Origin: Acidimicrobiales bacterium
GTDB lineage: Bacteria; Actinomycetota; Acidimicrobiia; Acidimicrobiales; DATDAH01
NCBI GenBank assembly: GCA_041918615.1
Contig: JAYRVH010000007.1
Location: forward strand, 71,426 to 135,425
Length of the DNA stretch: 64,000 nucleotides
Direction: 5' to 3'
Made by a program: the position numbers and the translations under genes
The notes under the pieces: generated by a model
The model's input: the letters and a program-made list of their open reading frames with translations, nothing else
Told to the model about the DNA's origin: nothing
The model's database searches: none
Part shown: one piece after another, positions 1 to 64,000 of the stretch
Layout of the letters: each line of letters opens with the position of its first letter
Numbering within the stretch: the stretch's first letter is position 1

Positions 1-324
1 CGCGCAGCAGACGGCGACCACGGTCACGGCGCGGGACACTTCGAAACGCTTCAGAGCGACCGGCACGAGCAGGAAGACGCCCACGACAGGGAGGGTCACG
101 AACACGTAGAGGTAGGCGACGTGCAGCCTGCCGAACCTGTCCTCGACCATCACCGTCTGCACCGCCGCACCGGCCGCCGCCACCAGCAGGGCCAGACCCA
201 CACTGGTCGTCGTGATGCGTCGAGGCCCGGTCAGGGCGCAGACCGCAAGTACAGCCAGCGCTGCGACGGCGTCGAAGAAGGCGCCGATCAGCACGAGGTG
301 GCTGAACGACAGCTGCTCGGTCAC
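1..324 (-). CDS. hypothetical integral membrane protein (partial, 3' end runs off the window)
   Basis: Absent from the ORF track because the window edge cuts it. My translation of the minus strand from the GTG at 324-322 gives VTEQLSFSHLVLIGAFFDAVAALAVLAVCALTG...VFVTLPVVGVFLLVPVAL. It stays open to position 1, is hydrophobic and has GC-rich third codon positions. Confidence 0.35.
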   Translation of the reverse strand, partial: MTEQLSFSHLVLIGAFFDAVAALAVLAVCALTGPRRITTTSVGLALLVAAAGAAVQTVMVEDRFGRLHVAYLYVFVTLPVVGVFLLVPVALKRFEVSRAVTVVAVCCA

Positions 325-351
325 GTCACGAGCATGGCCGAGGCGGCCGAG

Positions 352-993
352 TTAGCAGCAGTCGTCGAGTTCTTCGGCCCGCCAGTGCTCGATGCCCTCG
401 CGCGCGGCGACGTAGACGACACCGAGGGCGGCCAGGGGGTCGGCCCACCACCATCCGAAGGCCGCGTTTGCGCCGAGGCCCACCAGGAGGATGGCTGAGA
501 GCCAGACGCACAGCATCGTCTCGGTGGCGTCGGCGGTGACGGCGCGGCTGCCGAGCCGTTCCCCGACGCGGCGCTTGGCCCGGGCGAGCAGGGGCATGAC
601 TACCAGCGATACGACCGCCAGTCCGATGCCGAACCAGCTCTCGTCCGGGCGCTCGCCGGAAGCGAGGCGCCGGATCGACTCGACACCGACGCCGACGGCG
701 AGGAACAGGAACGTGAGCGCGATGAGCCGGACCGCTCGCTGCTCAGCAGCTTCGGACACTGCCTCGCCGTGGCGTTCCTTGGACAGCCGCCAGATGATCA
801 CTGAGCCGGCGAAGACCTCGACGTAGGAGTCCACGCCGAATCCGATCAAGGCGATCGAGCCCGCCGCGATCCCGGCGGCGATGCCCGCCACGCCCTCGAT
901 GGCGTTCCAGACGATTGTGAACCACGCCAGCATCCGCCCACGGCGCACGAGCCCCTCTCGCTCGACGGGATCGGCGGTGACGGGTTCGGTCAT
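352..993 (-). CDS. cation efflux (CDF-like) membrane protein
   Basis: Lies in ORF 352..1164. The internal ATG at 993 (MTEPVTADP...) overlaps the upstream stop as ATGA. It has multiple TM helices (WFTIVWNAIEGVAGIAAGIAAGSIALIGFGVDSYVE) typical of the cation diffusion facilitator N-terminal region, and a Cys-rich C-terminus (DDCC). Confidence 0.65.
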   Translation of the reverse strand: MTEPVTADPVEREGLVRRGRMLAWFTIVWNAIEGVAGIAAGIAAGSIALIGFGVDSYVEVFAGSVIIWRLSKERHGEAVSEAAEQRAVRLIALTFLFLAVGVGVESIRRLASGERPDESWFGIGLAVVSLVVMPLLARAKRRVGERLGSRAVTADATETMLCVWLSAILLVGLGANAAFGWWWADPLAALGVVYVAAREGIEHWRAEELDDCC

Positions 994-1646
994 GGGACAG
1001 CCCTCTGGTAGCGGTCGGGCGAAGTGGTGAACCGTCCCTGGCAGTCGGCGGAGCAGAACCACAAGGTTTGGTCGCCCTGGACGACGTACGGGGTTTCGTC
1101 GCCGGGGTTGATGCGCATGCCACACACGGGGTCGACCGCGACGTCGTGCCCGTCGGTCGGACACGGTCGGACGGCGAAGACATCGACCGTGTCCACGAAC
1201 CCCCGCAGCTGGAGCGCGCCAAGCGGCTCGACCTCGAGGCCCTCTGACCCTGCCGCCTCCGCCACCTCCCTGGTCACATACAGCGCCGCAGCCGGTGCCG
1301 CGTCGGCCAACCGGCTGGCCAGATTGACGGCCCGGCCCAGCACATCGCCCCCTCGCTGCACCACCGGACCGTGGTGGATCCCACCCGACAGGTCGGGCAT
1401 CCCGTCCTCGTCGTGGAACCGCTCCACGATCTCGGCCATGACCCCCACGAGGGTGCGGGGGTCAGGGGCGCTGAGGAGCGCGCCGTCGCCGAGGGTCTTG
1501 ACCAGCTCCGCGCCGCCGCGCAGCGAGCCTTCGACGCAACCGATGAATCGGTCCAGGACATCGACGGCAACACCGTCGCCGTGGACGTCGTTGAGCGTGG
1601 TGAACCGACTCAGGTCGATGAAGGCCACGGTGGTGTCGACGGTCAT
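990..1646 (-). CDS. class III adenylate/guanylate cyclase domain fused to a C-terminal YHS (TRASH-like) metal-binding domain
   Basis: Cyclase motifs are present: AFIDLSRFT, KTLGDGALL, GRAVNLASRL. The C-terminus is DPVCGMRINPGDETPYVVQGDQTLWFCSADCQGRF, a YHS/TRASH-type Cys motif. A 4-nt overlap joins it to the downstream CDF-like gene. Confidence 0.8.
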   Translation of the reverse strand: MTVDTTVAFIDLSRFTTLNDVHGDGVAVDVLDRFIGCVEGSLRGGAELVKTLGDGALLSAPDPRTLVGVMAEIVERFHDEDGMPDLSGGIHHGPVVQRGGDVLGRAVNLASRLADAAPAAALYVTREVAEAAGSEGLEVEPLGALQLRGFVDTVDVFAVRPCPTDGHDVAVDPVCGMRINPGDETPYVVQGDQTLWFCSADCQGRFTTSPDRYQRAVP

Positions 1647-1737
1647 TGCGGTGCTGGCTTTGGCGACGGGGGCCTTGAGCCCGAAGGCGATGGGATGACT
1701 TTCTGGAGCAAGGCGCCGGCGCCATTGTTCCCCCTCA

Positions 1738-2115
1738 TCAGCCCTGACCTGCGTGCGCCACGTGGGCCCGTGAAAGCTGCAGCAGGGTGCGTACGTGGGC
1801 GTCGTCGAGGCGGTAGTAGACGATGCGACCCTCCCGCCGGTTGCGCACGATCCCCCCGGTCCTCAGCAGCCGCATGGCCTGGGACACCGACGTCTCGGAC
1901 ATGTCGACCGTCGCCGCCAGGTCACAGACACACAGCTCGCCCGCTTCCAACAAGGCGAAGAGGATGCGGGCCCGCTTGGGGTCACCAAGAAGCTTGAAGA
2001 CTTCAGCAAGCGCCTCCACCTCGCCCACCCCGACCAGCGCCCGCCGGGTCGTCGCCACACGATCGGGGTCGACGCAACGAACCCCGCAAACGTCCGTTGT
2101 GGAACCTACTGTCAT
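1738..2115 (-). CDS. ArsR/SmtB family metalloregulator
   Basis: The internal ATG at 2115 gives MTVGSTTDVCGVRCVD...LGDPKRARILFALLEAGELCVCDLAATVDMSETSVSQAMRLLRTGGIVRNRREGRIVYYRL. This carries the ELCVCDL alpha3 metal site and a winged HTH, plus extra N-terminal Cys residues. Confidence 0.85.
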   Translation of the reverse strand: MTVGSTTDVCGVRCVDPDRVATTRRALVGVGEVEALAEVFKLLGDPKRARILFALLEAGELCVCDLAATVDMSETSVSQAMRLLRTGGIVRNRREGRIVYYRLDDAHVRTLLQLSRAHVAHAGQG

Positions 2116-2126
2116 CTGCACAGATG
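2113..2126. promoter_or_regulatory. 6-2-6 palindrome CATCTG-CA-CAGATG overlapping the ArsR start codon (possible operator)
   Basis: Read directly from the sequence. It sits at the edge of a 330-bp lower-GC non-coding stretch (2116-2446). Confidence 0.3.
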
Positions 2127-2446
2127 TGAAGGTAACAAGGGAAGTCGTATCTGCCAAGTCGGACGAGACCGAGGCCCTCCGCTTTGTCCGAGATGCCTCG
2201 ATGTGACGACCGGGGACCTTGTCCCTGGCGGGATGGTGTCGGGTGAGTTGAGCCCTCCGGGCGAGGCTGTAGGTCTTCCACGACTCACAGCTGCCAGCAG
2301 GGCTCAATGGATCACGTTGGAAGGCAACACCCGAACGCGCCGCGAGCTCAACCGCCCGCGTTCTGGTGGGTCCACGCCCGAGCCCGATCTGCCCAGAAGG
2401 AGTGCAGACGGCCACTCGCTGTCAAAGAGGCCCGCTGGGATGCTCC

Positions 2447-2917
2447 TCAGCTCACGGTGAGCGTCCCGGTCATTCCTGCCTCGGCATGACCGGGGACATC
2501 ACACTTCATGGTGTAGGTCCCGGGAGCGAGGGATCCCAGATCGAGCTCGGTTGTGGCCCCGCCGTTCACCATCTCCGATGCGACCCCATCGACACTGAGG
2601 TTGTGGACCACGGTGCCTTCGTTGCTGATGTTCAGCACGGCTCCTGCCGGCACATCGACCTCGCCGGGCGTGATGGCGAACTCCGCCAGCGCCACAGGCA
2701 CGGCCTCCGTACCCGTCGCCGAGGTGGTCCCACCGCCGCCTGCCGAGTCTTGGGCCTCCTCGATCGCTCGCGCCGCCAGGCCGACGGCGAAGATCGCCGC
2801 CAGGAAGGCGAACGCGGCGATGAAGAGCCCGGCCAACGCGAGCGTGTCGGTGTTGAGCCCGGGTCGGCCACGAGTGGTGGCCGCCTGCTCCGGTCGGTCT
2901 GAGGTGATCGGTGTCAT
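2447..2917 (-). CDS. membrane-anchored cupredoxin (plastocyanin/azurin-like copper protein)
   Basis: The ATG at 2917 gives an N-terminal TM helix (LALAGLFIAAFAFLAAIFAVGLAA). The C-terminus VHNLSV...YTMKCDVPGHAEAGMTGTLTV carries a type-1 copper ligand pattern (H...C..H....M). Confidence 0.75.
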   Translation of the reverse strand: MTPITSDRPEQAATTRGRPGLNTDTLALAGLFIAAFAFLAAIFAVGLAARAIEEAQDSAGGGGTTSATGTEAVPVALAEFAITPGEVDVPAGAVLNISNEGTVVHNLSVDGVASEMVNGGATTELDLGSLAPGTYTMKCDVPGHAEAGMTGTLTVS

Positions 2918-2924
2918 CGGGCTC

Positions 2925-4070
2925 CTACTCGACGATGAGGGCGGTGACCATGCCGAACATGCCGTCCGGTCGCTCCGCATGGCTGAGGATGTGGCAGTGG
3001 AAGGCCCAGACACCAGGGTTGTCGGCGACGACGATCGCGTCCCAACGCTCACCGGGAGCCACGGTGATCGTGTCGCAGCGGAACGGCTGCGGCAGCGGGT
3101 ACCCGTCTCGAGCGAACACCTCAAAGGTGAGACCGTGGAGGTGGATGGGGTGCACCATCTGGCCCTCGTTCATGAAGCGGAACCGGAGCCGATCGCCAAG
3201 CCCGGCGGTGTAGGCGGCCGTCGCCGGGAAACCCTTGCCGTTGATCGTGAAGCCGCCCAGTGTGTCGTTGAGGATGTAGAGCTCGTCCTTGTCATACGGG
3301 GGCTCGGAGCCCCGCTCGGCCGGCTCGACGAGCAGCGCGCCCAACAGACCCTTGCCCACCTGCTCGGTGGCGTTGTGATGGGAGTGGTACATGTGGCTGC
3401 CGAACGGTCCCGGGGTGAACTCGTAGGTGTAGGACTCGCCGGGAAGGATCGGTGGCTGGGTGATGTACGGAACCCCGTCCTGGTCGTTGGGCACCCGCTG
3501 CCCGTGCCAGTGCACCGACGTGCTCTGGGTCAGCTCGTTGCGGACCACGACCCGCACGGGCTCGCCTTCCACGACCCGGAGCGTCGGACCCGGGACGATG
3601 CCGTTGTAACCCATGGCCGCCACCCGTTCACCGGGGATGACCTCCCATTCGATCTCCTCGCAGGTGAGCTCGAAGACGCGGACGCCGTTCACCGTGCGCC
3701 ATTCGAGCTCGGTCGCCCCCTGGCCGGCAGTGATGGGCGAAGCGGCGTTGTCGAGGAACTGGCCGACCTTGGCTTCGGACGATGCGTTCATGTCAGCGTC
3801 GGACATCCCTGACCCCGCCATGTCCGTCGTCCCCGAACTGTCCATCACCATCGTGGTCGTCGAAGCCGACGCCGACGAGGACTCCGAGGCTGCACTCGAG
3901 GGCCACGCCGCAGCGGCGGTCACGCCTACCAGCGCGGCGCCACCGGCGCCACCGGCGACCATGCCGATGAAAACCCGTCGATCAACTCCGGGCCGGTCGA
4001 TGGGGTCCTCGGGGACTGCGGTCTCAGTTTCATCGATGTCTGGCACGAGCAACAGCCTCTCCGTACCCAT
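2925..4070 (-). CDS. two-domain multicopper oxidase with a Tat signal
   Basis: A twin-arginine leader is present (DRRVFIGMVAGGAGGAAL). Copper motifs HWHG, HSHH, HPIHLHG and HCHILSHAE are all seen. At 381 aa it is the size of a small (SLAC-like) MCO. Confidence 0.85.
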   Translation of the reverse strand: MGTERLLLVPDIDETETAVPEDPIDRPGVDRRVFIGMVAGGAGGAALVGVTAAAAWPSSAASESSSASASTTTMVMDSSGTTDMAGSGMSDADMNASSEAKVGQFLDNAASPITAGQGATELEWRTVNGVRVFELTCEEIEWEVIPGERVAAMGYNGIVPGPTLRVVEGEPVRVVVRNELTQSTSVHWHGQRVPNDQDGVPYITQPPILPGESYTYEFTPGPFGSHMYHSHHNATEQVGKGLLGALLVEPAERGSEPPYDKDELYILNDTLGGFTINGKGFPATAAYTAGLGDRLRFRFMNEGQMVHPIHLHGLTFEVFARDGYPLPQPFRCDTITVAPGERWDAIVVADNPGVWAFHCHILSHAERPDGMFGMVTALIVE

Positions 4071-4149
4071 TGCCTAGCCCTAGGGCCGGAGGTCCCGAAG
4101 ATCAGGGCCGTTGTCCCGTCCTCGCCAGCTGACGCCTACAGCTCGAGCA

Positions 4150-4390
4150 CGGACGAGGAGTTTGAACACGTACCCACAGGCGCCCGATCGCTTGCAGAGG
4201 GACGTGGCCTTCGACGACGTAGCCGTCGACCACGGAGGTGAACGCCGTGTTCGACCATCCCTCGATCCAACGCTGTCAGCTCCACAAGATCCGCATCGAC
4301 GTCGAAGCCCGATTGCCCAAGGACCTCGCCTCGACGATGACACGCAAGATGCGGGCCAACTACCACCCCCCCGACCCCCCGCTGAATCCG
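4150..4390 (+). pseudogene. IS256 (mutator) family transposase remnant, truncated and frameshifted
   Basis: Three frames each carry a piece of the transposase core: ...ARSLAEGRGL / DDVAVDHGG / VNAVFDHPSIQRCQLHKIRIDVEARLPKDLASTMTRKMRANYH. The QRCxxHKxRN signature is recognisable. No intact ORF and no terminal repeats are seen. Confidence 0.55.
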
Positions 4391-4400
4391 CGACCGATGT

Positions 4401-7400
4401 CTAGGTCGACCGCAGGTCGAGTCGAACTTGCTCGATCGATTCCTCGGGGTCGCCGAGCTTCGCTTGCTCGAGCGCCGCGGCATGCTCCTGGTAGACGCTC
4501 TCGGCGCCAGGGCGGTCGTCGTCGGCGATGTGGGCTCGCATGAGGCTCTCGACGACGGCGCTGTTCAACGGGATCGTCTGCACGACTCGGCCGAGCATCG
4601 CGATCGCCCCGCTTGGCTGGCCGGCGTCGATGTACAAAGCGGCGCAGGCCTGCGCGACCCCTGCGACCCGCAACTCCCAGCTCGTCGCGTGGTGCTCGAA
4701 GTCGACCCAGCCGAACGAGGCGCGGGCGGCGTTCGGATAGGAGAAGGGCTTGCCGAGGACCAGGTCGAGCGCGGCCTGGTAATGCTCGACCGCTTCGTCC
4801 GGCGGGAGATCGGCAGCGCGCTGGACGTGCCAATCGAACAGATCGAGGTCAGCACGGACACGCGGCCCGACGACGTACTTGCCGCTGCGATTGGCCGGGA
4901 AGTGCTGGGATCCGAGAGCAGAGCGACTCTCGGCCATCGTGTCGTGAAGCCGCTTGGTGTGCGAGGTGCCGTCCGAGCCGAACCAGCAGGCTTCCTCCAG
5001 CCGTTCGGTCGTTACCGAGCGGTGGAGCGCCAAGTAGGCGACGACTGCCGTCGCCTTGGGCTTCAGGGGCTCGCCGCCCTCGACAGTGATGTCCCCAAGC
5101 ATCCGAACGAGTACGTCGTACCCGGGCGGAGCGTCGGCTGATTCGTCCGCGATTGGATCGAGGAGCTCATCGTCATCGGCGGGTCCGGTGCCGTTCAACG
5201 ATGCGGGCGCTTCGAACTCGGCCCGCAACTGTTCCATGAGCTCCTGTTCCGCTGGGCTGTCGGTGGCGACGAGGACGCTGGAGATCGCGGCCAGTTCATC
5301 CGCCTCGAGCTCCTGGGGTGAGCAGGCGAGGTCGATCATGTCGAAGTTGAGCACGTCGCCCTCGCAGCGGACCGTGGCGAGGGCGTCGGGGAACTCGCCG
5401 ACGACGACCACAGCGACCGCGGACGGCTGGACGGCGCGAAGTGCGGCAGCCAATTCGTCGGGAGGTGGCCGGTGAGCGACCACCGCAACCGGGACGAGCG
5501 CGTCGTGGTCGGGCTCGTGCCCACGCCCGACGAACGCGTTGGCCCAGCCGTTCTCGACGAGCGCGGCGTGGGATTGGGTTGCCCATGCGACGAGGTCCTC
5601 GGCGTGGCCGTCCCAGGTGTCGACGATGGTGAGGTGCTCGAGGACTTCGGCGTCGCGGTCGACGACATCGCCGACCGCGATGACTCGGAGCGTGTCGGCG
5701 AGTGGGCTGAGCGTCAGCTCGGTAATGATCGAGCGAGCGAGGTTCGTGGCGACCTCGAGGTCGCCGGTGAGGGCCAGGACACCGTCCGCTTCGAGGTCGA
5801 GGTAGAGCTGTGCGTCGTCTTCGGGCTGGCCGACCGTCACCATGAGCGGTGACGGGCTGAGCGGCCCGTCGTACGGCTCGTCTGTGTCGGGTGGCTCGAC
5901 CAGGGTCCAGACCTTGCCGTTGTCGGTGCTGATCCATCCGGCTGGAGGGTTCGTGTCGGGCTTGTCGAGCAGGACTTCGAGGCTCGTGTCGGAGTGTCGG
6001 ATCATCCGCGGTCGGCATTCCGATCCCATGGCTGCGAGGGACGCGGAGAGTCGGCCGAGCACGCCCTGGAGGTCGTCGATGCGATCCTCATCGGCTTGTG
6101 CAATGACCGTCTGGTGCAGCTCCCGCTGCTCAGCCGGAGTGCGCCCGGGGAGCTGGCCAGGGTGCTCGTTGGCGAAGCGGCGCCGACGCCGGTCGAGGAG
6201 CCGTTTGAGTCCAACCGCTAGAGCGATGCTCGACAACCCGCCCACAACCACGGCCACCGGCACTGCAGAGTTGCTCGACTCATCATCCTCTGCGGTGTCG
6301 GCTCTGGCTGGCTCGTCAACAGGTCGAAGTGACGCCTCGGCCGAAGTGGGTGGTGCCTCATCGACTGCGGGCACTTCAGCTTCAGGGGCCGCTGGGGGTG
6401 GCGGCACGTCATCCGATTCGGCAGCGTCGTCCCGGGGCGGCGCGGGCTCGGCTTCGACTGGCGGAGGTGGAGATGACGGCGGCTCGTGGCCTGTGCGTGG
6501 GAGAACAAGGACTTGGCCGGAGTAGATGAGGTTGGGGTTACCTGGCTGGAGGTAGCGGTCCTGGTTGGCATCGACGACCTCCCCCCAGTAGGGGGCGATC
6601 TCCGGATTGGCAGCCTCCCGTCCGAGGTCGTCTTCGAGCCGGTCCTCGGAGATGGACCAGAGGTTGTCACCGCGTTCGACCACAACGCTGCCGAGGTCGT
6701 CCTCTTCCGAGACAGCCGAAGGAGAACCATCAGAAGGTGAGGCAGCGGACTCGACGGTGGCGTCGGCAGGCAACAGGAGGACCCAGCCCGAGTGCAGCGT
6801 GTCGTCTCCAGCGATGATCGTGGTGCCGTCGGGGAGCGTGCGCCCGACGTTGAGGTCAAGGATCTCGCGCCACCGGAGGCCGTCCCCAAGGGTGCGTTCG
6901 GCGATGGCCCAGTAGCTGTCGTGCCGTTGGACGGTGACGGTCGGAGGCTCGGCCGTTAGCGCTGTCGGAGTCAGGTCGCTGGTCCGAACGAGGAGCGGCG
7001 GCGTGTGGCCGTTGAAGCTGGGCACCAGCAGGTCGGGGATCGATTCCGGTGTGGCTGCCGCTGCTTCGGCGACGATGGGCAAGGGAGGTGGCGCGGCGAG
7101 GGCGCTGGCGGGTTGCACGGTCGAGGCCATCATGAGAATCCCGGCGACCAGGCGGGCGGCGGTGACCTGGAAGGCGGGGAGCACCGGGAGGTGGATTGCT
7201 TGGCGGCCTCTGGCGACCGCAACCGCTTCTGTCACCACCGCGAGGGCGAGTTGTGCCCAGGCGATCCACGCGATGACCGCCAACGTGTTGACGAGGACCT
7301 GGTCACTGATACCCGACTGCGCCGCCTGCTCAAAGGAGTCGAGGGTCGGGATACTGGTCGGTAGCGGCCAGCCCACCAAAGTGGCGAGCAGGAGTGGGAC

Positions 7401-7475
7401 AACGACGATCAGGGCGAGCGTCGCGACCAGTGAGCTGACGCCTCGGAGGAGTAACAGGGATCGCCGCTCGTTCAT
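4401..7475 (-). CDS. membrane-anchored protein with two LysM domains and a C-terminal BTAD/TPR domain
   Basis: It has an N-terminal TM segment. Two LysM-like units are present (VTVQRHDSYWAIAERTLGDGLRWREILDLN... and VVVERGDNLWSISEDRL...LIYSGQVLVLP), followed by a Pro/acidic linker. The C-terminus looks like a bacterial transcriptional activator domain (DLFDWHVQRA...EHYQAALDLVLGKPF...SLMRAHIADDDRPGAESVYQEHAAAL). Its ATG overlaps the upstream stop (ATGA). Confidence 0.8.
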   Translation of the reverse strand: MNERRSLLLLRGVSSLVATLALIVVVPLLLATLVGWPLPTSIPTLDSFEQAAQSGISDQVLVNTLAVIAWIAWAQLALAVVTEAVAVARGRQAIHLPVLPAFQVTAARLVAGILMMASTVQPASALAAPPPLPIVAEAAAATPESIPDLLVPSFNGHTPPLLVRTSDLTPTALTAEPPTVTVQRHDSYWAIAERTLGDGLRWREILDLNVGRTLPDGTTIIAGDDTLHSGWVLLLPADATVESAASPSDGSPSAVSEEDDLGSVVVERGDNLWSISEDRLEDDLGREAANPEIAPYWGEVVDANQDRYLQPGNPNLIYSGQVLVLPRTGHEPPSSPPPPVEAEPAPPRDDAAESDDVPPPPAAPEAEVPAVDEAPPTSAEASLRPVDEPARADTAEDDESSNSAVPVAVVVGGLSSIALAVGLKRLLDRRRRRFANEHPGQLPGRTPAEQRELHQTVIAQADEDRIDDLQGVLGRLSASLAAMGSECRPRMIRHSDTSLEVLLDKPDTNPPAGWISTDNGKVWTLVEPPDTDEPYDGPLSPSPLMVTVGQPEDDAQLYLDLEADGVLALTGDLEVATNLARSIITELTLSPLADTLRVIAVGDVVDRDAEVLEHLTIVDTWDGHAEDLVAWATQSHAALVENGWANAFVGRGHEPDHDALVPVAVVAHRPPPDELAAALRAVQPSAVAVVVVGEFPDALATVRCEGDVLNFDMIDLACSPQELEADELAAISSVLVATDSPAEQELMEQLRAEFEAPASLNGTGPADDDELLDPIADESADAPPGYDVLVRMLGDITVEGGEPLKPKATAVVAYLALHRSVTTERLEEACWFGSDGTSHTKRLHDTMAESRSALGSQHFPANRSGKYVVGPRVRADLDLFDWHVQRAADLPPDEAVEHYQAALDLVLGKPFSYPNAARASFGWVDFEHHATSWELRVAGVAQACAALYIDAGQPSGAIAMLGRVVQTIPLNSAVVESLMRAHIADDDRPGAESVYQEHAAALEQAKLGDPEESIEQVRLDLRST

Positions 7476-7870
7476 GGCTGTGCTTCGTCGACGGCGGTGG
7501 CGGTCTCGCGGACGACGATGGTTCGGTCTGCGCCGGGGAGTATGAGCATCGGCTGCACTGAGGTCACCGTGACGGTGATGGAGGCGTCCGAGACGGTCGC
7601 CGTTCCTCTGACTCCGGCCCGCTCGAGGTACTCGACGGCGGCGGCCTCAGCGGCTGCCGGGTCGAGACGTGGCTCGTTCGTTGCGCGGAGATGGTTGAGA
7701 TCGATCTGCTGGGCGCCGGCCCGCGCCGCTCGCTCGGCGTCGTTGCGTGCTGCGTTGTGGGCGCGGATGACCTGCCCGCCGTCGTAGGCCATGCCGGCGA
7801 CGAGAACGAGCGCGGTGGCGACGACGGCGACGAAGGCGGTGATGCTGCCACGCTCGTCGTGGGGTTTCAT
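7472..7870 (-). CDS. TadE/TadG-like pseudopilin
   Basis: The ATG at 7870 gives MKPHDERGSITAFVAVVATALVLVAGMAYDGG. This is the ERG plus hydrophobic-helix motif of the TadE/G family. It overlaps its neighbours by 4 nt. Confidence 0.7.
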   Translation of the reverse strand: MKPHDERGSITAFVAVVATALVLVAGMAYDGGQVIRAHNAARNDAERAARAGAQQIDLNHLRATNEPRLDPAAAEAAAVEYLERAGVRGTATVSDASITVTVTSVQPMLILPGADRTIVVRETATAVDEAQP

Positions 7871-8295
7871 GAGCCGTCGCTCCGATAGGTGTCGATGACC
7901 TCGACAGCGGTTGCAGTGAAGGTCCGTCGTCCGGGGACGCCGAGGAGAGTGACGTCGGCCATGGACGTTTCGCAGCGGACAGTGACGGTGACCGTCCCGC
8001 CGGCAACGAACTCGCCGGTGTCGACGGTGGTGGTCAGTAGGAGGCACGGCACTCCGGCGGCGGCGAGGTTCTCGGCGGCAATCGTCTCTGCGACGGCCGT
8101 GGCGTCGGAAGGGTGCTGCAGCAGAGAGGCGGCACGGGCAGCGTCGGACGCGGCACGTTCGACATTGCCGTCGGCCTCCGAGACCTTTCCTGCGTAGACG
8201 ACGAGGAGCATGAGGAACAGCAGTGCGGGTGCGATGACAGCCACCTCGACGGCGATCGATCCTCGTTCGTTACATAGGCGGGCTGGGAGTCTCAT
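7867..8295 (-). CDS. TadE-like pseudopilin
   Basis: The ATG at 8295 gives MRLPARLCNERGSIAVEVAVIAPALLFLMLLVVYAG, a TadE N-terminal motif. Confidence 0.7.
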   Translation of the reverse strand: MRLPARLCNERGSIAVEVAVIAPALLFLMLLVVYAGKVSEADGNVERAASDAARAASLLQHPSDATAVAETIAAENLAAAGVPCLLLTTTVDTGEFVAGGTVTVTVRCETSMADVTLLGVPGRRTFTATAVEVIDTYRSDGS

Positions 8296-8678
8296 CGCTG
8301 TGACTCGGGGACGAATCGCTCGACCGGGGCGGCGCTGCGAGCGGTGACCGACCATGCGAATCCTGGGACCAGCTGGGGTGCTTCGCCACGGACCTCGGCG
8401 GTGACAATCGTGGGCTCCCGGCTCACGGTGACGGTGATGTTGTCGAGGTTCCCGGACTGGGCGAGGTAGGCGCCGGCGGCGTCCTCGCCGTCGCGGGCAG
8501 TGCCGCTGGAGACCTGGGCGGCGTCGACGGCCTCGGCGGCAGCGGCGTTGGCGACCTGCTTGGCGTGCCACCACAGCCCGTACTGGACGATGAGCATGAT
8601 CCAGAAGAGGACGGCAGGAAAGAGGATGGCGACCTGGATGGCCGTCATCCCTCGCTCGTCGCGCAGCCGCCGGCCCAC
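8292..8678 (-). CDS. TadE-like pseudopilin
   Basis: The GTG at 8678 gives VGRRLRDERGMTAIQVAILFPAVLFWIMLIVQYG. An alternative ATG lies at 8648. The TadE motif is present. Confidence 0.65.
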   Translation of the reverse strand: MGRRLRDERGMTAIQVAILFPAVLFWIMLIVQYGLWWHAKQVANAAAAEAVDAAQVSSGTARDGEDAAGAYLAQSGNLDNITVTVSREPTIVTAEVRGEAPQLVPGFAWSVTARSAAPVERFVPESQR

Positions 8679-8683
8679 GAGGC

Positions 8684-8893
8684 TCAGCCCCCTGGCTGTT
8701 CGGGTGTGGGGATGTTGTTCGCGTTGCTCTGCGCAGCGGCGTAGATGATGCCGAGCACCACGATCGCGGCACCGACCAGCAAGAAGGTGATGACCGCGAC
8801 TTCCGTGGTGGTCATCCCGCGCTCGTCGTGGGGGTCGATGCCGAGGCGGGCGCAGCAATAGGCAAACAGCAGCCGGGGGTCGGGGACGGGCAT
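8684..8893 (-). CDS. flp: Flp/Fap family pilin precursor
   Basis: A 69-aa ORF reading ...DPHDERG/MTTTEVAVITFLLVGAAIVVLGIIYAA. The G/xxxxE(V) processing-site pattern is followed by a hydrophobic helix. Its position between tadC and the tadE genes fits. Confidence 0.7.
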   Translation of the reverse strand: MPVPDPRLLFAYCCARLGIDPHDERGMTTTEVAVITFLLVGAAIVVLGIIYAAAQSNANNIPTPEQPGG

Positions 8894-8921
8894 GGTGGCC
8901 TCCTTGGGTGTGGTGGCTCCG

Positions 8922-9833
8922 TCAGGGTTGGGGCCCGCTGACTGTCGTGATCTGCACGACGGCGGGGTAGGCGATGAAGACGAGGAAGCCGAACAACAGG
9001 ACGGCGACAGGGACGGTCATGCGTTCCGTGGCTGCCTCTGCCGCGGCCTCGATCTCGGCGACTTGGTGGCCTCGGAGCGTGTCAGCCTTGGCGGCGAGGG
9101 AGGATCGGATGCGAGCGCCGTGTGATCCGGCGAGGGAGACGCTGGCGGCGAGCTCGGCCATCTCGTTGATGCCGGAGCGGGTGCCGAGTTGGGCGAAGGC
9201 GTCCCACGGGGACTGTCCGGTGAGACGGGCGCGGCGCAGTTCGGCGCGGATGGTCTGGTACCCCCAGCCGTCGCCGGCGTCCGCAGCGGCGTGCAGCGCC
9301 GTTTCGATGCCGGCACCTCCGGCTAGGAGCACGTTGACCAGGTCGAGATAGGACGAGAGCGCGTGGCGGAACGCTTGTCGTCGCTTCGCTGCCTCCTCAC
9401 GCAGGATGAGATCGGGCAGCAGGAATCCCGCTGCCGCGGTCGCCAGCGAGAACATGGCGATGACACCGATCGGCACCGGGATGCCGAGAACCACGAGCGC
9501 AGTGGCGGCCAGATTGGGGACGAGCAGCCCGGCGATTGCGCCGAGGAGCTTGTCGAAGGCGTGTCGCTCAGTACTGCGGCCGACGAGTTCCAGCTCCTGA
9601 TCGTGGCGGCGAGCGTCGTAGCCGAGGGCCCCGACGACGCGTCCGGCAGCCGATTCGATCTGGCCGAACCCTGACGCGCCCGATGGTGCGACGTCGTCGA
9701 TGCTGGTTCCTGGGCGAGCGAGCCCGGCGAGGACCGCCTCGACGCTCGACGGGCGTGGTGCCAGGCCTCGCCAAATGAGCAGAACGCCGACACCGACGCC
9801 GGCTCCCAGCAGGACTACGACGAGCGTGGTCAC
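8922..9833 (-). CDS. tadC: type II secretion system F-family protein TadC
   Basis: The GTG at 9833 (VTTLVVVLLGAGV...) overlaps the tadB stop as GTGA. The sequence is a polytopic GspF-like protein (LSSYLDLVNVLLAGGAGIETAL...MTVPVAVLLFGFLVFIAYP). The longer 645-aa ORF-track extension is an out-of-frame overlap with tadB. Confidence 0.8.
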   Translation of the reverse strand: MTTLVVVLLGAGVGVGVLLIWRGLAPRPSSVEAVLAGLARPGTSIDDVAPSGASGFGQIESAAGRVVGALGYDARRHDQELELVGRSTERHAFDKLLGAIAGLLVPNLAATALVVLGIPVPIGVIAMFSLATAAAGFLLPDLILREEAAKRRQAFRHALSSYLDLVNVLLAGGAGIETALHAAADAGDGWGYQTIRAELRRARLTGQSPWDAFAQLGTRSGINEMAELAASVSLAGSHGARIRSSLAAKADTLRGHQVAEIEAAAEAATERMTVPVAVLLFGFLVFIAYPAVVQITTVSGPQP

Positions 9834-10702
9834 GTCTCCGCTCCGACGTGCGTCGGCCCGCCGGCTCGGGCGGTGAACCGCTCGGGCAGTACAAGCTCGG
9901 CCATGCGCGTGAGGAGCCAGCCTCCGACGGCGAAGATGCCGCCCACGATGGCCAACATGACTTGGCCGCCGGCGCTGTCGTACACGGCGAGGTAGCCGCG
10001 GTTTGCGATGGCGAGGAAGACCGCCGCCGCAATCACGACGCCGAAGATGACCTTCGTCGCCGTACGGACTCGGGTGCGGCCCACCTCGACTCGGATGCGC
10101 ATTCGGGCGTCGCCGCGGGTGGCGTCCGCTAGACGAGAGAGCAATCCTGAGAGATCGGAGGCTTCCATGCGGGAGGCGATCACCAAGGCCGCGACGACGA
10201 GGTCGCCAGAGGGATGGTCGAGGTCCTCGCCGAAGGCCACGAGGGACTCGGGGAGCCGCTGGTGGTCGAGGCGACGGACCATCCTTCGCACCTCGGTAGC
10301 TAACGGGGAAGGTGCGACGGGCGCGGTGGCGACGATGGCCTCCTCCAGTCCGGAGGCGGCGACGATCGAGTCGCGGATCATCTCGGTCCAAGAGGCGATG
10401 GCTTCGGTTCGGTCGATGGCTCGTTGCCTCGCGCTCTTGCCGCCGAGGATGCCTGGCAAGACGAGCGCAGCAACGACGGCCATGACGCCTCCGACCAGCC
10501 ATCCGGTTGCTGCGAATACGACCAGCCCGGCAGCAGCCGCTATGGAGACATTTCGCAGCTTTGAGCTGTCGACGATGCGTCGGAGGGAGCTCCAAGGAGC
10601 GTCGAGAATCTGACGGCCGGCAAGCCCGGCGACGGTCACGAGCACCCCGAGGGCGGCGCCAGCTGCAAGGGCGGCGAGGACGAGAGCGGTCATCGCCACC
10701 AC
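9830..10702 (-). CDS. tadB: type II secretion system F-family protein TadB
   Basis: A 290-aa polytopic protein (WTEMIRDSIVAASGLEEAI...KVIFGVVIAAAVFLAI). An alternative ATG at 10693 forms an ATGA overlap with the tadA stop. Confidence 0.8.
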   Translation of the reverse strand: MVAMTALVLAALAAGAALGVLVTVAGLAGRQILDAPWSSLRRIVDSSKLRNVSIAAAAGLVVFAATGWLVGGVMAVVAALVLPGILGGKSARQRAIDRTEAIASWTEMIRDSIVAASGLEEAIVATAPVAPSPLATEVRRMVRRLDHQRLPESLVAFGEDLDHPSGDLVVAALVIASRMEASDLSGLLSRLADATRGDARMRIRVEVGRTRVRTATKVIFGVVIAAAVFLAIANRGYLAVYDSAGGQVMLAIVGGIFAVGGWLLTRMAELVLPERFTARAGGPTHVGAET

Positions 10703-12042
10703 CCGTGGGCGGCTGCGTGGGCACTGGCGTCGAAGCCGTGGGCTTCGAGCTGGGCCGCGAGGTCCGGGGTCGGTGGTGCTGCCGGGATCCCGCTACCGGT
10801 GCTGTCGGGTTTCCACAGCTCGTTGGAGACGACTTGGCCGCCTTCGACCGTGCCGGCAACTTGACGGACGCTGGTCACCCGACGTTCGCCGGATACCCAG
10901 CCGAGGTGCACGATGAGGTCGACGGCGTTGGCCACCAGCAGGTTGGTGACATCGGGGATCAGCCGCTCGGGAGTCATGGCGGCGTACATGGCGAGCCGCC
11001 CGAACACGCCTTTGGATGAGTCGGCGTGGATCGAACACATCGAGCCGTCGTTGCCTTGGCTCATGGCGAGCAGCATCGGGAGGACCTCCGCCCCCCGGAC
11101 CTCACCGACGATTACCCGCTGGGGATCCATACGCAGCGCAGAGCGGACCAGTTCCGCGAGGCTGAATGAGCCAACGCCTTCGGTGTTGGCCTCGCGGGCT
11201 TCGAGCGTCTCGTGGTCGGGGTGAAGTTCCTCGAAGCGCTCCAGGCCGATCTCCAGCGAGTCCTCGATGGTGATGAGGCGCTCGGTGGCAGGAATCTCAT
11301 TGATGAGGCACCGCAGAGTCGTCGTCTTCCCGGTGCCGGTGCCGCCGGCCACGATGATGTTGGCTCGCGCCCGCACCGCAGCCGACAGGAAGTTGGCGAG
11401 CAGTTCGTCACAGACCCCTCCGTCCACCAGCTGGGACAGGCGGTGTATGTCGAAGTCGTGGCGGCGGATCGTGACCGTCGGGCGCCCCGACACCGCCATG
11501 AGCGCGTGGAGACGGTCGCCGTTGGGTAACTGGAGGTTCAGCTCCGGCTGGGCGTGATCCCACCGGCGCTCGCTTCGCCCGATGCGCCGGGCGGCTGTGG
11601 CGATGAGCTCGATGAGGTCGTCGTCGAAGTCGGCGACAGCGGGCCCGCGGACCTTGGTTCCATCTCGCAGGTTCAGCCAGACGCGCTGAGCGCCAGAGAT
11701 GTGGATGTCTCGGATCTGGGGGTCATCGAGGAGCGGCTGAAGACGAGCGAGACCGTGGATGCGGTCGAGCACCGCCGCAGTGACCTTGGCTTCGGTGGCC
11801 TCGTCGAGTGGCGCCCGGCCATCGGCGTAGGCGCTCGCCGCTAGATGGCGGAGGTCATCTGCCATGAGCTTGCGGGCCAGTGCTCGTTCGTCGCTGGGCG
11901 AGAGCCGGCCGCGGCCTGCTTCTTCGTGGGCTACGTGGGCTGCCGTGAGCGCCTCGCCGACGCTGTGGTGCAGCCGGGCGACAAGATCAGAGTCGATCCC
12001 ATCCTGATGCCACGCTGTCGGCGCGGTCACCGTTGCGGTCAT
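10690..12042 (-). CDS. tadA: CpaF/TadA family secretion ATPase
   Basis: Walker A is GGTGTGKTTTLRCL. The motifs RLITIEDSLEIGL, RMDPQRVIVGEVRGAEV and SMCSIHADS are the VirB11/CpaF signature. Confidence 0.9.
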   Translation of the reverse strand: MTATVTAPTAWHQDGIDSDLVARLHHSVGEALTAAHVAHEEAGRGRLSPSDERALARKLMADDLRHLAASAYADGRAPLDEATEAKVTAAVLDRIHGLARLQPLLDDPQIRDIHISGAQRVWLNLRDGTKVRGPAVADFDDDLIELIATAARRIGRSERRWDHAQPELNLQLPNGDRLHALMAVSGRPTVTIRRHDFDIHRLSQLVDGGVCDELLANFLSAAVRARANIIVAGGTGTGKTTTLRCLINEIPATERLITIEDSLEIGLERFEELHPDHETLEAREANTEGVGSFSLAELVRSALRMDPQRVIVGEVRGAEVLPMLLAMSQGNDGSMCSIHADSSKGVFGRLAMYAAMTPERLIPDVTNLLVANAVDLIVHLGWVSGERRVTSVRQVAGTVEGGQVVSNELWKPDSTGSGIPAAPPTPDLAAQLEAHGFDASAHAAAHGWWR

Positions 12043-12749
12043 GGCACAGCCTCAGCCACGGGCTCGAGCAGCGAGGCTCCGACATTCTCGCCCAGCGCCG
12101 CAACCGCCCGAACGAGTCGAGACCGGGACAGCCGTGCTCTGGACGCGTTTCCGGTGCGCAACGCCTCGGCCGCATCCGGGTCATCGGGCAGTTCTCCGAC
12201 CACCCTCACTCCGATCGAGCGCTCGACATCGGCACTGCGGTAGGGCCCGTGTCCGACGAGAAGGACGCTGGCCTGACCCCGGACCACGTGGGGCAGCACC
12301 GATAGGAGGTGAGTGAGCGCCACGAGCTGCTCGGCGACCGGGTGGACAAGGATGGCCAGAAGGTCCGAGGCGGCGACGATCGGGCTCGGTGACCGCAGAC
12401 GTCCAGCATCGACGACCGCGACTCCGTCCGAGGCGACCAGTTCACGGGTGATTCGCTCCCCCGCCGTACGCCACAACGCGGCGCTGGAGGAAGGCGCGTC
12501 CGGGCCGACGAGCACCGGCACTCCGCCCGCGTCCTGTGCGTGCGCCGTCCACCCGCTCCCGTCGCCCGGTCCAGCAGCGGCGAACGTCGTCAGGCCCGGC
12601 TCCCGGCCAAGGCCGTATCGGATGGCGAGGACACCACCGTCGAGGTCGGCCTCGACTACCAGGCCGTCGGCGAAAGTCGACGCCAGAAGGAGCGATGCCG
12701 TGGTCACGCCCGGAGCGCCCCGAACCGATGCGAGGGTCACCACCTTCAT
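12039..12749 (-). CDS. TadZ/CpaE-like ParA/MinD-fold protein with a degenerate P-loop
   Basis: MKVVTLASVRGAPGVTTASLLLAS replaces the canonical GGxGKT motif. It sits between cpaB and tadA and overlaps both by 4 nt. Confidence 0.55.
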   Translation of the reverse strand: MKVVTLASVRGAPGVTTASLLLASTFADGLVVEADLDGGVLAIRYGLGREPGLTTFAAAGPGDGSGWTAHAQDAGGVPVLVGPDAPSSSAALWRTAGERITRELVASDGVAVVDAGRLRSPSPIVAASDLLAILVHPVAEQLVALTHLLSVLPHVVRGQASVLLVGHGPYRSADVERSIGVRVVGELPDDPDAAEALRTGNASRARLSRSRLVRAVAALGENVGASLLEPVAEAVP

Positions 12750-13417
12750 GGGGCCACCAACACGAGTCGCAACCCACCTGCACCGGCCGCGGCCGCGACC
12801 GCCGCGGCATCAGCCTCATTGGTCAGGACCGAGACCAGGATCTGATCGCTCGGCAGGTCCTCGACGTCGAACACCGTGGCGGAGCGAGCGACGACCGTCG
12901 GCTCTGCATCGAGATTGGCCACGTCCTCGGTGCGCACGACGTGCACACGGTCGCCAGGGGCCAGTCCACGCGAGGGGTAGGCCCCCGGGTCGAGGGACAG
13001 CCCGACGACTCCGTCACCGGTGTCGACCGCTGGGACGTCCGCAACCACCGAAGTCGAGAGGAGCGTCCCTTCGGCAAGGTCGATCAAGGCGGCACGCCCG
13101 ACGACCCGGTCCATCTCCGAGCTGTCGAGACGCGCCAACGTGCTGTCGCTGGACACATACGCGACTCGGACGTCGCTGGCGTCGATCATTTCTCCCCGCT
13201 CGAGCGGTGACGCCGCGACCAACGCCGGCACCTTCTCGACCGCGCTCAGGTGCCACAGAGCGGCGCCGAGGGCGAAGACGACCGTGACAAGGACACCGAT
13301 CGCAACCTCTGGCACCCGTATCCGACTCCCCGGTGGACGGACCTCTGCGGAGGGGCGTGTCGGCTGCCCGTTGGAGGAAGGGGCACCTGTCCGAGTTGGG
13401 GTATGGGTCGACACCAC
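12746..13417 (-). CDS. cpaB: CpaB/RcpC-like SAF-domain pilus assembly protein
   Basis: It has an N-terminal TM helix (VAIGVLVTVVFALGAALW). A SAF-like segment follows (LVAASPLERGEMIDASDVRVAYV), with a typical C-terminal region. It starts at a GTG. Confidence 0.7.
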   Translation of the reverse strand: MVSTHTPTRTGAPSSNGQPTRPSAEVRPPGSRIRVPEVAIGVLVTVVFALGAALWHLSAVEKVPALVAASPLERGEMIDASDVRVAYVSSDSTLARLDSSEMDRVVGRAALIDLAEGTLLSTSVVADVPAVDTGDGVVGLSLDPGAYPSRGLAPGDRVHVVRTEDVANLDAEPTVVARSATVFDVEDLPSDQILVSVLTNEADAAAVAAAAGAGGLRLVLVAP

Positions 13418-13419
13418 GG

Positions 13420-14274
13420 CTACTGGCCCTCCTGTGTTCCGATCGCCTGGATCTCACCGACCTCGACATCGACAGTCGACGTGCGGGTGATCGCGGGGAG
13501 CGTCCCTCCACCGCCGGGGACGTTCGTCGTCCACGACACCTCGATGGTCACCGTGGCCTCTATATGGAACGTGCCGCCCGGCCTGGTGGCCGACGAGGAG
13601 CGGTACGTGTGGGTGCAGGTGGAACCGTCCTCGGGCAGACCGGGCCGCCACGGGGTGCCGGGCCCACGGCAAGAAACGCTGTTGCCGTCACCCAGGCTCC
13701 AACTCGTGGCCACAGGAGAGGCCCGCACCGTGGACGACACCCGGCCGGCGTTCGCCGTGGCCTCGTAGGGCTGCCACCAACTCTGGTCGAGCCACAACCA
13801 GGTCGGTACCTGTACGTACAGGCTCCCGTTCTGCGATGGGCTCGTCCGTATAGCTGGCGGCGCGATGCTCACCGACGCGAGCGCGTCGAGCGCCAGCTGG
13901 TGGGGATCGACAAGCCCGCCCTCGGGCCTCAGGAAGTAGCCGAAGAGCCCACCGTCGCCGTCGCACCACCGCCCGAGCCACCGGCCGGTCGCCGAGTGCT
14001 GGGGCTCGCCGGTGATCGGGTCATACATCGTGAACGCGAAATCGTCCTCGACCACCACCCGCCAGGGGCACGGGTTCTCGACCGAGCCGCCGCCATTCGA
14101 CCCGCCACCACCGTCGCCCGAGCCACCATCGGTGGCGACGGCGGTCGGGTCTCCACTCGGATCGACGTATGCGCCGCCGCTACCCCCGGGCCGGTCATCG
14201 GCCGCCGCGGGTGGAGCCGCCATCGCAGCGGCAGCTCCAACGAGTGCTGCGAAAATCAGGAGGCGTGCGCGCAT
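13420..14274 (-). CDS. secreted hypothetical protein
   Basis: The ATG at 14274 gives a signal peptide (MRARLLIFAALVGAAAAMAAPPAAA). A Gly-rich region follows, then a Trp/Cys-containing beta-rich domain. I recognise no motif. Confidence 0.55.
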   Translation of the reverse strand: MRARLLIFAALVGAAAAMAAPPAAADDRPGGSGGAYVDPSGDPTAVATDGGSGDGGGGSNGGGSVENPCPWRVVVEDDFAFTMYDPITGEPQHSATGRWLGRWCDGDGGLFGYFLRPEGGLVDPHQLALDALASVSIAPPAIRTSPSQNGSLYVQVPTWLWLDQSWWQPYEATANAGRVSSTVRASPVATSWSLGDGNSVSCRGPGTPWRPGLPEDGSTCTHTYRSSSATRPGGTFHIEATVTIEVSWTTNVPGGGGTLPAITRTSTVDVEVGEIQAIGTQEGQ

Positions 14275-14906
14275 CCCGCGACCCCCTCCCAGCGCTGGAC
14301 GAGTTGAGCGGCGGAGACACGCCACACACCTTGAACCCGCTGCATCTCGCCCCGGACGTTGTGCGTGCTCACCTCGTCGTTCACGATCTCGCCCGAGTCG
14401 CGCCGGATGATGACGCCGTCCGAGACGACGCACTCCTGCACAATGGCTCGGTCACGGTTCACCTGGAGGACGGTGACGCGCTGGATCTCGGCCGGGTTCG
14501 CCGCGCGGCGAAACGCCAAGCCTTGATCGAGGTTCGCTTGGGTCTCGGCGCGAACGGCGTCGAGTTGGGCGCCCGTGGCGTACTCGCGCAGCGCCGGGTC
14601 GTCCGGGTTCGGGGTGCCGCTGTTCGCGTCGAAGCGTGCATTCCAGTACCCGATGTAGCGGGCGATGATCTCGTCCTCGACGCTCTGGCCGCTCGGAGCC
14701 GATGACGAGGAAGTCGTCGCCGGCCCGGTCGTGGGCGACCCGATCGTCGCCGACGGCTCGGTTGGCGATTGGCCCAGGCCGGTTGAAGTCGCTGGCGTGA
14801 CCGAGTCGTCGTCCGAGCAAGCGACGGCAAAGAGGACGACTGCGACCAGCAGGCTCCATAGGTGGAGCGCCGCTGCCGCTCCGGTGATCCAGTTGCGTTT
14901 GGCCAT
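14256..14906 (-). CDS. hypothetical lipoprotein
   Basis: A lipobox is present (LFAVAC). A Ser/Thr/Pro linker follows, then a roughly 130-aa globular domain. An RBS (GAGGAG) precedes the ATG. It overlaps the next gene by 19 nt. Confidence 0.6.
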   Translation of the reverse strand: MAKRNWITGAAAALHLWSLLVAVVLFAVACSDDDSVTPATSTGLGQSPTEPSATIGSPTTGPATTSSSSAPSGQSVEDEIIARYIGYWNARFDANSGTPNPDDPALREYATGAQLDAVRAETQANLDQGLAFRRAANPAEIQRVTVLQVNRDRAIVQECVVSDGVIIRRDSGEIVNDEVSTHNVRGEMQRVQGVWRVSAAQLVQRWEGVAGCAHAS

Positions 14907-15158
14907 GTCTCAGGCTCCTCTGCTCGAGCAACCCGCTAGGGGCGCCCCGGAATACCCAGTACCTAGTGGCTACAATGTCGACGGTACGCCGATACGACTT
15001 GAGTGTCCACCCCCGGCCGACAATGGAGCGACCGGGAATGCGGCGTCGTCCAAACCCGGTCAGACGGCAGGTCTGGAATCGCAATTCGCCAGTCCAGGAA
15101 GCGGTGAGCGGGCGAGCTCGGCCCCTCTCGGACAGGGCCGTCGGGACTGCCCGTGCCA

Positions 15159-15839
15159 TCAGCTCGCCCACGGCAGCTCGCGCAGCCGGGCTTCGGCTCG
15201 CCACCGGCGGTGCCACAGCACCTTGAGCGACACTTCCTGCTCGGCAGCGAGATCGGCCATCGACTCGCCGCCGACCCGGCTGCGGATGATCGTGCCGAGT
15301 ACGTCCTTCGAGACGCCGTACCGCTCGCTCAAAGCGATCAGCTCCTCGACGAATGCGTTGCTGAGGACTCGGTCCTCAGCCGACGGCTCATCGGGGGCGT
15401 CGCCGATGCTTGTAGGGCACCGCCGCGACGTGTCGTGCTCGCGCCCATAGCGCTTACGAACGTCCAACAGGACGTTGCCCGACACCGAGCCGGGCCGGTG
15501 GGCCGGGTAGGTGCGGATGCGTTCCCATGCGAGCCGAACGACGTCGTCGACCGCGTCAGCGTCACGGCCCACCCGGTGTGCGAGGTTGACAAGGCCGCCG
15601 AGGAATTCCTGCAGCAGTGTGCGAGCTGCGAGGTGGTCTGTCGGGGCGAGCGTGGCCAGCGCACGGCGGACCTCGGGACCGATGTCAGGTCGATAGCCGA
15701 GGTCGATTACGTCGTCGAGATCGGCCGCCGGCAGGAGCACGGGGTGCACCGCCCGCCAGCGCATGAGTGCGCGGCGTGCGGCTGGAGAGTCGGCGATCGT
15801 CGACCACTCCTTGTTGAGCGATTGCAGGATCTGTGCCAT
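15159..15839 (-). CDS. sigma-70-like / HTH regulator (regions 2- and 4-like)
   Basis: The ATG at 15839 has a strong AGGAGG RBS 6 nt upstream. VVRLAWERIRTYP resembles sigma region 2. The C-terminal GESMADLAAEQEVSLKVLWHRRWRAEARL resembles the region 4 HTH. It is the first gene of the Tad-direction cluster. Confidence 0.5.
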   Translation of the reverse strand: MAQILQSLNKEWSTIADSPAARRALMRWRAVHPVLLPAADLDDVIDLGYRPDIGPEVRRALATLAPTDHLAARTLLQEFLGGLVNLAHRVGRDADAVDDVVRLAWERIRTYPAHRPGSVSGNVLLDVRKRYGREHDTSRRCPTSIGDAPDEPSAEDRVLSNAFVEELIALSERYGVSKDVLGTIIRSRVGGESMADLAAEQEVSLKVLWHRRWRAEARLRELPWAS

Positions 15840-15883
15840 CGAGAGCCTCCTGATGTCGTCGGACACCAGGAGGGTCCGCGTGG

Positions 15884-15979
15884 CACCTCCCGCTGGACCT
15901 CCCGCGCGACCTCCCGTGGAACGGATTTCTCGAGCTCACTCCCCCGGTTCGACCGACACACCTCCCGCTCGACCTCCCG
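15884..15979 (+). repeat. five direct copies of (G/C)ACCTCCCG in two 12-bp-phased groups, inside the divergent promoter region
   Basis: Copies are at 15884, 15896 and 15908 (12-bp steps) and at 15959 and 15971 (12-bp step). They lie in the 189-bp gap between the sigma-like gene (-) and the 16029 gene (+). Confidence 0.85.
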
Positions 15980-16028
15980 TTCGCTCTCGCACTGCGCGCT
16001 GCGCCGCTGCTCAGGGGCCTACGAGGGC

Positions 16029-16571
16029 ATGGAACGTGATCGAACGCTGTCCTTCACCCCGGTCGACCACCCCGACCTACGCGTGCAACGGATCGGGTTC
16101 GACCTGACCGACCCCTACGTCGAGCAGTGCTGGTCAGCGGTCGTCGGCCCCAGCTCGACGCTGTTGCTCCGTCGACTTCCCACCTTGTGGGTCACGCGGG
16201 TGCCCGCCGAGATCGGCGCCAGCGACCTGTCCCGCTCCCTGGGCCTCGGCGTGGGTGTCGGCGACCGGAGCCGGCTCGCGAACACGCTGAATCGGCTCGT
16301 CCAGTACCGGCTGGCAACGCCATCATCTGACGGAGCGGGGCTCGATGTGTTCCGCAAGGTTGCGCCGCTCAGCCCCCGCCAGCTCGCTCGGGTTCCGGAG
16401 TGGACGCACGGCACCCACGAGCGCCTCTTCGGCACCCACCTCGAGCACATCGACGACGTCGCCCAGCACCGAGCGAGCGTCGCATCGATGGGCGCTCGAC
16501 TGGACCGCCTCCGGCACGGGTCACCGACTGTGGCACACGAACCCCACCCACTCGGGCAGGCCCTCGGATGA
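16029..16571 (+). CDS. hypothetical protein, possible winged-helix DNA-binding protein (relaxosome accessory candidate)
   Basis: MERDRTLSF...SDLSRSLGLGVGVGDRSRLANTLNRLVQYRLA resembles a wHTH recognition helix plus wing. The upstream part of the 472-aa ORF is antisense to the sigma-like gene. The start is uncertain. Confidence 0.45.
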   Translation: MERDRTLSFTPVDHPDLRVQRIGFDLTDPYVEQCWSAVVGPSSTLLLRRLPTLWVTRVPAEIGASDLSRSLGLGVGVGDRSRLANTLNRLVQYRLATPSSDGAGLDVFRKVAPLSPRQLARVPEWTHGTHERLFGTHLEHIDDVAQHRASVASMGARLDRLRHGSPTVAHEPHPLGQALG

Positions 16572-16664
16572 AGGCCCTCCGTCGCCGGGATGGCTCCCCT
16601 GGACCACCGGCCTCCGCGGCCATCCGCATCGCTCCAGAACGGCAGGTCCGGCGCGCACACATTT

Positions 16665-16689
16665 GCAGGTTTCCCTCCGGGAAACCTGC
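16665..16689. other. perfect 11-bp inverted repeat GCAGGTTTCCC-TCC-GGGAAACCTGC, candidate oriT hairpin
   Basis: Read directly from the sequence. It lies 25 nt upstream of the relaxase GTG and 2 nt before another GACCTCCCG copy (16692-16700). Confidence 0.5.
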
Positions 16690-16713
16690 TGGACCTCCCG
16701 CCGGCGGTGTGCG

Positions 16714-19700
16714 GTGAAGTTCACGGTCACCCCGCTGGGCGGCGGACGGGCCGATGCGGCCCGTGTCGTGGACGCGATCGTTCGCTACCTCCAGCCGCCG
16801 CCCAAGGTCACGCCTTCGGGTCCTTCCCCGGCGTCGGGTGGGGATGGCCCGGCGCGGTACTACGCGGACCGGGGCGAGGAGCCGGGTCGGTGGCTCGGAC
16901 GGGCCGCTCATGACGCTGGGCTCGCCGGGGTCGTACAGCGGCCTGACCTTACAGCGGTCCTGGCGGGTCGGGACCCGCACACCGACCAGCGGCTCATCAC
17001 CGCTCAGGGCTCAGCAGGTCGGCGACCCACCCTCGGATCGGGGGCACACACCAAAGTCGGGGCCGACGGCGAACCGCTGTACGACGTGGCCGACACGGCG
17101 GCTGCGCTCGGGGTGTCACACCGCCAGGTCGAGCGGATGCTCGATGCCGGCACGGCCGTCGCACTCGGCTCCCTCGCTACGACCCTGGGGCCGCAATCAC
17201 CACCGGGAGGTCCAGCGGGACCTCCCGTGCGACCTCCCGACAGGGATACCGAAGCTCAGCGACCTCCCGCTGGACCTCCCGTCACCCCTGTAACCAGCAC
17301 GTTCGCGCAGCCGGGAGGCTCCTACCTCGTGCCCCTGGTCGAGGGCGACGGTTCGCGATGGGTGCGGGCCAGCGAGCTGGCCCGCTGCGACCGCGCCAGG
17401 GATGCCGGGGTGGAACCTGGCGAGATCCGGGCACTAGGGGCTCCCGACGATCACCTCGGCCTAGCCGAAGCTGCCCGCCTGATCGGGCTCACCAAGCAGT
17501 ACGTGCGCGGACTCGCCCGCTACCACAACGAACACCAAGTCGAGATCGAACGATCCCTCGCCGCCGGGCGCCACCCACGCAAAGCCTTCCTGGTCGCTCA
17601 CCGGGGCACGAAGGGGCAGTGGCTGGTCACCCGCGAGCACCTGGCCGAGTTCCTAGAACGCCGACGCCCACCTTCGGTGCGGGTCGGCTACGACCTCACA
17701 TTGACTACCGAGAAGTCCCTCGGCGTCCTCGCCCTCCTCGCTGACGACACGACTCGGGACACGGTGCTGGGGTCGATCCAGGCGGGGAACGATTGGGCGC
17801 TCGACTGGCTCGAGGACCACGCTGGGACGGGCCGCGTCGAGGGCCGTCAGGTCCAGGGCGACGGGTGGATGGTGGCGTCGTTCCGGCACCTCACCTCCCG
17901 AGCGCTTGACCCGTTCCCGCACCATCACAACGTGATCGCCAACACCGTCCGGCTCACTGACGGCACCCACCGGGCCCTCGACGCCCGTGGCCTCTACCAA
18001 CATGCCCAGGCGGCCTCAGCGCTCGCGACCGCTGAGATGCGCCACCAGCTCACCGAACTGCTCGGGGTGCGGTGGCGGCCAGGCCACAAGTCCGGCTGGG
18101 AGATCGACGGCATCACTAGGGATGTCATCGGCGAGTTCTCCAAGCGGCGCAACGAGATCGACGACGCCCTCCGCGAGCTCGAAGCAGAGATCGGACGAGG
18201 CGCGCATCCCAACGAGATCGAACACATCGTGCTGCGCACCCGCCCGGCCAAGAACCACGTCCCCGCTGACGACCTGATCGCCGCATGGCGGGAGCGCGCC
18301 GCTCGTCACGGCCTCACTCCCGACGCGCTCGCCGCGATCACGAGCCAGCAACTCAACGAGCAGACTGTCGATGCCAATGAGTTGTTCGCGTCGCTCGCCG
18401 GGCCCGACGGCATCTGCGCGGGAGGGTCTGTGTTCTCCCGGTCCGCGGCGCTGGCCGCGATAGCCAACCATCCCGTTCCCGCCACCGACGGCGACGAGGC
18501 CCAGCCGCTGCTGTGTGGAGCGCGCCGAATGATCGAACTGACCGACGAGTTCCTCGCCTCACCACACGTTGTCGCGCTCACCGAAGCTGACGACCCCTTG
18601 TTCACCACAATCGAGATGCTCGACGTGCAGGAGCGCATCACCGCTCGGTTCACCAAGGGTCTCCACCGCGCCGCACACCTCGTCCCCGACGAGCAGGTCG
18701 ACGCCACGGTCGGCCGCCACCCACACCTGACCGCTGAACAGCAACGGCTGGTCACCGAGTGGTGCCAGCGCGGTCACCGGTTCCAAGCCGCCATCGGTCG
18801 CGCCGGAGCGGGCAAGACCACCACGGTCGCCGCCTGCGCCGATGCGTGGACCGCCGAGGGCTACCGAGTCGTCGGTGCCGCGGTGAAGGGAGAAGCGACC
18901 CGGACGCTCGCGGCCGCTACCGGGATCGAGTGCGAGACCGTCGCCTGGTATCTCGCCCACACCGACCCGCACAGCCTTCCGCTCGATGCACGGACGATCC
19001 TCGTCGTCGACGAAGCGTCCACGCTCTCGGACCGCGACCTCGACACCCTCATGGGCATGGCCGCCACCACTGGCGCCAGCCTCCGACTCGTCGGTGACCC
19101 CGCCCAGCACGGCGCCATTGCCGCCGGCGGCATGTTCCGAGTGCTGTGCGAACGCCATCCGCAGCACACCCCAGAGCTGACCACCACGCACCGGCTCCAG
19201 AACCCCCACGATCGCGCTGCCGCCCAGGCTCTCCGTGAAGGTCGGATCGATGAGGCCTTCGACGAACTGGCCACGGCCGGACACCTCCATGTCGTCGGCG
19301 ACGACCTCACCATGTACCGCCATGTCCTCGGCCACTGGTGGGACGCCCACCGAGACGGACTGGATCACCCGATGGTCGACCGTCGCAACAGCACCCGCCG
19401 CCAGCTCAACCGCCTGGCTCACCTCCTCCGCCAAGTGAATGGCGAACTCGGCGACGAGGAGATCCGAGCCAGCGGGGGTCGAGCCTTCGCCGTTGGCGAC
19501 CGCATCACCGCCCGCGCCCCGAACCGCGATCTTCACGTCGAGGGCGACCGACGCGCCTACGTCCGCAACGGCGCCCTCGGCACCGTCGTCGCCGTCCACC
19601 GGCACCGCCGAGACAGCGCGCGCGACACGCTCTCCGTGGCGTTCGACGGGATCGGCAGCATCGAAATCCCACGGACCTTCTTCGACCTCCACAGGACCCC

Positions 19701-20037
19701 GGCCGGTCGACCCGAGGTCGGGATCGATCACGCCTACGCGTTGACCAGCTACGCCGTCCAGGGCTCAACCCGTGACATCTCCACCAGCCGGGTGGACGCC
19801 ACTGCGACCCGCTCCGAGACTTACGTGGACATCACCCGAGGACGATACGAGAACCACCTCTACCTCACTGCTACAACCGACCCGCTGGACGGTGAAGCCC
19901 TGCCCCGCATCCCGCCCGCTCCCGCCGACCTCGCCGTCGCCGAACGCCTGCACCGCTCCACCGGCGAGCTGACCGCGTGGGAACTCGCTCACCCCGCTGA
20001 CCAGAGCGAGGCGAGGGATCAGGCCGTCGGAATCTGA
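16714..20037 (+). CDS. MobF-family relaxase (TrwC/TraA-like) fused to a RecD-like helicase
   Basis: The GTG at 16714 gives VKFTVTPLGG. The relaxase motifs are ARYYADRGEEPGRWLG, GYDLTLTTEKSLGVL and RALDPFPHHHNVIAN (His triad). The helicase motifs are GRAGAGKTTTVAA, LVVDEASTL, LVGDPAQHGAI and ALTSYAVQGST. Confidence 0.9.
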   Translation: MKFTVTPLGGGRADAARVVDAIVRYLQPPPKVTPSGPSPASGGDGPARYYADRGEEPGRWLGRAAHDAGLAGVVQRPDLTAVLAGRDPHTDQRLITAQGSAGRRPTLGSGAHTKVGADGEPLYDVADTAAALGVSHRQVERMLDAGTAVALGSLATTLGPQSPPGGPAGPPVRPPDRDTEAQRPPAGPPVTPVTSTFAQPGGSYLVPLVEGDGSRWVRASELARCDRARDAGVEPGEIRALGAPDDHLGLAEAARLIGLTKQYVRGLARYHNEHQVEIERSLAAGRHPRKAFLVAHRGTKGQWLVTREHLAEFLERRRPPSVRVGYDLTLTTEKSLGVLALLADDTTRDTVLGSIQAGNDWALDWLEDHAGTGRVEGRQVQGDGWMVASFRHLTSRALDPFPHHHNVIANTVRLTDGTHRALDARGLYQHAQAASALATAEMRHQLTELLGVRWRPGHKSGWEIDGITRDVIGEFSKRRNEIDDALRELEAEIGRGAHPNEIEHIVLRTRPAKNHVPADDLIAAWRERAARHGLTPDALAAITSQQLNEQTVDANELFASLAGPDGICAGGSVFSRSAALAAIANHPVPATDGDEAQPLLCGARRMIELTDEFLASPHVVALTEADDPLFTTIEMLDVQERITARFTKGLHRAAHLVPDEQVDATVGRHPHLTAEQQRLVTEWCQRGHRFQAAIGRAGAGKTTTVAACADAWTAEGYRVVGAAVKGEATRTLAAATGIECETVAWYLAHTDPHSLPLDARTILVVDEASTLSDRDLDTLMGMAATTGASLRLVGDPAQHGAIAAGGMFRVLCERHPQHTPELTTTHRLQNPHDRAAAQALREGRIDEAFDELATAGHLHVVGDDLTMYRHVLGHWWDAHRDGLDHPMVDRRNSTRRQLNRLAHLLRQVNGELGDEEIRASGGRAFAVGDRITARAPNRDLHVEGDRRAYVRNGALGTVVAVHRHRRDSARDTLSVAFDGIGSIEIPRTFFDLHRTPAGRPEVGIDHAYALTSYAVQGSTRDISTSRVDATATRSETYVDITRGRYENHLYLTATTDPLDGEALPRIPPAPADLAVAERLHRSTGELTAWELAHPADQSEARDQAVGI
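17204..17281 (+). repeat. five further GACCTCCCG copies inside the relaxase ORF, including a 10-4-10 palindrome
   Basis: CGGGAGGTCC-AGCG-GGACCTCCCG spans 17204-17227. Direct copies lie at 17219 and 17231 (12-bp step) and at 17261 and 17273 (12-bp step). They encode GGPAGPPVRPPD...RPPAGPPV. Confidence 0.85.
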
Positions 20038-20107
20038 GGTTCCTCGCGAAGTGCTGGCGCCGCCCGGGGCCTACGTAGACAGACCACCGACCATCGAGGA
20101 GAACCCG

Positions 20108-20329
20108 ATGTCTGCCACCGAGACCGACACCTCGACCGAGGTGCTCACCATCGACGAAGCCGCCGCCATCCTGCGCATCAGTCGCAACGCCGCCTACGCC
20201 GCCGCCCGCCAGTGGAGGGCCACCGGCGGCGACGCCGGCCTCCCCTGCATCGAGATCGGTCGAACCCTTCGCGTCCCCCGCGCCGATCTCGACCGGCTCC
20301 TCGGACGTACCGCCAGCGGTGCGCTCTGA
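20108..20329 (+). CDS. xis: excisionase-family helix-turn-helix protein
   Basis: The ATG at 20108 has a GAGGAG RBS. VLTIDEAAAILRISRNAAYAAARQW...IEIGRTLRVPRADLDRLL is the MerR-like excisionase HTH pattern. Confidence 0.7.
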   Translation: MSATETDTSTEVLTIDEAAAILRISRNAAYAAARQWRATGGDAGLPCIEIGRTLRVPRADLDRLLGRTASGAL

Positions 20330-20416
20330 GACGGCCCAGTCCGAGCCATCGCCTGCCCGTCGCGCCGACTCGACAAGGCTGGAGGCTGGCGGCCTTGGAG
20401 CGGATCGCAAAACCGT

Positions 20417-20432
20417 GCGAACATCTGTTCGC
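20417..20432. promoter_or_regulatory. LexA-type SOS box gCGAAC-ATCT-GTTCGc
   Basis: Perfect match to the Gram-positive/actinobacterial CGAAC-N4-GTTCG core. It lies 21 nt upstream of the DUF5131 GTG and 9 nt before its GAGAGGAGG RBS. Confidence 0.6.
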
Positions 20433-20452
20433 TTCGATCGAGAGGAGGATCC

Positions 20453-21199
20453 GTGGCACAGAGGTCAGACATCGAATGGACCGACGCGACGTGGAACCCG
20501 ACGACTGGATGCGACCGGACATCGCCCGGGTGTGACAACTGCTATGCGCTCGCGCTGGCGAAGCGACTTAAAGCGATGGGCGTCGACAGATACCAAAACG
20601 ACGGCGATGCTCGCACGAGCGGACCGGGATTCAGGCTGACCACGCACGAGGACCTCGTCGAAGTGCCCTACCGGTGGAAGAACCCCCGGCTGGTGTTCGT
20701 GAACTCCATGAGCGACCTCTTCCACGACGACGTGCCCGAGGACTTCATCCGGCGGATCTTCACAGTCATGGCCGAGACACCGCGCCACACGTACCAGATC
20801 CTGTCCAAGCGGACGAAGCGGCTCACCAGGCTCGCGCCGAACCTGGACTGGCCAACGAACGTGTGGATGGGCACCAGCGTTGAGACCGCCCCCTATCGGT
20901 TCCGAATCGACCATTTACGCGAGGTCCCTGCCGCCGTCCGGTTCGTCTCGGCTGAGCCGCTCCTGGGCCCACTTGGTCGCGTGGACTTGGAGGGCATCGA
21001 CTGGGTGATCGCTGGCGGCGAGTCAGGACCGCGAGCGCGACCCATGGACATCGCGTGGGGTCGCGACCTCCGCGACCAATGCCTTACCCAAGGGGTCAAG
21101 TTCTTCTTCAAGCAGTGGGGGGGCCGCACTCCGAAGGCTGGCGGCCGTGAGCTTGACGGCCGGACGTGGGACGACATGCCAATTCCAGCAGCGGTGTAG
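20453..21199 (+). CDS. DUF5131 / phage Gp37-Gp68 family protein (three-Cys motif)
   Basis: [26 protein letters not shown] carries C-x6-C-x2-[34 protein letters not shown] and FFFKQWGG are the family pattern as I remember it. Confidence 0.8.
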
Positions 21200-21206
21200 G
21201 GGCTCT

Positions 21207-22364
21207 ATGCCAGCGAGTACCGCCTTCTTCGGGCAGCGAAACGCCCAGGCAGTCCTCAAACACGGGGTCCTGGCCCGCTATGCGCACTACTTCGCGGGGC
21301 GGGCAGGCGCTGCGACACAGGGGCGCGTCGCATTCATCGATGGGTACGCGGGCGAAGGGCGCTACAAGGACGGCAGCCCCGGTTCTCCCCTGCTCCTCGC
21401 ATCCCAGGCGACCCGAGCCGAGATGTTCGGCCGCGAAGTGAAGCTCGCCTTCGTCGAGCAGGACGATGCCCGCCGACTTCGGCTCCAGCGATCCCTCGAC
21501 GACAACCAAGTCGAGGCCGACCAGATCCTGGACGGCGACCTCGAATCAGTCGTTGATGGCCTGATCGACAGGTACGAACGACACGCGATTCTCCTCTTCG
21601 TCGATCCCTTCGGCCTGGCCTTCAGTCAAGTGACGCTGAAGCGCATCCTGGGCCGCCGGACCCGCCAGCAGCCGATCGATGTTCTCTACCACTTCAGCCT
21701 CTCGACGGTGGCCCGCATGGGCCGCGCTGGTGTCCTCGGTGGACCGACATCGCAACAGAACGCGGCGCGGCTGGACACTGCCCTCGGCGGGGTGGACTGG
21801 CGACACGACTTCGACACAGCCGACGACCCCAACGCTCCCACGCTGGCTGCGCTCGAGGTTGCGAGGCGGTTCGGATCCTCGGTGGGCGAGGCGGCCAACG
21901 TACCGAGTACTGGCGTGCCCGTCCGTCAGCGTCCTGGGCAGCTGCCGAAGTACGTCCTGATGCTGTTCTCTGCCGATCCGAAGGCCCACTGGGACTACGC
22001 CGACGTAGCGGGCAAGACGCATGTGGACTGGCTGCACCACTGCGACCACACGGACTACGAAGCGAACATTCAGCTACGTGCAGAAGCCGGCGTCCTTTCC
22101 CTGTTCGAGGAACCTGAACCCGACAAGGACGAGATCGAGCAGCAGATTCGCCGCGAGTCCCTTGCCTACCTCCCTGACCATTTGGCCGAGCTCGTCCGCA
22201 CGCGAGAGTCCCTTCGACCTGTCGATGCGGTGCAGGAGACCTACGGTGAACAGCTCGGTCTTGCTCGAGCAACCCATGTGCGCGCGGCGCTCCAGCAGTT
22301 GCACCGACAGGGCGTCATCGCCGATGACGCCACCGGAGACTTCTGGACGAGATCAATCCGATAG
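21207..22364 (+). CDS. three-Cys-motif partner protein TcmP-like
   Basis: The ATG at 21207 lies 8 nt after the DUF5131 stop. AVLKHGVLARYAHYF...VAFIDGYAGEGRYKDGSPGSPLL...LLFVDPFGL matches the TcmP N-terminal pattern and its invariable adjacency to DUF5131. The C-terminus looks like a winged helix. Confidence 0.7.
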   Translation: MPASTAFFGQRNAQAVLKHGVLARYAHYFAGRAGAATQGRVAFIDGYAGEGRYKDGSPGSPLLLASQATRAEMFGREVKLAFVEQDDARRLRLQRSLDDNQVEADQILDGDLESVVDGLIDRYERHAILLFVDPFGLAFSQVTLKRILGRRTRQQPIDVLYHFSLSTVARMGRAGVLGGPTSQQNAARLDTALGGVDWRHDFDTADDPNAPTLAALEVARRFGSSVGEAANVPSTGVPVRQRPGQLPKYVLMLFSADPKAHWDYADVAGKTHVDWLHHCDHTDYEANIQLRAEAGVLSLFEEPEPDKDEIEQQIRRESLAYLPDHLAELVRTRESLRPVDAVQETYGEQLGLARATHVRAALQQLHRQGVIADDATGDFWTRSIR

Positions 22365-22384
22365 AACCCGGAGCGGCTGATCGG

Positions 22385-23668
22385 TCAGTTCTCGATCACG
22401 TCAGGTGTGTCCCGCTGGCGGCGAGCCGAGGCTGAGCATGCCTCCTCTGGCAGCTCGTCGTCTTCGCCGCCGTCGCCACGGCTCGCATCGGGCCTCGCCT
22501 TGTTCCGCTCGTTGCGGAGAAGCAACGAGAACGTGTCGGCGGCGGCGGCCTGCATTCCGGGCAGGACATGCTGATACACGTTCATGGTGAAGGCGACGTT
22601 GGCATGACCAAGGCGCTCGCTGACGACCTTGACGTTGACGCCGGCCTTGAGCAGCAGGGTCGCGTGGGTGTGGCGGAGATCGTGCAATGAGATGTCCGGG
22701 ATTTCGATCTTGGCGACGGTGCGGTCGAAGAGCTGGCTGAAGATGTCCGGGTGCATCGAGGTGCCGTCGGCCTTGACGAACACGAGGTCGTCGGCCGTCG
22801 GCTGCACGCCGTCGCGCTCCTCGGTGCGGTTCTTGTGCCAGTCCTTCAGCACCTGGGCGACGTTGTCGTCGATGTCGATGGTGCGACGGCTGGTTGTGGT
22901 CTTCACATCCGAGATCGAGACCTCGTAGGCCACCGACACCAGGGCCTGACGGACAGACACCCGACCGGCGTCGAGGTCGAGGTCCCGCCAGCGCACCCCG
23001 AGCACCTCGCCCCGGCGCATACCGGTGTATGCCGAGAAGTAGAACGCCGGGGCCATCCGGTGCGGGGCGATCGCATCGAGGAACCGGACGAGCTGGTCGA
23101 TCTCCCACGCCTTGATCTCGGGGCGCTTGCGAGCCTGGAGCGACGGGGCGTCGGCGAGAGCGACGACGTTGCGGACGACGGTGCCCTTGCGGGCCGCGTC
23201 TCCGAGCGCCTTGTTCAGCATCACGTGGATGTTGTGCACCGTCTTGGGTGCCAGGCCCTTCGTCGGGCCCTTCTCGCCGGGGCGCTTCTTGCGGCCGGAC
23301 TTGAGCAGCGCCGCATAGAACAGGTCGATGTCCTCGGGGGTCAGCTCGTCGAGCTGGCGCTTGCCGAGCGCTGGGATCACGTGCAACTCGATGTTGCGCC
23401 GGTAGGCGTCATGGGTACTTCTGCGCAGCCGGGCCTCCTGGACTGGCAGCCACCGGTCGGTCAGGTAGTCGCCGAGTGTGATCCTCTCGCTCACCACGGT
23501 CTCGCCGCCGTGGCTGCGCTTCACCAACTCCGCGAGCAGTTTCTCCGCGTCCCCGCGCCGTGTGCCCGCCTGGACCCACCGCCGCCGGTACTGGCCGGTC
23601 GCTGGGTTCACGCCGTCGTAGACGACGGCATACCACTTCTTGCCCTTCTTCTGGATGGTTCCGCGCAT
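22385..23668 (-). CDS. int: tyrosine-type site-specific integrase
   Basis: The ATG at 23668 gives MRGTIQKKGKKWYAVVYDG (an arm-binding-type N-terminus). A SAM-like core-binding region follows. The catalytic residues appear as ...MRRGEVLGVRWRDLD...HDLRHTHATLLL...LGHANVAFTMNVYQH (R..HxxR..Y). Confidence 0.9.
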   Translation of the reverse strand: MRGTIQKKGKKWYAVVYDGVNPATGQYRRRWVQAGTRRGDAEKLLAELVKRSHGGETVVSERITLGDYLTDRWLPVQEARLRRSTHDAYRRNIELHVIPALGKRQLDELTPEDIDLFYAALLKSGRKKRPGEKGPTKGLAPKTVHNIHVMLNKALGDAARKGTVVRNVVALADAPSLQARKRPEIKAWEIDQLVRFLDAIAPHRMAPAFYFSAYTGMRRGEVLGVRWRDLDLDAGRVSVRQALVSVAYEVSISDVKTTTSRRTIDIDDNVAQVLKDWHKNRTEERDGVQPTADDLVFVKADGTSMHPDIFSQLFDRTVAKIEIPDISLHDLRHTHATLLLKAGVNVKVVSERLGHANVAFTMNVYQHVLPGMQAAAADTFSLLLRNERNKARPDASRGDGGEDDELPEEACSASARRQRDTPDVIEN

Positions 23669-23919
23669 CAGCGTCCCCTTCGGATCGAACCGTGTGGGGA
23701 CATCGAGCAGCGGACGAGGCCGGCGATCCCGCGACGTCCGGCGGGGATCTGGCGCTGCACCTTCGACCATACGCCTCGAGAACCCGAAGATCGACCCCCA
23801 GGGTGGTACGGGGCTCGATCGGAATGCCGGCTCAGGCCCCTCCGCGACCCCATCGCGTGGGGCTGAGATCCCGTCTCGTGGCGCTGCGTACCGGCGCCGA
23901 GTGGTCGATCCCAGGCCGC

Positions 23920-23941
23920 ACAGTAGAAAAAACAGTAGAAA
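23920..23941 (+). repeat. two perfect ACAGTAGAAA direct repeats 12 bp apart (possible integrase/Xis arm-type sites)
   Basis: The copies are at 23920-23929 and 23932-23941. They form an AT-rich patch in otherwise GC-rich DNA between int and the tRNA. Confidence 0.4.
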
Positions 23942-23961
23942 TTCGGCTGCCGGGGCATGGG

Positions 23962-23995
23962 AGAGGCCCTCCTCGATGTCTCGAAAAGGGCCTCT
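23962..23995 (-). terminator. 9-bp stem hairpin just downstream of the tRNA 3' end
   Basis: AGAGGCCCT-16 nt-AGGGCCTCT. On the minus strand a T-run (TTTTTT) follows only about 30 nt later, so terminator function is uncertain. Confidence 0.3.
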
Positions 23996-24011
23996 GACCA
24001 GGTACTTCAGT

Positions 24012-24088
<77 letters not shown>

Positions 24089-24418
24089 TCGTGCAGGGTA
24101 GCGGCCCACGGCCTGGATGCAAAGCGGATGCCCCCACGGAGACAAGCTTCCGCGCACGGCCACGCCGGGCGGCGGTGACCCGGACGTTCAAGGGCTAGGG
24201 CGCTCGCTCTGCGCGGGGCGGGAAGGCCGGCACCATGCTCGGCGTCAGTAGGAAAGGCCCAGACGATTCGCGCGCCAGGCCGAGGACCAACACCATCCAG
24301 GCGGTACACGGCGACGGCGGCCGCGAGCACACAAGAAGACACCCCGCCAACATGACCCAACACTGATCTTCACTGACACGAGCCAACCACGATCGCTCGC
24401 TGCCGCAACGTCGGACCG

Positions 24419-24799
24419 TCAGTGCGAATCGAGGTAGCGCATGGCGTTGACCACGTTGCCTTCGGTGTCAAGGAACTGCACCAGCGTGCCGACGGTGGGG
24501 ATCTCCAAGCCGGCCATGACCACCGTGCCCCCCTTCGCCTCCACTGCGACGGTGATGGCCCCGACGTCGTCGACCGCCACCGTGCACTCGAAGCCTCGCA
24601 TGCCGGTGCCGTCGAGCGGCTCCGTGCGAGCGTGCAGCGCCCCCTCGATGCCCGGATCATCGTCGGTGCCGGTGTGGATCCTGAAGAAGCCGGGCGGGCC
24701 CCACGCCTCGAAGCGCCACCCGAACACCGCCTCGTAGAACGCCCGGGCCCGGTCGACGTCGTCGGCGTGGATGGCGAAGTGGGCTACATGGTTCGACAC
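24419..24799 (-). CDS. VOC/glyoxalase-fold family protein
   Basis: The GTG at 24799 gives VSNHVAHFAIHADDVDRARAFYEAVFGWRFE...GTLVQFLDTEGNVV, a typical glyoxalase/bleomycin-resistance fold pattern. Confidence 0.7.
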   Translation of the reverse strand: MSNHVAHFAIHADDVDRARAFYEAVFGWRFEAWGPPGFFRIHTGTDDDPGIEGALHARTEPLDGTGMRGFECTVAVDDVGAITVAVEAKGGTVVMAGLEIPTVGTLVQFLDTEGNVVNAMRYLDSH

Positions 24800-24926
24800 A
24801 CCGCCAACGCTAGGCGATCCGCGCCCCGGCGATCGGTGCCGCGTTGATCCACTCCGCATGATGCGTACCGGCAGCGTCGCGACCCTGCGCCGAACGGCGG
24901 CTGATCTGCGCCGCGGCGGCCGATGC

Positions 24927-25235
24927 TCAGCAACCGGCCGCAGCCGCCTGCACCCGACAGGCCTCAGCCATGCGGGGCGGCGACAACGTCGTGACCCGGC
25001 GGCGCAGGGCCGATCGGGCAACCGTGTGGACGTTGTCGAAATTCACCACGCAGTCCGTGGGCACGCCGTCGCGGTCGACGCGCAGCTCGAGCTCGGAGAC
25101 CAGCCCCCGGCTCGTGCGGGTGAGCGCCGCGACCACGACCGAGCCGATCCGATCCGCGACCGGGTCACGCGTCAACACGAGCACGGGCCGATCGCCACCG
25201 GATGTTGCTGCGAACCAAATTTCACCCCGCCGCAT
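24927..25235 (-). CDS. mazF: MazF/PemK-family type II toxin
   Basis: MRRGEIWFAATSGGDRPVLVLTRD...VVAALTRTSRGL...CVVNFDNVHTV is the PemK/MazF pattern. Confidence 0.75.
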   Translation of the reverse strand: MRRGEIWFAATSGGDRPVLVLTRDPVADRIGSVVVAALTRTSRGLVSELELRVDRDGVPTDCVVNFDNVHTVARSALRRRVTTLSPPRMAEACRVQAAAAGC

Positions 25236-25473
25236 CGGACCACTCCGTCCACTCCTCGGCGGGACCCCAGTCGGCGATCTCGGCGAGCGAGGACTCGCCC
25301 GCGTCGAGTGGTGTGGCGATCCACGTGCCGGCATCCCGCTCGCTGGCCAACCGGAGCAGGTGCAGGCGAAGCGCGTCTCGGAGCAGTTCCGACCGATCGA
25401 TCTCCAGCTGGGCAGCCCACGCCCCTGCCTCGGCGGCGATCGCACCGTCGACACGGAAACTCAGCATCGTCAT
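25222..25473 (-). CDS. type II antitoxin (RHH/MazE-like)
   Basis: An 83-aa acidic protein (MTMLSFRVDGAIAAEAGAWAAQLEIDRSELLRDALRLHLLRL). It overlaps the toxin start by 14 nt. Confidence 0.65.
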   Translation of the reverse strand: MTMLSFRVDGAIAAEAGAWAAQLEIDRSELLRDALRLHLLRLASERDAGTWIATPLDAGESSLAEIADWGPAEEWTEWSDAAG

Positions 25474-25495
25474 ACATTCTTACTCTACTGTATGA
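25470..25495. promoter_or_regulatory. 7-bp inverted repeat TCATACA-N12-TGTATGA at the antitoxin start
   Basis: Read directly from the sequence. It is an AT-rich patch and a possible TA operator. Confidence 0.3.
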
Positions 25496-25499
25496 CACC

Positions 25500-26045
25500 T
25501 CACGAGTGTCTCCGGATGCGGCGACGGTGTTGCTGGAGTGGGTGGCGGCCGGGGCCGTTGTCGCGGCCGATCGGGCAGTCGGCCTCGTGCAGGCTGGGCT
25601 GCCAGCCCTGCGCCCGGGCACCGACCATCTCGACCGGCAGCACCACCTGCAGCGCCCGTTGGTCGGGCGCCAGACCACGGCTCTCGTAGTACGCCCGCCA
25701 CCCGACGAGCAGTGGTCCCTCCCACAGCAGCGGGTGCACCGGCCCGAAGGTCACCTCGAGGCTGCCGAGGGCGTTCTCGGCGAGGGAGCCCGGCGCGAAC
25801 AACCCGCCGTTGCGCACGCGCCGGCCCAGGTCGTTGAGCAGCACGATCGCCCGCTGAGGCGCCAGACCCACCACGACCAACTCGGGGTGATCGAACCCGT
25901 GGGACAGGCCCATGCTGTACGACCACGGTGGCTCGTCGATGCCTCCACCCCCGATCTGTTGGACAACCCAGCCATACTCGGCAATCAGCTGATCGCACTG
26001 GGCGTGGATCTCCGCTTCGCTGTATCCATCACACATCAGGCACAT
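25500..26045 (-). CDS. DUF4262 domain protein
   Basis: The ATG at 26045 gives MCLMCDGYSEAEIHAQCDQLIAEYGWVVQQIGG...PPWSYSMGLSHGFDHPELVVVGL, the pattern I associate with DUF4262. Confidence 0.6.
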   Translation of the reverse strand: MCLMCDGYSEAEIHAQCDQLIAEYGWVVQQIGGGGIDEPPWSYSMGLSHGFDHPELVVVGLAPQRAIVLLNDLGRRVRNGGLFAPGSLAENALGSLEVTFGPVHPLLWEGPLLVGWRAYYESRGLAPDQRALQVVLPVEMVGARAQGWQPSLHEADCPIGRDNGPGRHPLQQHRRRIRRHS

Positions 26046-26211
26046 GCGGACATCATCGCCACGGCCTCTGACAGGAACGGCCGGCCGGCTGGCAGGCTGG
26101 TGCGAAGCGGTGACGACCAGGGCGGTTCCGGGTTCGTTCGCCGGGGGTTCTGCCAGCATCTGTGTGCCATGGAGAAAGCGGCGCAGCTGGCGGAACGCTG
26201 GGGCCCGCCGA

Positions 26212-27603
26212 TCAGTCCGGCGAGAGGGGAAGGGTGATCACCACACAGGCGCCGGGGTGTTGCGAGCGGTCGACGACGATGGTGCCGTGGTGGCGCTCGA
26301 CCACGTCCTTGGCGATGGCGAGGCCCAGGCCGGTGCCGCCGTCGGGGCTGGAGCGGGCATCGTCGAGACGGGTGAAGCGCTCGAAGACCTCGTCCACCCG
26401 GTCAGCCGGGATGCCCGGTCCGTCGTCGGCCACCCGCAGCACGGCCCGCGCGTCCTCTGCGACCAAGCTCACGACCACCCGGGATGCCGCGTGACGGTTG
26501 GCGTTCTCCACCACGTTGCGCACGGCCCGACCCAGCGCCCGCGCGTCGCCCCGCACCCGGGCCGGCGACACCGACGAGCTGTCCACCTCGATCCCTGGAA
26601 TGGCGCCGGCGGCCCGGTGCGCCTCGTCAAGAACCAGATCGTCCAAGTCAACGCGTACCGCGGCGCCAAGCCCGGGACCCGCCTCACCGCCGCCGCCTCG
26701 TGCCAGCAGCAACAGGTCGTCGACCAGCCGCTGCAGGGTGTCCACCTCGTCCAGCACGCTGCGATGTGTGGCGACCGGGTCGACCCCACCAGGGTGGGCG
26801 AGGTCCACCTCGAGCTCGGAGCGGATCCTCGTCAGCGGGCTGCGAAGCTCATGGGACGCGTCGGCGGCGAAGCGCTGCTGGCGGTCGGACGCCGCCTCGA
26901 CCCGTTCAAGCATGGCGTTCATCGTGCGGGCAAGTCGGGCCACCTCGTCGTCGCCGGGCGGCACCGGTACCCGACGGGCGAGGTCCGACCCGCCGATCTC
27001 GCTCACGCCCACCCTGATGGCCTCGACCGGCCGCAGGGTGCGCCCCACCAACCACCACACGAGGGCGGCGAGGAGCCCCACCACGAAGGGCACGCCCACA
27101 AGCAGCGACCGGGCCAGCGACCCGGTGCTGTCGGCCACGTCGTCGAGCGGCGAGCCCACCGAAGCGATCGTCGGGCCGTCGGTGGCACCGGGCACCGAGC
27201 GCGTCACCACCAGGAAGTGGTCACCAGGCTCGAGCACCGAATCGAGCCTCGAGGTGGTCGACCCAGGGCCGGGTGAGTCGACGAGCGGCGGCTCGGTGAC
27301 GAGGTTCGCGGTGGACGCCACCACCCGGGCGGACGCGGCCTCGACCAGTTGGGCGACGGTGTCGTCGTCACCGGCCGGGGCGAGGGGCTCGGACCACCGT
27401 CCCCCGAGGGCTTCGTCCACGAGCGTGTCGGCCTCGCGGATCAGGCTCTCCTCGAGGCTCCTCGTCAGCGACCGGCGGTGCACGACCACCAGGCCGAAGC
27501 TGGCCGCCCCCAGCACGATGGCGACGACCAGCGTGGCCACCAGCGTTATCCGGAAGCGCACCGAGCGGACGCCGGGCCACCGGGCCAACCGGTCGATGGT
27601 CAC
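26212..27603 (-). CDS. sensor histidine kinase (TM-HAMP-HisKA-HATPase)
   Basis: The H-box is FAADASHELRSPLT. The N and G boxes are VENANRHA, DDGPGIP and GGTGLGLAI. Two TM segments are present. Confidence 0.9.
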   Translation of the reverse strand: MTIDRLARWPGVRSVRFRITLVATLVVAIVLGAASFGLVVVHRRSLTRSLEESLIREADTLVDEALGGRWSEPLAPAGDDDTVAQLVEAASARVVASTANLVTEPPLVDSPGPGSTTSRLDSVLEPGDHFLVVTRSVPGATDGPTIASVGSPLDDVADSTGSLARSLLVGVPFVVGLLAALVWWLVGRTLRPVEAIRVGVSEIGGSDLARRVPVPPGDDEVARLARTMNAMLERVEAASDRQQRFAADASHELRSPLTRIRSELEVDLAHPGGVDPVATHRSVLDEVDTLQRLVDDLLLLARGGGGEAGPGLGAAVRVDLDDLVLDEAHRAAGAIPGIEVDSSSVSPARVRGDARALGRAVRNVVENANRHAASRVVVSLVAEDARAVLRVADDGPGIPADRVDEVFERFTRLDDARSSPDGGTGLGLAIAKDVVERHHGTIVVDRSQHPGACVVITLPLSPD

Positions 27604-28271
27604 GGTGCCACCAGGCGGTAGCCGGCGCCACGGACAGTCTCGATCGTGTGCACGCCGAACGGCTCGTCCAGCTTGCGCCGCAACCGGCCCACGTAGACCT
27701 CGACGATGTTGGCGTCACCGTCGAAGTCGAAGTCCCACACCCCGGCGAGGATGTCCCGTTTCGACTGCACCTGGCCGGCACGGCGGATGAGGAACTCGAG
27801 CACCTCGAACTCGCGGGTGGTGAGCGAGACCTCGACATCGCCCCGGTGCACCCGTCGGGTGCCCGTCTCGAGATGGAGATCGCCCAGGTCGACCGGCGTG
27901 CGGTCGGGCCCAGCGGCGCGCCGCAGCAGCGCGCGGGTCCTCGCCACGAGCACCGGGAACGAGAACGGCTTGCGCAGGTAATCGTCGGCGCCGGTCTCGA
28001 GGGCCTCGGCCTCGTCCTGGTCGCCGTCCTTGGCCGTGAGCATCAGGACCGGCGTCCAGTTGCCCCGGCGGCGCAACTCCGCGCATACCCGGTAGCCGTT
28101 CAACCCCGGCAACATGATGTCGAGCAGAATCAGGTCGTAGGACCCCTCGGTGGCCCGCCACAGCCCATCGTCACCGTCGCCCGTCACCTCCACGGTGAAA
28201 CCCTCGGCCCGGAGGCCGCGGGCAACCGCCGAGGCAACCTTGGCGTCGTCCTCTATCAGCAGCAGCTTCAC
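27600..28271 (-). CDS. OmpR-family response regulator
   Basis: The receiver domain reads MKLLLIEDD...LILLDIMLPGLNG...LMLTAK. The winged-helix output domain reads LTTREFEVLEFL...VEVYVGRLRRKL. A 4-nt overlap joins it to the kinase gene. Confidence 0.9.
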   Translation of the reverse strand: MKLLLIEDDAKVASAVARGLRAEGFTVEVTGDGDDGLWRATEGSYDLILLDIMLPGLNGYRVCAELRRRGNWTPVLMLTAKDGDQDEAEALETGADDYLRKPFSFPVLVARTRALLRRAAGPDRTPVDLGDLHLETGTRRVHRGDVEVSLTTREFEVLEFLIRRAGQVQSKRDILAGVWDFDFDGDANIVEVYVGRLRRKLDEPFGVHTIETVRGAGYRLVAP

Positions 28272-28329
28272 GGTGCCCGGCTTCTCTCGACTCCGGTCCA
28301 GCCCATCATGGAAGGGTGGCCGTTGCCAC

Positions 28330-28347
28330 CTGAACCACAGCTGAACC
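28330..28347 (+). promoter_or_regulatory. direct repeat CTGAACC-N4-CTGAACC (11-bp phase) in the divergent promoter of the two-component operon
   Basis: The copies are at 28330-28336 and 28341-28347. The spacing is typical of OmpR-family tandem half-sites. Confidence 0.3.
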
Positions 28348-28429
28348 CCGCCGTTCGGCGGTCAGGCACGCGTCAGCCCGCAGGGCCCACCCTCGTCCTC
28401 TCACGGCGACGTCACCCGGCGTCACCACG

Positions 28430-29257
28430 ATGCGAAAGGGACCAACCATGAACGTCCAACCTGCCAGAGCCATCGGCATCGCCGCCGTCACTGCCGGTCT
28501 GCTGCTGCTCCCGTCCTGCAGTAGCAGCGACCCGTCCGACCAATCCGCCGCCACCGCCACCACGACCGCGGGCGGCTCACCGACGACCGTGAGCGCGCCG
28601 GTGATCGACCCTGGTGACGGCGGCGACTACCAGCCAGACATCCACCCCGCCGACTTCGTCGAGACCATCGACAACCCGTACCTCCCCCTCGCCGTCGGTG
28701 CACGGTGGGTGTACGAGGGCGACAGCGCCGGCGCGACCGAACGCATCGTGGTCGAGGTCACGAACCGGCGACGCGACATCTCGGGGATCTCTGCGACCGT
28801 CGTGCGCGACACCGGCTACCTCGACGGCGAGCGCGTCGAGGACACGTTCGACTGGTACGCGCAGGACCGCGCCGGCAACGTCTGGTACCTCGGTGAAGAC
28901 TCGACCACCTTCGAGAACGGGCAGGCCACCGGTACGGAGGGATCCTGGGAAGCCGGCGTGGACGGCGCCCTACCCGGCATCGCCATGCCGGCCCACCCGA
29001 CGGTGGGGGACGCCTACCGTCAGGAGTTCTACGCCGGGCACGCCGAGGACCTGGCCGACATCCGCGACGTCGGCGCCAGCCTGACGGTGCCCGCCGGGTC
29101 CTACACCGACGTGCTCGTGAGCGGCGAGTGGTCACCACTCGAGCCCGAGGTGATCGAAGAGAAGTACTACGCCGTGGGCGTCGGCAACATCTCGTCGGTG
29201 AGTATCGCCGGAGAGCAGTCGGCGAGCGAACTGACCGAGTTCACCCCCGGCAACTGA
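28430..29257 (+). CDS. hypothetical lipoprotein
   Basis: It has a signal peptide with a lipobox (LLLLPSC). I recognise no catalytic motif. Confidence 0.6.
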   Translation: MRKGPTMNVQPARAIGIAAVTAGLLLLPSCSSSDPSDQSAATATTTAGGSPTTVSAPVIDPGDGGDYQPDIHPADFVETIDNPYLPLAVGARWVYEGDSAGATERIVVEVTNRRRDISGISATVVRDTGYLDGERVEDTFDWYAQDRAGNVWYLGEDSTTFENGQATGTEGSWEAGVDGALPGIAMPAHPTVGDAYRQEFYAGHAEDLADIRDVGASLTVPAGSYTDVLVSGEWSPLEPEVIEEKYYAVGVGNISSVSIAGEQSASELTEFTPGN

Positions 29258-29367
29258 GCCGGTGCTCCATTCCTGGCCGGCGATGTGCCGGCAGCGCAAA
29301 CGAACCTGCCCCGAACGCCCGCTGTCGCTCGGAGACGACCTACCATCGCCTCCGAGCGAGGAGGCCG

Positions 29368-30300
29368 ATGAGCAGGGACCCGATGACCGTGTTCGTCGCC
29401 GGCGCGACCGGAGTGGTTGGCCTTCCGGCTGTCCGTGCCCTGATTGCCGACGGGCACCGGGTCAGCGCCGTCGCCCGAACCGAGGCCAAGGCCGAACAGC
29501 TCCGCGGTCTCGGCGCCACGCCGGTCGCGGTCGACCTCTTCGACCCGTCCGAGGTCCGCTGCGCCACCGCCGGCCACGACGTGATCGTGAACCTCGCCAC
29601 CAGCATCCCCCCGGCCGCGCGGGCATGGCGTGCGGGCGCATGGAAGGACAACGAGCGCATCCGCACCGAGGTATCCACCAACCTGGCCGATGCCGCCATC
29701 ACCCACGGGGCAAGCCGAATGGTGCAGGAGGCACTGGCCTTCGCCTATGCCGATGGGGGCGACGAGTGGATCACCGAGGACCGGCCGATCGACCCCCCGC
29801 CTGCGTTCGCCGCCCTCCACGTGGCCGAAGGCAACGTCGCACGGGTCACCCGACACGGCTCCACCGGAGTCGTCCTGCGCTTCGGCAACTTCTACGGCCC
29901 CACCACCGGCCACACCCTCGATGTGGCGCGTATGGCCCGCCGCCGCATCAGCACGGCGCTGGGTGACCCTGACGGCTACTGGCCCATCATCCAGGTGGAC
30001 GATGCCGCGGAGGCCGTGGCGGCCGCCATTCGGGCGCCCTCGGGGGCGTTCCACGTGGTCGACGACGAGCCACTCACCAAGCGCGACCTCGACGCCGTCG
30101 TCGCCGGTTCGCTCGGCGTCAACGCGCTTCGTCGGCCCCCGGGGCCGGCCCTGCGCATCGCCGAGAAGCGGGCACCGACCCTCGCCCGCTCGTTCCGTGC
30201 CTCCAACGCCAAGTTCAAGGCGGCCACCAGCTGGTCGCCGCGCTACCCGAGCGCGCTCGAGGGGTGGGCTGCGATCGCCACCGCACTCGCCACGCGATAG
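29368..30300 (+). CDS. NAD(P)-dependent epimerase/dehydratase-family (SDR) protein
   Basis: The ATG at 29368 has a GAGGAGG RBS. MTVFVAGATGVVGLPAVRALIADGHRV is a Rossmann GxxGxxG motif. Confidence 0.8.
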   Translation: MSRDPMTVFVAGATGVVGLPAVRALIADGHRVSAVARTEAKAEQLRGLGATPVAVDLFDPSEVRCATAGHDVIVNLATSIPPAARAWRAGAWKDNERIRTEVSTNLADAAITHGASRMVQEALAFAYADGGDEWITEDRPIDPPPAFAALHVAEGNVARVTRHGSTGVVLRFGNFYGPTTGHTLDVARMARRRISTALGDPDGYWPIIQVDDAAEAVAAAIRAPSGAFHVVDDEPLTKRDLDAVVAGSLGVNALRRPPGPALRIAEKRAPTLARSFRASNAKFKAATSWSPRYPSALEGWAAIATALATR

Positions 30301-30393
30301 CACTCGTTCCCCGAGGGCCGCTGCAGCGAGACGCCTTGGGCTCGTCCGGTCCGCGGCACCAAACGCGAGGCCGCTCCGTACCCCGGGGACGAG

Positions 30394-31032
30394 ATGTTCA
30401 TCGACCGAGCCGGCCGGCCTTTCATCGTCGCCGCGCTGATCGTGACCGTGGTCCTCGGCCTGTTCGCAGGCTGGGTGTGTTCCTCTCCCGGACTGGTCCT
30501 GGCCACGTTCTTCCTCTTCTTCTTCCGTGACCCCAGCCGAGCGACGCCGTCCACGGCCGGCCTGGTGATCTCGCCGGCCGACGCCCGCATCACCGTCGCG
30601 GGCGACCCTCCCGGGCCAGGGGGGCCTGCCGGCGAATGGCGCCACGTCAGCATGTTCCTGTCACTGTTCGATGTCCATGTGAACCGAACGCCCGTCGAGG
30701 GCCAGGTCACCCACGTGTCGCACCACCCCGGGAAATCCCTGCTGGCCCACCTGCACGAGGCGGGCGAGCCCAACGAGTGGACCGAGGTGTGGTTCGACCG
30801 CGGCGGGCAGCGGGTGGTGTGCCGCCAGATCGTCGGCATCCTGGCCAGGCGCATCGTCTGTCGCCTGAAGGTCGGCGACCAGTTGACCCGGGGTCAGTCG
30901 TTCGGCGTCATGAAGTTCGGCTCTCGTATCGACCTCTTCCTGCCCCCCGAGGCGGAGAGCCTCGTGAAACCCGGCGACCACGTCACCGGCGGCGAGACCG
31001 CCGCCGGCGCCCTGTCCGCGAACCGGCCGTGA
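30394..31032 (+). CDS. psd: phosphatidylserine decarboxylase proenzyme (short, membrane-anchored type)
   Basis: FFRDP, VISPADA, DVHVNRTPVEG and the FGSR self-cleavage motif are all present. Confidence 0.85.
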   Translation: MFIDRAGRPFIVAALIVTVVLGLFAGWVCSSPGLVLATFFLFFFRDPSRATPSTAGLVISPADARITVAGDPPGPGGPAGEWRHVSMFLSLFDVHVNRTPVEGQVTHVSHHPGKSLLAHLHEAGEPNEWTEVWFDRGGQRVVCRQIVGILARRIVCRLKVGDQLTRGQSFGVMKFGSRIDLFLPPEAESLVKPGDHVTGGETAAGALSANRP

Positions 31033-31071
31033 GCACCGTCCACCGGGGCCGCGACCCACAGGCGGCGCGGT

Positions 31072-31416
31072 TTGCGGCGCGGCATGCCGATGGTGCCGAG
31101 CCTGTTCACGATCGCGGACCTGGCCTGCGGCTGGGCGTGTGTCGTGCACGCGCTACGGGCCATGGCGGTCGTGATCGTGCCTGCGGCGTTGATGGTGAGC
31201 ACGATCCGCTTCCGCAGCTTCAAGGCGATCGATCTGCACGCCCACCGCGCCAATCAGTGGCTGATCGCCGTCGCCGCCCTCGCCGTGGCGGTCGCTGGCC
31301 GCCCGCGTGAGGTGCTCATCGTCATCGCCCACGGATACCTGTTCTCCGGCCTCACTGGCCTCGCGGTGTCGCGCCTGCGACCTGACCACCTCGGTCCGAC
31401 CCCGATGGTTCCCTGA
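31072..31416 (+). pseudogene. CDP-alcohol phosphatidyltransferase (pssA-like) remnant lacking the catalytic core
   Basis: The N-terminal RRG..PMVPSLFTIADLACGW and the C-terminal LMVSTIRFRSFK segments of PssA are present. The D-G-x2-A-R...G-x3-D-x3-D motif region between them is absent. The product is only about 114 aa. Confidence 0.45.
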
Positions 31417-31420
31417 CCCC

Positions 31421-31918
31421 TCAGTGGCGGTGGTGGATGGTGGCGCGCCACTGGCCGGCGAGGCGCAGGGGGGTGAGCGCGTCGAGGGCGGTGAGCAACC
31501 AGGTGAGGGTGGCACCGGCGTCGACGTGGGTACCACCGCGTGCCTCCAGCACGAGGCCCCGTTTGGGATGGTCCATACGAATTGCCCAACCGTCCGGCAC
31601 GCCGGTACCGGCCTCGGCCAGGCGCGCCGCAGCCTTGCTGCCGCTGGGGTGACGCAGGCCGATGGAGAGCGGGGTCACCCGATCGCGCTTGGCCTCCCCC
31701 GGCACCCAACTCGCTTCGGGCACCGTCGGTCCCCGGCCCGAAAAGGCGTCGAGGAAGCTCGGCCGCACGGGCGGCAGCGCCTCCGAATCGAACAGCGGCT
31801 CGAAGATGACCCAGCCGTCGAGACTGGCGGCGACCCGCTCCATGGCCTTCACGACCTCGTCCCGAGCCGGGCCTTCCGCCTCGGCGAAGTCGACGTACTC
31901 GGGCTCGACACGAGCCAC
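31421..31918 (-). CDS. hypothetical protein
   Basis: A 165-aa ORF with good codon bias. I recognise no motif. Confidence 0.5.
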   Translation of the reverse strand: MARVEPEYVDFAEAEGPARDEVVKAMERVAASLDGWVIFEPLFDSEALPPVRPSFLDAFSGRGPTVPEASWVPGEAKRDRVTPLSIGLRHPSGSKAAARLAEAGTGVPDGWAIRMDHPKRGLVLEARGGTHVDAGATLTWLLTALDALTPLRLAGQWRATIHHRH

Positions 31919-31924
31919 TGGGAA

Positions 31925-34876
31925 TCAGGCGCTGCCGTCGGGCGGGGCGGTGGTGGTCGTCGTGGACCCGGCACCGCCCGAAAGCTCGAGCGCCTGCTGC
32001 ACCAGCGCGCTGGCCTGGTCGACCTTGTCCTGGTAACCGCCGAGGTCGCCGCTGGCCAACACCGCGTCAGCATCTGTGAACAACCTCTGGGCCTGCGTGA
32101 GCAGGCGGTCGATCTGCTCCTGGGTGGTGCCGCTGGTATCTGTGTTGCCGGAGTCGCCGCCGCCGGACCCGCCACCACCACCGCCACCCGGCTGTTCGAG
32201 TGTGTCGGGAGCGTCGCCGAAGATGGCAGCAAGCGCCTCCTGCAGCGTGGCTCGCATCTCCACCTGATCGCCGAAGGCCACGATCACGTTCTTCAACTGG
32301 GGCACCGGTGTGTCACCCTGCGCTTCCACGTAAAGGGGGCGCACATAGAGCAACGACTGCTCGACGGGGATCAGCAGCAGGCTCCCGAGCTTCACCGTGG
32401 ATCCCTGCTGGTTGAGCAGGCTGATCCGTGACGAGATCTCCTCGGCCTGCAACATGTTGGCGTTGACGATCGCGGGACCATCGACGTTGAGGTTCGGCAT
32501 CTCGTAGACGCGGAGCTGCCCGTAGTCCTCGGGGTTGCTGAGACCCACCATGAACGAGGTGAGCTGCTTGCGCTGGTCGTTGTCCGACACCGGCACGAAC
32601 GAGCGAAGGATCAGGAAGTCCTCGTTCTCGCGGTCGGGCAGCTTCATCTGGAGGTAGTAAGGGTCGATGCGGCGCTCGCGAGTGCTCACCAGCTCGCCCG
32701 TCTCGTTGGTGGTCTGGGTGGACTCGGCACCGGTGACGTCGGTGCCGGGGTCCTGAGCGACCGACCAGCCACCGGTCTGCTCGTAGAAGTCCTGGGGGTT
32801 GCCGATGTGGTACCGGCCCCACATGTTCGTCTGCACCCGGAAGAGGTCCTCGGGGTAACGCAGGTGGTCCTGCAACCCCGCCGGCATCTGGTCGAAGTCC
32901 GAGAACAGCTCGGGGAACGCGTTGCGGTAGGCATCGAGGATGGGGTCGTCACCGGGCATCTCGTAGAACTCGACCGTGCCGTCGTAGGCATCGACCACGG
33001 CCTTCACCGAGTTGCGCACGTAGTTGAAGCCGGTGTTGAGGCCCGACTGGACGTCGAGCTGCTCGTTGTCGCCGCGCTGGGCGTACGGGTACTGGTCGGT
33101 CGTCGTGTAGGCGTCGATCACGTAGAGGATCCGGCCACCCACGATCACCGGGTAGGGGTCGGCGTCGTAGTGGAGGAACGGGGCCAGTGTCTCGACCCGC
33201 TGGCGCACATCGCGCAGGAAGATGATGCGCGAATCGTCGTTCACGAAATCAGAGATCAGCGGGTCGATGTCCCCGAAGCGCAGCGAGAACGCTGCCTTTC
33301 GCAGGAAGGAGTCGATCCGCACGCCACCCTCGCCGGCGTACTCGAAGGGCACGGTCTGGCCGTCGTCGGCGACGTAGTCGACCTCCTGGCGGTTGGTGCC
33401 GACGATCGCATAGCCGGTCTGGTCCTCGCCCACGTAGAGCTGCGGCTCGTCGATGGGGAGGTCGGGCGGGCCTTCCACCGGCACGTTTCCGACCACGAAG
33501 TCGGGCTGGCCGGCCGAGTTCACCGCGTTGGCTGGGGCCAGCGCCGCGCCGTACCCGTGGGTGAACGCGAGGGTCTTCCCTTCCCACGACTGCTGGGGGA
33601 CGCCCACCTCGTTCAGCTCACGGGCCCCGATGATGACCTGGGTCGTCTCGCCGTCGATCTGATAGCGGTCGACATCGAGGTCGTTGAACCGGTAGAAGCC
33701 CCGGTCGGCCTGGAGCCGTTGATAGGTCTCCTTGACGATGCCCGGATCGAGCAGGCGGATGTTGCGGACGGTCGAGGCGTTGGCCTGCAGATCCCGCGCG
33801 TCGAGGTCTTCGTTGTAGTCGAAGGTCTGGGTCTCGACGTTGCTCATGCCCATGGCCGCCCGCGTGGCCTCGATGTTGTCCGCGATGTAGGGGCGTTCCT
33901 TGGTGGACTCGGCCGGCTGGACCTGGAAGCGCTGGATGAAGGTGGGGTAGATGCCTCCGGCGACGATCGCGACGAACGCCCACAGGCCGACCGCGAGCAC
34001 CGGCAGCACCCAGCCCCGCCGCCAGATGTTCGCGATGAAGAGGCCGAACGAGAGCAGGGCGATCAGCAGCAGGAGGTAGATCGCCGGAAGCTGGGCCTTC
34101 ACGTCGGTGTAGGTGGCGCCCTCGACCACTCCCCTGGTGGAAACGGTGAGCTCGTACCGCTGGAGCCAGTAGTCGGCGGCCTTGATGAGCGCCAGGATGC
34201 CGAGCAGCACCGAGAGGTGAGCCTTCACCTGCGGCGTCACCCGTTGGATCGGGGCCTGCACACGGATGCCGCCGTTGAGGTAGTGGGCCACGCCGGTGAC
34301 GATGAAGATGATGATGAACGCGGCGAAGAGCCAGTTGACGACGAAGCTGAGGAACGGCAACTGGAACACGTAGAAGCCGATGTCGGTGTGGAACAGCGGA
34401 TCGGTCTTCCCGAAATCGACCCGGTGGGTGAAGAGGATCCACGAGTTCCACTGGCTCGACACCCCCGAGCCGGCGATGACGGCGAAGAGCGCGGCCACCC
34501 CCACTCGAACCATTCCCGAGCGACGACCGACGGCCTGGTGGTAGCGCTCAAGAAGCTCCTCTTCGGGTCCGGCGGGCCGGAACCTCGGCGCCAGCCGGTC
34601 GGCGATCACCAGGTTGACCAGGAGCAGGACGAAGAAGAGCACGGTGAAGATGAGGCCGAGCACGATGCGCGCTCCCAGCACCCCCGTCCAGACCCTCTCG
34701 AGGCCGAGCGAATCGAAGAACAGGAAGTCCGTGTAGAAGCCCGCGATGCCTCGCAGCGAGGTGACGAAGAGGAACAACAGGATGGCCGCGGCCACCAGGA
34801 TCACGCGTCCGCGGCCCGAAGGCCGCCGGCCCTCCGTGCGGCCGGGCCCGCGTGGCATGTCAGTAGGGGCTCGCAT
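31925..34876 (-). CDS. UPF0182 family large membrane protein
   Basis: The ATG at 34876 gives MRAPTDMPRGP. About seven N-terminal TM helices are followed by a large extracytoplasmic domain of roughly 980 aa (FYTDFLFFDSLG, YVRNSVKAVVDAYDGTV, LLYVRPLYV). Confidence 0.8.
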   Translation of the reverse strand: MRAPTDMPRGPGRTEGRRPSGRGRVILVAAAILLFLFVTSLRGIAGFYTDFLFFDSLGLERVWTGVLGARIVLGLIFTVLFFVLLLVNLVIADRLAPRFRPAGPEEELLERYHQAVGRRSGMVRVGVAALFAVIAGSGVSSQWNSWILFTHRVDFGKTDPLFHTDIGFYVFQLPFLSFVVNWLFAAFIIIFIVTGVAHYLNGGIRVQAPIQRVTPQVKAHLSVLLGILALIKAADYWLQRYELTVSTRGVVEGATYTDVKAQLPAIYLLLLIALLSFGLFIANIWRRGWVLPVLAVGLWAFVAIVAGGIYPTFIQRFQVQPAESTKERPYIADNIEATRAAMGMSNVETQTFDYNEDLDARDLQANASTVRNIRLLDPGIVKETYQRLQADRGFYRFNDLDVDRYQIDGETTQVIIGARELNEVGVPQQSWEGKTLAFTHGYGAALAPANAVNSAGQPDFVVGNVPVEGPPDLPIDEPQLYVGEDQTGYAIVGTNRQEVDYVADDGQTVPFEYAGEGGVRIDSFLRKAAFSLRFGDIDPLISDFVNDDSRIIFLRDVRQRVETLAPFLHYDADPYPVIVGGRILYVIDAYTTTDQYPYAQRGDNEQLDVQSGLNTGFNYVRNSVKAVVDAYDGTVEFYEMPGDDPILDAYRNAFPELFSDFDQMPAGLQDHLRYPEDLFRVQTNMWGRYHIGNPQDFYEQTGGWSVAQDPGTDVTGAESTQTTNETGELVSTRERRIDPYYLQMKLPDRENEDFLILRSFVPVSDNDQRKQLTSFMVGLSNPEDYGQLRVYEMPNLNVDGPAIVNANMLQAEEISSRISLLNQQGSTVKLGSLLLIPVEQSLLYVRPLYVEAQGDTPVPQLKNVIVAFGDQVEMRATLQEALAAIFGDAPDTLEQPGGGGGGGSGGGDSGNTDTSGTTQEQIDRLLTQAQRLFTDADAVLASGDLGGYQDKVDQASALVQQALELSGGAGSTTTTTAPPDGSA

Positions 34877-34887
34877 CGCGCCGCAGC

Positions 34888-35967
34888 CTACCTGGCGCCT
34901 TGGCCAGGTTCGGGGTCGGCCCCCGCCACGGCGTGCACGACCTCGATCGCTGTTTCGATGCCCTCGGTGCCGACGTCGAGGTGGGTCACCGCACGGATCC
35001 GGCCGCCGGCCGGACCCATGCGCACCCCGTTGCGCTCGATCGCGCCACCGAATCCGGCAACCGTCCAGCCCGGCGGCGGGTCGAAGTACACCATGTTCGT
35101 GTCGGGGGCATCGACGGCGATACCTGCCGCAGACAGCCCACTTGCGAGGCGCGTGGCGTTGGCATGGTCGTCCGCCAGGCGCGCAACGTGGTTGTCGAGG
35201 GCATGGAGACACCCGGCGGCCGCGATCCCCGCCTGGCGCATCGCGCCACCGAAGAGGTGCTTGAAGCGTCGGCAACGCTCGATGAAGGGGGCGGGGCCGG
35301 CGATGGCGGCACCGATGGGCGCGCCGAGCCCCTTGGTGAAGTCGACCCAGACGGAGTCGACGGCGCCTCCCCAGACCTCGGCGGGCACCCCGCTGGCGAC
35401 CACGGCATTGAGCAGGCGCGCACCGTCGACGTGCACCTTGACCCCCCGTCGATGGGCCGTCGCCACCACCTCGCGGTACCGATCGAGTGGCCACACCGTG
35501 CCGCCGGCCAGGTTGTGCGTCTGTTCGAGCGCCACGAGTGTCGTGGCCGGGATGTGCACGGTGCCGGGTGTGATCACCGCCTCGAGCTGCTCGGCCGTGA
35601 ACGTGCCCCGCTCGCCCGGCACCTGCTCGAGCACGACCCCCGACATCAGCGCCGGGCCGCCGGACTCGTAGCGCAGCAGATGGGCATCACGTTCGATGAT
35701 GACCGAGTCGCCCGGCGAGGTGAGCGCTGCCACCGCGAGCCGGTTGCACATCGTGCCGGTGACCGCGAACAGCGCGGCCTCCTGCCCCAACAACTCGGCC
35801 ACCCGCCGCTGCAGCTCGTTGACCGTGGGGTCCTCACCCCGCTGCTCGTCGCCCACCTCGGCCGCCGCGATGGCCCGTCGCATCGCCGCGGTCGGACGGG
35901 TGGCGGTGTCGCTCGAGAGGTCGATCAAGAGGACGGCCCCGGCGCCAGCTCGAGTCCGCAGCGACAA
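34888..35967 (-). CDS. ltaE: low-specificity threonine aldolase (PLP-dependent)
   Basis: IDLSSDTATRPTAAMRRAIAAAEVGDEQRGEDPTVNEL and DSVWVDFTKGLGAP (PLP Lys) are present. The start may be slightly downstream, because 43 nt overlap the upstream gene. Confidence 0.8.
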   Translation of the reverse strand: MSLRTRAGAGAVLLIDLSSDTATRPTAAMRRAIAAAEVGDEQRGEDPTVNELQRRVAELLGQEAALFAVTGTMCNRLAVAALTSPGDSVIIERDAHLLRYESGGPALMSGVVLEQVPGERGTFTAEQLEAVITPGTVHIPATTLVALEQTHNLAGGTVWPLDRYREVVATAHRRGVKVHVDGARLLNAVVASGVPAEVWGGAVDSVWVDFTKGLGAPIGAAIAGPAPFIERCRRFKHLFGGAMRQAGIAAAGCLHALDNHVARLADDHANATRLASGLSAAGIAVDAPDTNMVYFDPPPGWTVAGFGGAIERNGVRMGPAGGRIRAVTHLDVGTEGIETAIEVVHAVAGADPEPGQGAR

Positions 35968-37859
35968 CCGGCGTGTGCCGGTGGGTGGTGATGGCCGGTG
36001 GGAAAGGCGTCCCCGCGGACGACCGGCCCCGCCAAGGCGTTGTCGGCACAGTCAGGGCAGGCTTCGTCGGCGTCATCGAGGGCCCACCGAAGGGCGGCCT
36101 TCTTGCCGGCACCGGAGAGGACGCCCTGGTGGTAGGCCGAGCTCGCGGCGTCGGCCACCAGCGCTGCGATCGTCTGGGTCTTGCACTCGCGGAAGGCGGC
36201 GCGAACCAGCTCAGAAGCCTCACGTGTGTCGGCGCCGGCATCGCCGAGCCCGCGACGCAGGCGCTCGTGGAGGGGGTTGGCGATCTCGGCGCCGAGCGCG
36301 GCCGCCATCGGTCGCCCGGCCGGTGGGCGCGACCGACGGCCGTGCGACATCGACGCCGTGCCTGTCGCCGCGACCGCCCCGAGCGGCTCGACGGCCGTCG
36401 CCGCGAGCCGTTCGGCGAGCACCGCACGGTCACCGAGGACGTCGGCGACGCTCGGCACCTGGTTCTTGCGTAGCCGGCGGATCCTGTCGAGCACCTCGTT
36501 CTGCTCGTCGGCCAGCACCCGCTTGAGGGCACTCCCGAGTGCCTCACGAGCCGTGATCAACGACGCCTGGTGATCGATGGCATGAGCCACCGAGGCTCCG
36601 TCCGGCGGCGCGAGGCCCTCGACCGGTGGCGCGGGCTCGGACAGGCCCCCGACGCCGTCGCTGGCCGCCGGCTCGCTCTCGGGAGCCTCCGCCGAAGGCG
36701 CCTCGGCAAGCACCGATCTGGCTTCGACGACCGCTTCGGCCCGGGCTGCCCGGAGCCCGGCGAAGAGATCGTCGAGGCTCGCCGGATCCGCGACGACGGA
36801 CCCTGGCTGCGCCTCGAGTCCGGGCGCCGGAACGATCTCCTCCTCCGCGGGCCCGAAATCGGGATCGAGCCCTGGTTCGGGCGCGGACCCGACATCGGTC
36901 GACGCTTCGGGCTCGTCTCGAGACTCGACCGCCGCCTCGGGCTCGTCTCGAGACTCGACCGCCGCCTCGGGCTCCTCCACCTCAACCGCCGCCTCGGGCT
37001 CCTCCGGCTCAACCGCCTCCTCGGGCTCCTCCGGCTCAACCGCCTCCTCGGGCTCGTCTAGAGACTCGACCGCCTCGTCTCGAGACTCGACCGCCGCCTC
37101 GGACTCATCCGGCTCGGGCGCCTCCTCGGTCTCCGTCGGCTCGGGCGCGGTCGCCATGGGCACGATGCGTACGTCCTCGAAGTCCGCGCTCGGCTCCACC
37201 AGCGGCAGCGCCCTCTGGTCGGGGCCAGCCGGCACGGGCTCGTCAGCCGCTGACACCGGGACGGCCTCGGTGGGCGCCTGCTCCTCGATGATGGGAAGGC
37301 CGGCCAGGCGTGCCGCGTCGATCTCCTCTTCCAGAGCCGCTACCGCGTCGTCGTCGCCATCCGCATCGTCGCCGACGTCGCCCCCGAAACGCCGGCCGGC
37401 GGCCTCGGCGGCCAAGCGGGCTTCGGGAAGTGATGCCCGCATCTCCTCGGTGGCGCCGTCAATCGTCTGACGAACGACCTCGAATGCCTCGAGCAGGCGC
37501 TCACGGCCGGCCATGAGCTGCTCCACCTGCTGGCGCGCGTGCCGTCGTCGGCGAGCGAGGTCGCCGAGCATCCGCTCGCGAACCCGTTGCGCCTCGGCCA
37601 CCATCTCCCGGCCCTGCTGTCGTCCCGTCTCGGCAGCTTCCTCGGCCTCTGCCGCGGTGGACTCGCGCAGCTCCTGCAGCTCCCGCTCGGCGAAGGCCAG
37701 CCGCTCGTGCAAGTCGCGCTCACGCTCCGACGCCGCCCGCATGGCATCGCTCACGGCGACGAGGAGCGCCCTCACCTCACCGGTGTCGTAGCCCCTGAAC
37801 GAGTTGGAGAACTCGGTCGTGGCCAGGCGATCGGGATCAAGGGAGCCGGCGGAGGACAT
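35925..37859 (-). CDS. DivIVA-domain protein with an acidic repeat linker and a Cys/His C-terminal domain (phage Mu F-like motif)
   Basis: The N-terminus TEFSNSFRGYDTGEVRALL plus a coiled coil is DivIVA-like. The central part carries (E/P/A/V)-rich repeats. The C-terminus reads ACPDCADNALAGPVVRGDAFPTGHHHPPAHAGCRC. Confidence 0.75.
   Translation of the reverse strand: MSSAGSLDPDRLATTEFSNSFRGYDTGEVRALLVAVSDAMRAASERERDLHERLAFAERELQELRESTAAEAEEAAETGRQQGREMVAEAQRVRERMLGDLARRRRHARQQVEQLMAGRERLLEAFEVVRQTIDGATEEMRASLPEARLAAEAAGRRFGGDVGDDADGDDDAVAALEEEIDAARLAGLPIIEEQAPTEAVPVSAADEPVPAGPDQRALPLVEPSADFEDVRIVPMATAPEPTETEEAPEPDESEAAVESRDEAVESLDEPEEAVEPEEPEEAVEPEEPEAAVEVEEPEAAVESRDEPEAAVESRDEPEASTDVGSAPEPGLDPDFGPAEEEIVPAPGLEAQPGSVVADPASLDDLFAGLRAARAEAVVEARSVLAEAPSAEAPESEPAASDGVGGLSEPAPPVEGLAPPDGASVAHAIDHQASLITAREALGSALKRVLADEQNEVLDRIRRLRKNQVPSVADVLGDRAVLAERLAATAVEPLGAVAATGTASMSHGRRSRPPAGRPMAAALGAEIANPLHERLRRGLGDAGADTREASELVRAAFRECKTQTIAALVADAASSAYHQGVLSGAGKKAALRWALDDADEACPDCADNALAGPVVRGDAFPTGHHHPPAHAGCRCGLELAPGPSS
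36904..37125. repeat. mosaic tandem array of 27- and 30-bp units within the DivIVA-like gene
   Basis: Units such as CCTCGGGCTCGTCTCGAGACTCGACCGCCG occur twice and more. CCTCGGGCTCCTCCGGCTCAACCGCCT occurs about three times. They encode EPEEAVEP/ESRDEPEAAV repeats. Confidence 0.85.
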
Positions 37860-37879
37860 CGCCTCGATGGTAGGACCGG

Positions 37880-39178
37880 TCAGGGGTCGGCGGGCTGATC
37901 CACGACCGGAGGCTCGAGGGCAAGGGCGTTGCCGCCCAACTCGTCGAGGGCCCGGAGGGCGTCGTCGAGGGTCTCGACGCCGACCACCTTCACGTCGCCC
38001 GAGTGGGCGCGGGCATCATCGGCCTCGCCCGCCGGCACGATGAACACGTCCGCCCCGGCGTCACTCACCGCGGCCGCCTTCTGCGCAATGCCACCGATGG
38101 GACCCACGTTGCCCAGCCCGTCGATCGTTCCGGTGACGGCCACCTGATTGCCCCCGGTGAGCTCTCCCGGGGTCAACACGTCGAGCACCGCCAGCGTGAA
38201 CGCCAGGCCCGCCGAGGGTCCGCCGACCTGGCCCGTGTCGATCTCGACGGGGAAGGGGAAGTCGAGGACTTGGTCACGGGTCCCGAGCTGGACACCGAGA
38301 AGCGGCGCCTCGGGGTCATCGGGCCTCGAACCCAACTCGACCGTCTCGGTGCGTGCTCGTACGCGCTGCGCTCCCTCTTCACCCGCACCGCTACCGTCAC
38401 CGTCTCCCTCTTCGCCACCTCCGTCCCCCTCGTCGACCGGGGTCTCCAGGGCGAGGACGACCTCGTCGCCAGGATCGCGGGCCTTGATCTCCGACACCAC
38501 GTCGTCCGACGTGTCGGTGGCCCTCCCGTCGACCGCGACGATCACGTCACCGGGGCGCAGCACGTCGGCCACCGGCATGTCCGGGGCGACACCGGCCACG
38601 ATCGCGCCGGTGCCCGACTCGACCTGGAAGCCCAGGTGCTCGAAGGCCACCTCGGCAGCCACGTCGACCGAGTTGTCCATGAGCTCCAGATTGACTTCGC
38701 GGTTCTCCTCGGCGCTGTTGTCGCCCAGGATGAGCTTCTCGTCGACGACGTCCGCATCGGGGTCCAGCCAGCCCAGCAGGGCCGACAGCACGCGGGCGGG
38801 CCGAGTGGAGACCGTCGTGAAGTAGATCTCGCCGTCCTCCGGTGGATACTCCCGCCCTCCTTCGACGGAAACCAAGGGCTCGGTGGCCCGCGCCGAGCCG
38901 GGCGACACGATGTAATACGGGACGGGCACGAAGAAGCTTGCGACCAGGGCGATCAGGACGAGCCCGGCCGAGATGCCGAGGACCAGGCGAATGCGGCGTC
39001 GCTTCCGAGAGATCGGCGGCGCGGTGCCATCGGCATCGTTGACGGCCTCGGCCGCGGCTGGAGAGGCCGCCGCAACGGGAAGTACAGTGTCGTCTCTCGT
39101 GTCCACGATCGTGATCAGCCTGGTTGTGGTGGCGGGCGCGATTGCCGTCGTGCTCTGGATGACGGTCGGCAATTCCAC
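37880..39178 (-). CDS. PDZ-domain Lon-like (S16) protease, YlbL/SdrC-like
   Basis: It has a TM anchor, a PDZ segment (GDVIVAVDGRATDT) and a Lon proteolytic domain (GGPSAGLAFTLAVLD...GTIDGLGNVGPIGGIAQK). Confidence 0.85.
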   Translation of the reverse strand: MELPTVIQSTTAIAPATTTRLITIVDTRDDTVLPVAAASPAAAEAVNDADGTAPPISRKRRRIRLVLGISAGLVLIALVASFFVPVPYYIVSPGSARATEPLVSVEGGREYPPEDGEIYFTTVSTRPARVLSALLGWLDPDADVVDEKLILGDNSAEENREVNLELMDNSVDVAAEVAFEHLGFQVESGTGAIVAGVAPDMPVADVLRPGDVIVAVDGRATDTSDDVVSEIKARDPGDEVVLALETPVDEGDGGGEEGDGDGSGAGEEGAQRVRARTETVELGSRPDDPEAPLLGVQLGTRDQVLDFPFPVEIDTGQVGGPSAGLAFTLAVLDVLTPGELTGGNQVAVTGTIDGLGNVGPIGGIAQKAAAVSDAGADVFIVPAGEADDARAHSGDVKVVGVETLDDALRALDELGGNALALEPPVVDQPADP

Positions 39179-39620
39179 TCAGCCTGCCACGCAGGACCGG
39201 GAACGAGCCGGCAGCCCCGCCGAAACAGGCGCTCTCGACCCAGTGGTCGTGCACGTCGAGGCGGGTGTGGTGGTTCCCGATGACGACTGGGAGCCGGAAC
39301 CCCCGACCGCCCCGACCGCCCCGACCGAGCCCCCGGTTCGCGTTACGCCGACGCCAACGCCGGTATCGCCGCCGGCGACGCCCGCACCGGCCAGACCGAC
39401 ACGGGGTCGACGAGCAGCAACACGATCGCGTGACCAGAAGGCCGTGCGGATCCCTGGCCGCATCTCGTTCGAGCCCGTCCCGCCGGTCACGTGGTCCCGA
39501 CGCCTACGCTCGGCGCTCGGGGTATTGCTCGTGGTGATAGCCGTGGGGCTGGCCTTCGCGACCATGGTCGCCGCCGTCGTGGTTGCCATCAGCCGGGCGC
39601 TGCAAGGCGCCGTCAACTGA
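39159..39620 (+). CDS. hypothetical Pro-rich protein with a C-terminal TM anchor
   Basis: It lies within ORF 38973..39620. The start is uncertain, because the ATG at 39159 would overlap the divergent protease start. The C-terminal helix is LGVLLVVIAVGLAFATMVAAVVVAI. Confidence 0.35.
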   Translation: MTVGNSTQPATQDRERAGSPAETGALDPVVVHVEAGVVVPDDDWEPEPPTAPTAPTEPPVRVTPTPTPVSPPATPAPARPTRGRRAATRSRDQKAVRIPGRISFEPVPPVTWSRRLRSALGVLLVVIAVGLAFATMVAAVVVAISRALQGAVN

Positions 39621-39634
39621 CCGCGCCGGCCTCC

Positions 39635-40177
39635 CTATCGGCCGAACAGACCCCGACGGGCGCCCATGCCGTTGCCCGAGCCGACCGAGTCGTCGGTCTC
39701 GATGACCGGCGGTGGGGGCGGGGGCGGGGGGATCTCGACGGCCGGGTCTGCGCCGACCTCGTGATGACCGAAGGGCGAGGCCTCGGGCATCAGCGGCGGC
39801 TCCGCCATCAGCGGCGCCGCCATCGGGGAGCGATCAGCACGTGCCATCGACGGCGCAGGCTCGTCGATCACGGGCAGGTCCATCCATCCGCGCTCCTCGG
39901 GGGGCGCTGGAGCCGCCACCGCAACGGCGGGGGGCGGTGGAGGCGTGGGCGACGCCATGGGAGCAGCGGCTCGGGACGGGAGCGCCTCGTTGCCGACCTC
40001 GACCCGGAAGTACGGCTTGAAGTCGAACTCGACTTCATCCATCCGGAAGATCCGTGCCTCGTCGACACCGTCGGCGTTGCGAAGGCGCTCGACGAACGCC
40101 ACCGCGTCGTCGAGCACTTCGGTCTGGTGGTAGCCGGGCTGCCCGTCCGTCGTGCGGTAGATCACCATGTGCGACAC
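39635..40177 (-). CDS. hypothetical protein
   Basis: The GTG at 40177 has a GGAAGGAG RBS 6 nt upstream. The product (VSHMVIYRTTDGQPGYHQTEVLDDAVAFVERL...) is followed by a Pro-rich tail. Confidence 0.55.
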   Translation of the reverse strand: MSHMVIYRTTDGQPGYHQTEVLDDAVAFVERLRNADGVDEARIFRMDEVEFDFKPYFRVEVGNEALPSRAAAPMASPTPPPPPAVAVAAPAPPEERGWMDLPVIDEPAPSMARADRSPMAAPLMAEPPLMPEASPFGHHEVGADPAVEIPPPPPPPPVIETDDSVGSGNGMGARRGLFGR

Positions 40178-40224
40178 GGTGTACTCCTTCCTGTGGGAAC
40201 ACACCCCAATCGGTCGGGAGGGGG

Positions 40225-40830
40225 GTGCACTTGAGTCGACCTTCGGAAAATACCCGACGCGGGGCTGCGCTCGCTGGTCACGTCGGCGACACCGCCGCCG
40301 CTCGTCGGTTCCTCGACCACCCCGATCCGGCAGTCCGCTCGACCGCGCTCGGCGCCCTGGCCCGTCTCGGGCAGGTGACCGCCGCCGACCTACGGTCCGC
40401 GTCGGTCGATTCCGGGCCCGAGGTCCGTCGGCGCGTCGCCGAGGTCGTGGCCGCGCGCGATCCCGGGCCGTCGGTGTCACTGCTCGGCCTGCTGACCGAC
40501 GCCGACGCCACGGTGGTCGAGGTGGCGGCCTGGGCCTCGGGCGAGCGCCTGGTGCCCGAGACCGGCATCGTGGCCACCCTCTCGACCCTTGCCGTCGAGC
40601 ATGATGATGCACTGTGCCGTGAGGCGGCGGTGGCCGCGCTCGGCGCGATCGGCAACCCCGACGGGCTTCCCGCGATCCTGGCGGCGACCACAGACAAGGC
40701 CACTGTCCGGCGCAGGGCCATCATCGCCCTCGCGCCCTTCGATGGCCCGGAGGTCGATGCTGCCCTGCGCCAGGCGCTCACCGACCGCGACTGGCAGGTA
40801 CGCCAGGCCGCGGAGGACCTGCTGGGTTAG
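40225..40830 (+). CDS. HEAT-repeat protein
   Basis: Repeated DPAVRSTALGAL / EVRRRVAEVV / ALCREAAVAALGAIG / WQVRQAAEDLL units are present. The start is uncertain. Confidence 0.6.
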   Translation: MHLSRPSENTRRGAALAGHVGDTAAARRFLDHPDPAVRSTALGALARLGQVTAADLRSASVDSGPEVRRRVAEVVAARDPGPSVSLLGLLTDADATVVEVAAWASGERLVPETGIVATLSTLAVEHDDALCREAAVAALGAIGNPDGLPAILAATTDKATVRRRAIIALAPFDGPEVDAALRQALTDRDWQVRQAAEDLLG

Positions 40831-40885
40831 CGGGTGGACGGAGGTCGAGGCAGGCCCGGAGGCCCGGGCGACCGGCGCCGACGAT

Positions 40886-40928
40886 CTGGACGCGCCCCGT
40901 GTCCATGACGACACGGGGGCGCGTCCAG
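40886..40928. terminator. bidirectional stem-loop between convergent genes
   Basis: CTGGACGCGCCCCGTGTC-loop-GACACGGGGGCGCGTCCAG forms a roughly 18-bp GC-rich stem. It lies between the HEAT gene stop (40830) and the livJ-like stop (40939). Confidence 0.6.
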
Positions 40929-40938
40929 AACCGCCTGG

Positions 40939-42297
40939 TCAGCCGCCTTCGGAGTCGGGGGTGAACTCGGCGCTCTGGCCCTCGAGGTTGATCGGGTCGC
41001 CGACGAAGTCGAAGTAGTCGCCGTTGTACTGGGCGACCTGGAGCGTCTCGATCGGGAAGGGGTCCTCGGCCCCGTTGGTGGTGAGGGACACGCCCGGCAG
41101 CAGCAGACCCACGGTGAGCCCGTCGAGGCTGTAGGCGGACTGCATGATGTTCTCGCGGGTGAGGTCGGGGGTGTTGCGGACCGTCTCGGCCAGCCATTGG
41201 CCAAACGTCCAGCCGATGCCCACGACGCCGTCCTCGACCTCTTCGGCCGACAGGCCGTGCGCGGCACCCTGCGTCTGGAACTCCACCATGGCCTCGTCGT
41301 CGTCCCACTGCGGATCAGCCGGGTCCTTCAGGTAGATCGCGCTCAGCACACCGTCGGCCGACCCGGGGCTGGCCAGGCCGATCACCGTCGACGAGGTGCA
41401 GGTCTGCGACAGCCAGACCGTTTCCGGGTCGTAGCCGGACTGGGCCTGCAGGGCGTCGAGGGCCTGCGGGCACTTGAGGGCGGTGGCGCCCAGCAACACC
41501 GTGTCGGCGCCACTGCTGGCGATCGAGGTGATCTGGCTGTCCACATCGCTGTCCGAGGGCTCGTAGCTCTCTTCGGTGACGATCTCGATATCGGTGCCCT
41601 CGGTCAGCGCCGTGATCGAGTCGAGGTACTCCTTGCCGAAGTCGTCGTTCTGATAGAGGATCGCCACCTTGGCATCGGGGTTGTTCTCCGTGAGGTACTG
41701 GACGAACACGCCCATCTCGGTGGCATAGGTCGGGAGCGACCCGATGGTGAACGGGTACTCGTCCGGGTTGCCCCACAGGGCGGCGCCGGTGGCCGCGTAG
41801 AGCTGCGGGATGCAGTCCTGGTTGAGGGTGTCGCGGATGGCCAGGTTGTTGGGCGTTCCGACGACATTGAAGATGCCGAACACCTGGTCCTGTTGCACCA
41901 ACTGCTGCACATTGGACACGGTCTGGCCCGATTCGTAGGCGTCATCGGTCACCTCGACGCTGATCTCACGACCGTCGACCCCGCCCTCTTCCTGGTTGAG
42001 GTAGTCGAAGTAGGCCGTGTAGCCCGCGGCGATCTTCGAGAACGCCGCGTACAGGCCCGACTGCGGCACGCTGGTGCCGAACTTGATCGACGTGTCGGTG
42101 ACGCCCTGGGTCGGGCTGCCGGTGCATGAGGCCGTGTCGATGGTGAGCGGCCCTGCGGCCTCGGACCCGCCGCTCGTGCCGCCGCTGTCGGAATCACTGC
42201 TGGTGTCGTCGCGGCCGCCGCCGCCGCAGGCCGCCGCAGTGAGGACGAGGGCGATCGCCAGCGCGAGCCAGCGTGCCCCTCGGGTCCGTGTGGTCAT
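40939..42297 (-). CDS. ABC transporter substrate-binding lipoprotein (branched-chain amino acid/LivJ-like)
   Basis: It has a lipobox (LTAAAC) and a type I periplasmic-binding fold pattern. It is the first gene downstream of the liv permease/ATPase genes. Confidence 0.8.
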   Translation of the reverse strand: MTTRTRGARWLALAIALVLTAAACGGGGRDDTSSDSDSGGTSGGSEAAGPLTIDTASCTGSPTQGVTDTSIKFGTSVPQSGLYAAFSKIAAGYTAYFDYLNQEEGGVDGREISVEVTDDAYESGQTVSNVQQLVQQDQVFGIFNVVGTPNNLAIRDTLNQDCIPQLYAATGAALWGNPDEYPFTIGSLPTYATEMGVFVQYLTENNPDAKVAILYQNDDFGKEYLDSITALTEGTDIEIVTEESYEPSDSDVDSQITSIASSGADTVLLGATALKCPQALDALQAQSGYDPETVWLSQTCTSSTVIGLASPGSADGVLSAIYLKDPADPQWDDDEAMVEFQTQGAAHGLSAEEVEDGVVGIGWTFGQWLAETVRNTPDLTRENIMQSAYSLDGLTVGLLLPGVSLTTNGAEDPFPIETLQVAQYNGDYFDFVGDPINLEGQSAEFTPDSEGG

Positions 42298-42320
42298 GGT
42301 TCTGGTTCTCCTGGGTTGAG

Positions 42321-42384
42321 GATCAGGTTGCAGGAAGGCGAGGATCAGGTTGCAGGAAGGCGAGGGTCAGGTTGCAGGAAGCGG
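42321..42384. repeat. 22-bp tandem repeat, 2 perfect copies plus 1 diverged copy (GATCAGGTTGCAGGAAGGCGAG)
   Basis: The copies are at 42321-42342, 42343-42364 and 42365-42384. The third copy contains the livM stop codon and its last codons. Confidence 0.85.
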
Positions 42385-43608
42385 ACTGTCGACCGGGGGC
42401 GTGGGCCCTGCCGGGGTGGACCGGCGCAGGTGGCGGGACGCAAAGGCCCACAACTGCTTGAGTCCGCCCATGATGCCGCCCGGCAGGACGAGCATCAAGA
42501 GGATGAGCAGTCCGCCGTAGATCACCTGCGAGAGCGCAGGGTTGATGTCACTCGAGAACTCGGGGACGAAGACGACGAAGAAGGCCCCGATGACGGGACC
42601 GAAGATCGTGGCGGCGCCCCCGATCACGAGCGCCGCCAGGAACTCGATGGACTTGTTGATGGTGAACGAGTTGGCGTCGACGAACGGCGTGTTGATCACC
42701 GACATCGACCCGGCGATGCCGGCCAGGGCCGCACTCAGCCCGAAGGTCATCACCTTGTAGGCGGCCAGGTTCACGCCCACGACCTCGGCGGCCACCTCGT
42801 TGTCGCGCACGGCGATGAGGGCCCGGCCCACCCGGCTCTTCACCAGGTTGCGGGCCAGCACGAACAGCACCACCGCCATGATGAGCAGCAGGTAGTAGAT
42901 GAACTGGTCGTTGGTGAGGCTGGACCAGCTGGGCACCTGGAACCGGGGCACCACCTTGCCCTGCGTGCCACCGGTGACCGAGCTGAACTTCTTGACCACC
43001 AACGTGAAGGTGGTGGCGAAGGCCAGGGTGGTGAGGGCCAGGTAGAGCCCTTTGATGCGCAGTGCGGGCACACCGATGAGCGCCCCGACGACGAAGGCCA
43101 GGAGCGCACCGACCGGCATGGTGGCGAGGTACGACCAGCCGTGGTCGGCCACGAGGATGGCGGTGGTGTAGGCACCGATGCCGAAGAAGGCGCCGTGGCC
43201 GATGGAGATCTGGCCGTTGAACCCCGTGAGCAGGCCCAGGCCCAGCACGGCCACCGACAAGAAGATGACCTCGTTGAACTGCCGGACCCGGAACTCCTGG
43301 TAGTAGAGCGGCAGCTCGTAGAGGACGATGGCCACCACCACGACCACCACCGCCTTGGCCACGAACGTCCCGGAAAGCGAGCGGCGATTCAGGCGGCCTG
43401 GGGACGCGGAAGGGCGGAGCTTGGGTCGAATTAGCGCGAAATAGACGATGGTCCCCAACGGGCCGACAAAAAACTGGACGAGAACCCAGACGACCTTGTT
43501 CTGGTTTGCCTCCGACCACCGGCTTTCGGGGATCAGCGCTGCATCGAGTATTCCGACAATTGGCAGCAGGACCGCGGCGGCGACGATCAGCAAGAGAAGG
43601 ACCGTCAT
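42367..43608 (-). CDS. livM: branched-chain amino acid ABC permease LivM with an N-terminal extension
   Basis: The permease core is GQISIGHGAFFGIGAYT... The extra N-terminus of about 60 aa reads NKVVWVLVQFFVGPLGTIVYFALIRPK. Confidence 0.85.
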   Translation of the reverse strand: MTVLLLLIVAAAVLLPIVGILDAALIPESRWSEANQNKVVWVLVQFFVGPLGTIVYFALIRPKLRPSASPGRLNRRSLSGTFVAKAVVVVVVAIVLYELPLYYQEFRVRQFNEVIFLSVAVLGLGLLTGFNGQISIGHGAFFGIGAYTTAILVADHGWSYLATMPVGALLAFVVGALIGVPALRIKGLYLALTTLAFATTFTLVVKKFSSVTGGTQGKVVPRFQVPSWSSLTNDQFIYYLLLIMAVVLFVLARNLVKSRVGRALIAVRDNEVAAEVVGVNLAAYKVMTFGLSAALAGIAGSMSVINTPFVDANSFTINKSIEFLAALVIGGAATIFGPVIGAFFVVFVPEFSSDINPALSQVIYGGLLILLMLVLPGGIMGGLKQLWAFASRHLRRSTPAGPTPPVDSPLPAT

Positions 43609-44489
43609 ACCCGGGCCACCTGCTGCTTGCCGAACAGGCCGCTGGGCTTGACCAGCAGGATCACCAGGATGATGACGAAGGCGGCCCCGTCACGGAGGTC
43701 GGTGCCGACGAAGCCGACGTAGGCGCCGAGCATCTCCTGCACCACACCGACGAGGAGACCGCCGACTACGGCACCCAGGGGGCTGTCGAGGCCGCCCAGG
43801 GTGGCGGCGGCGAACGAGAACACGAGCACCTGGATCATGAAGTTGGTGTCGAACTGTTGATTGCGGGCGGCGGTGAGGCAGCCGGCGAGCGCTCCGAGGG
43901 CGGCGGCGAGGCCCCAGCCGATCATGAGCATGCGACCGACCCGGATCCCGACCAGGCCGCTCGACTCGGTGTTGGAGGCCACCGCCCGCATGGCCAGGCC
44001 GAGCTTTGTCTTCTGGAAGAGGAGGAAGAGGAGGAAGGCGACGACGGCGAGTGCCCCGAGGCGGCCGAGCAGGTCGGCGTCGATGCTCACCCCTCCGACG
44101 CTGTAGGCCTCGTTGGGGAACGGGTTCGCGAACGTGCGCGCCTCGGTGCCCCAGATCCACTGCGCCAGGGCGTTGAGGGCCAGGAACATGCCGATGGTGA
44201 CGATCACGATGTTGAGCGGCGATCCACCCTCCACCGGACGGATGATGACCCGTTCGATGAGCGCCCCCCCGAGGAGCGACAGCAACATGGCGGCGAGGAT
44301 CGACACCCACACGTTGGCGCCGTTGTCCTGGAAGGTCCAGGCCACGAAGGTGGAGAACATGGCCATCTCGCCCTGGGCGAAGTTCAAGATCCCGGTGCTG
44401 CGGTAGATCAAGACGATGGCCAGGGCCAACAAGGCATAGATCGAGCCCCGACCCACCCCCACGATCAACCGTTCGAGAAAGAGTTCCAC
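43605..44489 (-). CDS. livH: branched-chain amino acid ABC permease LivH
   Basis: The GTG at 44489 has a GGAG RBS. The product begins VELFLERLIVGVGRGSIYALLALAIVLIYRSTGILNFAQGE. Confidence 0.85.
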   Translation of the reverse strand: MELFLERLIVGVGRGSIYALLALAIVLIYRSTGILNFAQGEMAMFSTFVAWTFQDNGANVWVSILAAMLLSLLGGALIERVIIRPVEGGSPLNIVIVTIGMFLALNALAQWIWGTEARTFANPFPNEAYSVGGVSIDADLLGRLGALAVVAFLLFLLFQKTKLGLAMRAVASNTESSGLVGIRVGRMLMIGWGLAAALGALAGCLTAARNQQFDTNFMIQVLVFSFAAATLGGLDSPLGAVVGGLLVGVVQEMLGAYVGFVGTDLRDGAAFVIILVILLVKPSGLFGKQQVARV

Positions 44490-44499
44490 TGGTCTGCTC

Positions 44500-45210
44500 C
44501 TAGTACCCGAGGTAGGCCTTGCGCACCGACTCGTCGCTGCGCATCTCGTCCGCGGTGCCGGTGGCCACGATCGTGCCGGCCTCGAGCACGTAGGCCCGCT
44601 GGGCGATGGCCAGGGCCAGGTTTGCGTTCTGTTCGACCACGAGCAGCGCGGTGCCGGTCCTGGCATTCAGCTCGCCCAGCTGCTCGAACAGCTCCTGGGT
44701 GACGATGGGGGCGAGGCCGAGCGAGGGCTCGTCGAGCAGCAGGAGCCGCGGTCGCGAGATCGCGGCGCGGGCGATGGCCAGCATCTGCTGCTCGCCCCCG
44801 CTCATGGAGCCGGCGGCCTGGGTCCTCCGCTCACCGAGGCGGGGAAAGGTCTGGTACCACCGCTCGATGTCGGCGTCGACCTCATTGTCCTTGCGGATGA
44901 AGGCCCCGAGGCGCAGGTTCTCCTCGACGGTGAGGTCGACGAAGGTGCCCCGGCCCTGGGGCACGTGGGCGAGCCCGCGACGAACGATGTCGTCCGGTCG
45001 CTTGCCCAGGATCGACTGGCCGTCCACGAGCACCGTGCCCTTGCCCTTGATCATGCCGGTGACCGCCCGGATGGTCGTGGTCTTGCCCGCGCCGTTGGCG
45101 CCGAGGATCACGACCACCTCGCCCTCGTCGACAGAGAAGTCGAGCCCGCGGAGCACCTGCACGAGCCCGTACCCGGCCTCGAGCCCGCGAGCCTCGAGCA
45201 GTGCCGTCAC
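44500..45210 (-). CDS. livF: ABC transporter ATP-binding protein LivF
   Basis: The GTG is at 45210. GANGAGKTTT, LSGGEQQML and LLLLDEP are present. Confidence 0.85.
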   Translation of the reverse strand: MTALLEARGLEAGYGLVQVLRGLDFSVDEGEVVVILGANGAGKTTTIRAVTGMIKGKGTVLVDGQSILGKRPDDIVRRGLAHVPQGRGTFVDLTVEENLRLGAFIRKDNEVDADIERWYQTFPRLGERRTQAAGSMSGGEQQMLAIARAAISRPRLLLLDEPSLGLAPIVTQELFEQLGELNARTGTALLVVEQNANLALAIAQRAYVLEAGTIVATGTADEMRSDESVRKAYLGY

Positions 45211-45974
45211 TAGGCGGCGCTCCCGAGGTAGGCCTCGATCACCTTGGGGTTGTCCTTGATGTCCTGGGGAACCCCCTCGGCGATCTTGCTGCCGTAGTCG
45301 AGCACCACGATCCACTCGGAGATGCTCATCACCATGGCCATGTGGTGCTCGACCAACAGGATGGTCAGGCCGAACTCGTCCCGGAGGCGCTGCACCAACT
45401 CGGCCAGTTCGTCCACCTCGGCGTGGGTGAGCCCGGTGGCGGGCTCGTCGAGCATCAACAACTTCGGGTCGGAGACGAGCGCACGGGCCAACTCGATGCG
45501 CTTGAGGGTGCCGTAGGGCAGGCCCGCAGCGGGCGAGTGGGCGAAGCGGGCGAGATCCAGGCGCTCGAGGATGGCGTAGGCCTTCTCGGCCTCGTCACGC
45601 TCCTCGCGGATCGCACCGGGCAGCCGGAACGCAGCGGTGAAAAAGTTGGCGCGGGTGGCCGAGTGACCGCCGATGATCACGTTCTCGAGCACGGACAGCG
45701 ACGGCACCAACGCCAGGTTCTGGAACGTGCGGGCGATGCCGTTGGCCGCGATGGCGTGCGCGGGGACCGACAGCAGGTCCTTGCCGTCGTAGCCGATCGT
45801 TCCCTCGGTCGGCTGGTACAGCCGGCTCACACAGTTGAACAACGTGGTCTTGCCCGCACCGTTGGGGCCGATGAGCGCGCAGATCTTGGCGGGCTCGAGG
45901 GCGAAGCTCAGGCGATTGAGGGCAACGACACCACCGAAGCGCACGCTCACGTCCTCGACCTCGAGCAGTGCCAT
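45210..45974 (-). CDS. livG: ABC transporter ATP-binding protein LivG
   Basis: GPNGAGKTTLFN, LPYGTLKRIELARAL and LLMLDEP are present. Confidence 0.9.
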   Translation of the reverse strand: MALLEVEDVSVRFGGVVALNRLSFALEPAKICALIGPNGAGKTTLFNCVSRLYQPTEGTIGYDGKDLLSVPAHAIAANGIARTFQNLALVPSLSVLENVIIGGHSATRANFFTAAFRLPGAIREERDEAEKAYAILERLDLARFAHSPAAGLPYGTLKRIELARALVSDPKLLMLDEPATGLTHAEVDELAELVQRLRDEFGLTILLVEHHMAMVMSISEWIVVLDYGSKIAEGVPQDIKDNPKVIEAYLGSAA

Positions 45975-46064
45975 CGATCACGCCCCCCTCGACGCCTTCT
46001 CCCACACCCAACGAACGGACCGCACACTAGTGGCTGCCGAGCACGCCGTCAGCGCCCCGAGGGT

Positions 46065-47075
46065 TCAGCGCCGCGAATGGTCGTCCATGAACATCACCTT
46101 GAGGGCCTCGTAGGACTCGATGCAGCGCCCGGCACCCAAGGCCACGCACTCGAGCGGCAGGTCGACGAGTCGCACCTGGACGTCGGTCTCCTCGGTGAGT
46201 CGTCGGTCGAGCCCCTTGAGCATTCCGCCGCCGCCCACGAGGTGGATGCCCTGGACGATGAGGTCCTGGGCAAGCTCGGGAGGCGCGTCGCCCAGGCAGG
46301 CCACCACCGAGTCGATGATGGCGCTCACCGGCTCTTCGATGGCCGCCCGCACCTCTTCGGGGGAGAGGATCACCGTCTTCGGGAGTCCGCTCATCAGCTC
46401 ACGGCCCCGCACCTCGGCCTTGAACTCGTCGGGGGTCGGATACGCCGAACCCATGGTGATCTTGATCTTCTCGGCCGTCTGCTCGCCGATCGCGATCCCG
46501 TACTCGCGGCGGATGTACTGGGTGATCGCGGCATCGATGTCGAAGGACCCGACTCGTACGGCCTGCAACGCGACGACCCCGCCGAGCGAGAGGATCGCCG
46601 ACTCGGAGGTACCCCCGCCGATGTCGATGACCATGCTGCCGATGGGCTCGTTGATGGGCAGGCCGGCGCCGATGGCCGCCGCCATCGGCTGCTCAATGAG
46701 CTGGGCCTCGGCGGCCCCCGCCCGACGCGCCGCCTCGGTGACGGCCCGCCGCTCCACCGCGGTGATGGCCGAAGGTACGCAGATCACCACGCGGGGCCGG
46801 TTGAAGCGGTTGACCCCCACCCGCTGCAGCACCAGGCGGATCATGCGCTGGGTGATGTCGAAATCGGTGATGGCGCCCTGACGGAGGGGCCGAACGGCCA
46901 CGATGTGGCTGGGGGTGCGGCCGATCATCTGCCACGCGTCGTAGCCGACGGCGAGGACTTCCTGGCTCTGGTTGTTGAGCGCGATGACCGACGGCTCGTT
47001 GAGGACGATGCCCTGCCCGCGGGCGTAGACGAGGGTGTTCGCCGTCCCCAGGTCGATCGCCAGGTCGCGTGCCAG
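46065..47075 (-). CDS. mreB: rod-shape protein MreB (actin-like ATPase)
   Basis: DLAIDLGTANTLVY, MIGRTP, VICVPSAIT and VIDIGGGTSE are present. The ORF track starts at the internal ATG 46928. The conserved N-terminus continues in frame up to a CTG at 47075, with no ATG, GTG or TTG available. Confidence 0.8.
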   Translation of the reverse strand: MARDLAIDLGTANTLVYARGQGIVLNEPSVIALNNQSQEVLAVGYDAWQMIGRTPSHIVAVRPLRQGAITDFDITQRMIRLVLQRVGVNRFNRPRVVICVPSAITAVERRAVTEAARRAGAAEAQLIEQPMAAAIGAGLPINEPIGSMVIDIGGGTSESAILSLGGVVALQAVRVGSFDIDAAITQYIRREYGIAIGEQTAEKIKITMGSAYPTPDEFKAEVRGRELMSGLPKTVILSPEEVRAAIEEPVSAIIDSVVACLGDAPPELAQDLIVQGIHLVGGGGMLKGLDRRLTEETDVQVRLVDLPLECVALGAGRCIESYEALKVMFMDDHSRR

Positions 47076-47080
47076 GAGGA

Positions 47081-47296
47081 CTACCGCCTGGTGCCCGGGG
47101 CGCCGGACCCAGGCGGGCCGGCAGGCCCAGGCGGGTCGTCGGCATCCGACTGGTCAGGGGCGATGGCCCGCATCTGCCGGGTGAACGAGTCCACCCCGTG
47201 CGACACGCCGGTCGGTCCGCGGTGACGGGCCAACACGACGAAGATGCCGATGCCACTCAGGACGATGGCGATGAGGAGGAACAGCAGGTTTCCCAC
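47081..47296 (-). CDS. small membrane protein
   Basis: A 71-aa ORF with one TM helix (LLFLLIAIVLSGIGIFVVL) and a Pro/Gly-rich tail. Confidence 0.45.
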   Translation of the reverse strand: MGNLLFLLIAIVLSGIGIFVVLARHRGPTGVSHGVDSFTRQMRAIAPDQSDADDPPGPAGPPGSGAPGTRR

Positions 47297-47306
47297 GGGG
47301 ATTCTC

Positions 47307-47912
47307 TCAGCCGGCGGATTCGGGTATCGGTCGCGATGTGGCGGTGCGGGCCGCAGTCATCTCGGCGATCGGCACGGCGCCCTGGCCCCAGTCGTCGCCG
47401 TCGTCCCACCGCTCCCGCTTCCAGATGGGAACGGTGGCTTTCAGGCGGTCGATGGCGAAACGGGCCGCGGCGAAGGCCTCTTCACGATGTGCTGATGACG
47501 CCACGACCACCACGGACGACTCGCCGACGGCCACTGGACCGACCCGGTGGAGCAACACCAGGCGGCCGACGTCCCAGCGGGCCCTCGCCTCGACGGCGAT
47601 GGCGGCCATTCGGGGGACCACCTGCTCTTCGTAGGCCTCGTAGACGAGCCCGGTCACACCGATGCGTCCCTCGGCGTGGTCCCGCGCGGTGCCGCTGAAG
47701 GTGACCACCGCGCCACAGTCGGGGCGTACGGCCCAGTCTGCGGCGCGTCCGACGGGCAGGGGGCCGGCCGCGATCGCGACCCAGTCGTCCGCATCCCCGC
47801 CGGGTTCGTAGACCTGGTGACCCACGCCTCCTCCGGGAACGGCCGACGGAGCGCCGCGCGAGGCGGTCGACGTCGCTCCGCTCCACTGCACGGCCTCGGG
47901 CACACATCCCAT
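47307..47912 (-). CDS. moaE: molybdopterin synthase catalytic subunit MoaE
   Basis: GAVVTFSGTARDH, LVYEAYEE, VVVVASSAHREEAF and LKATVPIWKRE are present. The start is uncertain. Confidence 0.75.
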   Translation of the reverse strand: MGCVPEAVQWSGATSTASRGAPSAVPGGGVGHQVYEPGGDADDWVAIAAGPLPVGRAADWAVRPDCGAVVTFSGTARDHAEGRIGVTGLVYEAYEEQVVPRMAAIAVEARARWDVGRLVLLHRVGPVAVGESSVVVVASSAHREEAFAAARFAIDRLKATVPIWKRERWDDGDDWGQGAVPIAEMTAARTATSRPIPESAG

Positions 47913-47984
47913 GCTAGAGCGCCCGATCGGCCGCCGAGCGTTTGCCGCGGTCCCTCGGCGTCCGGCCGTCGATAATCTCGCCCC

Positions 47985-49244
47985 ATGCTGCCGCCGGGAG
48001 AGCCCGAAGACGACGGGAACGATTTCGGCCCGCCGCTCCCGCCGGACGACCGCCTCTGGCGCCATCCGTCCGAGTTCGGCCCGGGCGGCCCGGGTGGCCT
48101 GACACCTCAGGCCACAACGTCACGGCGGGACAGACAGCGGGGCACGCCCTGGTTCGCCGGCGTCGTCGCCGGACTGACCGGCGCCGCAGCCGCACTGGCC
48201 GTCGTGGCCGTCGTGGGCGGGTTCGACGACCGGGTCGTCGAGCGCGACGTCGTCGAGCGGGTCGCCGCCGCCCCCGCGGTCACGCTGCCCATCGGAACAA
48301 CCGGTGATTCGGCACCTGGCGGTGGTGTGGCAGCGCTCGCCGGCATGGTCGCGCCCGCGATCGCCCGCCTCGAGGTCGAGCGACCTGCCCCCGACCAGGC
48401 CGGCGGCAGGCTCACGGTTGCCGGCTCCGCGGTGGTGTTCCGCGACAACGGGTACCTCCTCACCACCGCCGACCTGATGGCGGACAGCGCGTCGGTGAGC
48501 GTGATCCTTGCGGGAGGCGACCTCCATGATGGCGAGGTCGTTGGCACCGACTCCGTCACCAACGTGGCGGTGGTCAAGATCGACGCCGAACAGCTTCCCA
48601 CCGCGGTCCTCGGCTCCGTCGACGGCCTCTTGGTGGGCGGGCCGATCGTGACGATCGGCTCCCCCGCCACACCGAGCGGCGGGCCCGAGGTGACCGCGGG
48701 CATCGTGAGCGCGCTCGGGAGCACGATCACCGCGACGGAATCCGACATCCCAGCGCGCCACGACCTGATCGAGACCGACGCCCCGCTCGCGCCCCGCTCG
48801 TCGGGTGGTGCCCTGCTCGACCGACGTGGGAGCGTGATCGGGATCACCATGGCGCTCCCCGACGGAAAGCGGGAAGGCGGCCTGAGCTTCGCCATCCCGA
48901 TCGACACCGCCCGCTCGGTGGCCGACGAGATCATCGAGACCGGGGCGGCCCATCACCCGTGGCTCGGGATCGAAGGGTCCGACGTCGTCGCCACTGCCGC
49001 CGCCGACCTCCACCTCGACGGCGGGGCGAGGGTGGCGACGGTCACCGAGGGAAGCCCGGCCGAGCGTGCGGGCCTGACGGTCGACGACGTGATCACGTCG
49101 GTCGGCGACCTTCCCGTCACCTCGATGGCCGGTCTCGTGGTGGAGCTCCGACGCCACGACCCGGGCGAGACCGTCACCATCTCCTTCCTCCGAGACGGCG
49201 AGCCCGGCTCCTGCACCCCGACCCTCGAGGAGCGGCAGGCCTGA
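47985..49244 (+). CDS. HtrA-like S1C serine protease with a PDZ domain
   Basis: It has a TM anchor, a trypsin-like core (TDAPLAPRSSGGALLD) and a C-terminal PDZ domain (PWLGIEG...GSPAERAGLTVDDVITSVG). Confidence 0.85.
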   Translation: MLPPGEPEDDGNDFGPPLPPDDRLWRHPSEFGPGGPGGLTPQATTSRRDRQRGTPWFAGVVAGLTGAAAALAVVAVVGGFDDRVVERDVVERVAAAPAVTLPIGTTGDSAPGGGVAALAGMVAPAIARLEVERPAPDQAGGRLTVAGSAVVFRDNGYLLTTADLMADSASVSVILAGGDLHDGEVVGTDSVTNVAVVKIDAEQLPTAVLGSVDGLLVGGPIVTIGSPATPSGGPEVTAGIVSALGSTITATESDIPARHDLIETDAPLAPRSSGGALLDRRGSVIGITMALPDGKREGGLSFAIPIDTARSVADEIIETGAAHHPWLGIEGSDVVATAAADLHLDGGARVATVTEGSPAERAGLTVDDVITSVGDLPVTSMAGLVVELRRHDPGETVTISFLRDGEPGSCTPTLEERQA

Positions 49245-49364
49245 TCTCGACACCGGGTCCTCCCGCGCCGCGTGTGGACGCCCGGCGTGCCGCCGGCCCG
49301 GTGCGGTCACCTGCTCCACTTCGGAGCGCCGCGTGCTCGTTCCGGCCCCCGCCGGGTGGCAGGG

Positions 49365-50381
49365 TCAGGTGCGGCGCTTGAGGTGGTGCCTCACCACCAG
49401 CAGGGCGGTGGCAACGACGCCGAGCACGCCGGCGCCCACGACGCCCAGGGCGACCTCCTGGCGACGGCGGCCGCTGAGCGCCGCCCACCCGGTGGGGCGG
49501 TGGCTCGACACGTAGGCCTCTTCGTTGGTGTTCTGCGGCGCCCAACCCTCGGCGCGGAGGCGGTCGTTGGCGACGACCCACGAGTTGGCGAGGTAGGCGA
49601 CCACGCCGGGCGGGGTGGGCGTGAGCCCGAACTTCCACCGCCAGGCGGCCACACGCGTCACGACCCGTTCGGGCAGGCGGACATTGGGGCCGCGCCCCGC
49701 CAGCGCACGTAGATCGTCGGCCTTGATCCAGCCCTCGGGGGCGACGTTGTACGGGCCACGGAGCTCGCGCCGGCGGGCCAGGTCGACCGCGGCGGCCAGG
49801 TCATCGAGGTGCACGAACTGGCTCGGCGCCTGCCCGTCGCCGGGGCGCAACCCGCTGCCACTCCAGAGTGACTGGGCCAGCCACGCCGTGCGCTCCTCGG
49901 CGACCGCGATGGTGGGCCGGAGCACCGCGACCGAAGCGGCGGGATGCGATTCGGACCATTCGTGGGCGAGGCGCTCGACCTCGGCCTTGTGCGTCGCGTA
50001 CGAGAGGCTCGGGTTGGGGCGGATCGGCGCCTCCTCGGTGAGCGGCACCGGGTTGTTCGGCCACGCGCCGTACACCGTCGCGCTCGACAGGACCACCAGG
50101 TGACGCACGCCGACCGACCCCGCCGCCTCGAAGAGGTGACGGGTGCCCTCCACGTCGACCCCACCCGCGCCCGTGCCGTCCAGCTCGGCACCATCGGTGC
50201 TCCCCAGGTGCACGAGCACCTGGGCGCCGTCCATGGCCGCCTTCAGCGCCGCGACGGGATGCTCGGAGCAACTCGAGAGGTCGATGGTGACCACCCCCGT
50301 GACCTCGGGATCAGCATCGAGAAGCGACCTCACCCGGCGGCCCAACGCGCTCTCGGCCCCGGTGAGGACAACCGTGGTCAT
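49365..50381 (-). CDS. NAD-dependent epimerase/dehydratase-family protein with a C-terminal TM segment
   Basis: The ATG at 50381 gives MTTVVLTGAESALGRRV. The SSATVYG and YATHK (YxxxK) motifs are present. Confidence 0.75.
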   Translation of the reverse strand: MTTVVLTGAESALGRRVRSLLDADPEVTGVVTIDLSSCSEHPVAALKAAMDGAQVLVHLGSTDGAELDGTGAGGVDVEGTRHLFEAAGSVGVRHLVVLSSATVYGAWPNNPVPLTEEAPIRPNPSLSYATHKAEVERLAHEWSESHPAASVAVLRPTIAVAEERTAWLAQSLWSGSGLRPGDGQAPSQFVHLDDLAAAVDLARRRELRGPYNVAPEGWIKADDLRALAGRGPNVRLPERVVTRVAAWRWKFGLTPTPPGVVAYLANSWVVANDRLRAEGWAPQNTNEEAYVSSHRPTGWAALSGRRRQEVALGVVGAGVLGVVATALLVVRHHLKRRT

Positions 50382-50398
50382 GTGTCTACGATGCCCGT

Positions 50399-51601
50399 GT
50401 GAGCGATCCGGGTCCACTCGGCGACGATCCCTTCAAGGGCATGCCCTTCCTGGGCGACCTCGCCCGGATGCTCCAGCAGCAGGGCGCCGTGAGCTGGGAC
50501 GCTGCCGGACAACTGGCGCTGTCGATCGCCGCCGGCGGACAGTCCGAGCCCAACGTCGAGCCGCTCGAGCGCATCAAACTCGAGCAATTGGCGCGCGTCG
50601 CCGAGCTGCAGATCGCCAACGCGACGGGGCTCAATCCGTCGCCCACCGGTCGCGGGGTCACCGTGCTCCCCGTCACCCGATCGCAGTGGGTCCAGCGCAG
50701 CCTCGAGGCCTACCGGCCGTTGTTCGAGCGCCTCGCCGGCTCGCTGACCGAGCCCCCGTCCGCTGAGGAAGACCCCGCCGACCCGCTCGCCGTCGGCGAC
50801 CCCACCGGCGCCTGGCTCGGGGGCCTCATGGCCATGATCGGCCCGATGATGCTGGGGATGACGGCGGGGTCGATGCTCGGCCACCTCTCGCGGCGGTCCT
50901 TCGGGCAGTACGACCTTCCCGTGCCCCGACCTGCCGGCGACGAGTTGCTACTCGTCGTCGCCAACCTCGCCGAGTTCGGCACCGAGTGGAGCCTCCCCGA
51001 AGACGATCTGCGGCTGTGGGTCTGCCTTCACGAGATCGCGCACCATGCCGTCGTGAGCGTGCCCCACGTCCGCACCCGACTCGAGTCTCAGCTCTACGCC
51101 TACGTCGACGGCTTCGACCCGGACCCCACCGCGCTCGAGTCGAAGCTCGGCGACCTCGACCCCACGAGCGGTGACGCCCTCGCGCACTTCCAGAGCGTGA
51201 TGGGCGACCCCGAGGCGCTGCTCGGCGCGGTCCGGTCGCCGGCGCAACACGAGCTCCTCCCCCACCTCGAGGCCCTCGTGGCGGTGATCGTCGGCTACGT
51301 CGACCATGTGATGGACCAGGTCGGCACCACACTCATCGGATCCTACGACATGCTCACCGAGGCGCTCCGCCGACGACGGGTCACCGCCGACGAGTCGAAC
51401 CGCTTCGTCGAGCGCCTGCTCGGCCTCGAGATGAGCCAGGCCCAGTACGAGCGGGGCGCGGCCTTCGTGGCCGGCGTGGTCGAGCGGGCGGGGGTCCAGG
51501 GGCTCGAGCGGCTCTGGCACGACGAGCGCGGCCTGCCCACGCCGGCGGAGGTCGATGCGCCCGGCCTCTGGCTCGCCCGGATCGACCTGCCCCAGGACTG
51601 A
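50399..51601 (+). CDS. zinc-dependent metalloprotease (DUF2342-type)
   Basis: An HEIAHH zinc motif is present. The N-terminus FKGMPFLGDLARMLQQQG is typical of this actinobacterial family. Confidence 0.7.
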   Translation: MSDPGPLGDDPFKGMPFLGDLARMLQQQGAVSWDAAGQLALSIAAGGQSEPNVEPLERIKLEQLARVAELQIANATGLNPSPTGRGVTVLPVTRSQWVQRSLEAYRPLFERLAGSLTEPPSAEEDPADPLAVGDPTGAWLGGLMAMIGPMMLGMTAGSMLGHLSRRSFGQYDLPVPRPAGDELLLVVANLAEFGTEWSLPEDDLRLWVCLHEIAHHAVVSVPHVRTRLESQLYAYVDGFDPDPTALESKLGDLDPTSGDALAHFQSVMGDPEALLGAVRSPAQHELLPHLEALVAVIVGYVDHVMDQVGTTLIGSYDMLTEALRRRRVTADESNRFVERLLGLEMSQAQYERGAAFVAGVVERAGVQGLERLWHDERGLPTPAEVDAPGLWLARIDLPQD

Positions 51602-51626
51602 CCCCGACCGACCGCCGTTGCGTCGC

Positions 51627-52991
51627 TCACGGGTTCTCGGGCTTCGCTTCGGCCCTGGCCTTGCGGACGGCGCGGTGATGGCCGATCGCTCCCCGAACCG
51701 ACGACAGCACCGAGGCCGGCGGCTGGGGCTCGCGCCCCCGACGTGACGCCGGGCGGCTGGCCTGCTCGCGGGCCGCGCGCCGACCGACGAGGTAGGACGC
51801 GGCCGCGAACGCCGATACGACGGCCACCATCAGCAGGCCCAGCTGCGCAGGAATCGGCAGGAGCACCGGGATGAACGCGCCCAACACCCAGATGATCTGG
51901 AACTTGGTCTCGAACCGGGCGAAGGTGCGTCCCCGGTTGGCGTCGGGAGCGTCGCGCTGCACGATCGAGTCGAAGGCCAGCTTGGCCGTGCCCGCGGCGA
52001 GGCCGACGGCCAGGGCGATGACCGCGTAGCCCGTCAACCCGCCCGCCCACGCCGCCAGGAGGGCCACGACGACCGTGAACCCCAGCGAACCGATCAACAT
52101 GTCCTCTTCGACGGTGGTCTGACGGATGCGCGGAGCGAGCCCCGCGCCGATGAGCCCGCCCACGGCACTGGCGGCGACGATCACGCCGAAGTGCCAGGTG
52201 GGATCGTCGTGGCGACGGAGCTCGAAGGCCAACAGGAACGCAAGGAAGCCCACCACGCCTCGCAGCAGGCCCATGGCCCCGGCTGCCAGTTGGATGCCGG
52301 TGCTGTGCAGCTCGCTGCGCTCGGCCTCGTTGACCGGCTCGACCGCGATCGGCGTGGCCGGGAGGCGCGTGGCTGCCAGGGCCGCCACGGTGAAGACCAT
52401 CGCTGCCAGTCCGATGACCCATTCGGACCCCCCGAGCTTCAGGAGGATCAGCCCCGGCACGACCGCCGCGATGCCGGCGAGGCCCGAGATGAGCGAGAGC
52501 TTCGAGTTGGCCTCGACGAGCTCGGCGTCGGTGCGGACGGTGGTGGGCACGATGGCGCTCTTGGCCACCTGGTAGCCCTTGCCGAGCACGAGGATGGCGA
52601 AGGCCTCGGGGAACAACAGCAGGCTGTCGAGGTCGCCGACCATGAAGATGCAGATGACCACGCGCAGGCCGGCGGAGCCGACCACCATCCATTTCCGGCC
52701 ACTCTTGGCCCGGTCGATCGCCGGGCCTATGAGCGGTGAGACCACGGCGAAGGGGGCCATGGTCAGCACCAGGTAGAGCGCCACCTTCCAGCGGGCCTGG
52801 GTGGGGTCGATGCTGAAGAACAGCGAGTTGGCCAGCGCCACGGCGATGAGGGCGTCGCCGGCCACCGAGAACGCGTGGACGCGGGCGAGCCGGGCGAACG
52901 GTGAGCTGATGAACGCCTCGTGGGGATGGTCGGGGTGAGGCTTGCGCATCGGCCGCCACCCGGTGCCACCGGGGTTGGTCGGGGCGCTCAC
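51627..52991 (-). CDS. MFS transporter
   Basis: A polytopic profile of about 12 TM helices, 454 aa. Confidence 0.75.
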   Translation of the reverse strand: MSAPTNPGGTGWRPMRKPHPDHPHEAFISSPFARLARVHAFSVAGDALIAVALANSLFFSIDPTQARWKVALYLVLTMAPFAVVSPLIGPAIDRAKSGRKWMVVGSAGLRVVICIFMVGDLDSLLLFPEAFAILVLGKGYQVAKSAIVPTTVRTDAELVEANSKLSLISGLAGIAAVVPGLILLKLGGSEWVIGLAAMVFTVAALAATRLPATPIAVEPVNEAERSELHSTGIQLAAGAMGLLRGVVGFLAFLLAFELRRHDDPTWHFGVIVAASAVGGLIGAGLAPRIRQTTVEEDMLIGSLGFTVVVALLAAWAGGLTGYAVIALAVGLAAGTAKLAFDSIVQRDAPDANRGRTFARFETKFQIIWVLGAFIPVLLPIPAQLGLLMVAVVSAFAAASYLVGRRAAREQASRPASRRGREPQPPASVLSSVRGAIGHHRAVRKARAEAKPENP

Positions 52992-53011
52992 CGAACCAAG
53001 CGTAGAGGGGA

Positions 53012-53716
53012 CTAGGTGGACGCGTACTTGTAGCCGAGGCCCCGGATCGTGACGATGTGGGTGGGTTGCGAGGGGTCGTCCTCGACCTTGGCCCGCAACC
53101 GCTTCACGTGCACGTCGAGGGTCTTGGTGTCGCCCACGTAGTCGTGGCCCCAGATGCGGTCGATCAGGACGTCGCGGGTGAGCACCCGACCGGCGTTCTC
53201 GAGGAGCAGGGTGAGCAACTCGAACTCCTTGAGGGGCAGGCTGACCGCATCACCCCGGATCGTCACCTCGTGGCGTTCGGGGTCCACACTCACGTCGCCG
53301 ACCACCAGCACCTCACCGTCGCCGGCATCGGTGAGTGTCTGCATGGGCGCCCGGCGCAGCACGGCCCGCATACGGGCCACCAACTCGCGCAGCCGGTAGG
53401 GCTTGGTGACGTAGTCGTCAGCGCCCACCTCCAGGCCCACCACGGTGTCGATCTCGGCACCCTTGGCGGTGACCATGATGATCGGCACCTTGGACTTCGA
53501 CCGAAGCTCGCGGCAGACGTCGAGGCCGGACACCTTCGGCAGCATCACGTCGAGCAGCACCAGGTCGGGCTGGACCGCGTCGAAGACGTCGAGCGCCTCG
53601 GCCCCGTCGCGGGCGATCTGCACCCGGAATCCCTCGCGCTTGAGCCCCACGGTCAACGCATCGACGAACGAATCCTCGTCCTCCACGACGAGCACGGTGA
53701 CTTCGGAACTGGCCAT
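53012..53716 (-). CDS. regX3: OmpR/PhoB-family response regulator (RegX3-like)
   Basis: VLVVEDEDSF...LVLLDVMLPKVSGLDVCR...IIMVTAK is the receiver domain. A winged-helix output domain follows. It is paired with the upstream kinase and sits in a phosphate-gene neighbourhood. Confidence 0.85.
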   Translation of the reverse strand: MASSEVTVLVVEDEDSFVDALTVGLKREGFRVQIARDGAEALDVFDAVQPDLVLLDVMLPKVSGLDVCRELRSKSKVPIIMVTAKGAEIDTVVGLEVGADDYVTKPYRLRELVARMRAVLRRAPMQTLTDAGDGEVLVVGDVSVDPERHEVTIRGDAVSLPLKEFELLTLLLENAGRVLTRDVLIDRIWGHDYVGDTKTLDVHVKRLRAKVEDDPSQPTHIVTIRGLGYKYAST

Positions 53717-54987
53717 CAGACGCTGGTCCTCTCGATGTTCGTGGGTGCTCGGGTGCCGGTGGACGGAACCGCGGATGCGCTCTGCAACGCGGGCACCCGG
53801 AGGATGAAGGTCGAGCCTTCACCCTCGCGAGACTCGACGGTGACATCGCCCCCGTGATTGCTGGCCACGTGGCGAACGATGGCGAGACCGAGGCCGGTGC
53901 CACCGGTCTGTCGGCTGCGGGCCCGGTCGACCCGGTAGAAGCGCTCGAAGATCCGCTCGAGGTCGCGTGTCGGGATGCCCGGCCCGCGATCGGCCACCAC
54001 CCAGTCCACCCACGGGCCGACCCGGCGGGCCATGACGTGTACCGAGAGCCCAGGGTCGGAGTACTTGACCGCGTTGTCGAGCAGGTTGAAGACGGCCGAC
54101 ACCAACTGGCGCGAATCGCCGAGCACCACCAGGTCGTCGGACGCCGCGGTCTCGACCCTGATGCCGCGCTGCTCGGCGGCCGATGCGGACCGCGCCACGG
54201 CCTCCTCGATCACCGCCGCCGCTTGAACCGGCGGCCAATCGGCCTCCTGGTCGGCTTCGATGCGACTGAGCGACAGCAGGTCGTCGATGGTGTGCCCGAC
54301 GCGGTGTGCCTCGTCGAGCATCCGGCGGGTGAGGCGCTCGCGGTCGACACGGTCACGCGCCGCCAGCAGGGTCTCGGCCAGGAGGGCCAGGGCACCGACG
54401 GGGGTCTTCAGCTCGTGGCTGATGTTGGCCACGAAGTCACGGCGGACGAGTTCGAGACGCCGCCGCTCGGACACGTCCTCGATCACCGCGAGCGCGCCGC
54501 TCACCTGCTGGTCGGTCTCCGAGGGCAGCGGATAGGCGTCGATCACCAGAGTGCGGCGGGGGGGACCGTAGAGCTCGAGGTTGCGCGACGCCGCCGAACC
54601 GGCGACCGCCGCGGCCAACAGCTCGGTGACCGCCGCCGACACGAGGGCATCGCCGTGACGCGCTCGAGAGAACCCGGCCCCGACCTCGTTCTCGAACACC
54701 ACACCGCCGCGCCCGTCGCAGATCACGACGCCCTGAGGGATGGCGTCGAGCGCCCGGACCAGGCGCTCCGATGCGACGACGTCGCCGGCTCGCTCCGACA
54801 CGACGGCCACCGATCGGTCGAGCGCGACGAGATGCTCGCGGAGCCCACCACCGAGCGTGGGCGACCGACCGTCGAGTCGTGCGGCGGCGCGGGCGACCCG
54901 TCGCGCGGCGTCACGCTGACGGCGATGCAGCACGAGCACCGCGACGACGCCCAGTGTGGCGACGACGCCGAGTCCCGCGGCGAGCAT
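53716..54987 (-). CDS. senX3: sensor histidine kinase (SenX3-like)
   Basis: The H-box is FVANISHELKTPV. NAVKYS, DRGPGIP and GGTGLGLAIV are present. It has a single N-terminal TM segment. Confidence 0.85.
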   Translation of the reverse strand: MLAAGLGVVATLGVVAVLVLHRRQRDAARRVARAAARLDGRSPTLGGGLREHLVALDRSVAVVSERAGDVVASERLVRALDAIPQGVVICDGRGGVVFENEVGAGFSRARHGDALVSAAVTELLAAAVAGSAASRNLELYGPPRRTLVIDAYPLPSETDQQVSGALAVIEDVSERRRLELVRRDFVANISHELKTPVGALALLAETLLAARDRVDRERLTRRMLDEAHRVGHTIDDLLSLSRIEADQEADWPPVQAAAVIEEAVARSASAAEQRGIRVETAASDDLVVLGDSRQLVSAVFNLLDNAVKYSDPGLSVHVMARRVGPWVDWVVADRGPGIPTRDLERIFERFYRVDRARSRQTGGTGLGLAIVRHVASNHGGDVTVESREGEGSTFILRVPALQSASAVPSTGTRAPTNIERTSV

Positions 54988-55817
54988 CAGGCCGACCGCG
55001 CCAACAGGGCTCGTTCGAGATGGGCCACGACATCGAGGCGCATGCCGACGTCACCGGTCGACGCATCGGCCTCGACGGCGCGGATGCCCACCAGGCGGGT
55101 GAGCGCGGCGTAACCGGCAAGGACCAGGGCCGTGTCGGAGTCGGGAGGAAGCGTCTCGCCGGTCTCCCGCAACTCCATCTGGAGCCGTCCGGCCGTACCG
55201 CCGGCGGCACCAGCTGGAAGGTCGGACTCGGCGATCGCGGCCCGCACCGTCCCGAAGGGCGCCAAGGCCGCCCAGCGCACTCCCGCGAGGGCGTCGAGCG
55301 GTGCGTCGGGCACGTTCAGGTTCAACACGGTCTTCGGCTCGGCCACGGCCAGCCACTCGAGGGCGGCGGTCGCCAGCGCGGTTGCGGTGTCCCACTGCAT
55401 GGACTCACCGCCGACCAGACTCACCGCCAGACCCGATACGCCGAAGTTCGCCGCCGTCAGGGCGGCACCGACCGTGCCGGAGTGCAGCGTGGCGCGCCCG
55501 GTGTTGGCCCCCGGGTTCACACCCGAGACCACCACGTCGCAGGGCGCACCGAACCCGCCGAGTCGTGATGCCAACACGGCCAGCCCGGGCGGGCCGTCCA
55601 CGCCGTAGGCGGGCACGTGAGCCAGGCCGGGGATCTCGTAAGCCTCGACCTCGATGTGTTCGTCCACATGCAGCCGACCGATGGCGGCGCCGCTGCCACT
55701 CATGTCGACGAGGGGCGCGGCCACCACCACGTCGTGGCCGGCATCGGAAACCGCGGCGGCCAGTCGATGGATGCCGACGGCGGCGACGCCGTCGTCGTTG
55801 GTGACGAGAACCCGCAT
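54987..55817 (-). CDS. surE: 5'/3'-nucleotidase SurE
   Basis: MRVLVTNDDGV...SGVNPGANTG... is the SurE signature. Confidence 0.85.
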   Translation of the reverse strand: MRVLVTNDDGVAAVGIHRLAAAVSDAGHDVVVAAPLVDMSGSGAAIGRLHVDEHIEVEAYEIPGLAHVPAYGVDGPPGLAVLASRLGGFGAPCDVVVSGVNPGANTGRATLHSGTVGAALTAANFGVSGLAVSLVGGESMQWDTATALATAALEWLAVAEPKTVLNLNVPDAPLDALAGVRWAALAPFGTVRAAIAESDLPAGAAGGTAGRLQMELRETGETLPPDSDTALVLAGYAALTRLVGIRAVEADASTGDVGMRLDVVAHLERALLARSA

Positions 55818-56590
55818 CAGCCCTCGTCGGGAGGGGGTGGTTCGTCGCCGACATCAGGGCTCGAGCCGTTTGCTCCCGCAGGCAGCCTGGGAGCGCTGCG
55901 GGCACGAGCCTCGGCTCGGACGGCGCCCTCCTGTTCGGGCAGCCACCCCGTGACCATGTAGAGCACCCGCTCGCCCATGTTGACGGCGTGATCACCGATG
56001 CGCTCGTAGTACCGGCCGATCAATGCCAGCTGCACGGCGGCCTGCAGGTCGAGGTTGCTCGCCGAGTGCGACTCGAAGATGGCCTGGATGTAGTCCTTGT
56101 GCAGGAGATCGAGGCGGTCGTCCATGTCGTCGAGGGCGGCGGCCAGGCCGGCGTTGCCTTCGACGTAGGCGTCGACGGCGAGCTTGAACAGGCGCTGCGC
56201 CTGCTCGCTCATGCGCTCGATGAGTCCGCGGAGCCGGGGATCGAACTCGGCCCCGTAGATGCGCCGAGCGCCCTTCATGATGTTCACGACGAGGTCGCCC
56301 GAGCGCTCGATCTCGGACGTGAGCCGCAGTGCCGTGACGATGGCCCGCAGATCACCCGCCATGGGCTGCTGCAGGGCGAGCAGTTGGTAGCAACGGTCCT
56401 CGATCTCGACCGACAGCGCGTCGAGGGCGTCATCGCCGTCGATGATCCCCTGGGCCATTTCGAGGTCGTTGGCCAGAAGCGCATCGGTGCCCTGCGGGAT
56501 CACCTCGGTGACCATGGCGGCGTACCGCACGATCTCCTGACGCACCTCGTTGAGCTCCTGGTGGAACGTCTTGCGGATGTCCTGGGGCAC
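55817..56590 (-). CDS. phoU: phosphate signalling protein PhoU
   Basis: The GTG at 56590 has a GAGGTG RBS. The product shows duplicated PhoU repeats (...IRKTFHQELNEV..., ERSGDLVVNI, ERIGDHAVNM). The ORF-track ATG at 56629 is an alternative start. Confidence 0.85.
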   Translation of the reverse strand: MPQDIRKTFHQELNEVRQEIVRYAAMVTEVIPQGTDALLANDLEMAQGIIDGDDALDALSVEIEDRCYQLLALQQPMAGDLRAIVTALRLTSEIERSGDLVVNIMKGARRIYGAEFDPRLRGLIERMSEQAQRLFKLAVDAYVEGNAGLAAALDDMDDRLDLLHKDYIQAIFESHSASNLDLQAAVQLALIGRYYERIGDHAVNMGERVLYMVTGWLPEQEGAVRAEARARSAPRLPAGANGSSPDVGDEPPPPDEG

Positions 56591-56774
56591 GTACGTCACC
56601 TCACTCAGCAACCAGATGGTCGGGATCACCGGCGATGGCGGAAACGCACCAAGACCGGGACGACAGCGAACCCGTGTCGAATCTACCGTTCGAGCCGGTG
56701 AAGTCGGTGGGCCCGGGCCGGGCGCAGTCGTCGATGCCCGGAAGCTACGGCCAGGGAATGGCCGACGGGCGGGG

Positions 56775-56807
56775 ACGACATGAATGTGGGGTGAACAGAG
56801 GGAGAAC
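56775..56807 (-). promoter_or_regulatory. PHO-box-like array of three contiguous 11-nt direct repeat units
   Basis: The minus strand reads GTTCTCCCTCT GTTCACCCCAC ATTCATGTCGT. It lies about 185 nt upstream of phoU and resembles the actinobacterial GTTCA-core PHO box. Confidence 0.45.
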
Positions 56808-56954
56808 CTGTGTCGCCCTGCCGAGCGCCTCGACCCAGGGCCGGTGACAGGTCGGTGACGGCCTGGCGACCTGCACCCGACGTCCCCAGGATGGTCATTC
56901 GGCGTTCATCACACGGCGGTTGTCCGGCCAAGAGCTCGACCTACCGTCGCGCCC

Positions 56955-57710
56955 ATGAGCGCCGAGACGACACTCACCGATCGCCACCTCCGCCTCGAGT
57001 CGGTCTTCAACTTCCGCGATCTGGGGGGCTACCGGGCGGCCGAGGGCCGGTCGGTCGGGTGGGGGCGCCTCTACCGGGCCGACGGGCTCCACCACCTGTC
57101 GGCCGGCGACGTCGACATCGTGGCCGGCCTCGGGCTTCGCACGGTGATCGACCTGCGCACGATGGCCGAGGTCGACGAACGGGGATTGTTCCCGGTCGAC
57201 CTCCATCCGGTGGATCACCATCATCTGCCCGTGATCGCCGAGACCTGGCCCGAGGACGATCGGGTGCAGGACCCCGAGGCGTACCTCGCGGCCCGATACG
57301 TCGACATGCTCGACGAAGGCGGCTCCGCCGTCGCCTCGGCAATGGCCGTGCTGAGCCGAAGGGCGAGCTATCCACTGGTGTTCCACTGTGCGGCCGGCAA
57401 GGACCGCACAGGGGTGCTCGCTGCGCTCGTGTTGGGCGTGCTCGGGGTTCGCGATGACGACGTCGTGCGCGACTACGCGCTGAGTGCCCTCGCCATGATG
57501 CGTATGCAGGCCTGGCTCTCGGAGCACTCACCCGAGGGCGCCGAGGCGATGGCGCGCCAACCCGTGGGGTGGCTGGCCGCGCCACCGGCTGCGATGGCGG
57601 CCCTGCTCGCCCACGTGCGGGAGGTCTACGGCTCGCCCGAGGCGTACCTGCTCGGGCACGGGGTCGCGCCCTCGACGATCGGGGCGGTCCGGGCGAACCT
57701 CCTGTGCTGA
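56955..57710 (+). CDS. protein tyrosine/serine phosphatase (CX5R)
   Basis: HCAAGKDRTG is the active-site loop. FNFRDLGG is an N-terminal motif of the tyrosine phosphatase family. Confidence 0.85.
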   Translation: MSAETTLTDRHLRLESVFNFRDLGGYRAAEGRSVGWGRLYRADGLHHLSAGDVDIVAGLGLRTVIDLRTMAEVDERGLFPVDLHPVDHHHLPVIAETWPEDDRVQDPEAYLAARYVDMLDEGGSAVASAMAVLSRRASYPLVFHCAAGKDRTGVLAALVLGVLGVRDDDVVRDYALSALAMMRMQAWLSEHSPEGAEAMARQPVGWLAAPPAAMAALLAHVREVYGSPEAYLLGHGVAPSTIGAVRANLLC

Positions 57711-57793
57711 GCACGCCCCTGGCACCGGCACGGCACGAACGGCCAAGCTGAACCGGCCAGATGGTCAACCGCTCACCTCCCGACCGGCGTCGC

Positions 57794-58411
57794 TCAGTTC
57801 GACGGGCCTCGAGGCACGTCCGCACGGATGAAGGTCCAGGGGAAGGGCCGCCGAAGCTCGATGACGTCGAGGTGGCGACCGGCCAGGCGCGTGAATGCGC
57901 CCCTTCCGAAGTGCTGGACGTGCCCGGGCGTGTTGCCGAGCTCGCGCAGGTAGCGACCGCGGGCCAGGTTGCCCAGGCGCCACACGGGTTCCCAGGGGAC
58001 CGAGAGGACCACGGCTCCTGTGCCCACGCGGGCGATCTCGCGAAGGACCGCGTCAGGGTCGGCGACGTGCTCGAGGACCTCGAGCACGAGCACGAGATCG
58101 AAGGTCGAGTCGGGGAACGGCAGCGCCTCAGCCGTGCCGCACACCATGCTCGCGTCGAGCCCCTCCCAGCGCGAGGAGAGCGCGTCGCTGGGGAGGTCGA
58201 ACCCGACGAGGCGCGCCCCCGGCTGGAGCTGTGCGACCTTCCGCAGTTGACCGCCTTCACCACAACCCACCTCGAGGACGTTGCCGGGTCGGTCGGGTAA
58301 CAGGCCGAGCAGCGCTGACGAGAAGCCGGCTACGAGTCGACGCTCGAACGGATTGGTCGCCGCCTCCTTGTCGTAGACGTTGCCGACGGGCACGTCGGCT
58401 TCCGGGCTCAA
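57794..58411 (-). CDS. class I SAM-dependent methyltransferase
   Basis: VLEVGCGEGG (motif I) and DLVLVLEVLEHV are present. Confidence 0.8.
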   Translation of the reverse strand: MSPEADVPVGNVYDKEAATNPFERRLVAGFSSALLGLLPDRPGNVLEVGCGEGGQLRKVAQLQPGARLVGFDLPSDALSSRWEGLDASMVCGTAEALPFPDSTFDLVLVLEVLEHVADPDAVLREIARVGTGAVVLSVPWEPVWRLGNLARGRYLRELGNTPGHVQHFGRGAFTRLAGRHLDVIELRRPFPWTFIRADVPRGPSN

Positions 58412-59442
58412 GTCGACGCCGGTTCGACCTCGTCGCGTGGCCGACTGATCCGCACGAAGAGGTCGGCCAGGAGCCCGATCGACAGCACCTGCAAGGCCGC
58501 GAACAGGATCAACAAGGTGTTCGTGCCGACCCGGAAGTCCTTGTCGACGAGGTCGAAGCCCAGCTTCGTGAGCCCGATGACCCCGAGCAGCAGGCCCATC
58601 GGCACGAAGACGCGGAGCGGGTTGTACGACAGCACGAGCCTGATCACCTGCGTGAGGTACCGGCGGGTGTCCTTTCGCCAGTGGAACTTCGACTCACCCG
58701 CTCTCGGTGAGTACTCGATCGGCACGTACTTCACCGAGTAGCCGTTGGCCAGGAAGCTCATGGTGATCGTGGTCACACACGAGAAGCCCGTCGGCAGCAG
58801 GTGCAGGTACTGGGCCGCCACCTCGCGCCGAAACGCTCGGAGGCCCGAGTTCAGGTCAGGGATGTCGGTCTCGGTCAGATAGCTGGCCAGCTTGCGGATG
58901 AACAATTTGGCCGGCACGCGGAACACCTTGGCCGTGCCCTGCTCCGTCGTCCGGGCGCCCACCACCTGGTCGTAGCCCTCGAGTTCCTTCACCAACTCGG
59001 GGATCCGGTCGTTCGGATAGGTCATGTCCACGTCGGTCCACACCACCACCCGGCCCCGTGCGGCGATCGTCCCGTACTTGCGGGCCGAGCCCGAGCCCCG
59101 GTTCGTGGCGAACTGGAGGAGGCGGATGCCCTCGATGCCGGCGAGGGCCTCGCCCGAGCCGTCGTTGGAGCCGTCGTCGACCACGATGATCTCGTAGCTG
59201 TAGTGCGAACGATCGAGCGCCACTCGGATCCGGTCGATCTCGACGCGGAGGTGGCCCTTCTCGTTGTAGACCGGCAGGATCACCGACACGTCCAGATCGT
59301 CTGCGACGGCGACCTCCTCGACCAGGTGGGGGGCGGTCCCCAATCGTTCCAACGCGACAGCCACGCGGCGAGGATACGGACGGACGCCACGCCATGGAAT
59401 GGCCTCGAACCGGAGTTCACCAACCGGCTGCCCACTTGTCAT
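58408..59442 (-). CDS. family 2 glycosyltransferase (polyprenyl-phosphate sugar synthase-like, C-terminal TM helices)
   Basis: VSVILPVYNE, IVVDDGSNDGS, WTDVDMTYP and the C-terminal hydrophobic helices are as in GtrB/Ppm-type enzymes. Confidence 0.8.
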   Translation of the reverse strand: MTSGQPVGELRFEAIPWRGVRPYPRRVAVALERLGTAPHLVEEVAVADDLDVSVILPVYNEKGHLRVEIDRIRVALDRSHYSYEIIVVDDGSNDGSGEALAGIEGIRLLQFATNRGSGSARKYGTIAARGRVVVWTDVDMTYPNDRIPELVKELEGYDQVVGARTTEQGTAKVFRVPAKLFIRKLASYLTETDIPDLNSGLRAFRREVAAQYLHLLPTGFSCVTTITMSFLANGYSVKYVPIEYSPRAGESKFHWRKDTRRYLTQVIRLVLSYNPLRVFVPMGLLLGVIGLTKLGFDLVDKDFRVGTNTLLILFAALQVLSIGLLADLFVRISRPRDEVEPAST

Positions 59443-59498
59443 CTCACGGCCAGAGGCCCGCTTCCTTGCGCTGAGGAGGGCCTCGGTAGGGTGACCGC

Positions 59499-61028
59499 GT
59501 GGGTCCCCCCGATCGTCGCTCCTGGTCGGTGATCGGGCTCGTCGGGGTGGTGACCGCGTTCGTCGGGCTTGGCTCGCTGTACGCGTTCACGGTACCGAGG
59601 TTCCTGCCTGCGGACGAGACCTCCCACGTCGGGTACGCCCTGGCCCTTTCTCATGGGGAACTCCCGGCGCTCGATTCGAAGGTGCCCGACGAGGTACCCG
59701 GCATGCCCCTCTACTTCCGGCTCCGCCGCGAGATCTACACCGCCAACCACCCGCCGCTGTACTACCTGGTGGTCGCCCTTCCCCTCGGTCTCGGCGTGCG
59801 ATCCGGGCATCCGGTGGCGGGCATGGAACTGGCCCGCCTGTTCACCGTGGCCCTCACGGCCATCGGCGCCGTGGCGGTGTGGTGGACGGCCCGCACGCTC
59901 ATCCCGGATCGACGGGACGTCGCCCTACTCGCCGCTGCCCTGACGGTGCTGTTGCCGGCCGTCCCCCGGTTTGCGGGTACTGTCCACAACGACGGCTTCG
60001 CCTTGGCTATGTCCGCCGTGGCAATCGCCGTCTCGGTGAGACTGCTCGCGAGCGGCCCGACCCGTCGGCGGCTCCTGGCCGCTGCGACAGCAGCGGCAAC
60101 CCTCACACTCACCCGCGCAGTTGGCATACCCGCTGCGGGCCTGGTCGCGTCGGCGGCCACCGCCTCGATCCTGGTGCACAGCCGACGCCCGATGGCGACG
60201 CGTGTGGGCCGCGCCGTCACCGCTGGTGCAGGTGTCGCCGGCGTGGCCTGCCTTGCGTCCGCCTGGTTCTGGCGCCGCAACAAGCAGCTCTATGGTGACA
60301 TCGCCGGGTCGGCCTACAACCTCAACCGCTTCGGGTACGAGCGCCGCGGATCGACGCTGGGCACCATCACCGAACTCCACTGGCCTACTGAGTTCCACCG
60401 CCAGATCTGGGGCCGCATCTATGACAGCGACGAATTCGCCGTCGGGTGGGGCGCCCTCCCGGGCGCCTTCCTCGCCGGCCTGGTCGTGCTCGGCGCGGTC
60501 GCACTCCTGGTGGGCGCGGCGCGCCGCCACCGGTGGCCGTCGCACCCGAAGCCGCACGAGGCCGGTGCCACCGATCGTGGCCGCACCCTTGCCTGGCTCT
60601 TCCTGGGGTCGTGGGTCGGACTCATCTACGTGTCCACCATCAGCTACATCGCGTCGGGCGGTGGCCCCCATGCACGCTACCTCTTCCCCGCGTTCCCGGC
60701 CGTGGCCCTGCTGGCGGCGACGGCAATCGGCGCCCTTCCCGCCCGACGCCACGCGGTCGGCCCCGTCGTGACCGTCGTGCTCCTGGTGACGATCGGCCTC
60801 GTGTGGGCGGCCAAGTTCGCCGACACGATCCGGCCGACGGCCTGGTGGTGGGGCGAGGCCCTGACCAGCACCGCCTCGGTGACGAACGGCATACCGGCAG
60901 GCGTCGTCTGGTTGACGGTGGCCCTCGCCGTCCTGGGTGGCCTGGCGACATGTACCGCCCTGGTTGCCCTTGCGGGGGTGGAACAGACCAGCTCGGCCTC
61001 ACCCACGTCAAGTCGGGTCACACCGTGA
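59499..61028 (+). CDS. polytopic membrane protein, putative GT-C-fold glycosyltransferase
   Basis: It has at least 10 TM helices. The first extracytoplasmic loop carries PADETSHVGY. It is adjacent to the polyprenyl-phosphate GT2 gene. Confidence 0.55.
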   Translation: MGPPDRRSWSVIGLVGVVTAFVGLGSLYAFTVPRFLPADETSHVGYALALSHGELPALDSKVPDEVPGMPLYFRLRREIYTANHPPLYYLVVALPLGLGVRSGHPVAGMELARLFTVALTAIGAVAVWWTARTLIPDRRDVALLAAALTVLLPAVPRFAGTVHNDGFALAMSAVAIAVSVRLLASGPTRRRLLAAATAAATLTLTRAVGIPAAGLVASAATASILVHSRRPMATRVGRAVTAGAGVAGVACLASAWFWRRNKQLYGDIAGSAYNLNRFGYERRGSTLGTITELHWPTEFHRQIWGRIYDSDEFAVGWGALPGAFLAGLVVLGAVALLVGAARRHRWPSHPKPHEAGATDRGRTLAWLFLGSWVGLIYVSTISYIASGGGPHARYLFPAFPAVALLAATAIGALPARRHAVGPVVTVVLLVTIGLVWAAKFADTIRPTAWWWGEALTSTASVTNGIPAGVVWLTVALAVLGGLATCTALVALAGVEQTSSASPTSSRVTP

Positions 61029-61031
61029 GCT

Positions 61032-61703
61032 TCAACGCACCTCGGCGGCCAGATGGTCGGGATCGCCCGTGATCATGTAGCGCAGGCGGGCACCCATGAT
61101 GCTGGCGTGGTCGGCGATCCGGTCGAGAGCCTGTGCCGCGGCGTTCGTGGCGAGGGCCAGGGGCACCGCATCGGGCCCCGAGAGCCGCAGGAGCTCGGTG
61201 GTGAGCTGCTCGCGGTAGACCGCCATGGACGGGGCGCCGGCCACCAGCTCGGTGGCGAGCGCCAGATCCTCCGACGCCCACGCCCGCAGGGCCGTGCGAT
61301 ACAGGTCGATGGTCTGGTCGGCCATCGATGTCAAGATGTCGTGGGTGGACCGGTTCGACGCCAGCAGGGGCTGACGGGGGGCGAGCTTCAACACCCGCAG
61401 GGCCAGGTCGCCGACGCGCTCGAGCTCGGCCAGCATGCGCACGACCGAGACGATGAACCGCAGGTCCGAAGCCACCGGCTGCTCGCGTCGCATCAGGTCG
61501 TAGCACCGTTCGGTGAGCGACACGTTCATGGCATCGATGTCGTCGTCGGCATTGACCCCGAGGCCTGCCATTCGTTCGTCGCCGGTACGAAGGACCTCGC
61601 GCATCCGCTCGAGGTTCTGGTCGACGCGCACGCCCATCACCTCTACCTGCAGCCGGAGCTGCTCGAGCTCGGCCGCGTACGTCTGTCGCACCTGACTAGC
61701 CAA
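61032..61703 (-). CDS. phoU: PhoU-family protein (second copy, pst-linked)
   Basis: Duplicated PhoU repeats are present ([22 protein letters not shown]). It overlaps the pstB stop by 8 nt. Confidence 0.85.
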
Positions 61704-62619
61704 AACGACCCGTCACGTAGTTCTCGGTGCGCTCGTCTCTCGGGTTCGAGAAGATCTGCTCGGTCGAGTCGTACTCCACGAGGAGTCCCGTGCGTGTGTC
61801 GCTCGTCTCGTTGACCTCGGCGGTGAAGAAGGCGGTACGGTCGCTCACGCGGGCCGCCTGCTGCATGTTGTGGGTGACGATCACGATCGTGTACTCGCTC
61901 TTGATCTCGTCCATGAGGTCTTCGATGCGACCGGTGGCGATGGGATCGAGGGCGGAACAAGGCTCGTCCATCAAGACCACCTCGGGGTCGACCGCCAGCG
62001 CTCGGGCGATGCACAGGCGCTGCTGTTGGCCGCCCGACAGCCCCATGGCCGAGTCCTTGAGACGACTCTTGACCTCGTCCCACAGGCCCGCCCGCTTCAG
62101 CGAGCGCTCCACGATCTCGTCCATGTCGCCCTTGATGCCGGCGGTCTTCGGCCCGAAGGCGATGTTGTCGTAGATCGACTTCGGGAAGGGGTTGGGCTTC
62201 TGGAACACCATCCCGATCCGGCGACGGACCTCGACCGGGTTCACCTGGGCGTCGTACAGGTCGACGCCGTGGTAGTCGATGGTGCCCTCGACCCGGGCGG
62301 TGTCGATCAGGTCGTTCATGCGGTTGAAGCACCGCAGCACGGTGGTCTTGCCGCACCCGGACGGGCCGATGAAGGCGGTCACCTGGTGGGCGTCGACCTC
62401 GAGGTTGACGTCTCGCACGGCGCGAAACTCACCGTAGAAGACGTTGAGGTCCTTGACCCGGAAAACCGGTGGGTGCTGTCCGTCGTCCTGCGCCTGTGCG
62501 TGCTCGGGAATGATGTGCACCTCGGTCGCGTGGTCGGTGGCCCCGTCGCCAGTCGTCCGGACGTTCGAGCCGGCGGACGCGTTCGGCGTTGGATGCGTAC
62601 CTGTCTCGGAGGTCGACAT
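61696..62619 (-). CDS. pstB: phosphate ABC transporter ATP-binding protein PstB
   Basis: The ATG is at 62619. [26 protein letters not shown] and [12 protein letters not shown] are present. It has a roughly 45-aa N-terminal extension. Confidence 0.9.
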
Positions 62620-62624
62620 GGTCG

Positions 62625-63572
62625 TTACCGGACCCTCTTCTTCTCGTAGTGGTTGCGGAGCAGGATGGCTGCAGTGTTGGCGATGAGGACGACGGCCAAC
62701 AAGACGACGATGGCCGCCGAGGTGAGCGCCCGAAAGTCCGGGTTGGGCTGGCTCGCCCACTGGGTGATGACGATGGGCATCGCCGTGAACCGGTCGGTGA
62801 ACTGGCTGACGTCGAACATGCCGGCCTCGCTGGCGAGGCGACCGGTGACCGCACCCACCAGGATCAGCGGGGCCGCCTCGCCCAGGGCCCGTGCCAGGGA
62901 GAGCACCGTGCCCGTGAGGATGCCGGGGGCGGCGTAGGGGAGAACGTGGCTGCGGATGACCTCCCACCGCGTGGCGCCCACCCCGTAACCGGCTTCTCGC
63001 AGGCTGTCTGGAACCGCGCGGATGGCCTCGGCGGCCGTGATGATCACGATGGGGAGCACCAGGATCGCGATGGTCAGCGCGCCCGAGATGGTCGAGCGGC
63101 CCCCGGTGATGCGCTCGAGTGTGCCCACCAGGATGGTGAGGCCGAGGATGCCGTAGACCACCGAGGGCACACCCGCCAGGTTGCGGATGTTGAGGTCGAT
63201 GAAGCGGCTGAGGCGGCTGTTCTTGGCGTACTCCTCGAGGTAGATGGCCGAGCCCACCCCAATCGGGAAGGTGACCGCCACCACGGTGACGCCGATCCAG
63301 AACGATCCCCGCAGCCCCTGGTACACGCCGGCCTCGTCGGGTTGCGAGCGCAACCCCGCGGACAAGAACCCCTGGAACCGTGAGGTGAAGACGTCGATGG
63401 CGCCGGTGACCACATCGAGGAGGAGCACGAGGAGCACGACGATCGTGATCAGCAGCGCCAGCTGGAGCAAGGTGCGGAAGATCACTCCGCTGGCGTCCGA
63501 GCGGCTCTTGGTGAGGCTGCGCCGGACGATCTCGGTCGTCGTGAGCTCGAGCGGGGGTGCGGTGATGGCCAC
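62625..63572 (-). CDS. pstA: phosphate ABC transporter permease PstA
   Basis: It has a polytopic profile with the EAA-like loop [19 protein letters not shown]. Confidence 0.85.
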
Positions 63573-63581
63573 GGCGATCTC

Positions 63582-64000
63582 CTAGTACTGCTGGCGGACG
63601 CTGCGCACGAACCGGCCCGCTATGAGGTTCAGGACGAGGGTCACGAGGAACAGGAGCAGGCCGACGAAGAACAGGCTGGCAAAGGCCAGTTCGGCCCCCG
63701 CCACGGCGTCGCTGCCCGCGGCCTGGCTGGCCATGGCCGCGGTCATCGTGGTGCCGGGCTCGAGCGCGTCGGTGCTGAACAGCGAGCCGCCACTGCCCCC
63801 GGCGGCGATGAACACCACCATGGTCTCGCCGATGGCCCGGGAGATGGCGACGATGAAGGCGGCCACCAGGCCGGAGATGGCCGCAGGGATCACGACCTTG
63901 ACGGTCGTGGTGATCTTGCGGGCCCCCATGCCTGCGGAGGCCTCGCGCAACGTCGTCGGCACCGAGCGCAGCGCGTCCTCGGAGATGGCGGCCACGAGGG
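63582..64000 (-). CDS. pstC: phosphate ABC transporter permease PstC (partial, 5' end beyond the window)
   Basis: The C-terminal part includes [17 protein letters not shown]. The reading frame is open to the window end. Confidence 0.8.

Follow-up and report, generated by a model that had tools for sequence, protein, structure and literature searches.

The 12-bp-phased repeats of the transfer module of an integrative conjugative element (ICE) are kept at the same three places in about 110 related loci, and the repeated word differs by lineage. We consider it probable (about 0.6) that these repeats are lineage-specific iterons, serving as double-stranded DNA docking sites for a specificity protein that the element itself encodes, most likely a small winged-helix (WH) protein oligomerised via its long C-terminal helix, and that they act both as relaxosome and as operator sites. 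The ICE is contained in a window of 64,000 nucleotides (the whole stretch of DNA that was analysed, numbered from its first letter) of an Acidimicrobiia-like genome. Its transfer module, consisting of an ECF-like sigma gene, the WH gene, a conserved hairpin and a MobF/TrwC relaxase gene (Table 1), was found in the same about 110 loci, and in the window the three genes lie as the initial annotation had described them.

Repeats of the transfer module and their words in related loci

A pattern search of the window for SACCTCCCG rendered 16 copies, compared with 4.26 ± 2.0 in shuffled sequences, none of 100 shuffles reaching 16. Eleven copies, ten on the plus strand and one on the minus strand, fall inside 1.4 kb, for which the chance expectation is about 0.09 copies, and they are the same eleven that had been read by eye in the initial annotation. 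The exact word GACCTCCCG has 10 copies in the window, 9 of them within the repeat region. One-mismatch variants show no enrichment over the window as a whole (52 observed, 56 expected), which indicates that the repeat motif is not a genome-wide word, and the count thus bears out the clustering, the motif not being common elsewhere. Neighbouring boxes are exactly 12 bp apart in every cluster, and the period-12 arrays at 15885-15920 and 15960-15983 were found independently by Tandem Repeats Finder, in agreement with the strict phasing noted before. The perfect 10-4-10 palindrome attributed to the copies at 17204 and 17219 was also verified (CGGGAGGTCC-AGCG-GGACCTCCCG, 17204-17227). Conservation of the flanks, on the other hand, is weaker than had been claimed, the repeat unit being a box of 9 nt followed by a variable spacer of 3 nt, which gives the 12-bp period.

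Table 1. Features of the transfer module in the window
Feature	Position	Strand	Remarks
ECF-like sigma gene, 226 aa	15159..15839	-	Region-2 and region-4 motifs; divergent from the WH gene; candidate reader
Iteron array 1	15884..15916	+	Three phased boxes (CACCTCCCG, GACCTCCCG, GACCTCCCG) starting at 15884, 15896 and 15908; divergent intergenic region
GATTTCT element	15924..15930	+	Exactly one 12-bp period past the last core of array 1; conserved
Iteron array 2	15959..15979	+	Two phased boxes (CACCTCCCG, GACCTCCCG) starting at 15959 and 15971; 50-70 bp upstream of the WH gene
WH protein, 180 aa	16029..16571	+	Winged helix and long C-terminal helix; no family assignment
Conserved flank GCGCGCACACATTT, putative nic region	16651..16664	-	Minus strand reads hairpin-AAATGTGT/G (slash, putative nick)
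oriT hairpin candidate	16665..16689		Inverted repeat with 11-bp stem, GCAGGTTTCCC-tcc-GGGAAACCTGC; 24 bp before the relaxase start
Single iteron	16692..16700	+	2 nt past the hairpin; sequence is that of the local iteron class in each lineage
MobF/TrwC relaxase-helicase, 1107 aa	16714..20037	+	GTG start at 16714
In-ORF iterons	17204..17281	+	One inverted (17204-17212, match on the minus strand) and four direct (17219, 17231, 17261, 17273)
Small HTH_17 (Xis-like) gene	20051..20329	+	Conserved directly after the relaxase gene

At least six words are used by the related loci (class A, GACCTCCCG; A2, GACATCCCG/GACGTCCCG; B, GGTCGTGC; C, ATCCGGTTGG; D, CGTTCCCG; E, CTCACCG), and each of them switches jointly in all three places, the promoter, the hairpin flank and the relaxase interior. 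Counted from the relaxase start, the arrays are located at about -840, about -770 and +490 to +600, with 6 to 15 boxes per element over the three places. Phased pairs were detected in 54 of the 73 distinct homologous upstream zones and in 45 of 70 relaxase loops, compared with 22 of 231 control zones, and an array occupies the position of array 1 (ca. -840) in 54 of those 73 zones. Across 54 loci, the hairpin-flank 9-mer of the locus itself is found again 2.6 times upstream and 2.1 times within the relaxase loop, whereas the values for foreign 9-mers are 0.91 and 0.34; in the most distant lineages the hairpin-flank box has no clear match to the arrays. In classes A, B and C, GATTTCT, GATTCTT or CATTTCT lies 7 nt past the last core, the GATTTCT element being common to lineages that use different iteron words.

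This co-variation of the word at three locations across lineages supports the earlier proposal of iteron-like sites for a sequence-specific DNA-binding protein, and a word that changes in concert at three places most probably serves as a code for the docking of a protein, part of it written over coding sequence. Boxes are found in both orientations, at 17204 in the window as well as in loci L019, L020, L055, L095, L073 and L111, and array 2 is inverted in L019, L020 and L048. A binding site fits this use of both orientations better than a promoter element does.

Hairpin and candidate origin of transfer

The hairpin is present in about 90 loci. In 42 distinct sequences, 99.6% of the cells are paired and 7 of the 11 pairs show compensatory double changes, a covariation as high as which was given by none of 500 shuffles. 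As in an oriT of the MOBF type, this covarying inverted repeat stands beside the gene of a cognate MobF/TrwC relaxase, identified by Pfam TrwC (1.4e-61) and NCBIfam MobF (2.9e-56, above the cut-off) and carrying in addition an AAA_30 helicase domain. The right flank of the hairpin is the variable iteron, which is joined to the hairpin in nearly all lineages. The left flank is the most conserved one, with A17, A19 and C20 invariant in the 42 sequences; it resembles the nic region of MOBF relaxases and, by this analogy, is the putative nic region of a MOBF-type oriT. In distant loci the minus strand reads hairpin-AAGGGTGT/G.

The R388 oriT (IR2 and nic, with TrwC/TrwA) also works with a MobF/TrwC relaxase. 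In the TrwC nic site, the inverted repeat is followed at 8-9 nt by a conserved single-stranded nic region, ...TGTxT, with a purine after the nick, and sites for the accessory protein adjoin the inverted repeat (PMC4176350); the putative counterparts here would be AAATGTGT/G on the minus strand and the iteron at the hairpin. The two systems differ in the stem, which has 11 bp here and 5-6 bp in R388, in the side of nic on which the accessory gene lies, and in a 190-aa double-HTH insertion of the relaxase that TrwC does not have; the nick position given here is deduced from sequence.

Candidate reader of the iterons and alternative readings

Of the possible iteron readers and relaxosome accessory factors, the WH protein, whose gene sits between the arrays and the hairpin, is the strongest candidate by analogy with the TcpK boxes of pCW3 and the TraM sites of F. 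It has 272 homologues, all of them hypothetical, and no Pfam match; its predicted structure is a confident winged helix followed by a long helix (AF2 pLDDT 86.8). A profile search of PDB sequences rendered nothing relevant and no match to solved structures, TcpK included, and TcpK (PDB 5VFY/5VFX) is absent among the best 50 of 109 Foldseek matches (E <= 10). The fold matches obtained are weak (E from 5e-3 to above 1, TM 0.3-0.4) and include the N-terminal domain of the Gram-positive primosome protein DnaB, domain 1 of RctB and MarR. The wHTH region of the protein varies between iteron classes and its N-terminal 55 aa are nearly invariant; within class A, helix 3 varies and the box is constant. 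In locus L073 most of the WH gene is gone but the iterons are retained, and in an Iamia plasmid an IS3 interrupts the WH gene. In partial Mantel tests on 24 loci, which are confounded by phylogeny, the correlation was strongest for sigma region 2 (r = 0.77), 0.43 for the relaxase and weakest for the WH recognition helix (r = 0.05); because of their shared phylogeny, all DNA-binding segments of the module vary together with the iteron class. Invariant across the iteron classes are relaxase HTH2, the HTH1 wing and the small HTH_17 protein, which is therefore probably not the variable reader, since its recognition helix does not change.

The boxes within the relaxase gene are in frame, 12 bp being four codons, and encode residues 164-190, in a disordered loop that links the recognition helix of HTH#1 to its wing (pLDDT below 50 at residues 159-196, inside an otherwise confident HTH). 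Selection acts on these repeats at the DNA level. In the loop, CCTCCC encodes 45 of the 54 Pro-Pro pairs, compared with 0 of 36 elsewhere in the same genes, and CCT makes up 34% of the proline codons, compared with 6% elsewhere; the encoded peptide, moreover, tracks the DNA word (GPPV, GHPV, GRAx/GRVS, GYPV, VPGR). In the alignment of homologous elements the DNA core is thus kept while the peptide varies, the opposite of a kept peptide over freely varying DNA, which the initial annotation had named as the outcome contrary to its claim. It is hardly credible, therefore, that the in-gene copies are a proline-rich peptide repeat selected as protein, their likeness to the intergenic copies being coincidental or due to functionless local duplication. 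In-frame boxes do yield xPPx repeats, as is typical of flexible linkers, but a protein-level repeat would be expected to keep its peptide and to show synonymous drift in line with genomic codon usage, and the CCTCCC bias together with a peptide that follows the DNA word effectively refutes it; besides, the word in each lineage is that of the local intergenic and hairpin-flank boxes, and 13-mers such as GCTGGACCTCCCG occur repeatedly in coding and non-coding DNA alike. The in-ORF copies are dispensable, since 25 of 70 relaxases have no in-ORF array.

We regard it as unlikely that the relaxase itself reads the iterons. Its fold is interrupted by an insertion of about 190 aa that forms two Xis/BldC-like HTH_17 winged helices, identified as HTH_17 by Pfam and similar in fold to BldC and RacA in their DNA complexes and to the two-HTH oriT-binding protein TraN of pIP501. 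HTHs of the BldC/Xis type polymerise head-to-tail on direct repeats, so that such a tandem could bring the relaxase in cis to its oriT and to the gene that encodes it, and the arrays would be located in the HTH#1 loop because the protein emerges there. Class A does have another HTH1 helix (SHREVERM) than class B (TKAEAARM), and the Mantel value for the relaxase points the same way. However, HTH2 (TxRYLRxLA) and the wing of HTH1 (GSYLVP..DGSRWV) hardly change between any of the iteron classes, SHREVERM is common to A, A2, C and locus L058 despite their different boxes, and locus L074, with a TCCCG core, has a helix of the class B type (TKAEASRM). With these parts invariant and the helix types not tracking the classes, the relaxase insertion looks the least likely reader of the three local candidates. 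Conserved readers better suit conserved DNA, such as the hairpin arms and the ACAC flank, and it is therefore probably conserved oriT DNA, not the iterons, that these domains read. It seems to us quite improbable that the iterons are promoter elements for the ECF-like sigma of the element, GGACC-N15-CGTT across adjacent units providing the WH/relaxase operon with tandem overlapping promoters on its upstream side and the relaxase gene with internal ones. GGACC (-35-like) and CGTT (-10-like) resemble ECF consensus elements, sigma region 2 gave the top Mantel value, and no sigma-70-type promoter was detectable in the region. The protein has the region 2 and region 4 motifs and a weak sigma match in NCBIfam; its homologues are conserved down to ca. 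35-45% identity, with AWERIRTYP...NVLLDVRKRY and the region-4 helix ...RRWRAE, and the gene, where present, is always divergently adjacent to array 1. Against this stand the use of both orientations, including inverted arrays and inverted boxes right before the relaxase start or in the ORF, and the lone box beside the hairpin, which cannot be a promoter. The two elements stand 1-2 nt closer together than in typical ECF promoters (16-17 nt), GGACC-N15-CGTT can be read across class A units and the words of classes B, E and others are unlike ECF elements, the Mantel result is confounded as stated, and two loci with iterons (L002 and L026) have no sigma-like gene detectable by tblastn over about 8 kb upstream. 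The chances are smaller still that the arrays are replication or partition sites of the excised circle, that is, oriV iterons or a centromere unrelated to transfer, with the WH protein as initiator or centromere-binding protein. The replication proteins DnaB (N-terminal domain) and RctB (domain 1) are the best fold matches of the WH protein, RctB binds 12-mers, and replication iterons (those of RepE, pi and TrfA and the RctB 12-mers) share with the present arrays tandem direct repeats, winged-helix readers and lineage-specific specificity. Those matches are weak, however, and the 12-bp period is much shorter than that of plasmid Rep iterons (repeats of ca. 17-22 bp, spacing of ca. 22 bp). GC content is flat at ca. 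0.70 in the repeat region, with no AT-rich unwinding element; domain and family searches found no rep or par genes next to the arrays, where DnaA boxes are also lacking, and one box is fused to the relaxase hairpin in nearly all lineages.

Known systems and a possible mechanism

TcpK, a wHTH protein encoded next to the oriT of pCW3 (Clostridium perfringens), binds tandem 9-nt boxes that lie 3 nt apart in the oriT and bridges two DNAs (PMC6137059). Both the 9-nt box with a 3-nt spacer, giving a 12-bp period, and a small winged-helix protein encoded immediately beside the oriT, here the candidate reader, recur in the ICE, and the bridging of two DNA segments by TcpK dimers would suit its three separated clusters. 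On the other hand, no sequence similarity between TcpK and the WH protein was detected, pCW3 has two boxes at one place, in contrast to the 6-15 boxes at three places here, one of them inside the relaxase ORF, and the pCW3 relaxase is not of the MobF family. TraM, the accessory protein encoded beside the oriT of F-like plasmids, binds cooperatively to sbmA/B/C motifs placed 12 bp apart, the spacing seen here, on underwound DNA with 12 bp per turn; it is autoregulatory at its own promoter, has plasmid-specific alleles with co-varying sites, and acts with a relaxase of the MOBF family, as here (PMC3159463). Unlike the WH protein and its asymmetric, mostly direct boxes, TraM is a ribbon-helix-helix tetramer with motifs of inverted symmetry, and sites within the relaxase gene are found only here. 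The comparison with relaxosome accessory sites made in the initial annotation is thus a fitting one: as with TcpK boxes and TraM sbm sites, a tandem motif with fixed spacing is present at the oriT candidate and co-varies by lineage.

TraN, which binds dsDNA near the oriT of the Enterococcus plasmid pIP501, has a tandem excisionase-like HTH pair like that of the relaxase insertion, the two HTHs being fused into the relaxase fold here. The resemblance to clt/TRS and TraB that had also been suggested does not fit. Short GC-rich repeats at a cis-acting transfer locus of an Actinomycetota conjugative element are common to both, but the TRS 8-mers of Streptomyces plasmids are read by the gamma domain of the FtsK-like dsDNA translocase TraB in a relaxase-free system, whereas the ICE has a MobF relaxase and an oriT hairpin candidate and no TraB/FtsK-type gene adjoins the repeats. 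The element carries a Tad-type ATPase, and this TadA-like protein has only marginal FtsK_SpoIIIE similarity (E 8.5e-4, below the cut-off).

With the WH protein as reader, the divergent sigma-like and WH/relaxase promoters would be autoregulated through its binding to the two intergenic arrays, and binding at the hairpin-side box would mark the element's own oriT for the MobF relaxase, whose nick would fall on the minus strand, 8 nt past the other side of the hairpin. The in-ORF arrays, ca. 550 bp downstream, may extend or bridge the same nucleoprotein complex; this could form a loop of ca. 1.3 kb around the oriT and possibly a roadblock on relaxase transcription. The in-ORF boxes would be true DNA sites over a disordered, sequence-tolerant relaxase loop, so that the peptide repeat would be a by-product. 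Divergence of the word between lineages would provide each element with a private relaxosome and operator code.

It can also be envisaged, more tentatively, that the in-ORF array is a dual-coding "address label": an expandable array of docking boxes in the disordered loop of the relaxase's own DNA-binding insertion, using the same boxes as the promoter and the oriT. The boxes would evolve in concert, with 12-bp units being gained or lost and words being switched, so that specificity code, oriT and relaxase gene would be inherited as a unit; co-resident elements would be insulated from each other, and bound arrays would loop the oriT into a closed domain that licenses nicking. If this were true, both the relaxosome architecture and the constraint of DNA sites over protein coding would be undescribed for any conjugative system. 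A class A and a class C element (L009 and L020) co-occur in one MAG, an example of the co-residence to which such insulation would apply.

Phased repeats and their word across lineages

The initial annotation had described eleven copies of the word SACCTCCCG, strictly phased within clusters, as an iteron-like set. A pattern search recovered all of them at the same coordinates. Ten lie on the + strand; the copy at 17204 is inverted and forms part of a perfect 10-4-10 palindrome, which likewise holds. Neighbouring boxes within a cluster are exactly 12 bp apart, and Tandem Repeats Finder also reports period 12 for both upstream arrays. The window contains 16 matches, versus 4.26 +/- 2.0 in dinucleotide-preserving shuffles, and 11 of these lie inside 1.4 kb, a stretch for which the expected number is about 0.09. 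Since variants with one mismatch show no enrichment over the window as a whole (52 observed versus 56 expected), the word is local, and together with the clustering this rules out a genome-wide REP-like word, one of the outcomes that would have undone the initial proposal. An extra CACCTCCCG on the + strand of the relaxase ORF, beyond the range first described, is single, unphased and at chance level.

Homologous loci were collected from GTDB genomes by means of the 180-aa winged-helix protein (WH; 30 loci) and from metagenomes by means of the relaxase N-terminus (80 loci). Nearly all are from Acidimicrobiia, and the trio of sigma-like, WH and relaxase genes is kept down to about 40% identity. 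A 92-aa HTH_17 gene lies directly 3' of the relaxase in every genome locus long enough to show it. A search of a word-indexed protein database with the relaxase N-terminus returned 50 proteins, mostly fragmentary. The module is also present, with TCGTGC-type iterons, on a finished plasmid of a cultured host, Iamia sp. SCSIO 61187 (NZ_CP050949, 5145-11468; locus L111), and Iamia majanohamensis is a further cultured carrier.

In most loci, a scan for lag-12 self-similarity located arrays at three shared positions: at about -840 and -770 relative to the relaxase start, at the flank of the candidate oriT hairpin, and at +490 to +600 within the relaxase gene. Each locus has one word, common to promoter, hairpin flank and gene, and this word differs between lineages. 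Among 54 loci, the 9-mer of the own hairpin flank (one mismatch allowed) recurs 2.6 times upstream and 2.1 times in the relaxase loop, the disordered stretch of the inserted HTH1 domain, versus 0.91 and 0.34 times for foreign 9-mers. Of 73 distinct upstream zones, 54 contain phased pairs, and of 70 relaxase loops, 45; in control zones of equal size, taken from the same relaxase genes, the figure is 22 of 231. A loop may have no unit at all or as many as about 9-12.

Lineage classes of the repeated word and the peptide encoded in the relaxase loop
Class	Word	Loci	Peptide
A	GACCTCCCG	window and many others	(G/R)PP(V/A)
A2	GACATCCCG / GACGTCCCG	L014, L043, L045, L047	GHPV
B	GGTCGTGC	L026, L052, L059, L064-68, L071, L100, L103, Iamia plasmid L111	(E/D)GR(A/V)x
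C	(G)CTATCCGGTTGG / GGTGTCCGGTTGG	L018-L021, L061	GYPV/GHPV
D	CGTTCCCG	L060, L074, L083, L091, L094, L095	VPGR/IPGx
E	CTCACCG	L081, L092	
Other	CTTACCCG	L080	

Contigs binned to one MAG, CTOTU2458, carry a class A and a class C element (L009 and L020; binning may be imperfect), consistent with specificity divergence insulating co-resident elements. A further motif, GATTTCT, lies exactly one 12-bp period past the last box of array 1, and is kept as GATTTCT, GATTCTT or CATTTCT in lineages whose iteron words differ; L019 and L020 contain a duplicate of the entire unit of three boxes plus GATTCTT, in inverted orientation. One of the conserved HTH proteins may bind this motif.

Boxes within the relaxase gene

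The boxes in the relaxase ORF are in frame, 12 bp being four codons, and sit between the HTH1 recognition helix and its wing. AlphaFold models the HTH insertion with pLDDT 76-95, but with values below 50 for residues 159-196, and residues 164-190 are those encoded by the boxes. The encoded peptide tracks the DNA word class by class. This is the opposite of a scenario in which the peptide is kept while the DNA is free to vary, which the initial annotation had named as refuting. In 24 class A/A2 relaxases, CCTCCC accounts for 45 of the 54 Pro-Pro pairs in the loop, versus none of 36 elsewhere in the same genes (CCGCCG 15, CCGCCC 7), which rejects a codon-driven repeat; CCT makes up 34% of Pro codons in the loop versus 6% elsewhere. 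These comparisons of sequences indicate that, in the gene, selection acts on the DNA and not on the peptide. DNA-level selection and the architecture thus support the iteron reading, and the in-ORF copies would be overprinted on a disordered relaxase loop. This makes the locus a clear case of a putative DNA-binding-site array dictating the amino-acid sequence of a protein loop. Caution in annotation is called for, because low-complexity protein repeats of the 'PPxG' or 'GRxx' type may be footprints of DNA sites.

Many metagenome-derived relaxases (P0137, P0154, P0158, P0168, P0169; L002, L023) go out of frame exactly at the array, with translations such as TSRWTSR and DLPFDLP; this may reflect assembly error in repeats, real frameshifts or phase variation.

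The probable oriT hairpin and the candidate readers

An inverted repeat with an 11-bp stem lies 20-35 bp before the relaxase start in about 90 loci. Across 42 distinct sequences 99.6% of cells are paired, with compensatory double changes at 7 of 11 pairs, and none of 500 shuffles does as well. No other DNA in the region is as well conserved as its left flank, GCGCGCACACATTT; the minus strand there gives hairpin-AAATGTGT|G, with AAGGGTGT|G as the form in distant loci. The TrwC system of R388 has a similar layout, in which 8-9 nt of single-stranded DNA follow a hairpin and a purine comes next to the nick on its far side (PMC4176350). From this likeness we infer a nic on the minus strand, with the relaxase gene transferred last; the minus-strand oligonucleotide sequence of the region is GCAGGTTTCCCGGAGGGAAACCTGCAAATGTGTGCGCGCC. 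The right flank is variable and always opens, after about 2 nt, with a member of the local repeat family.

Boxes occur in both orientations (17204 in the window; second arrays of L019, L020 and L048; L055; L095; L073; L111), which argues against promoter elements and for binding sites. Several proteins of the module could read them. AlphaFold gives a confident model of WH (pLDDT 86.8): a conserved beta-alpha-alpha part at the N-terminus is followed by a winged helix and, at the C-terminus, by a helix of 40 residues, predicted to be of oligomerisation type. No family match was found for WH in Pfam, NCBIfam or PDB sequences, and Foldseek gave only weak matches to winged-helix or initiator-like domains (Gram-positive DnaB N-terminal domain, RctB domain 1, MarR). 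Its N-terminal third is almost invariant and its wHTH part variable, and its gene lies between the arrays and oriT. The relaxase fold is interrupted by about 190 aa forming two Xis/BldC-like HTH_17 winged helices. HTH2 (TxRYLRxLA), the HTH1 wing and the recognition helix of the small HTH_17 protein (SRNAAYAAARQW) are essentially invariant across classes, the last in class B elements as well, and more plausibly read conserved DNA: the hairpin, its ACAC flank or GATTTCT. The HTH1 helix has a small number of variants, whose distribution does not follow the word (SHREVERM in classes A, A2, C and L058; TKAEA(A/S)RM in class B and in L074 of class D), and the region 4 helix of the sigma-like protein also varies.

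Inspection of recognition helices class by class failed to choose a reader: WH, sigma region 4 and HTH1 all vary with class, because the classes are clades. A partial Mantel analysis of 24 loci, a small set without class B in which deep clades dominate, did not separate the candidates (sigma region 2 came first, WH helix 3 last); in both the Mantel and the partial Mantel tables the HTH1-wing and HTH2 rows are unreliable, as regex anchors are missing in 7 loci. Natural knock-outs exist: L073 has an internal WH-gene deletion (2600-3000) and retains its iterons, the WH gene of L111 is interrupted by IS3, and the sigma-like gene was not detected in L002 and L026. They are not decisive, because they are single, possibly decaying elements. 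We put the probability that WH is the reader at about 0.45; the relaxase HTH1 is an unlikely reader, the sigma-like protein is at best as likely as HTH1, and what is left falls to another protein or a host factor. The boxes would then be relaxosome and operator sites, read most likely by WH.

The closest functional analogue is TcpK of pCW3, a winged-helix protein encoded beside oriT and essential for transfer, which binds tandem copies of a 9-nt box with 3 nt between them, giving the 12-bp period also seen here; TcpK dimers join two stretches of DNA (PMC6137059). In F-like plasmids, the motifs bound by TraM are spaced at 12 bp, the DNA being underwound to about 12 bp per turn; TraM autoregulates, and recognises its sites in an allele-specific manner (PMC3159463). 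Homology of WH to either is unsupported: the PDB sequence search found nothing, and TcpK is absent among the best 50 Foldseek matches listed. The defining features of replication iterons and of parS were not found, nor were those of clt/TRS, so that the likeness to TraB-bound sites first suggested falls away, there being no TraB. The repeats are akin to known oriT accessory-protein sites, and the unusual part is the dual coding. In the open-access literature searched we found no description of boxes inside a relaxase ORF, of a three-cluster layout around oriT or of concerted word switching.

The element and its gene neighbourhood

The repeat region is part of an integrative element adjoining a tRNA-Met gene. 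No second att repeat of this tRNA was found in the window with 14-mers, and thus the other end was not located there; it may lie outside.

Features of the element and of the repeat region
Feature	Position	Strand	Remark
Tad-like genes	within 4401-13417		upstream of the sigma-like/WH/relaxase module
ECF-like sigma gene	15159-15839	-	region 2 and region 4 motifs; weak NCBIfam match
Inverted repeat	15846-15873		CCTCCTG-N14-CAGGAGG
Period-12 arrays	15885-15920, 15960-15983		Tandem Repeats Finder
GATTTCT	15924-15930		
CGCGCTG x3	15988-16010		period 7 (TRF); between array 2 and WH gene
WH gene	16029-16571	+	180 aa, no family
Inferred nic	about 16657/16656	-	
MobF/TrwC relaxase-helicase	start 16714		GTG start
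Palindrome	17204-17227		10-4-10
Extra CACCTCCCG	17892-17900	+	
HTH_17 (Xis-like) gene	20051-20329		92 aa
DUF5131 and TcmP genes	20453-22364		between relaxase module and integrase
Tyrosine integrase	22385-24049		abuts tRNA-Met 3' end
tRNA-Met	24012-24088		

To our knowledge, there has been essentially no study of conjugative elements in Acidimicrobiia and related uncultured Actinomycetota, and the module is annotated only as 'hypothetical protein' and 'MobF relaxase', the finished Iamia plasmid included. The analysis yields a cis/trans map with an oriT hairpin, a probable nic, a private iteron code and a candidate reader, as well as at least six natural specificity classes usable for swaps.

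The Tad-type genes encode a TadE-like protein, two TadB/C-like T2SSF proteins, a TadA-like ATPase and CpaB/SAF, and a 1081-aa LysM/BTAD/TPR protein is encoded in the same stretch. The window shows neither VirB4 nor a clear coupling protein; as far as we know, it is unusual for a MobF relaxase to be combined with Tad-like machinery. The DUF5131 gene (Pfam E 3e-100), followed by one for a TcmP 'three-Cys-motif partner', probably forms a cargo pair with it.

Searches of 15700-16800 gave neither a sigma-70 promoter nor a terminator, and a structured RNA at the repeats was rejected, Rfam giving no credible match in 15000-18000. The inverted repeat next to the sigma-like gene overlaps its Shine-Dalgarno sequence (AGGAGG, minus strand; ATG at 15839), is kept in homologous loci as cctcctggtgtcgttgagcaccaggagg, and could act as an operator or, in the leader, as an anti-SD hairpin. 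Also conserved among the loci are GCGCG(C/G), about 35 nt ahead of the WH-gene ATG, and the sequence GGCCTACGnGGGCATG.

Follow-up and report, generated by a model that had tools for sequence, protein, structure and literature searches.

A predicted LexA operator ahead of the DUF5131-TcmP gene pair of an actinobacterial mobile element

Close homologues of the DUF5131-TcmP pair number at least 8000, and the pair is carried in 440 plasmid records and 180 phage records as well as on integrative mobilizable elements (IMEs), but the searched literature holds no functional or regulatory study of DUF5131 (PF07505, COG4422, Gp37/Gp68) or TcmP, and no paper that ties the two to LexA or the SOS response. 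In the 64-kb stretch of DNA analysed here (the window), such a pair directly follows a palindrome that resembles a LexA operator. This raises the question of whether the pair is expressed upon DNA damage and, if so, what it might do. The original prediction had described it as a cassette with no assigned function, which is right, yet the pair is already listed in PADLOC as the defence candidates PDC-M30/PDC-M41.

The gene pair, its upstream region and the element that carries it

The palindrome GCGAACATCTGTTCGC (6+4+6, perfect) is the only site in the window that matches CGAAC-N4-GTTCG without mismatch. This is the Gram-positive/actinobacterial LexA core, with TCGAAC-N4-GTTCGA as the form found in Actinobacteria (PMC2248561, PMC9380542). 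All 14 of the 14 core positions agree, and the outer positions are G/C, not T/A. The original prediction gave the sequence and coordinates of this box exactly and placed it correctly ahead of the GTG of the DUF5131 gene, although the distance from box end to start codon counts out at 20 nt and not at the 21 nt claimed. Since 0.14 perfect matches are expected per window by chance, and at least one occurred in 12 of 100 shuffles, the single box is weak evidence and not significant. Its weight comes instead from its position and from comparative data. Neither lexA nor recA is present in the 64-kb window.

Table 1. Features of the window around the gene pair
Feature	Position	Strand	Basis
TrwC-type relaxase/helicase	16714..20037	+	PF08751, PF13604; gene call in L081
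Excisionase-like HTH_17 gene (xis)	20108..20329	+	PF12728, TIGR01764; gene call in identical contig L081
Candidate promoter: TTGGAG (-35, 20395-20400), 18-nt spacer, GAACAT (-10, 20419-20424)	20395..20424	+	Read by eye
Predicted LexA (SOS) operator, GCGAAC-ATCT-GTTCGC	20417..20432	.	Unique perfect match in the window; conserved island in variants
Ribosome-binding site GGAGGA	20444..20449	+	Read from sequence; kept in element variants
DUF5131 / phage Gp37-Gp68 family protein, radical-SAM-like, C-x6-C-x2-C	20453..21199	+	PF07505, PDC-M41B/M30B, TIGR04471 (partial)
TcmP, three-Cys-motif partner protein, predicted SAM-methyltransferase fold and C-terminal wHTH-like tail	21207..22364	+	TIGR04474; AF2 and Foldseek; weak wHTH matches
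Tyrosine integrase, 427-aa gene call	22385..23668	-	PF00589, PF14659
tRNA-Met, presumed integration target	24012..24088	-	ARAGORN

As read by eye, the candidate -10 hexamer falls inside the box, and the combination of TTGGAG or TTGGAT, a 17-18 nt spacer and GAACAT is common to the window and to loci L093 and L098. A scan of positions 19900-22700 for consensus sigma-70 promoters and terminators gave no match. The RNA structure of the intergenic region was like that of shuffled sequences (z 0.66), which rules out reading this region as an RNA element.

The product of the first gene matched PF07505 over profile positions 2-243 of 243 with 335.2 bits (gathering score 28.9; E 3e-100), so the family named in the original prediction stands, and its three-cysteine motif is present as C20-x6-C27-x2-C30. 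All three cysteines are invariant in 45 homologues, among which the SAEPLL and GGESG motifs are conserved too. A partial match was also found to TIGR04471 ('radical SAM mobile pair protein A'). The canonical radical SAM motif CX3CX2C does not occur in this protein, whose spacing is C-x6-C-x2-C instead; non-canonical cysteine spacings occur in the radical SAM superfamily. The predicted structure is of moderate confidence (pLDDT 74), and its best fold matches were weak (LIAS, spore photoproduct lyase and MiaB; E 4e-3 to 2e-2, TM 0.3-0.45). In PMC9477430, DUF5131 appears among the radical SAM subgroups, next to spore photoproduct lyase, and we refer to it as radical-SAM-like.

The ATG of the second gene lies 7 nt past the DUF5131 stop codon. 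Its product is a TcmP, as claimed, with 105.1 bits against TIGR04474 (cut-off 53; profile positions 2-261 of 263), and it carries FIDGYAGEG and VDPFG. No Pfam methyltransferase family matched it. Its AF2 model (pLDDT 89.7) had RlmJ as top Foldseek match, together with class I methyltransferases, and 67 PDB entries matched at E<=1e-3; all 50 of the 50 listed were SAM-dependent methyltransferases or complexes containing one. Residues D45, G49, G51 and D133-P134-F135-G136 are invariant, and DPFG departs from DPPY. TcmP thus models as a class I SAM-methyltransferase fold, in agreement with the fold suggested by the original prediction. The matches of the C-terminal tail, proposed at the same time to be winged-helix-like, were all sub-threshold but without exception to winged-helix families. 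One of these weak matches, 'GMT-wHTH', led us to consider a link to Gamma-Mobile-Trio elements, which was rejected because the products of those elements are two recombinases plus a DNA-binding protein and not DUF5131-TcmP. Sequence searches of the PDB with both proteins and both profiles returned nothing significant, the MAD2 matches having E values above 1.

The pair had been proposed as cargo between xis and int, and the flanking xis-like and tyrosine integrase genes bear this out. Integrase, excisionase-like gene and relaxase together adjoin a tRNA-Met gene, the arrangement by which an IME is recognised, and the same integrase/excisionase/relaxase module occurs in several metagenomes. Three methods detected no flanking att direct repeats, with no repeat of the tRNA-Met region of >=13 nt and no significant short matches. 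The best explanation is that an integrative mobilizable element associated with tRNA-Met carries the DUF5131-TcmP operon as cargo, in an actinobacterium that is Acidimicrobiia-like as judged by its nearest relatives.

LexA-type boxes ahead of the pair in other lineages

The survey of boxes at other pairs suggested by the original prediction gave a positive answer: diverged copies of the element keep the box and boxes are strongly enriched across phyla, although most cassettes lack one. Element copies with a DUF5131 of 92%, 85% and 84% identity differ in the sequence on either side of the box, indels included, whereas the box is kept as CGAACATCTGTTCG or CGAACATATGTTCG. In the alignment of element copies of 84-100% identity, it stands out as the conserved island between the genes. 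Perfect boxes that differ in the spacer were found in an unrelated locus of 77% identity (L096) and in a viral contig (L179).

Enrichment was measured in 80 loci from GTDB species representatives, comparing the 12.5 kb of windows upstream of the pair with the other 608 kb. Exact LexA-type motifs numbered 13 in the former against 22 in the latter (0.45 expected upstream of the pair; Poisson P 3e-15). Counted by locus, 13 of 80 windows upstream of the pair contained a motif, compared with 2 of 405 control upstream windows (Fisher P 2e-9), and no Markov resample that kept local base composition exceeded 4 motifs. The excess was replicated in metagenome contigs (6 motifs against 0.76 expected) and in viral contigs (4 against 0.82). 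Wherever the taxon of the host is known, the motif class is the one of that taxon, as judged from published host motifs (PMC2248561 Table 5; for Acidobacterium, the reference in PMC3323433). GTTC-N7-GTTC precedes the pair in Alphaproteobacteria and Acidobacteriota, CTGT-N8-ACAG in one betaproteobacterium, the CTRHAMRYBYGTTCAGS type in Myxococcota, and GAAC-N4-GTTC in Chloroflexota and Actinomycetota. At 17 measured loci the box ends 2-36 nt ahead of the start codon of the first gene, in either gene order. At two more loci (L027, L028) the box lies roughly 50-75 nt upstream. The gap between TTGACG/TTGACC and TATCCT/TATGCT is taken up by the box at L164 and L166. Boxed pairs occur in the culturable strains Rhizobium sp. 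S152 (L027), Paludibaculum fermentans (L050) and Mongoliimonas terrestris (L071); the pair of Nitrospira moscoviensis (L016) is unboxed.

Such boxes are nevertheless patchy, being found at about 10-16% of loci. With up to 2 mismatches allowed, none was seen at the loci of the nearest relatives at species level (L001/L002) or elsewhere in Actinomycetota, where 7 of 7 other species loci lacked one. Six of six Streptomyces/Micromonospora plasmids had no box near the start, one of them (L263) having a 1-mismatch site at -160. The Pseudomonas plasmids pCAR1 and pPABL048, one Methylobacter plasmid and Gordonia phage Jablanski also had no box ahead of the pair. As the box is absent from most cassettes, LexA control appears to be an add-on rather than a defining property of the pair.

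A predicted damage-induced enzyme pair and its rivals

Judged by its sequence and its comparative setting, the palindrome is probably a functional LexA operator. The reading that we favour overall, with moderate confidence, is a LexA-repressed, damage-induced pair of enzymes that act on DNA. The predicted box overlaps the candidate core promoter and the 5' end of the operon, in which TcmP follows DUF5131. Going by this layout and by established LexA biology, a LexA dimer on the box would block transcription in the undamaged cell; DNA damage or incoming single-stranded DNA would activate RecA, and self-cleavage of LexA would derepress the operon. For the steps that follow, we infer a biochemical role. 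TcmP may bind DNA and present a nucleotide, as its fold, DxxxGxG loop, DPFG motif and wHTH-like tail suggest, and DUF5131, which is highly conserved, might then use an Fe-S cluster and AdoMet for radical chemistry on the nucleotide presented. SplB-type radical SAM enzymes under SOS control suggest, by analogy, that the likeliest reaction would reverse or process a lesion in DNA.

Several observations point to a role of DUF5131 on DNA: its place in a subgroup adjacent to spore photoproduct lyase (SPL; PMC9477430), the weak SPL fold match, the presence of SplB-type and COG4277 radical SAM genes as established members of SOS regulons (PMC8565304, PMC7739468, PMC9380542), and the context of DUF5131 genes that occur without TcmP. 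In two Dehalococcoidia, such a solo gene shares a boxed divergent promoter region with an Lhr helicase gene, and in M. abscessus prophages it lies within a RecET/DNA-methyltransferase/replication module. That the pair acts on DNA is more likely than not; that it specifically repairs or processes lesions is a more tentative proposal, of somewhat below even chances, and draws on analogy.

That the palindrome is not a LexA site at all, but either arose by chance or serves a different regulator, for instance an HTH protein of the element or the wHTH tail of TcmP, is very improbable. The frequency of perfect matches in shuffled windows allows for chance, and other operators clearly serve the pair elsewhere: pCAR1-type plasmids have TACATAC repeats, Streptomyces plasmids a GGTTG(T/G)ATGG motif, and L001 the sequence TCACAC...GTGTGA. 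However, a cassette-specific regulator would hold one motif across hosts, whereas the motif class observed tracks the LexA motif of the host phylum (PMC2248561). The enrichment was also seen in three datasets, the box has been kept in spite of drift in its flanks, and there is no RNA-structure signal in the region. A more serious rival, though still rather unlikely, is that the pair serves in phage defence or abortive infection, with a LexA gate that limits a potentially toxic DNA-acting enzyme to prophage induction or infection signalled through SOS. DUF5131 matched the PADLOC components PDC-M41B/M30B with 340-360 bits, while TcmP matched the A components with 30-32 bits over part of the protein only; a PHROGs search matched only one unannotated family. 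Carriage on plasmids, phages and IMEs suits defence, as does the position of the pair in Gordonia phages, with integrase/TA genes on one side and the immunity repressor on the other, where prophage-expressed defence genes usually lie. TcmP also diverges much faster than DUF5131, and a TcmP gene of S. meliloti has been grouped with the Hna defence gene (PMC12445080). TcmP adjoins a PF07505 gene in 67 of 80 species loci, and the 120 flanking ORFs surveyed contained no third conserved partner. Their families include SIR2_2, AAA_21 (AbiEii-like), N6_Mtase and ResIII. These defence-type neighbours and the PADLOC listing fit defence as well as they fit repair, but the mixture of neighbouring families falls short of a clear defence island. 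The searched literature reports no experimental defence phenotype, PDC-M30 being named only in surveys, and solo DUF5131 genes in lytic/early phage replication modules and beside Lhr argue for DNA metabolism rather than immunity.

The pair might also modify DNA, laying down an epigenetic or hypermodifying mark that shields the element from restriction, with LexA timing its expression to excision in an SOS-induced donor or to the entry of single-stranded DNA into a recipient. The predicted methyltransferase fold of TcmP, with its glycine-rich loop intact and its DPFG motif, is consistent with this, as are the DNA methyltransferases that adjoin DUF5131 in phages and the location of the pair on an element with a relaxase, flanked by xis and int. 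Conjugative entry of single-stranded DNA induces SOS. Nonetheless, the xis, relaxase and int genes of the element have no further LexA box, and there is therefore no sign of SOS-controlled transfer; many boxed pairs lie on chromosomes where no mobile context is visible, and a modified base is known for none of the hosts. We regard modification as improbable, more so than defence.

If the damage-induced, DNA-acting pair that we favour is correct, a very widespread pair without known function or phenotype would gain its first condition of expression. Predicted LexA operators of four motif classes appear to have been recruited ahead of it in unrelated phyla, which points to DNA damage, and five or more other bacterial lineages have cassettes with the operator version of their own hosts, linking an orphan enzyme family to the DNA-damage response. 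The pair would add to a pattern of radical SAM enzymes recurring in SOS regulons and would be an example of mobile-element cargo wired into the damage response of its host. Its role becomes a testable problem.

Comparison with known systems

For TcmP, the closest structural counterparts are the RlmJ-type N6-adenine (amino) methyltransferases, which give the best match to its model and whose motifs I and IV correspond in position to its DGYAGEG loop and DPFG. The likeness is distant (TM-scores 0.35-0.56, identity about 10%, DPFG in place of DPPY), the C terminus of TcmP bears additional helical and wHTH-like parts, and methyl transfer by TcmP is putative. The PADLOC systems PDC-M30/PDC-M41 resemble the pair through strong matches of DUF5131 to their B components and weak matches of TcmP to their A components. 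They differ in being candidates only, with neither phenotype nor mechanism in the searched literature, and SOS control is not recorded for them.

Among cassettes under LexA, imuA-imuB-dnaE2 is a horizontally spread multi-gene example with lineage-specific LexA boxes in many phyla; it encodes translesion polymerase components and has a known role in mutagenesis. DUF5131-TcmP is alike as a dispersed cassette with LexA boxes and unlike in its products, here a radical-SAM-like enzyme and a protein with a predicted methyltransferase fold. Closer in composition is the two-gene LexA operon of a COG4277 radical SAM protein and a COG1573 uracil-DNA-glycosylase (UDG), which also combines a radical SAM protein with a partner that handles DNA bases (PMC8565304). 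There, however, the partner is a glycosylase and not a methyltransferase-fold protein, and the families are unrelated at the HMM level. The SplB-like radical SAM 'DNA repair photolyases' (COG1533) are likewise radical-SAM-superfamily enzymes under LexA control in several phyla (PMC8565304, PMC7739468, PMC9380542, PMC3765255). Within one radical SAM megacluster, DUF5131 falls in the subgroup next to theirs (PMC9477430), and SPL structures are among its best, albeit weak, fold matches. In contrast to SplB, DUF5131 is of another Pfam family (PF07505), has C-x6-C-x2-C in place of CX3CX2C, needs or prefers a methyltransferase-fold partner, resides mostly on mobile elements and is under patchy LexA control. 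Set beside SplB/COG1533 and COG4277-UDG, DUF5131-TcmP may, speculatively, be a third module of this kind in bacterial SOS regulons, a radical-SAM system for DNA damage that has so far gone unrecognised, spread by plasmids, phages and integrative elements, with LexA control acquired separately in five or six lineages at the least. The chemistry would be a new kind of radical reaction on DNA, reversing a lesion or modifying the DNA in response to damage, and the methyltransferase-fold protein would serve as the subunit that presents the DNA.

The box and its setting in the window

As originally predicted, the LexA-type box GCGAACATCTGTTCGC matches the operator core perfectly, and it is the sole exact CGAAC-N4-GTTCG within the window. 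The two ORFs behind it were confirmed by profile searches as DUF5131 and TcmP, and they are indeed wedged between an xis-like gene and int; the cysteine motif of ORF1 reads C20-x6-C27-x2-C30. By itself the box is little proof, since 0.14 perfect matches are expected per 64 kb of the window's composition and 12 of 100 shuffled windows held at least one. When up to one mismatch was allowed, we counted nine matches in the whole window, one perfect and eight imperfect, where 3.9 were expected; 1 of 100 shuffles reached this number. None of the imperfect matches lay obviously at a promoter, and the surplus is probably a composition effect.

Features of the mobile element and its surroundings (window coordinates)
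Feature	Position	Remarks	Basis
Box GCGAACATCTGTTCGC	20417-20432	palindrome	read from sequence
Ribosome-binding site GGAGGA	20444-20449		read from sequence
ORF1, DUF5131, 248 aa	20453-21199	GTG start at 20453	PF07505 end to end, 335 bits
ORF2, TcmP	21207-22364	ATG start, 7 nt past ORF1 stop	TIGR04474, 105 bits (cut-off 53)
TrwC relaxase; HTH_17/excisionase-like gene		upstream of pair	
Tyrosine integrase, then tRNA-Met		downstream of pair; integrase convergent	
20-nt direct repeat ACCTCCCGCTSGACCTCCCG, five copies	15885-15979 and 17220-17281	some within 5' part of relaxase gene	
196-aa ORF	15981-16571	ACCTCCCGCTSGACCTCCCG copies on both sides	
Tad/Flp-like secretion genes (T2SSF, T2SSE ATPase, SAF-domain protein)	8922-13417 (-)	directly left of relaxase module	
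PemK/MazF-like toxin, small antitoxin	~24927-25473	just past tRNA-Met, outside element	gene calls of identical contig

The ACCTCCCGCTSGACCTCCCG repeats are candidate iterons, oriT sites or regulator sites. With Tad/Flp-like genes at its left, the element may be bigger than a simple IME. An att repeat was searched for in the window and not found.

The relaxase-xis-DUF5131-TcmP-int module was also seen in metagenome contigs from wastewater and other sources (DUF5131 identity 100%, 92%, 85% and 84%). When the xis-to-DUF5131 intergenic regions of these variants were aligned, the flanks showed substitutions and indels and the box was retained with the same sequence or as CGAACATATGTTCG, a form changed solely in the free spacer. 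Among more distant copies, L096 (77% identity, another context, fragmented TcmP) has CGAACACGCGTTCG 31 nt ahead of the start codon, and the viral contig L179 (71%) has CGAACGCGTGTTCG preceded by a TTGACA hexamer. The chromosomal copy in L094/L095 (83%), beside a MazE/PIN toxin-antitoxin, has at the homologous site (L094 4960-5000) a box that has decayed to CGACCATGGATCCG, which looks like operator loss.

LexA-type motifs across bacteria

We then scanned one genome per species, which gave 80 DUF5131 loci, 67 of them with an adjacent TcmP as called with an iterated TcmP profile. TcmP preceded DUF5131 in 38 loci and followed it in 18; seven pairs were convergent, four divergent, and 13 loci were without adjacent TcmP. 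In the region directly upstream of the pair's first gene, we counted exact matches to published LexA motif classes, namely GAAC-N4-GTTC, CTGT-N8-ACAG, GTTC-N7-GTTC (both orientations) and the Myxococcus motif CTRHAMRYBYGTTCAGS. These 12.5 kb held 13 motifs (0.45 expected; Poisson P 3e-15) against 22 in the other 608 kb, and 13/80 pair-upstream regions compare with 2/405 upstream of neighbouring ORFs in the same loci (Fisher P 2e-9). Markov resampling of the upstream windows with local base composition kept gave a mean of 0.62 and at most four motifs in 2000 resamples. Replicates pointed the same way, with six motifs against 0.76 expected in metagenome contigs and four against 0.82 in viral contigs.

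GTTC-N7-GTTC was found in Alphaproteobacteria (L027, L057, L065, L071, and L051 just beyond the counting window), in Acidobacteriota (L028, L050) and in a taxonomically unassigned metagenome record (L064); CTGTATAAATAAACAG in a betaproteobacterium (L068); the M. xanthus type in Myxococcota (L053, L072, L073, and L054 with near matches); and AGAACGTATGTTCT in Dehalococcoidia (L052, L080). Compared with the motif classes tabulated by host group (PMC2248561), and with the GTTC-N7-GTTC motif that PMC3323433 mentions, by reference, for Acidobacterium capsulatum, the motif class follows the host. The sole case in which the two do not obviously agree is L059 (Vicinamibacteria, Acidobacteriota), whose M. 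xanthus-type motif has one mismatch and is outside the 13 exact matches. A regulator of the cassette's own would keep one motif in all hosts; the switch with host LexA specificity argues for LexA itself.

The boxes end 2-36 nt ahead of the start codon in the 17 loci measured, and lie further upstream, at roughly 50-75 nt, in L027 and L028. In the metagenome contigs L164 and L166, the box fills the 17-nt spacer between TTGACG/TTGACC and TATCCT/TATGCT, and in L159 it follows TTGACA...TATACT. Partner genes of boxed loci are bona fide TcmP. In L052 (3969-3980) and L080 (3972-3983), the box lies in the promoter region shared by a solo DUF5131 gene and the Lhr helicase gene (1300 aa) divergent to it, and could serve either or both. 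Taken together, it is very likely that the box in the window functions as a LexA operator, and the sequence evidence marks the DUF5131-TcmP operon as a new, recurrent yet optional predicted member of SOS regulons.

Loci without a box

Predicted LexA control of the pair is patchy. The original prediction had raised the presence of the same box at other actinobacterial pairs; this held for the element variants and failed for L001 and L002, the two closest relatives at species level, which carry a different inverted repeat, and for five further Actinomycetota loci. L001 and L002 have an integrase directly upstream of the pair on the same strand. No box was found in six Streptomyces/Micromonospora plasmids; four of these, all from Streptomyces (L259, L260, L261, L264), share the motif GG(A/G)TGGTTG(T/G)ATG(G/C)CGG about 110 nt upstream of DUF5131, and their neighbouring genes include Ku, dnaE, a NucA/NucB nuclease and DciA. 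Nor was one found in pCAR1 (L265) or the P. aeruginosa megaplasmid pPABL048 (L266), where a three-gene operon, site-specific integrase-DUF5131-TcmP (1800-5100), stands opposite a divergently oriented gene for a DNA-binding protein across an interval containing TACATAC repeats, or in Gordonia phage Jablanski (L177). There, a DUF5131 68% identical to the window's and a convergent TcmP annotated 'methyltransferase' (4992-6861) lie between integrase/RelBE genes and the immunity repressor; the pair's presence in this actinophage indicates its exchange between phages and integrative elements.

Functional readings of the pair

Of the functional readings, we ranked highest a putative enzyme pair that is induced by damage and acts on DNA; lesion processing is the leading guess for its putative activity. 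Protective DNA modification is a serious rival. The methyltransferase-like fold proposed for TcmP was recovered in a confident predicted model (pLDDT 89.7), whose PDB fold matches are SAM-dependent methyltransferases, the top one being the m6A rRNA methyltransferase RlmJ (E ~1e-4, TM 0.35-0.56). Across 55 homologues there is no variation at D45, G49 and G51, which form a glycine-rich loop, or at D133-P-F-G136, and the last 90 residues gave sub-threshold matches only, every one to winged-helix families, in line with the proposed C-terminal tail. Another serious rival is SOS-gated defence: PADLOC carries the pair as candidates PDC-M30 and PDC-M41, which appeared in survey tables only in the literature searched, and an expression table for S. 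meliloti groups a TcmP gene with the defence gene Hna (PMC12445080). The pair is present in 440 plasmid records and DUF5131 in 180 phage records; about half of the viral copies are without TcmP, some solo copies lie within RecET/DNA-methyltransferase/replication modules, and immediate neighbours of the pair are heterogeneous.

DUF5131 is unusually conserved (55-77% identity across phyla, a range over which TcmP drops to 25-55%). Lesion processing, the guess we favour, would fit its placement as a radical SAM subgroup beside spore photoproduct lyase (PMC9477430). It has partial homology to 'radical SAM mobile pair protein A', and its moderate model (pLDDT 74) gave weak fold matches to lipoyl synthase, spore photoproduct lyase and MiaB; the canonical CX3CX2C motif was looked for and is absent. 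Our literature search found no functional study of either family, in agreement with the pair's original description as lacking an assigned function, and nothing linking DUF5131, COG4422 or TcmP to LexA. Recognised SOS members do include SplB-type radical SAM genes (COG1533) and an operon of a COG4277 radical SAM gene with UDG (PMC8565304, PMC7739468, PMC9380542, PMC3765255).
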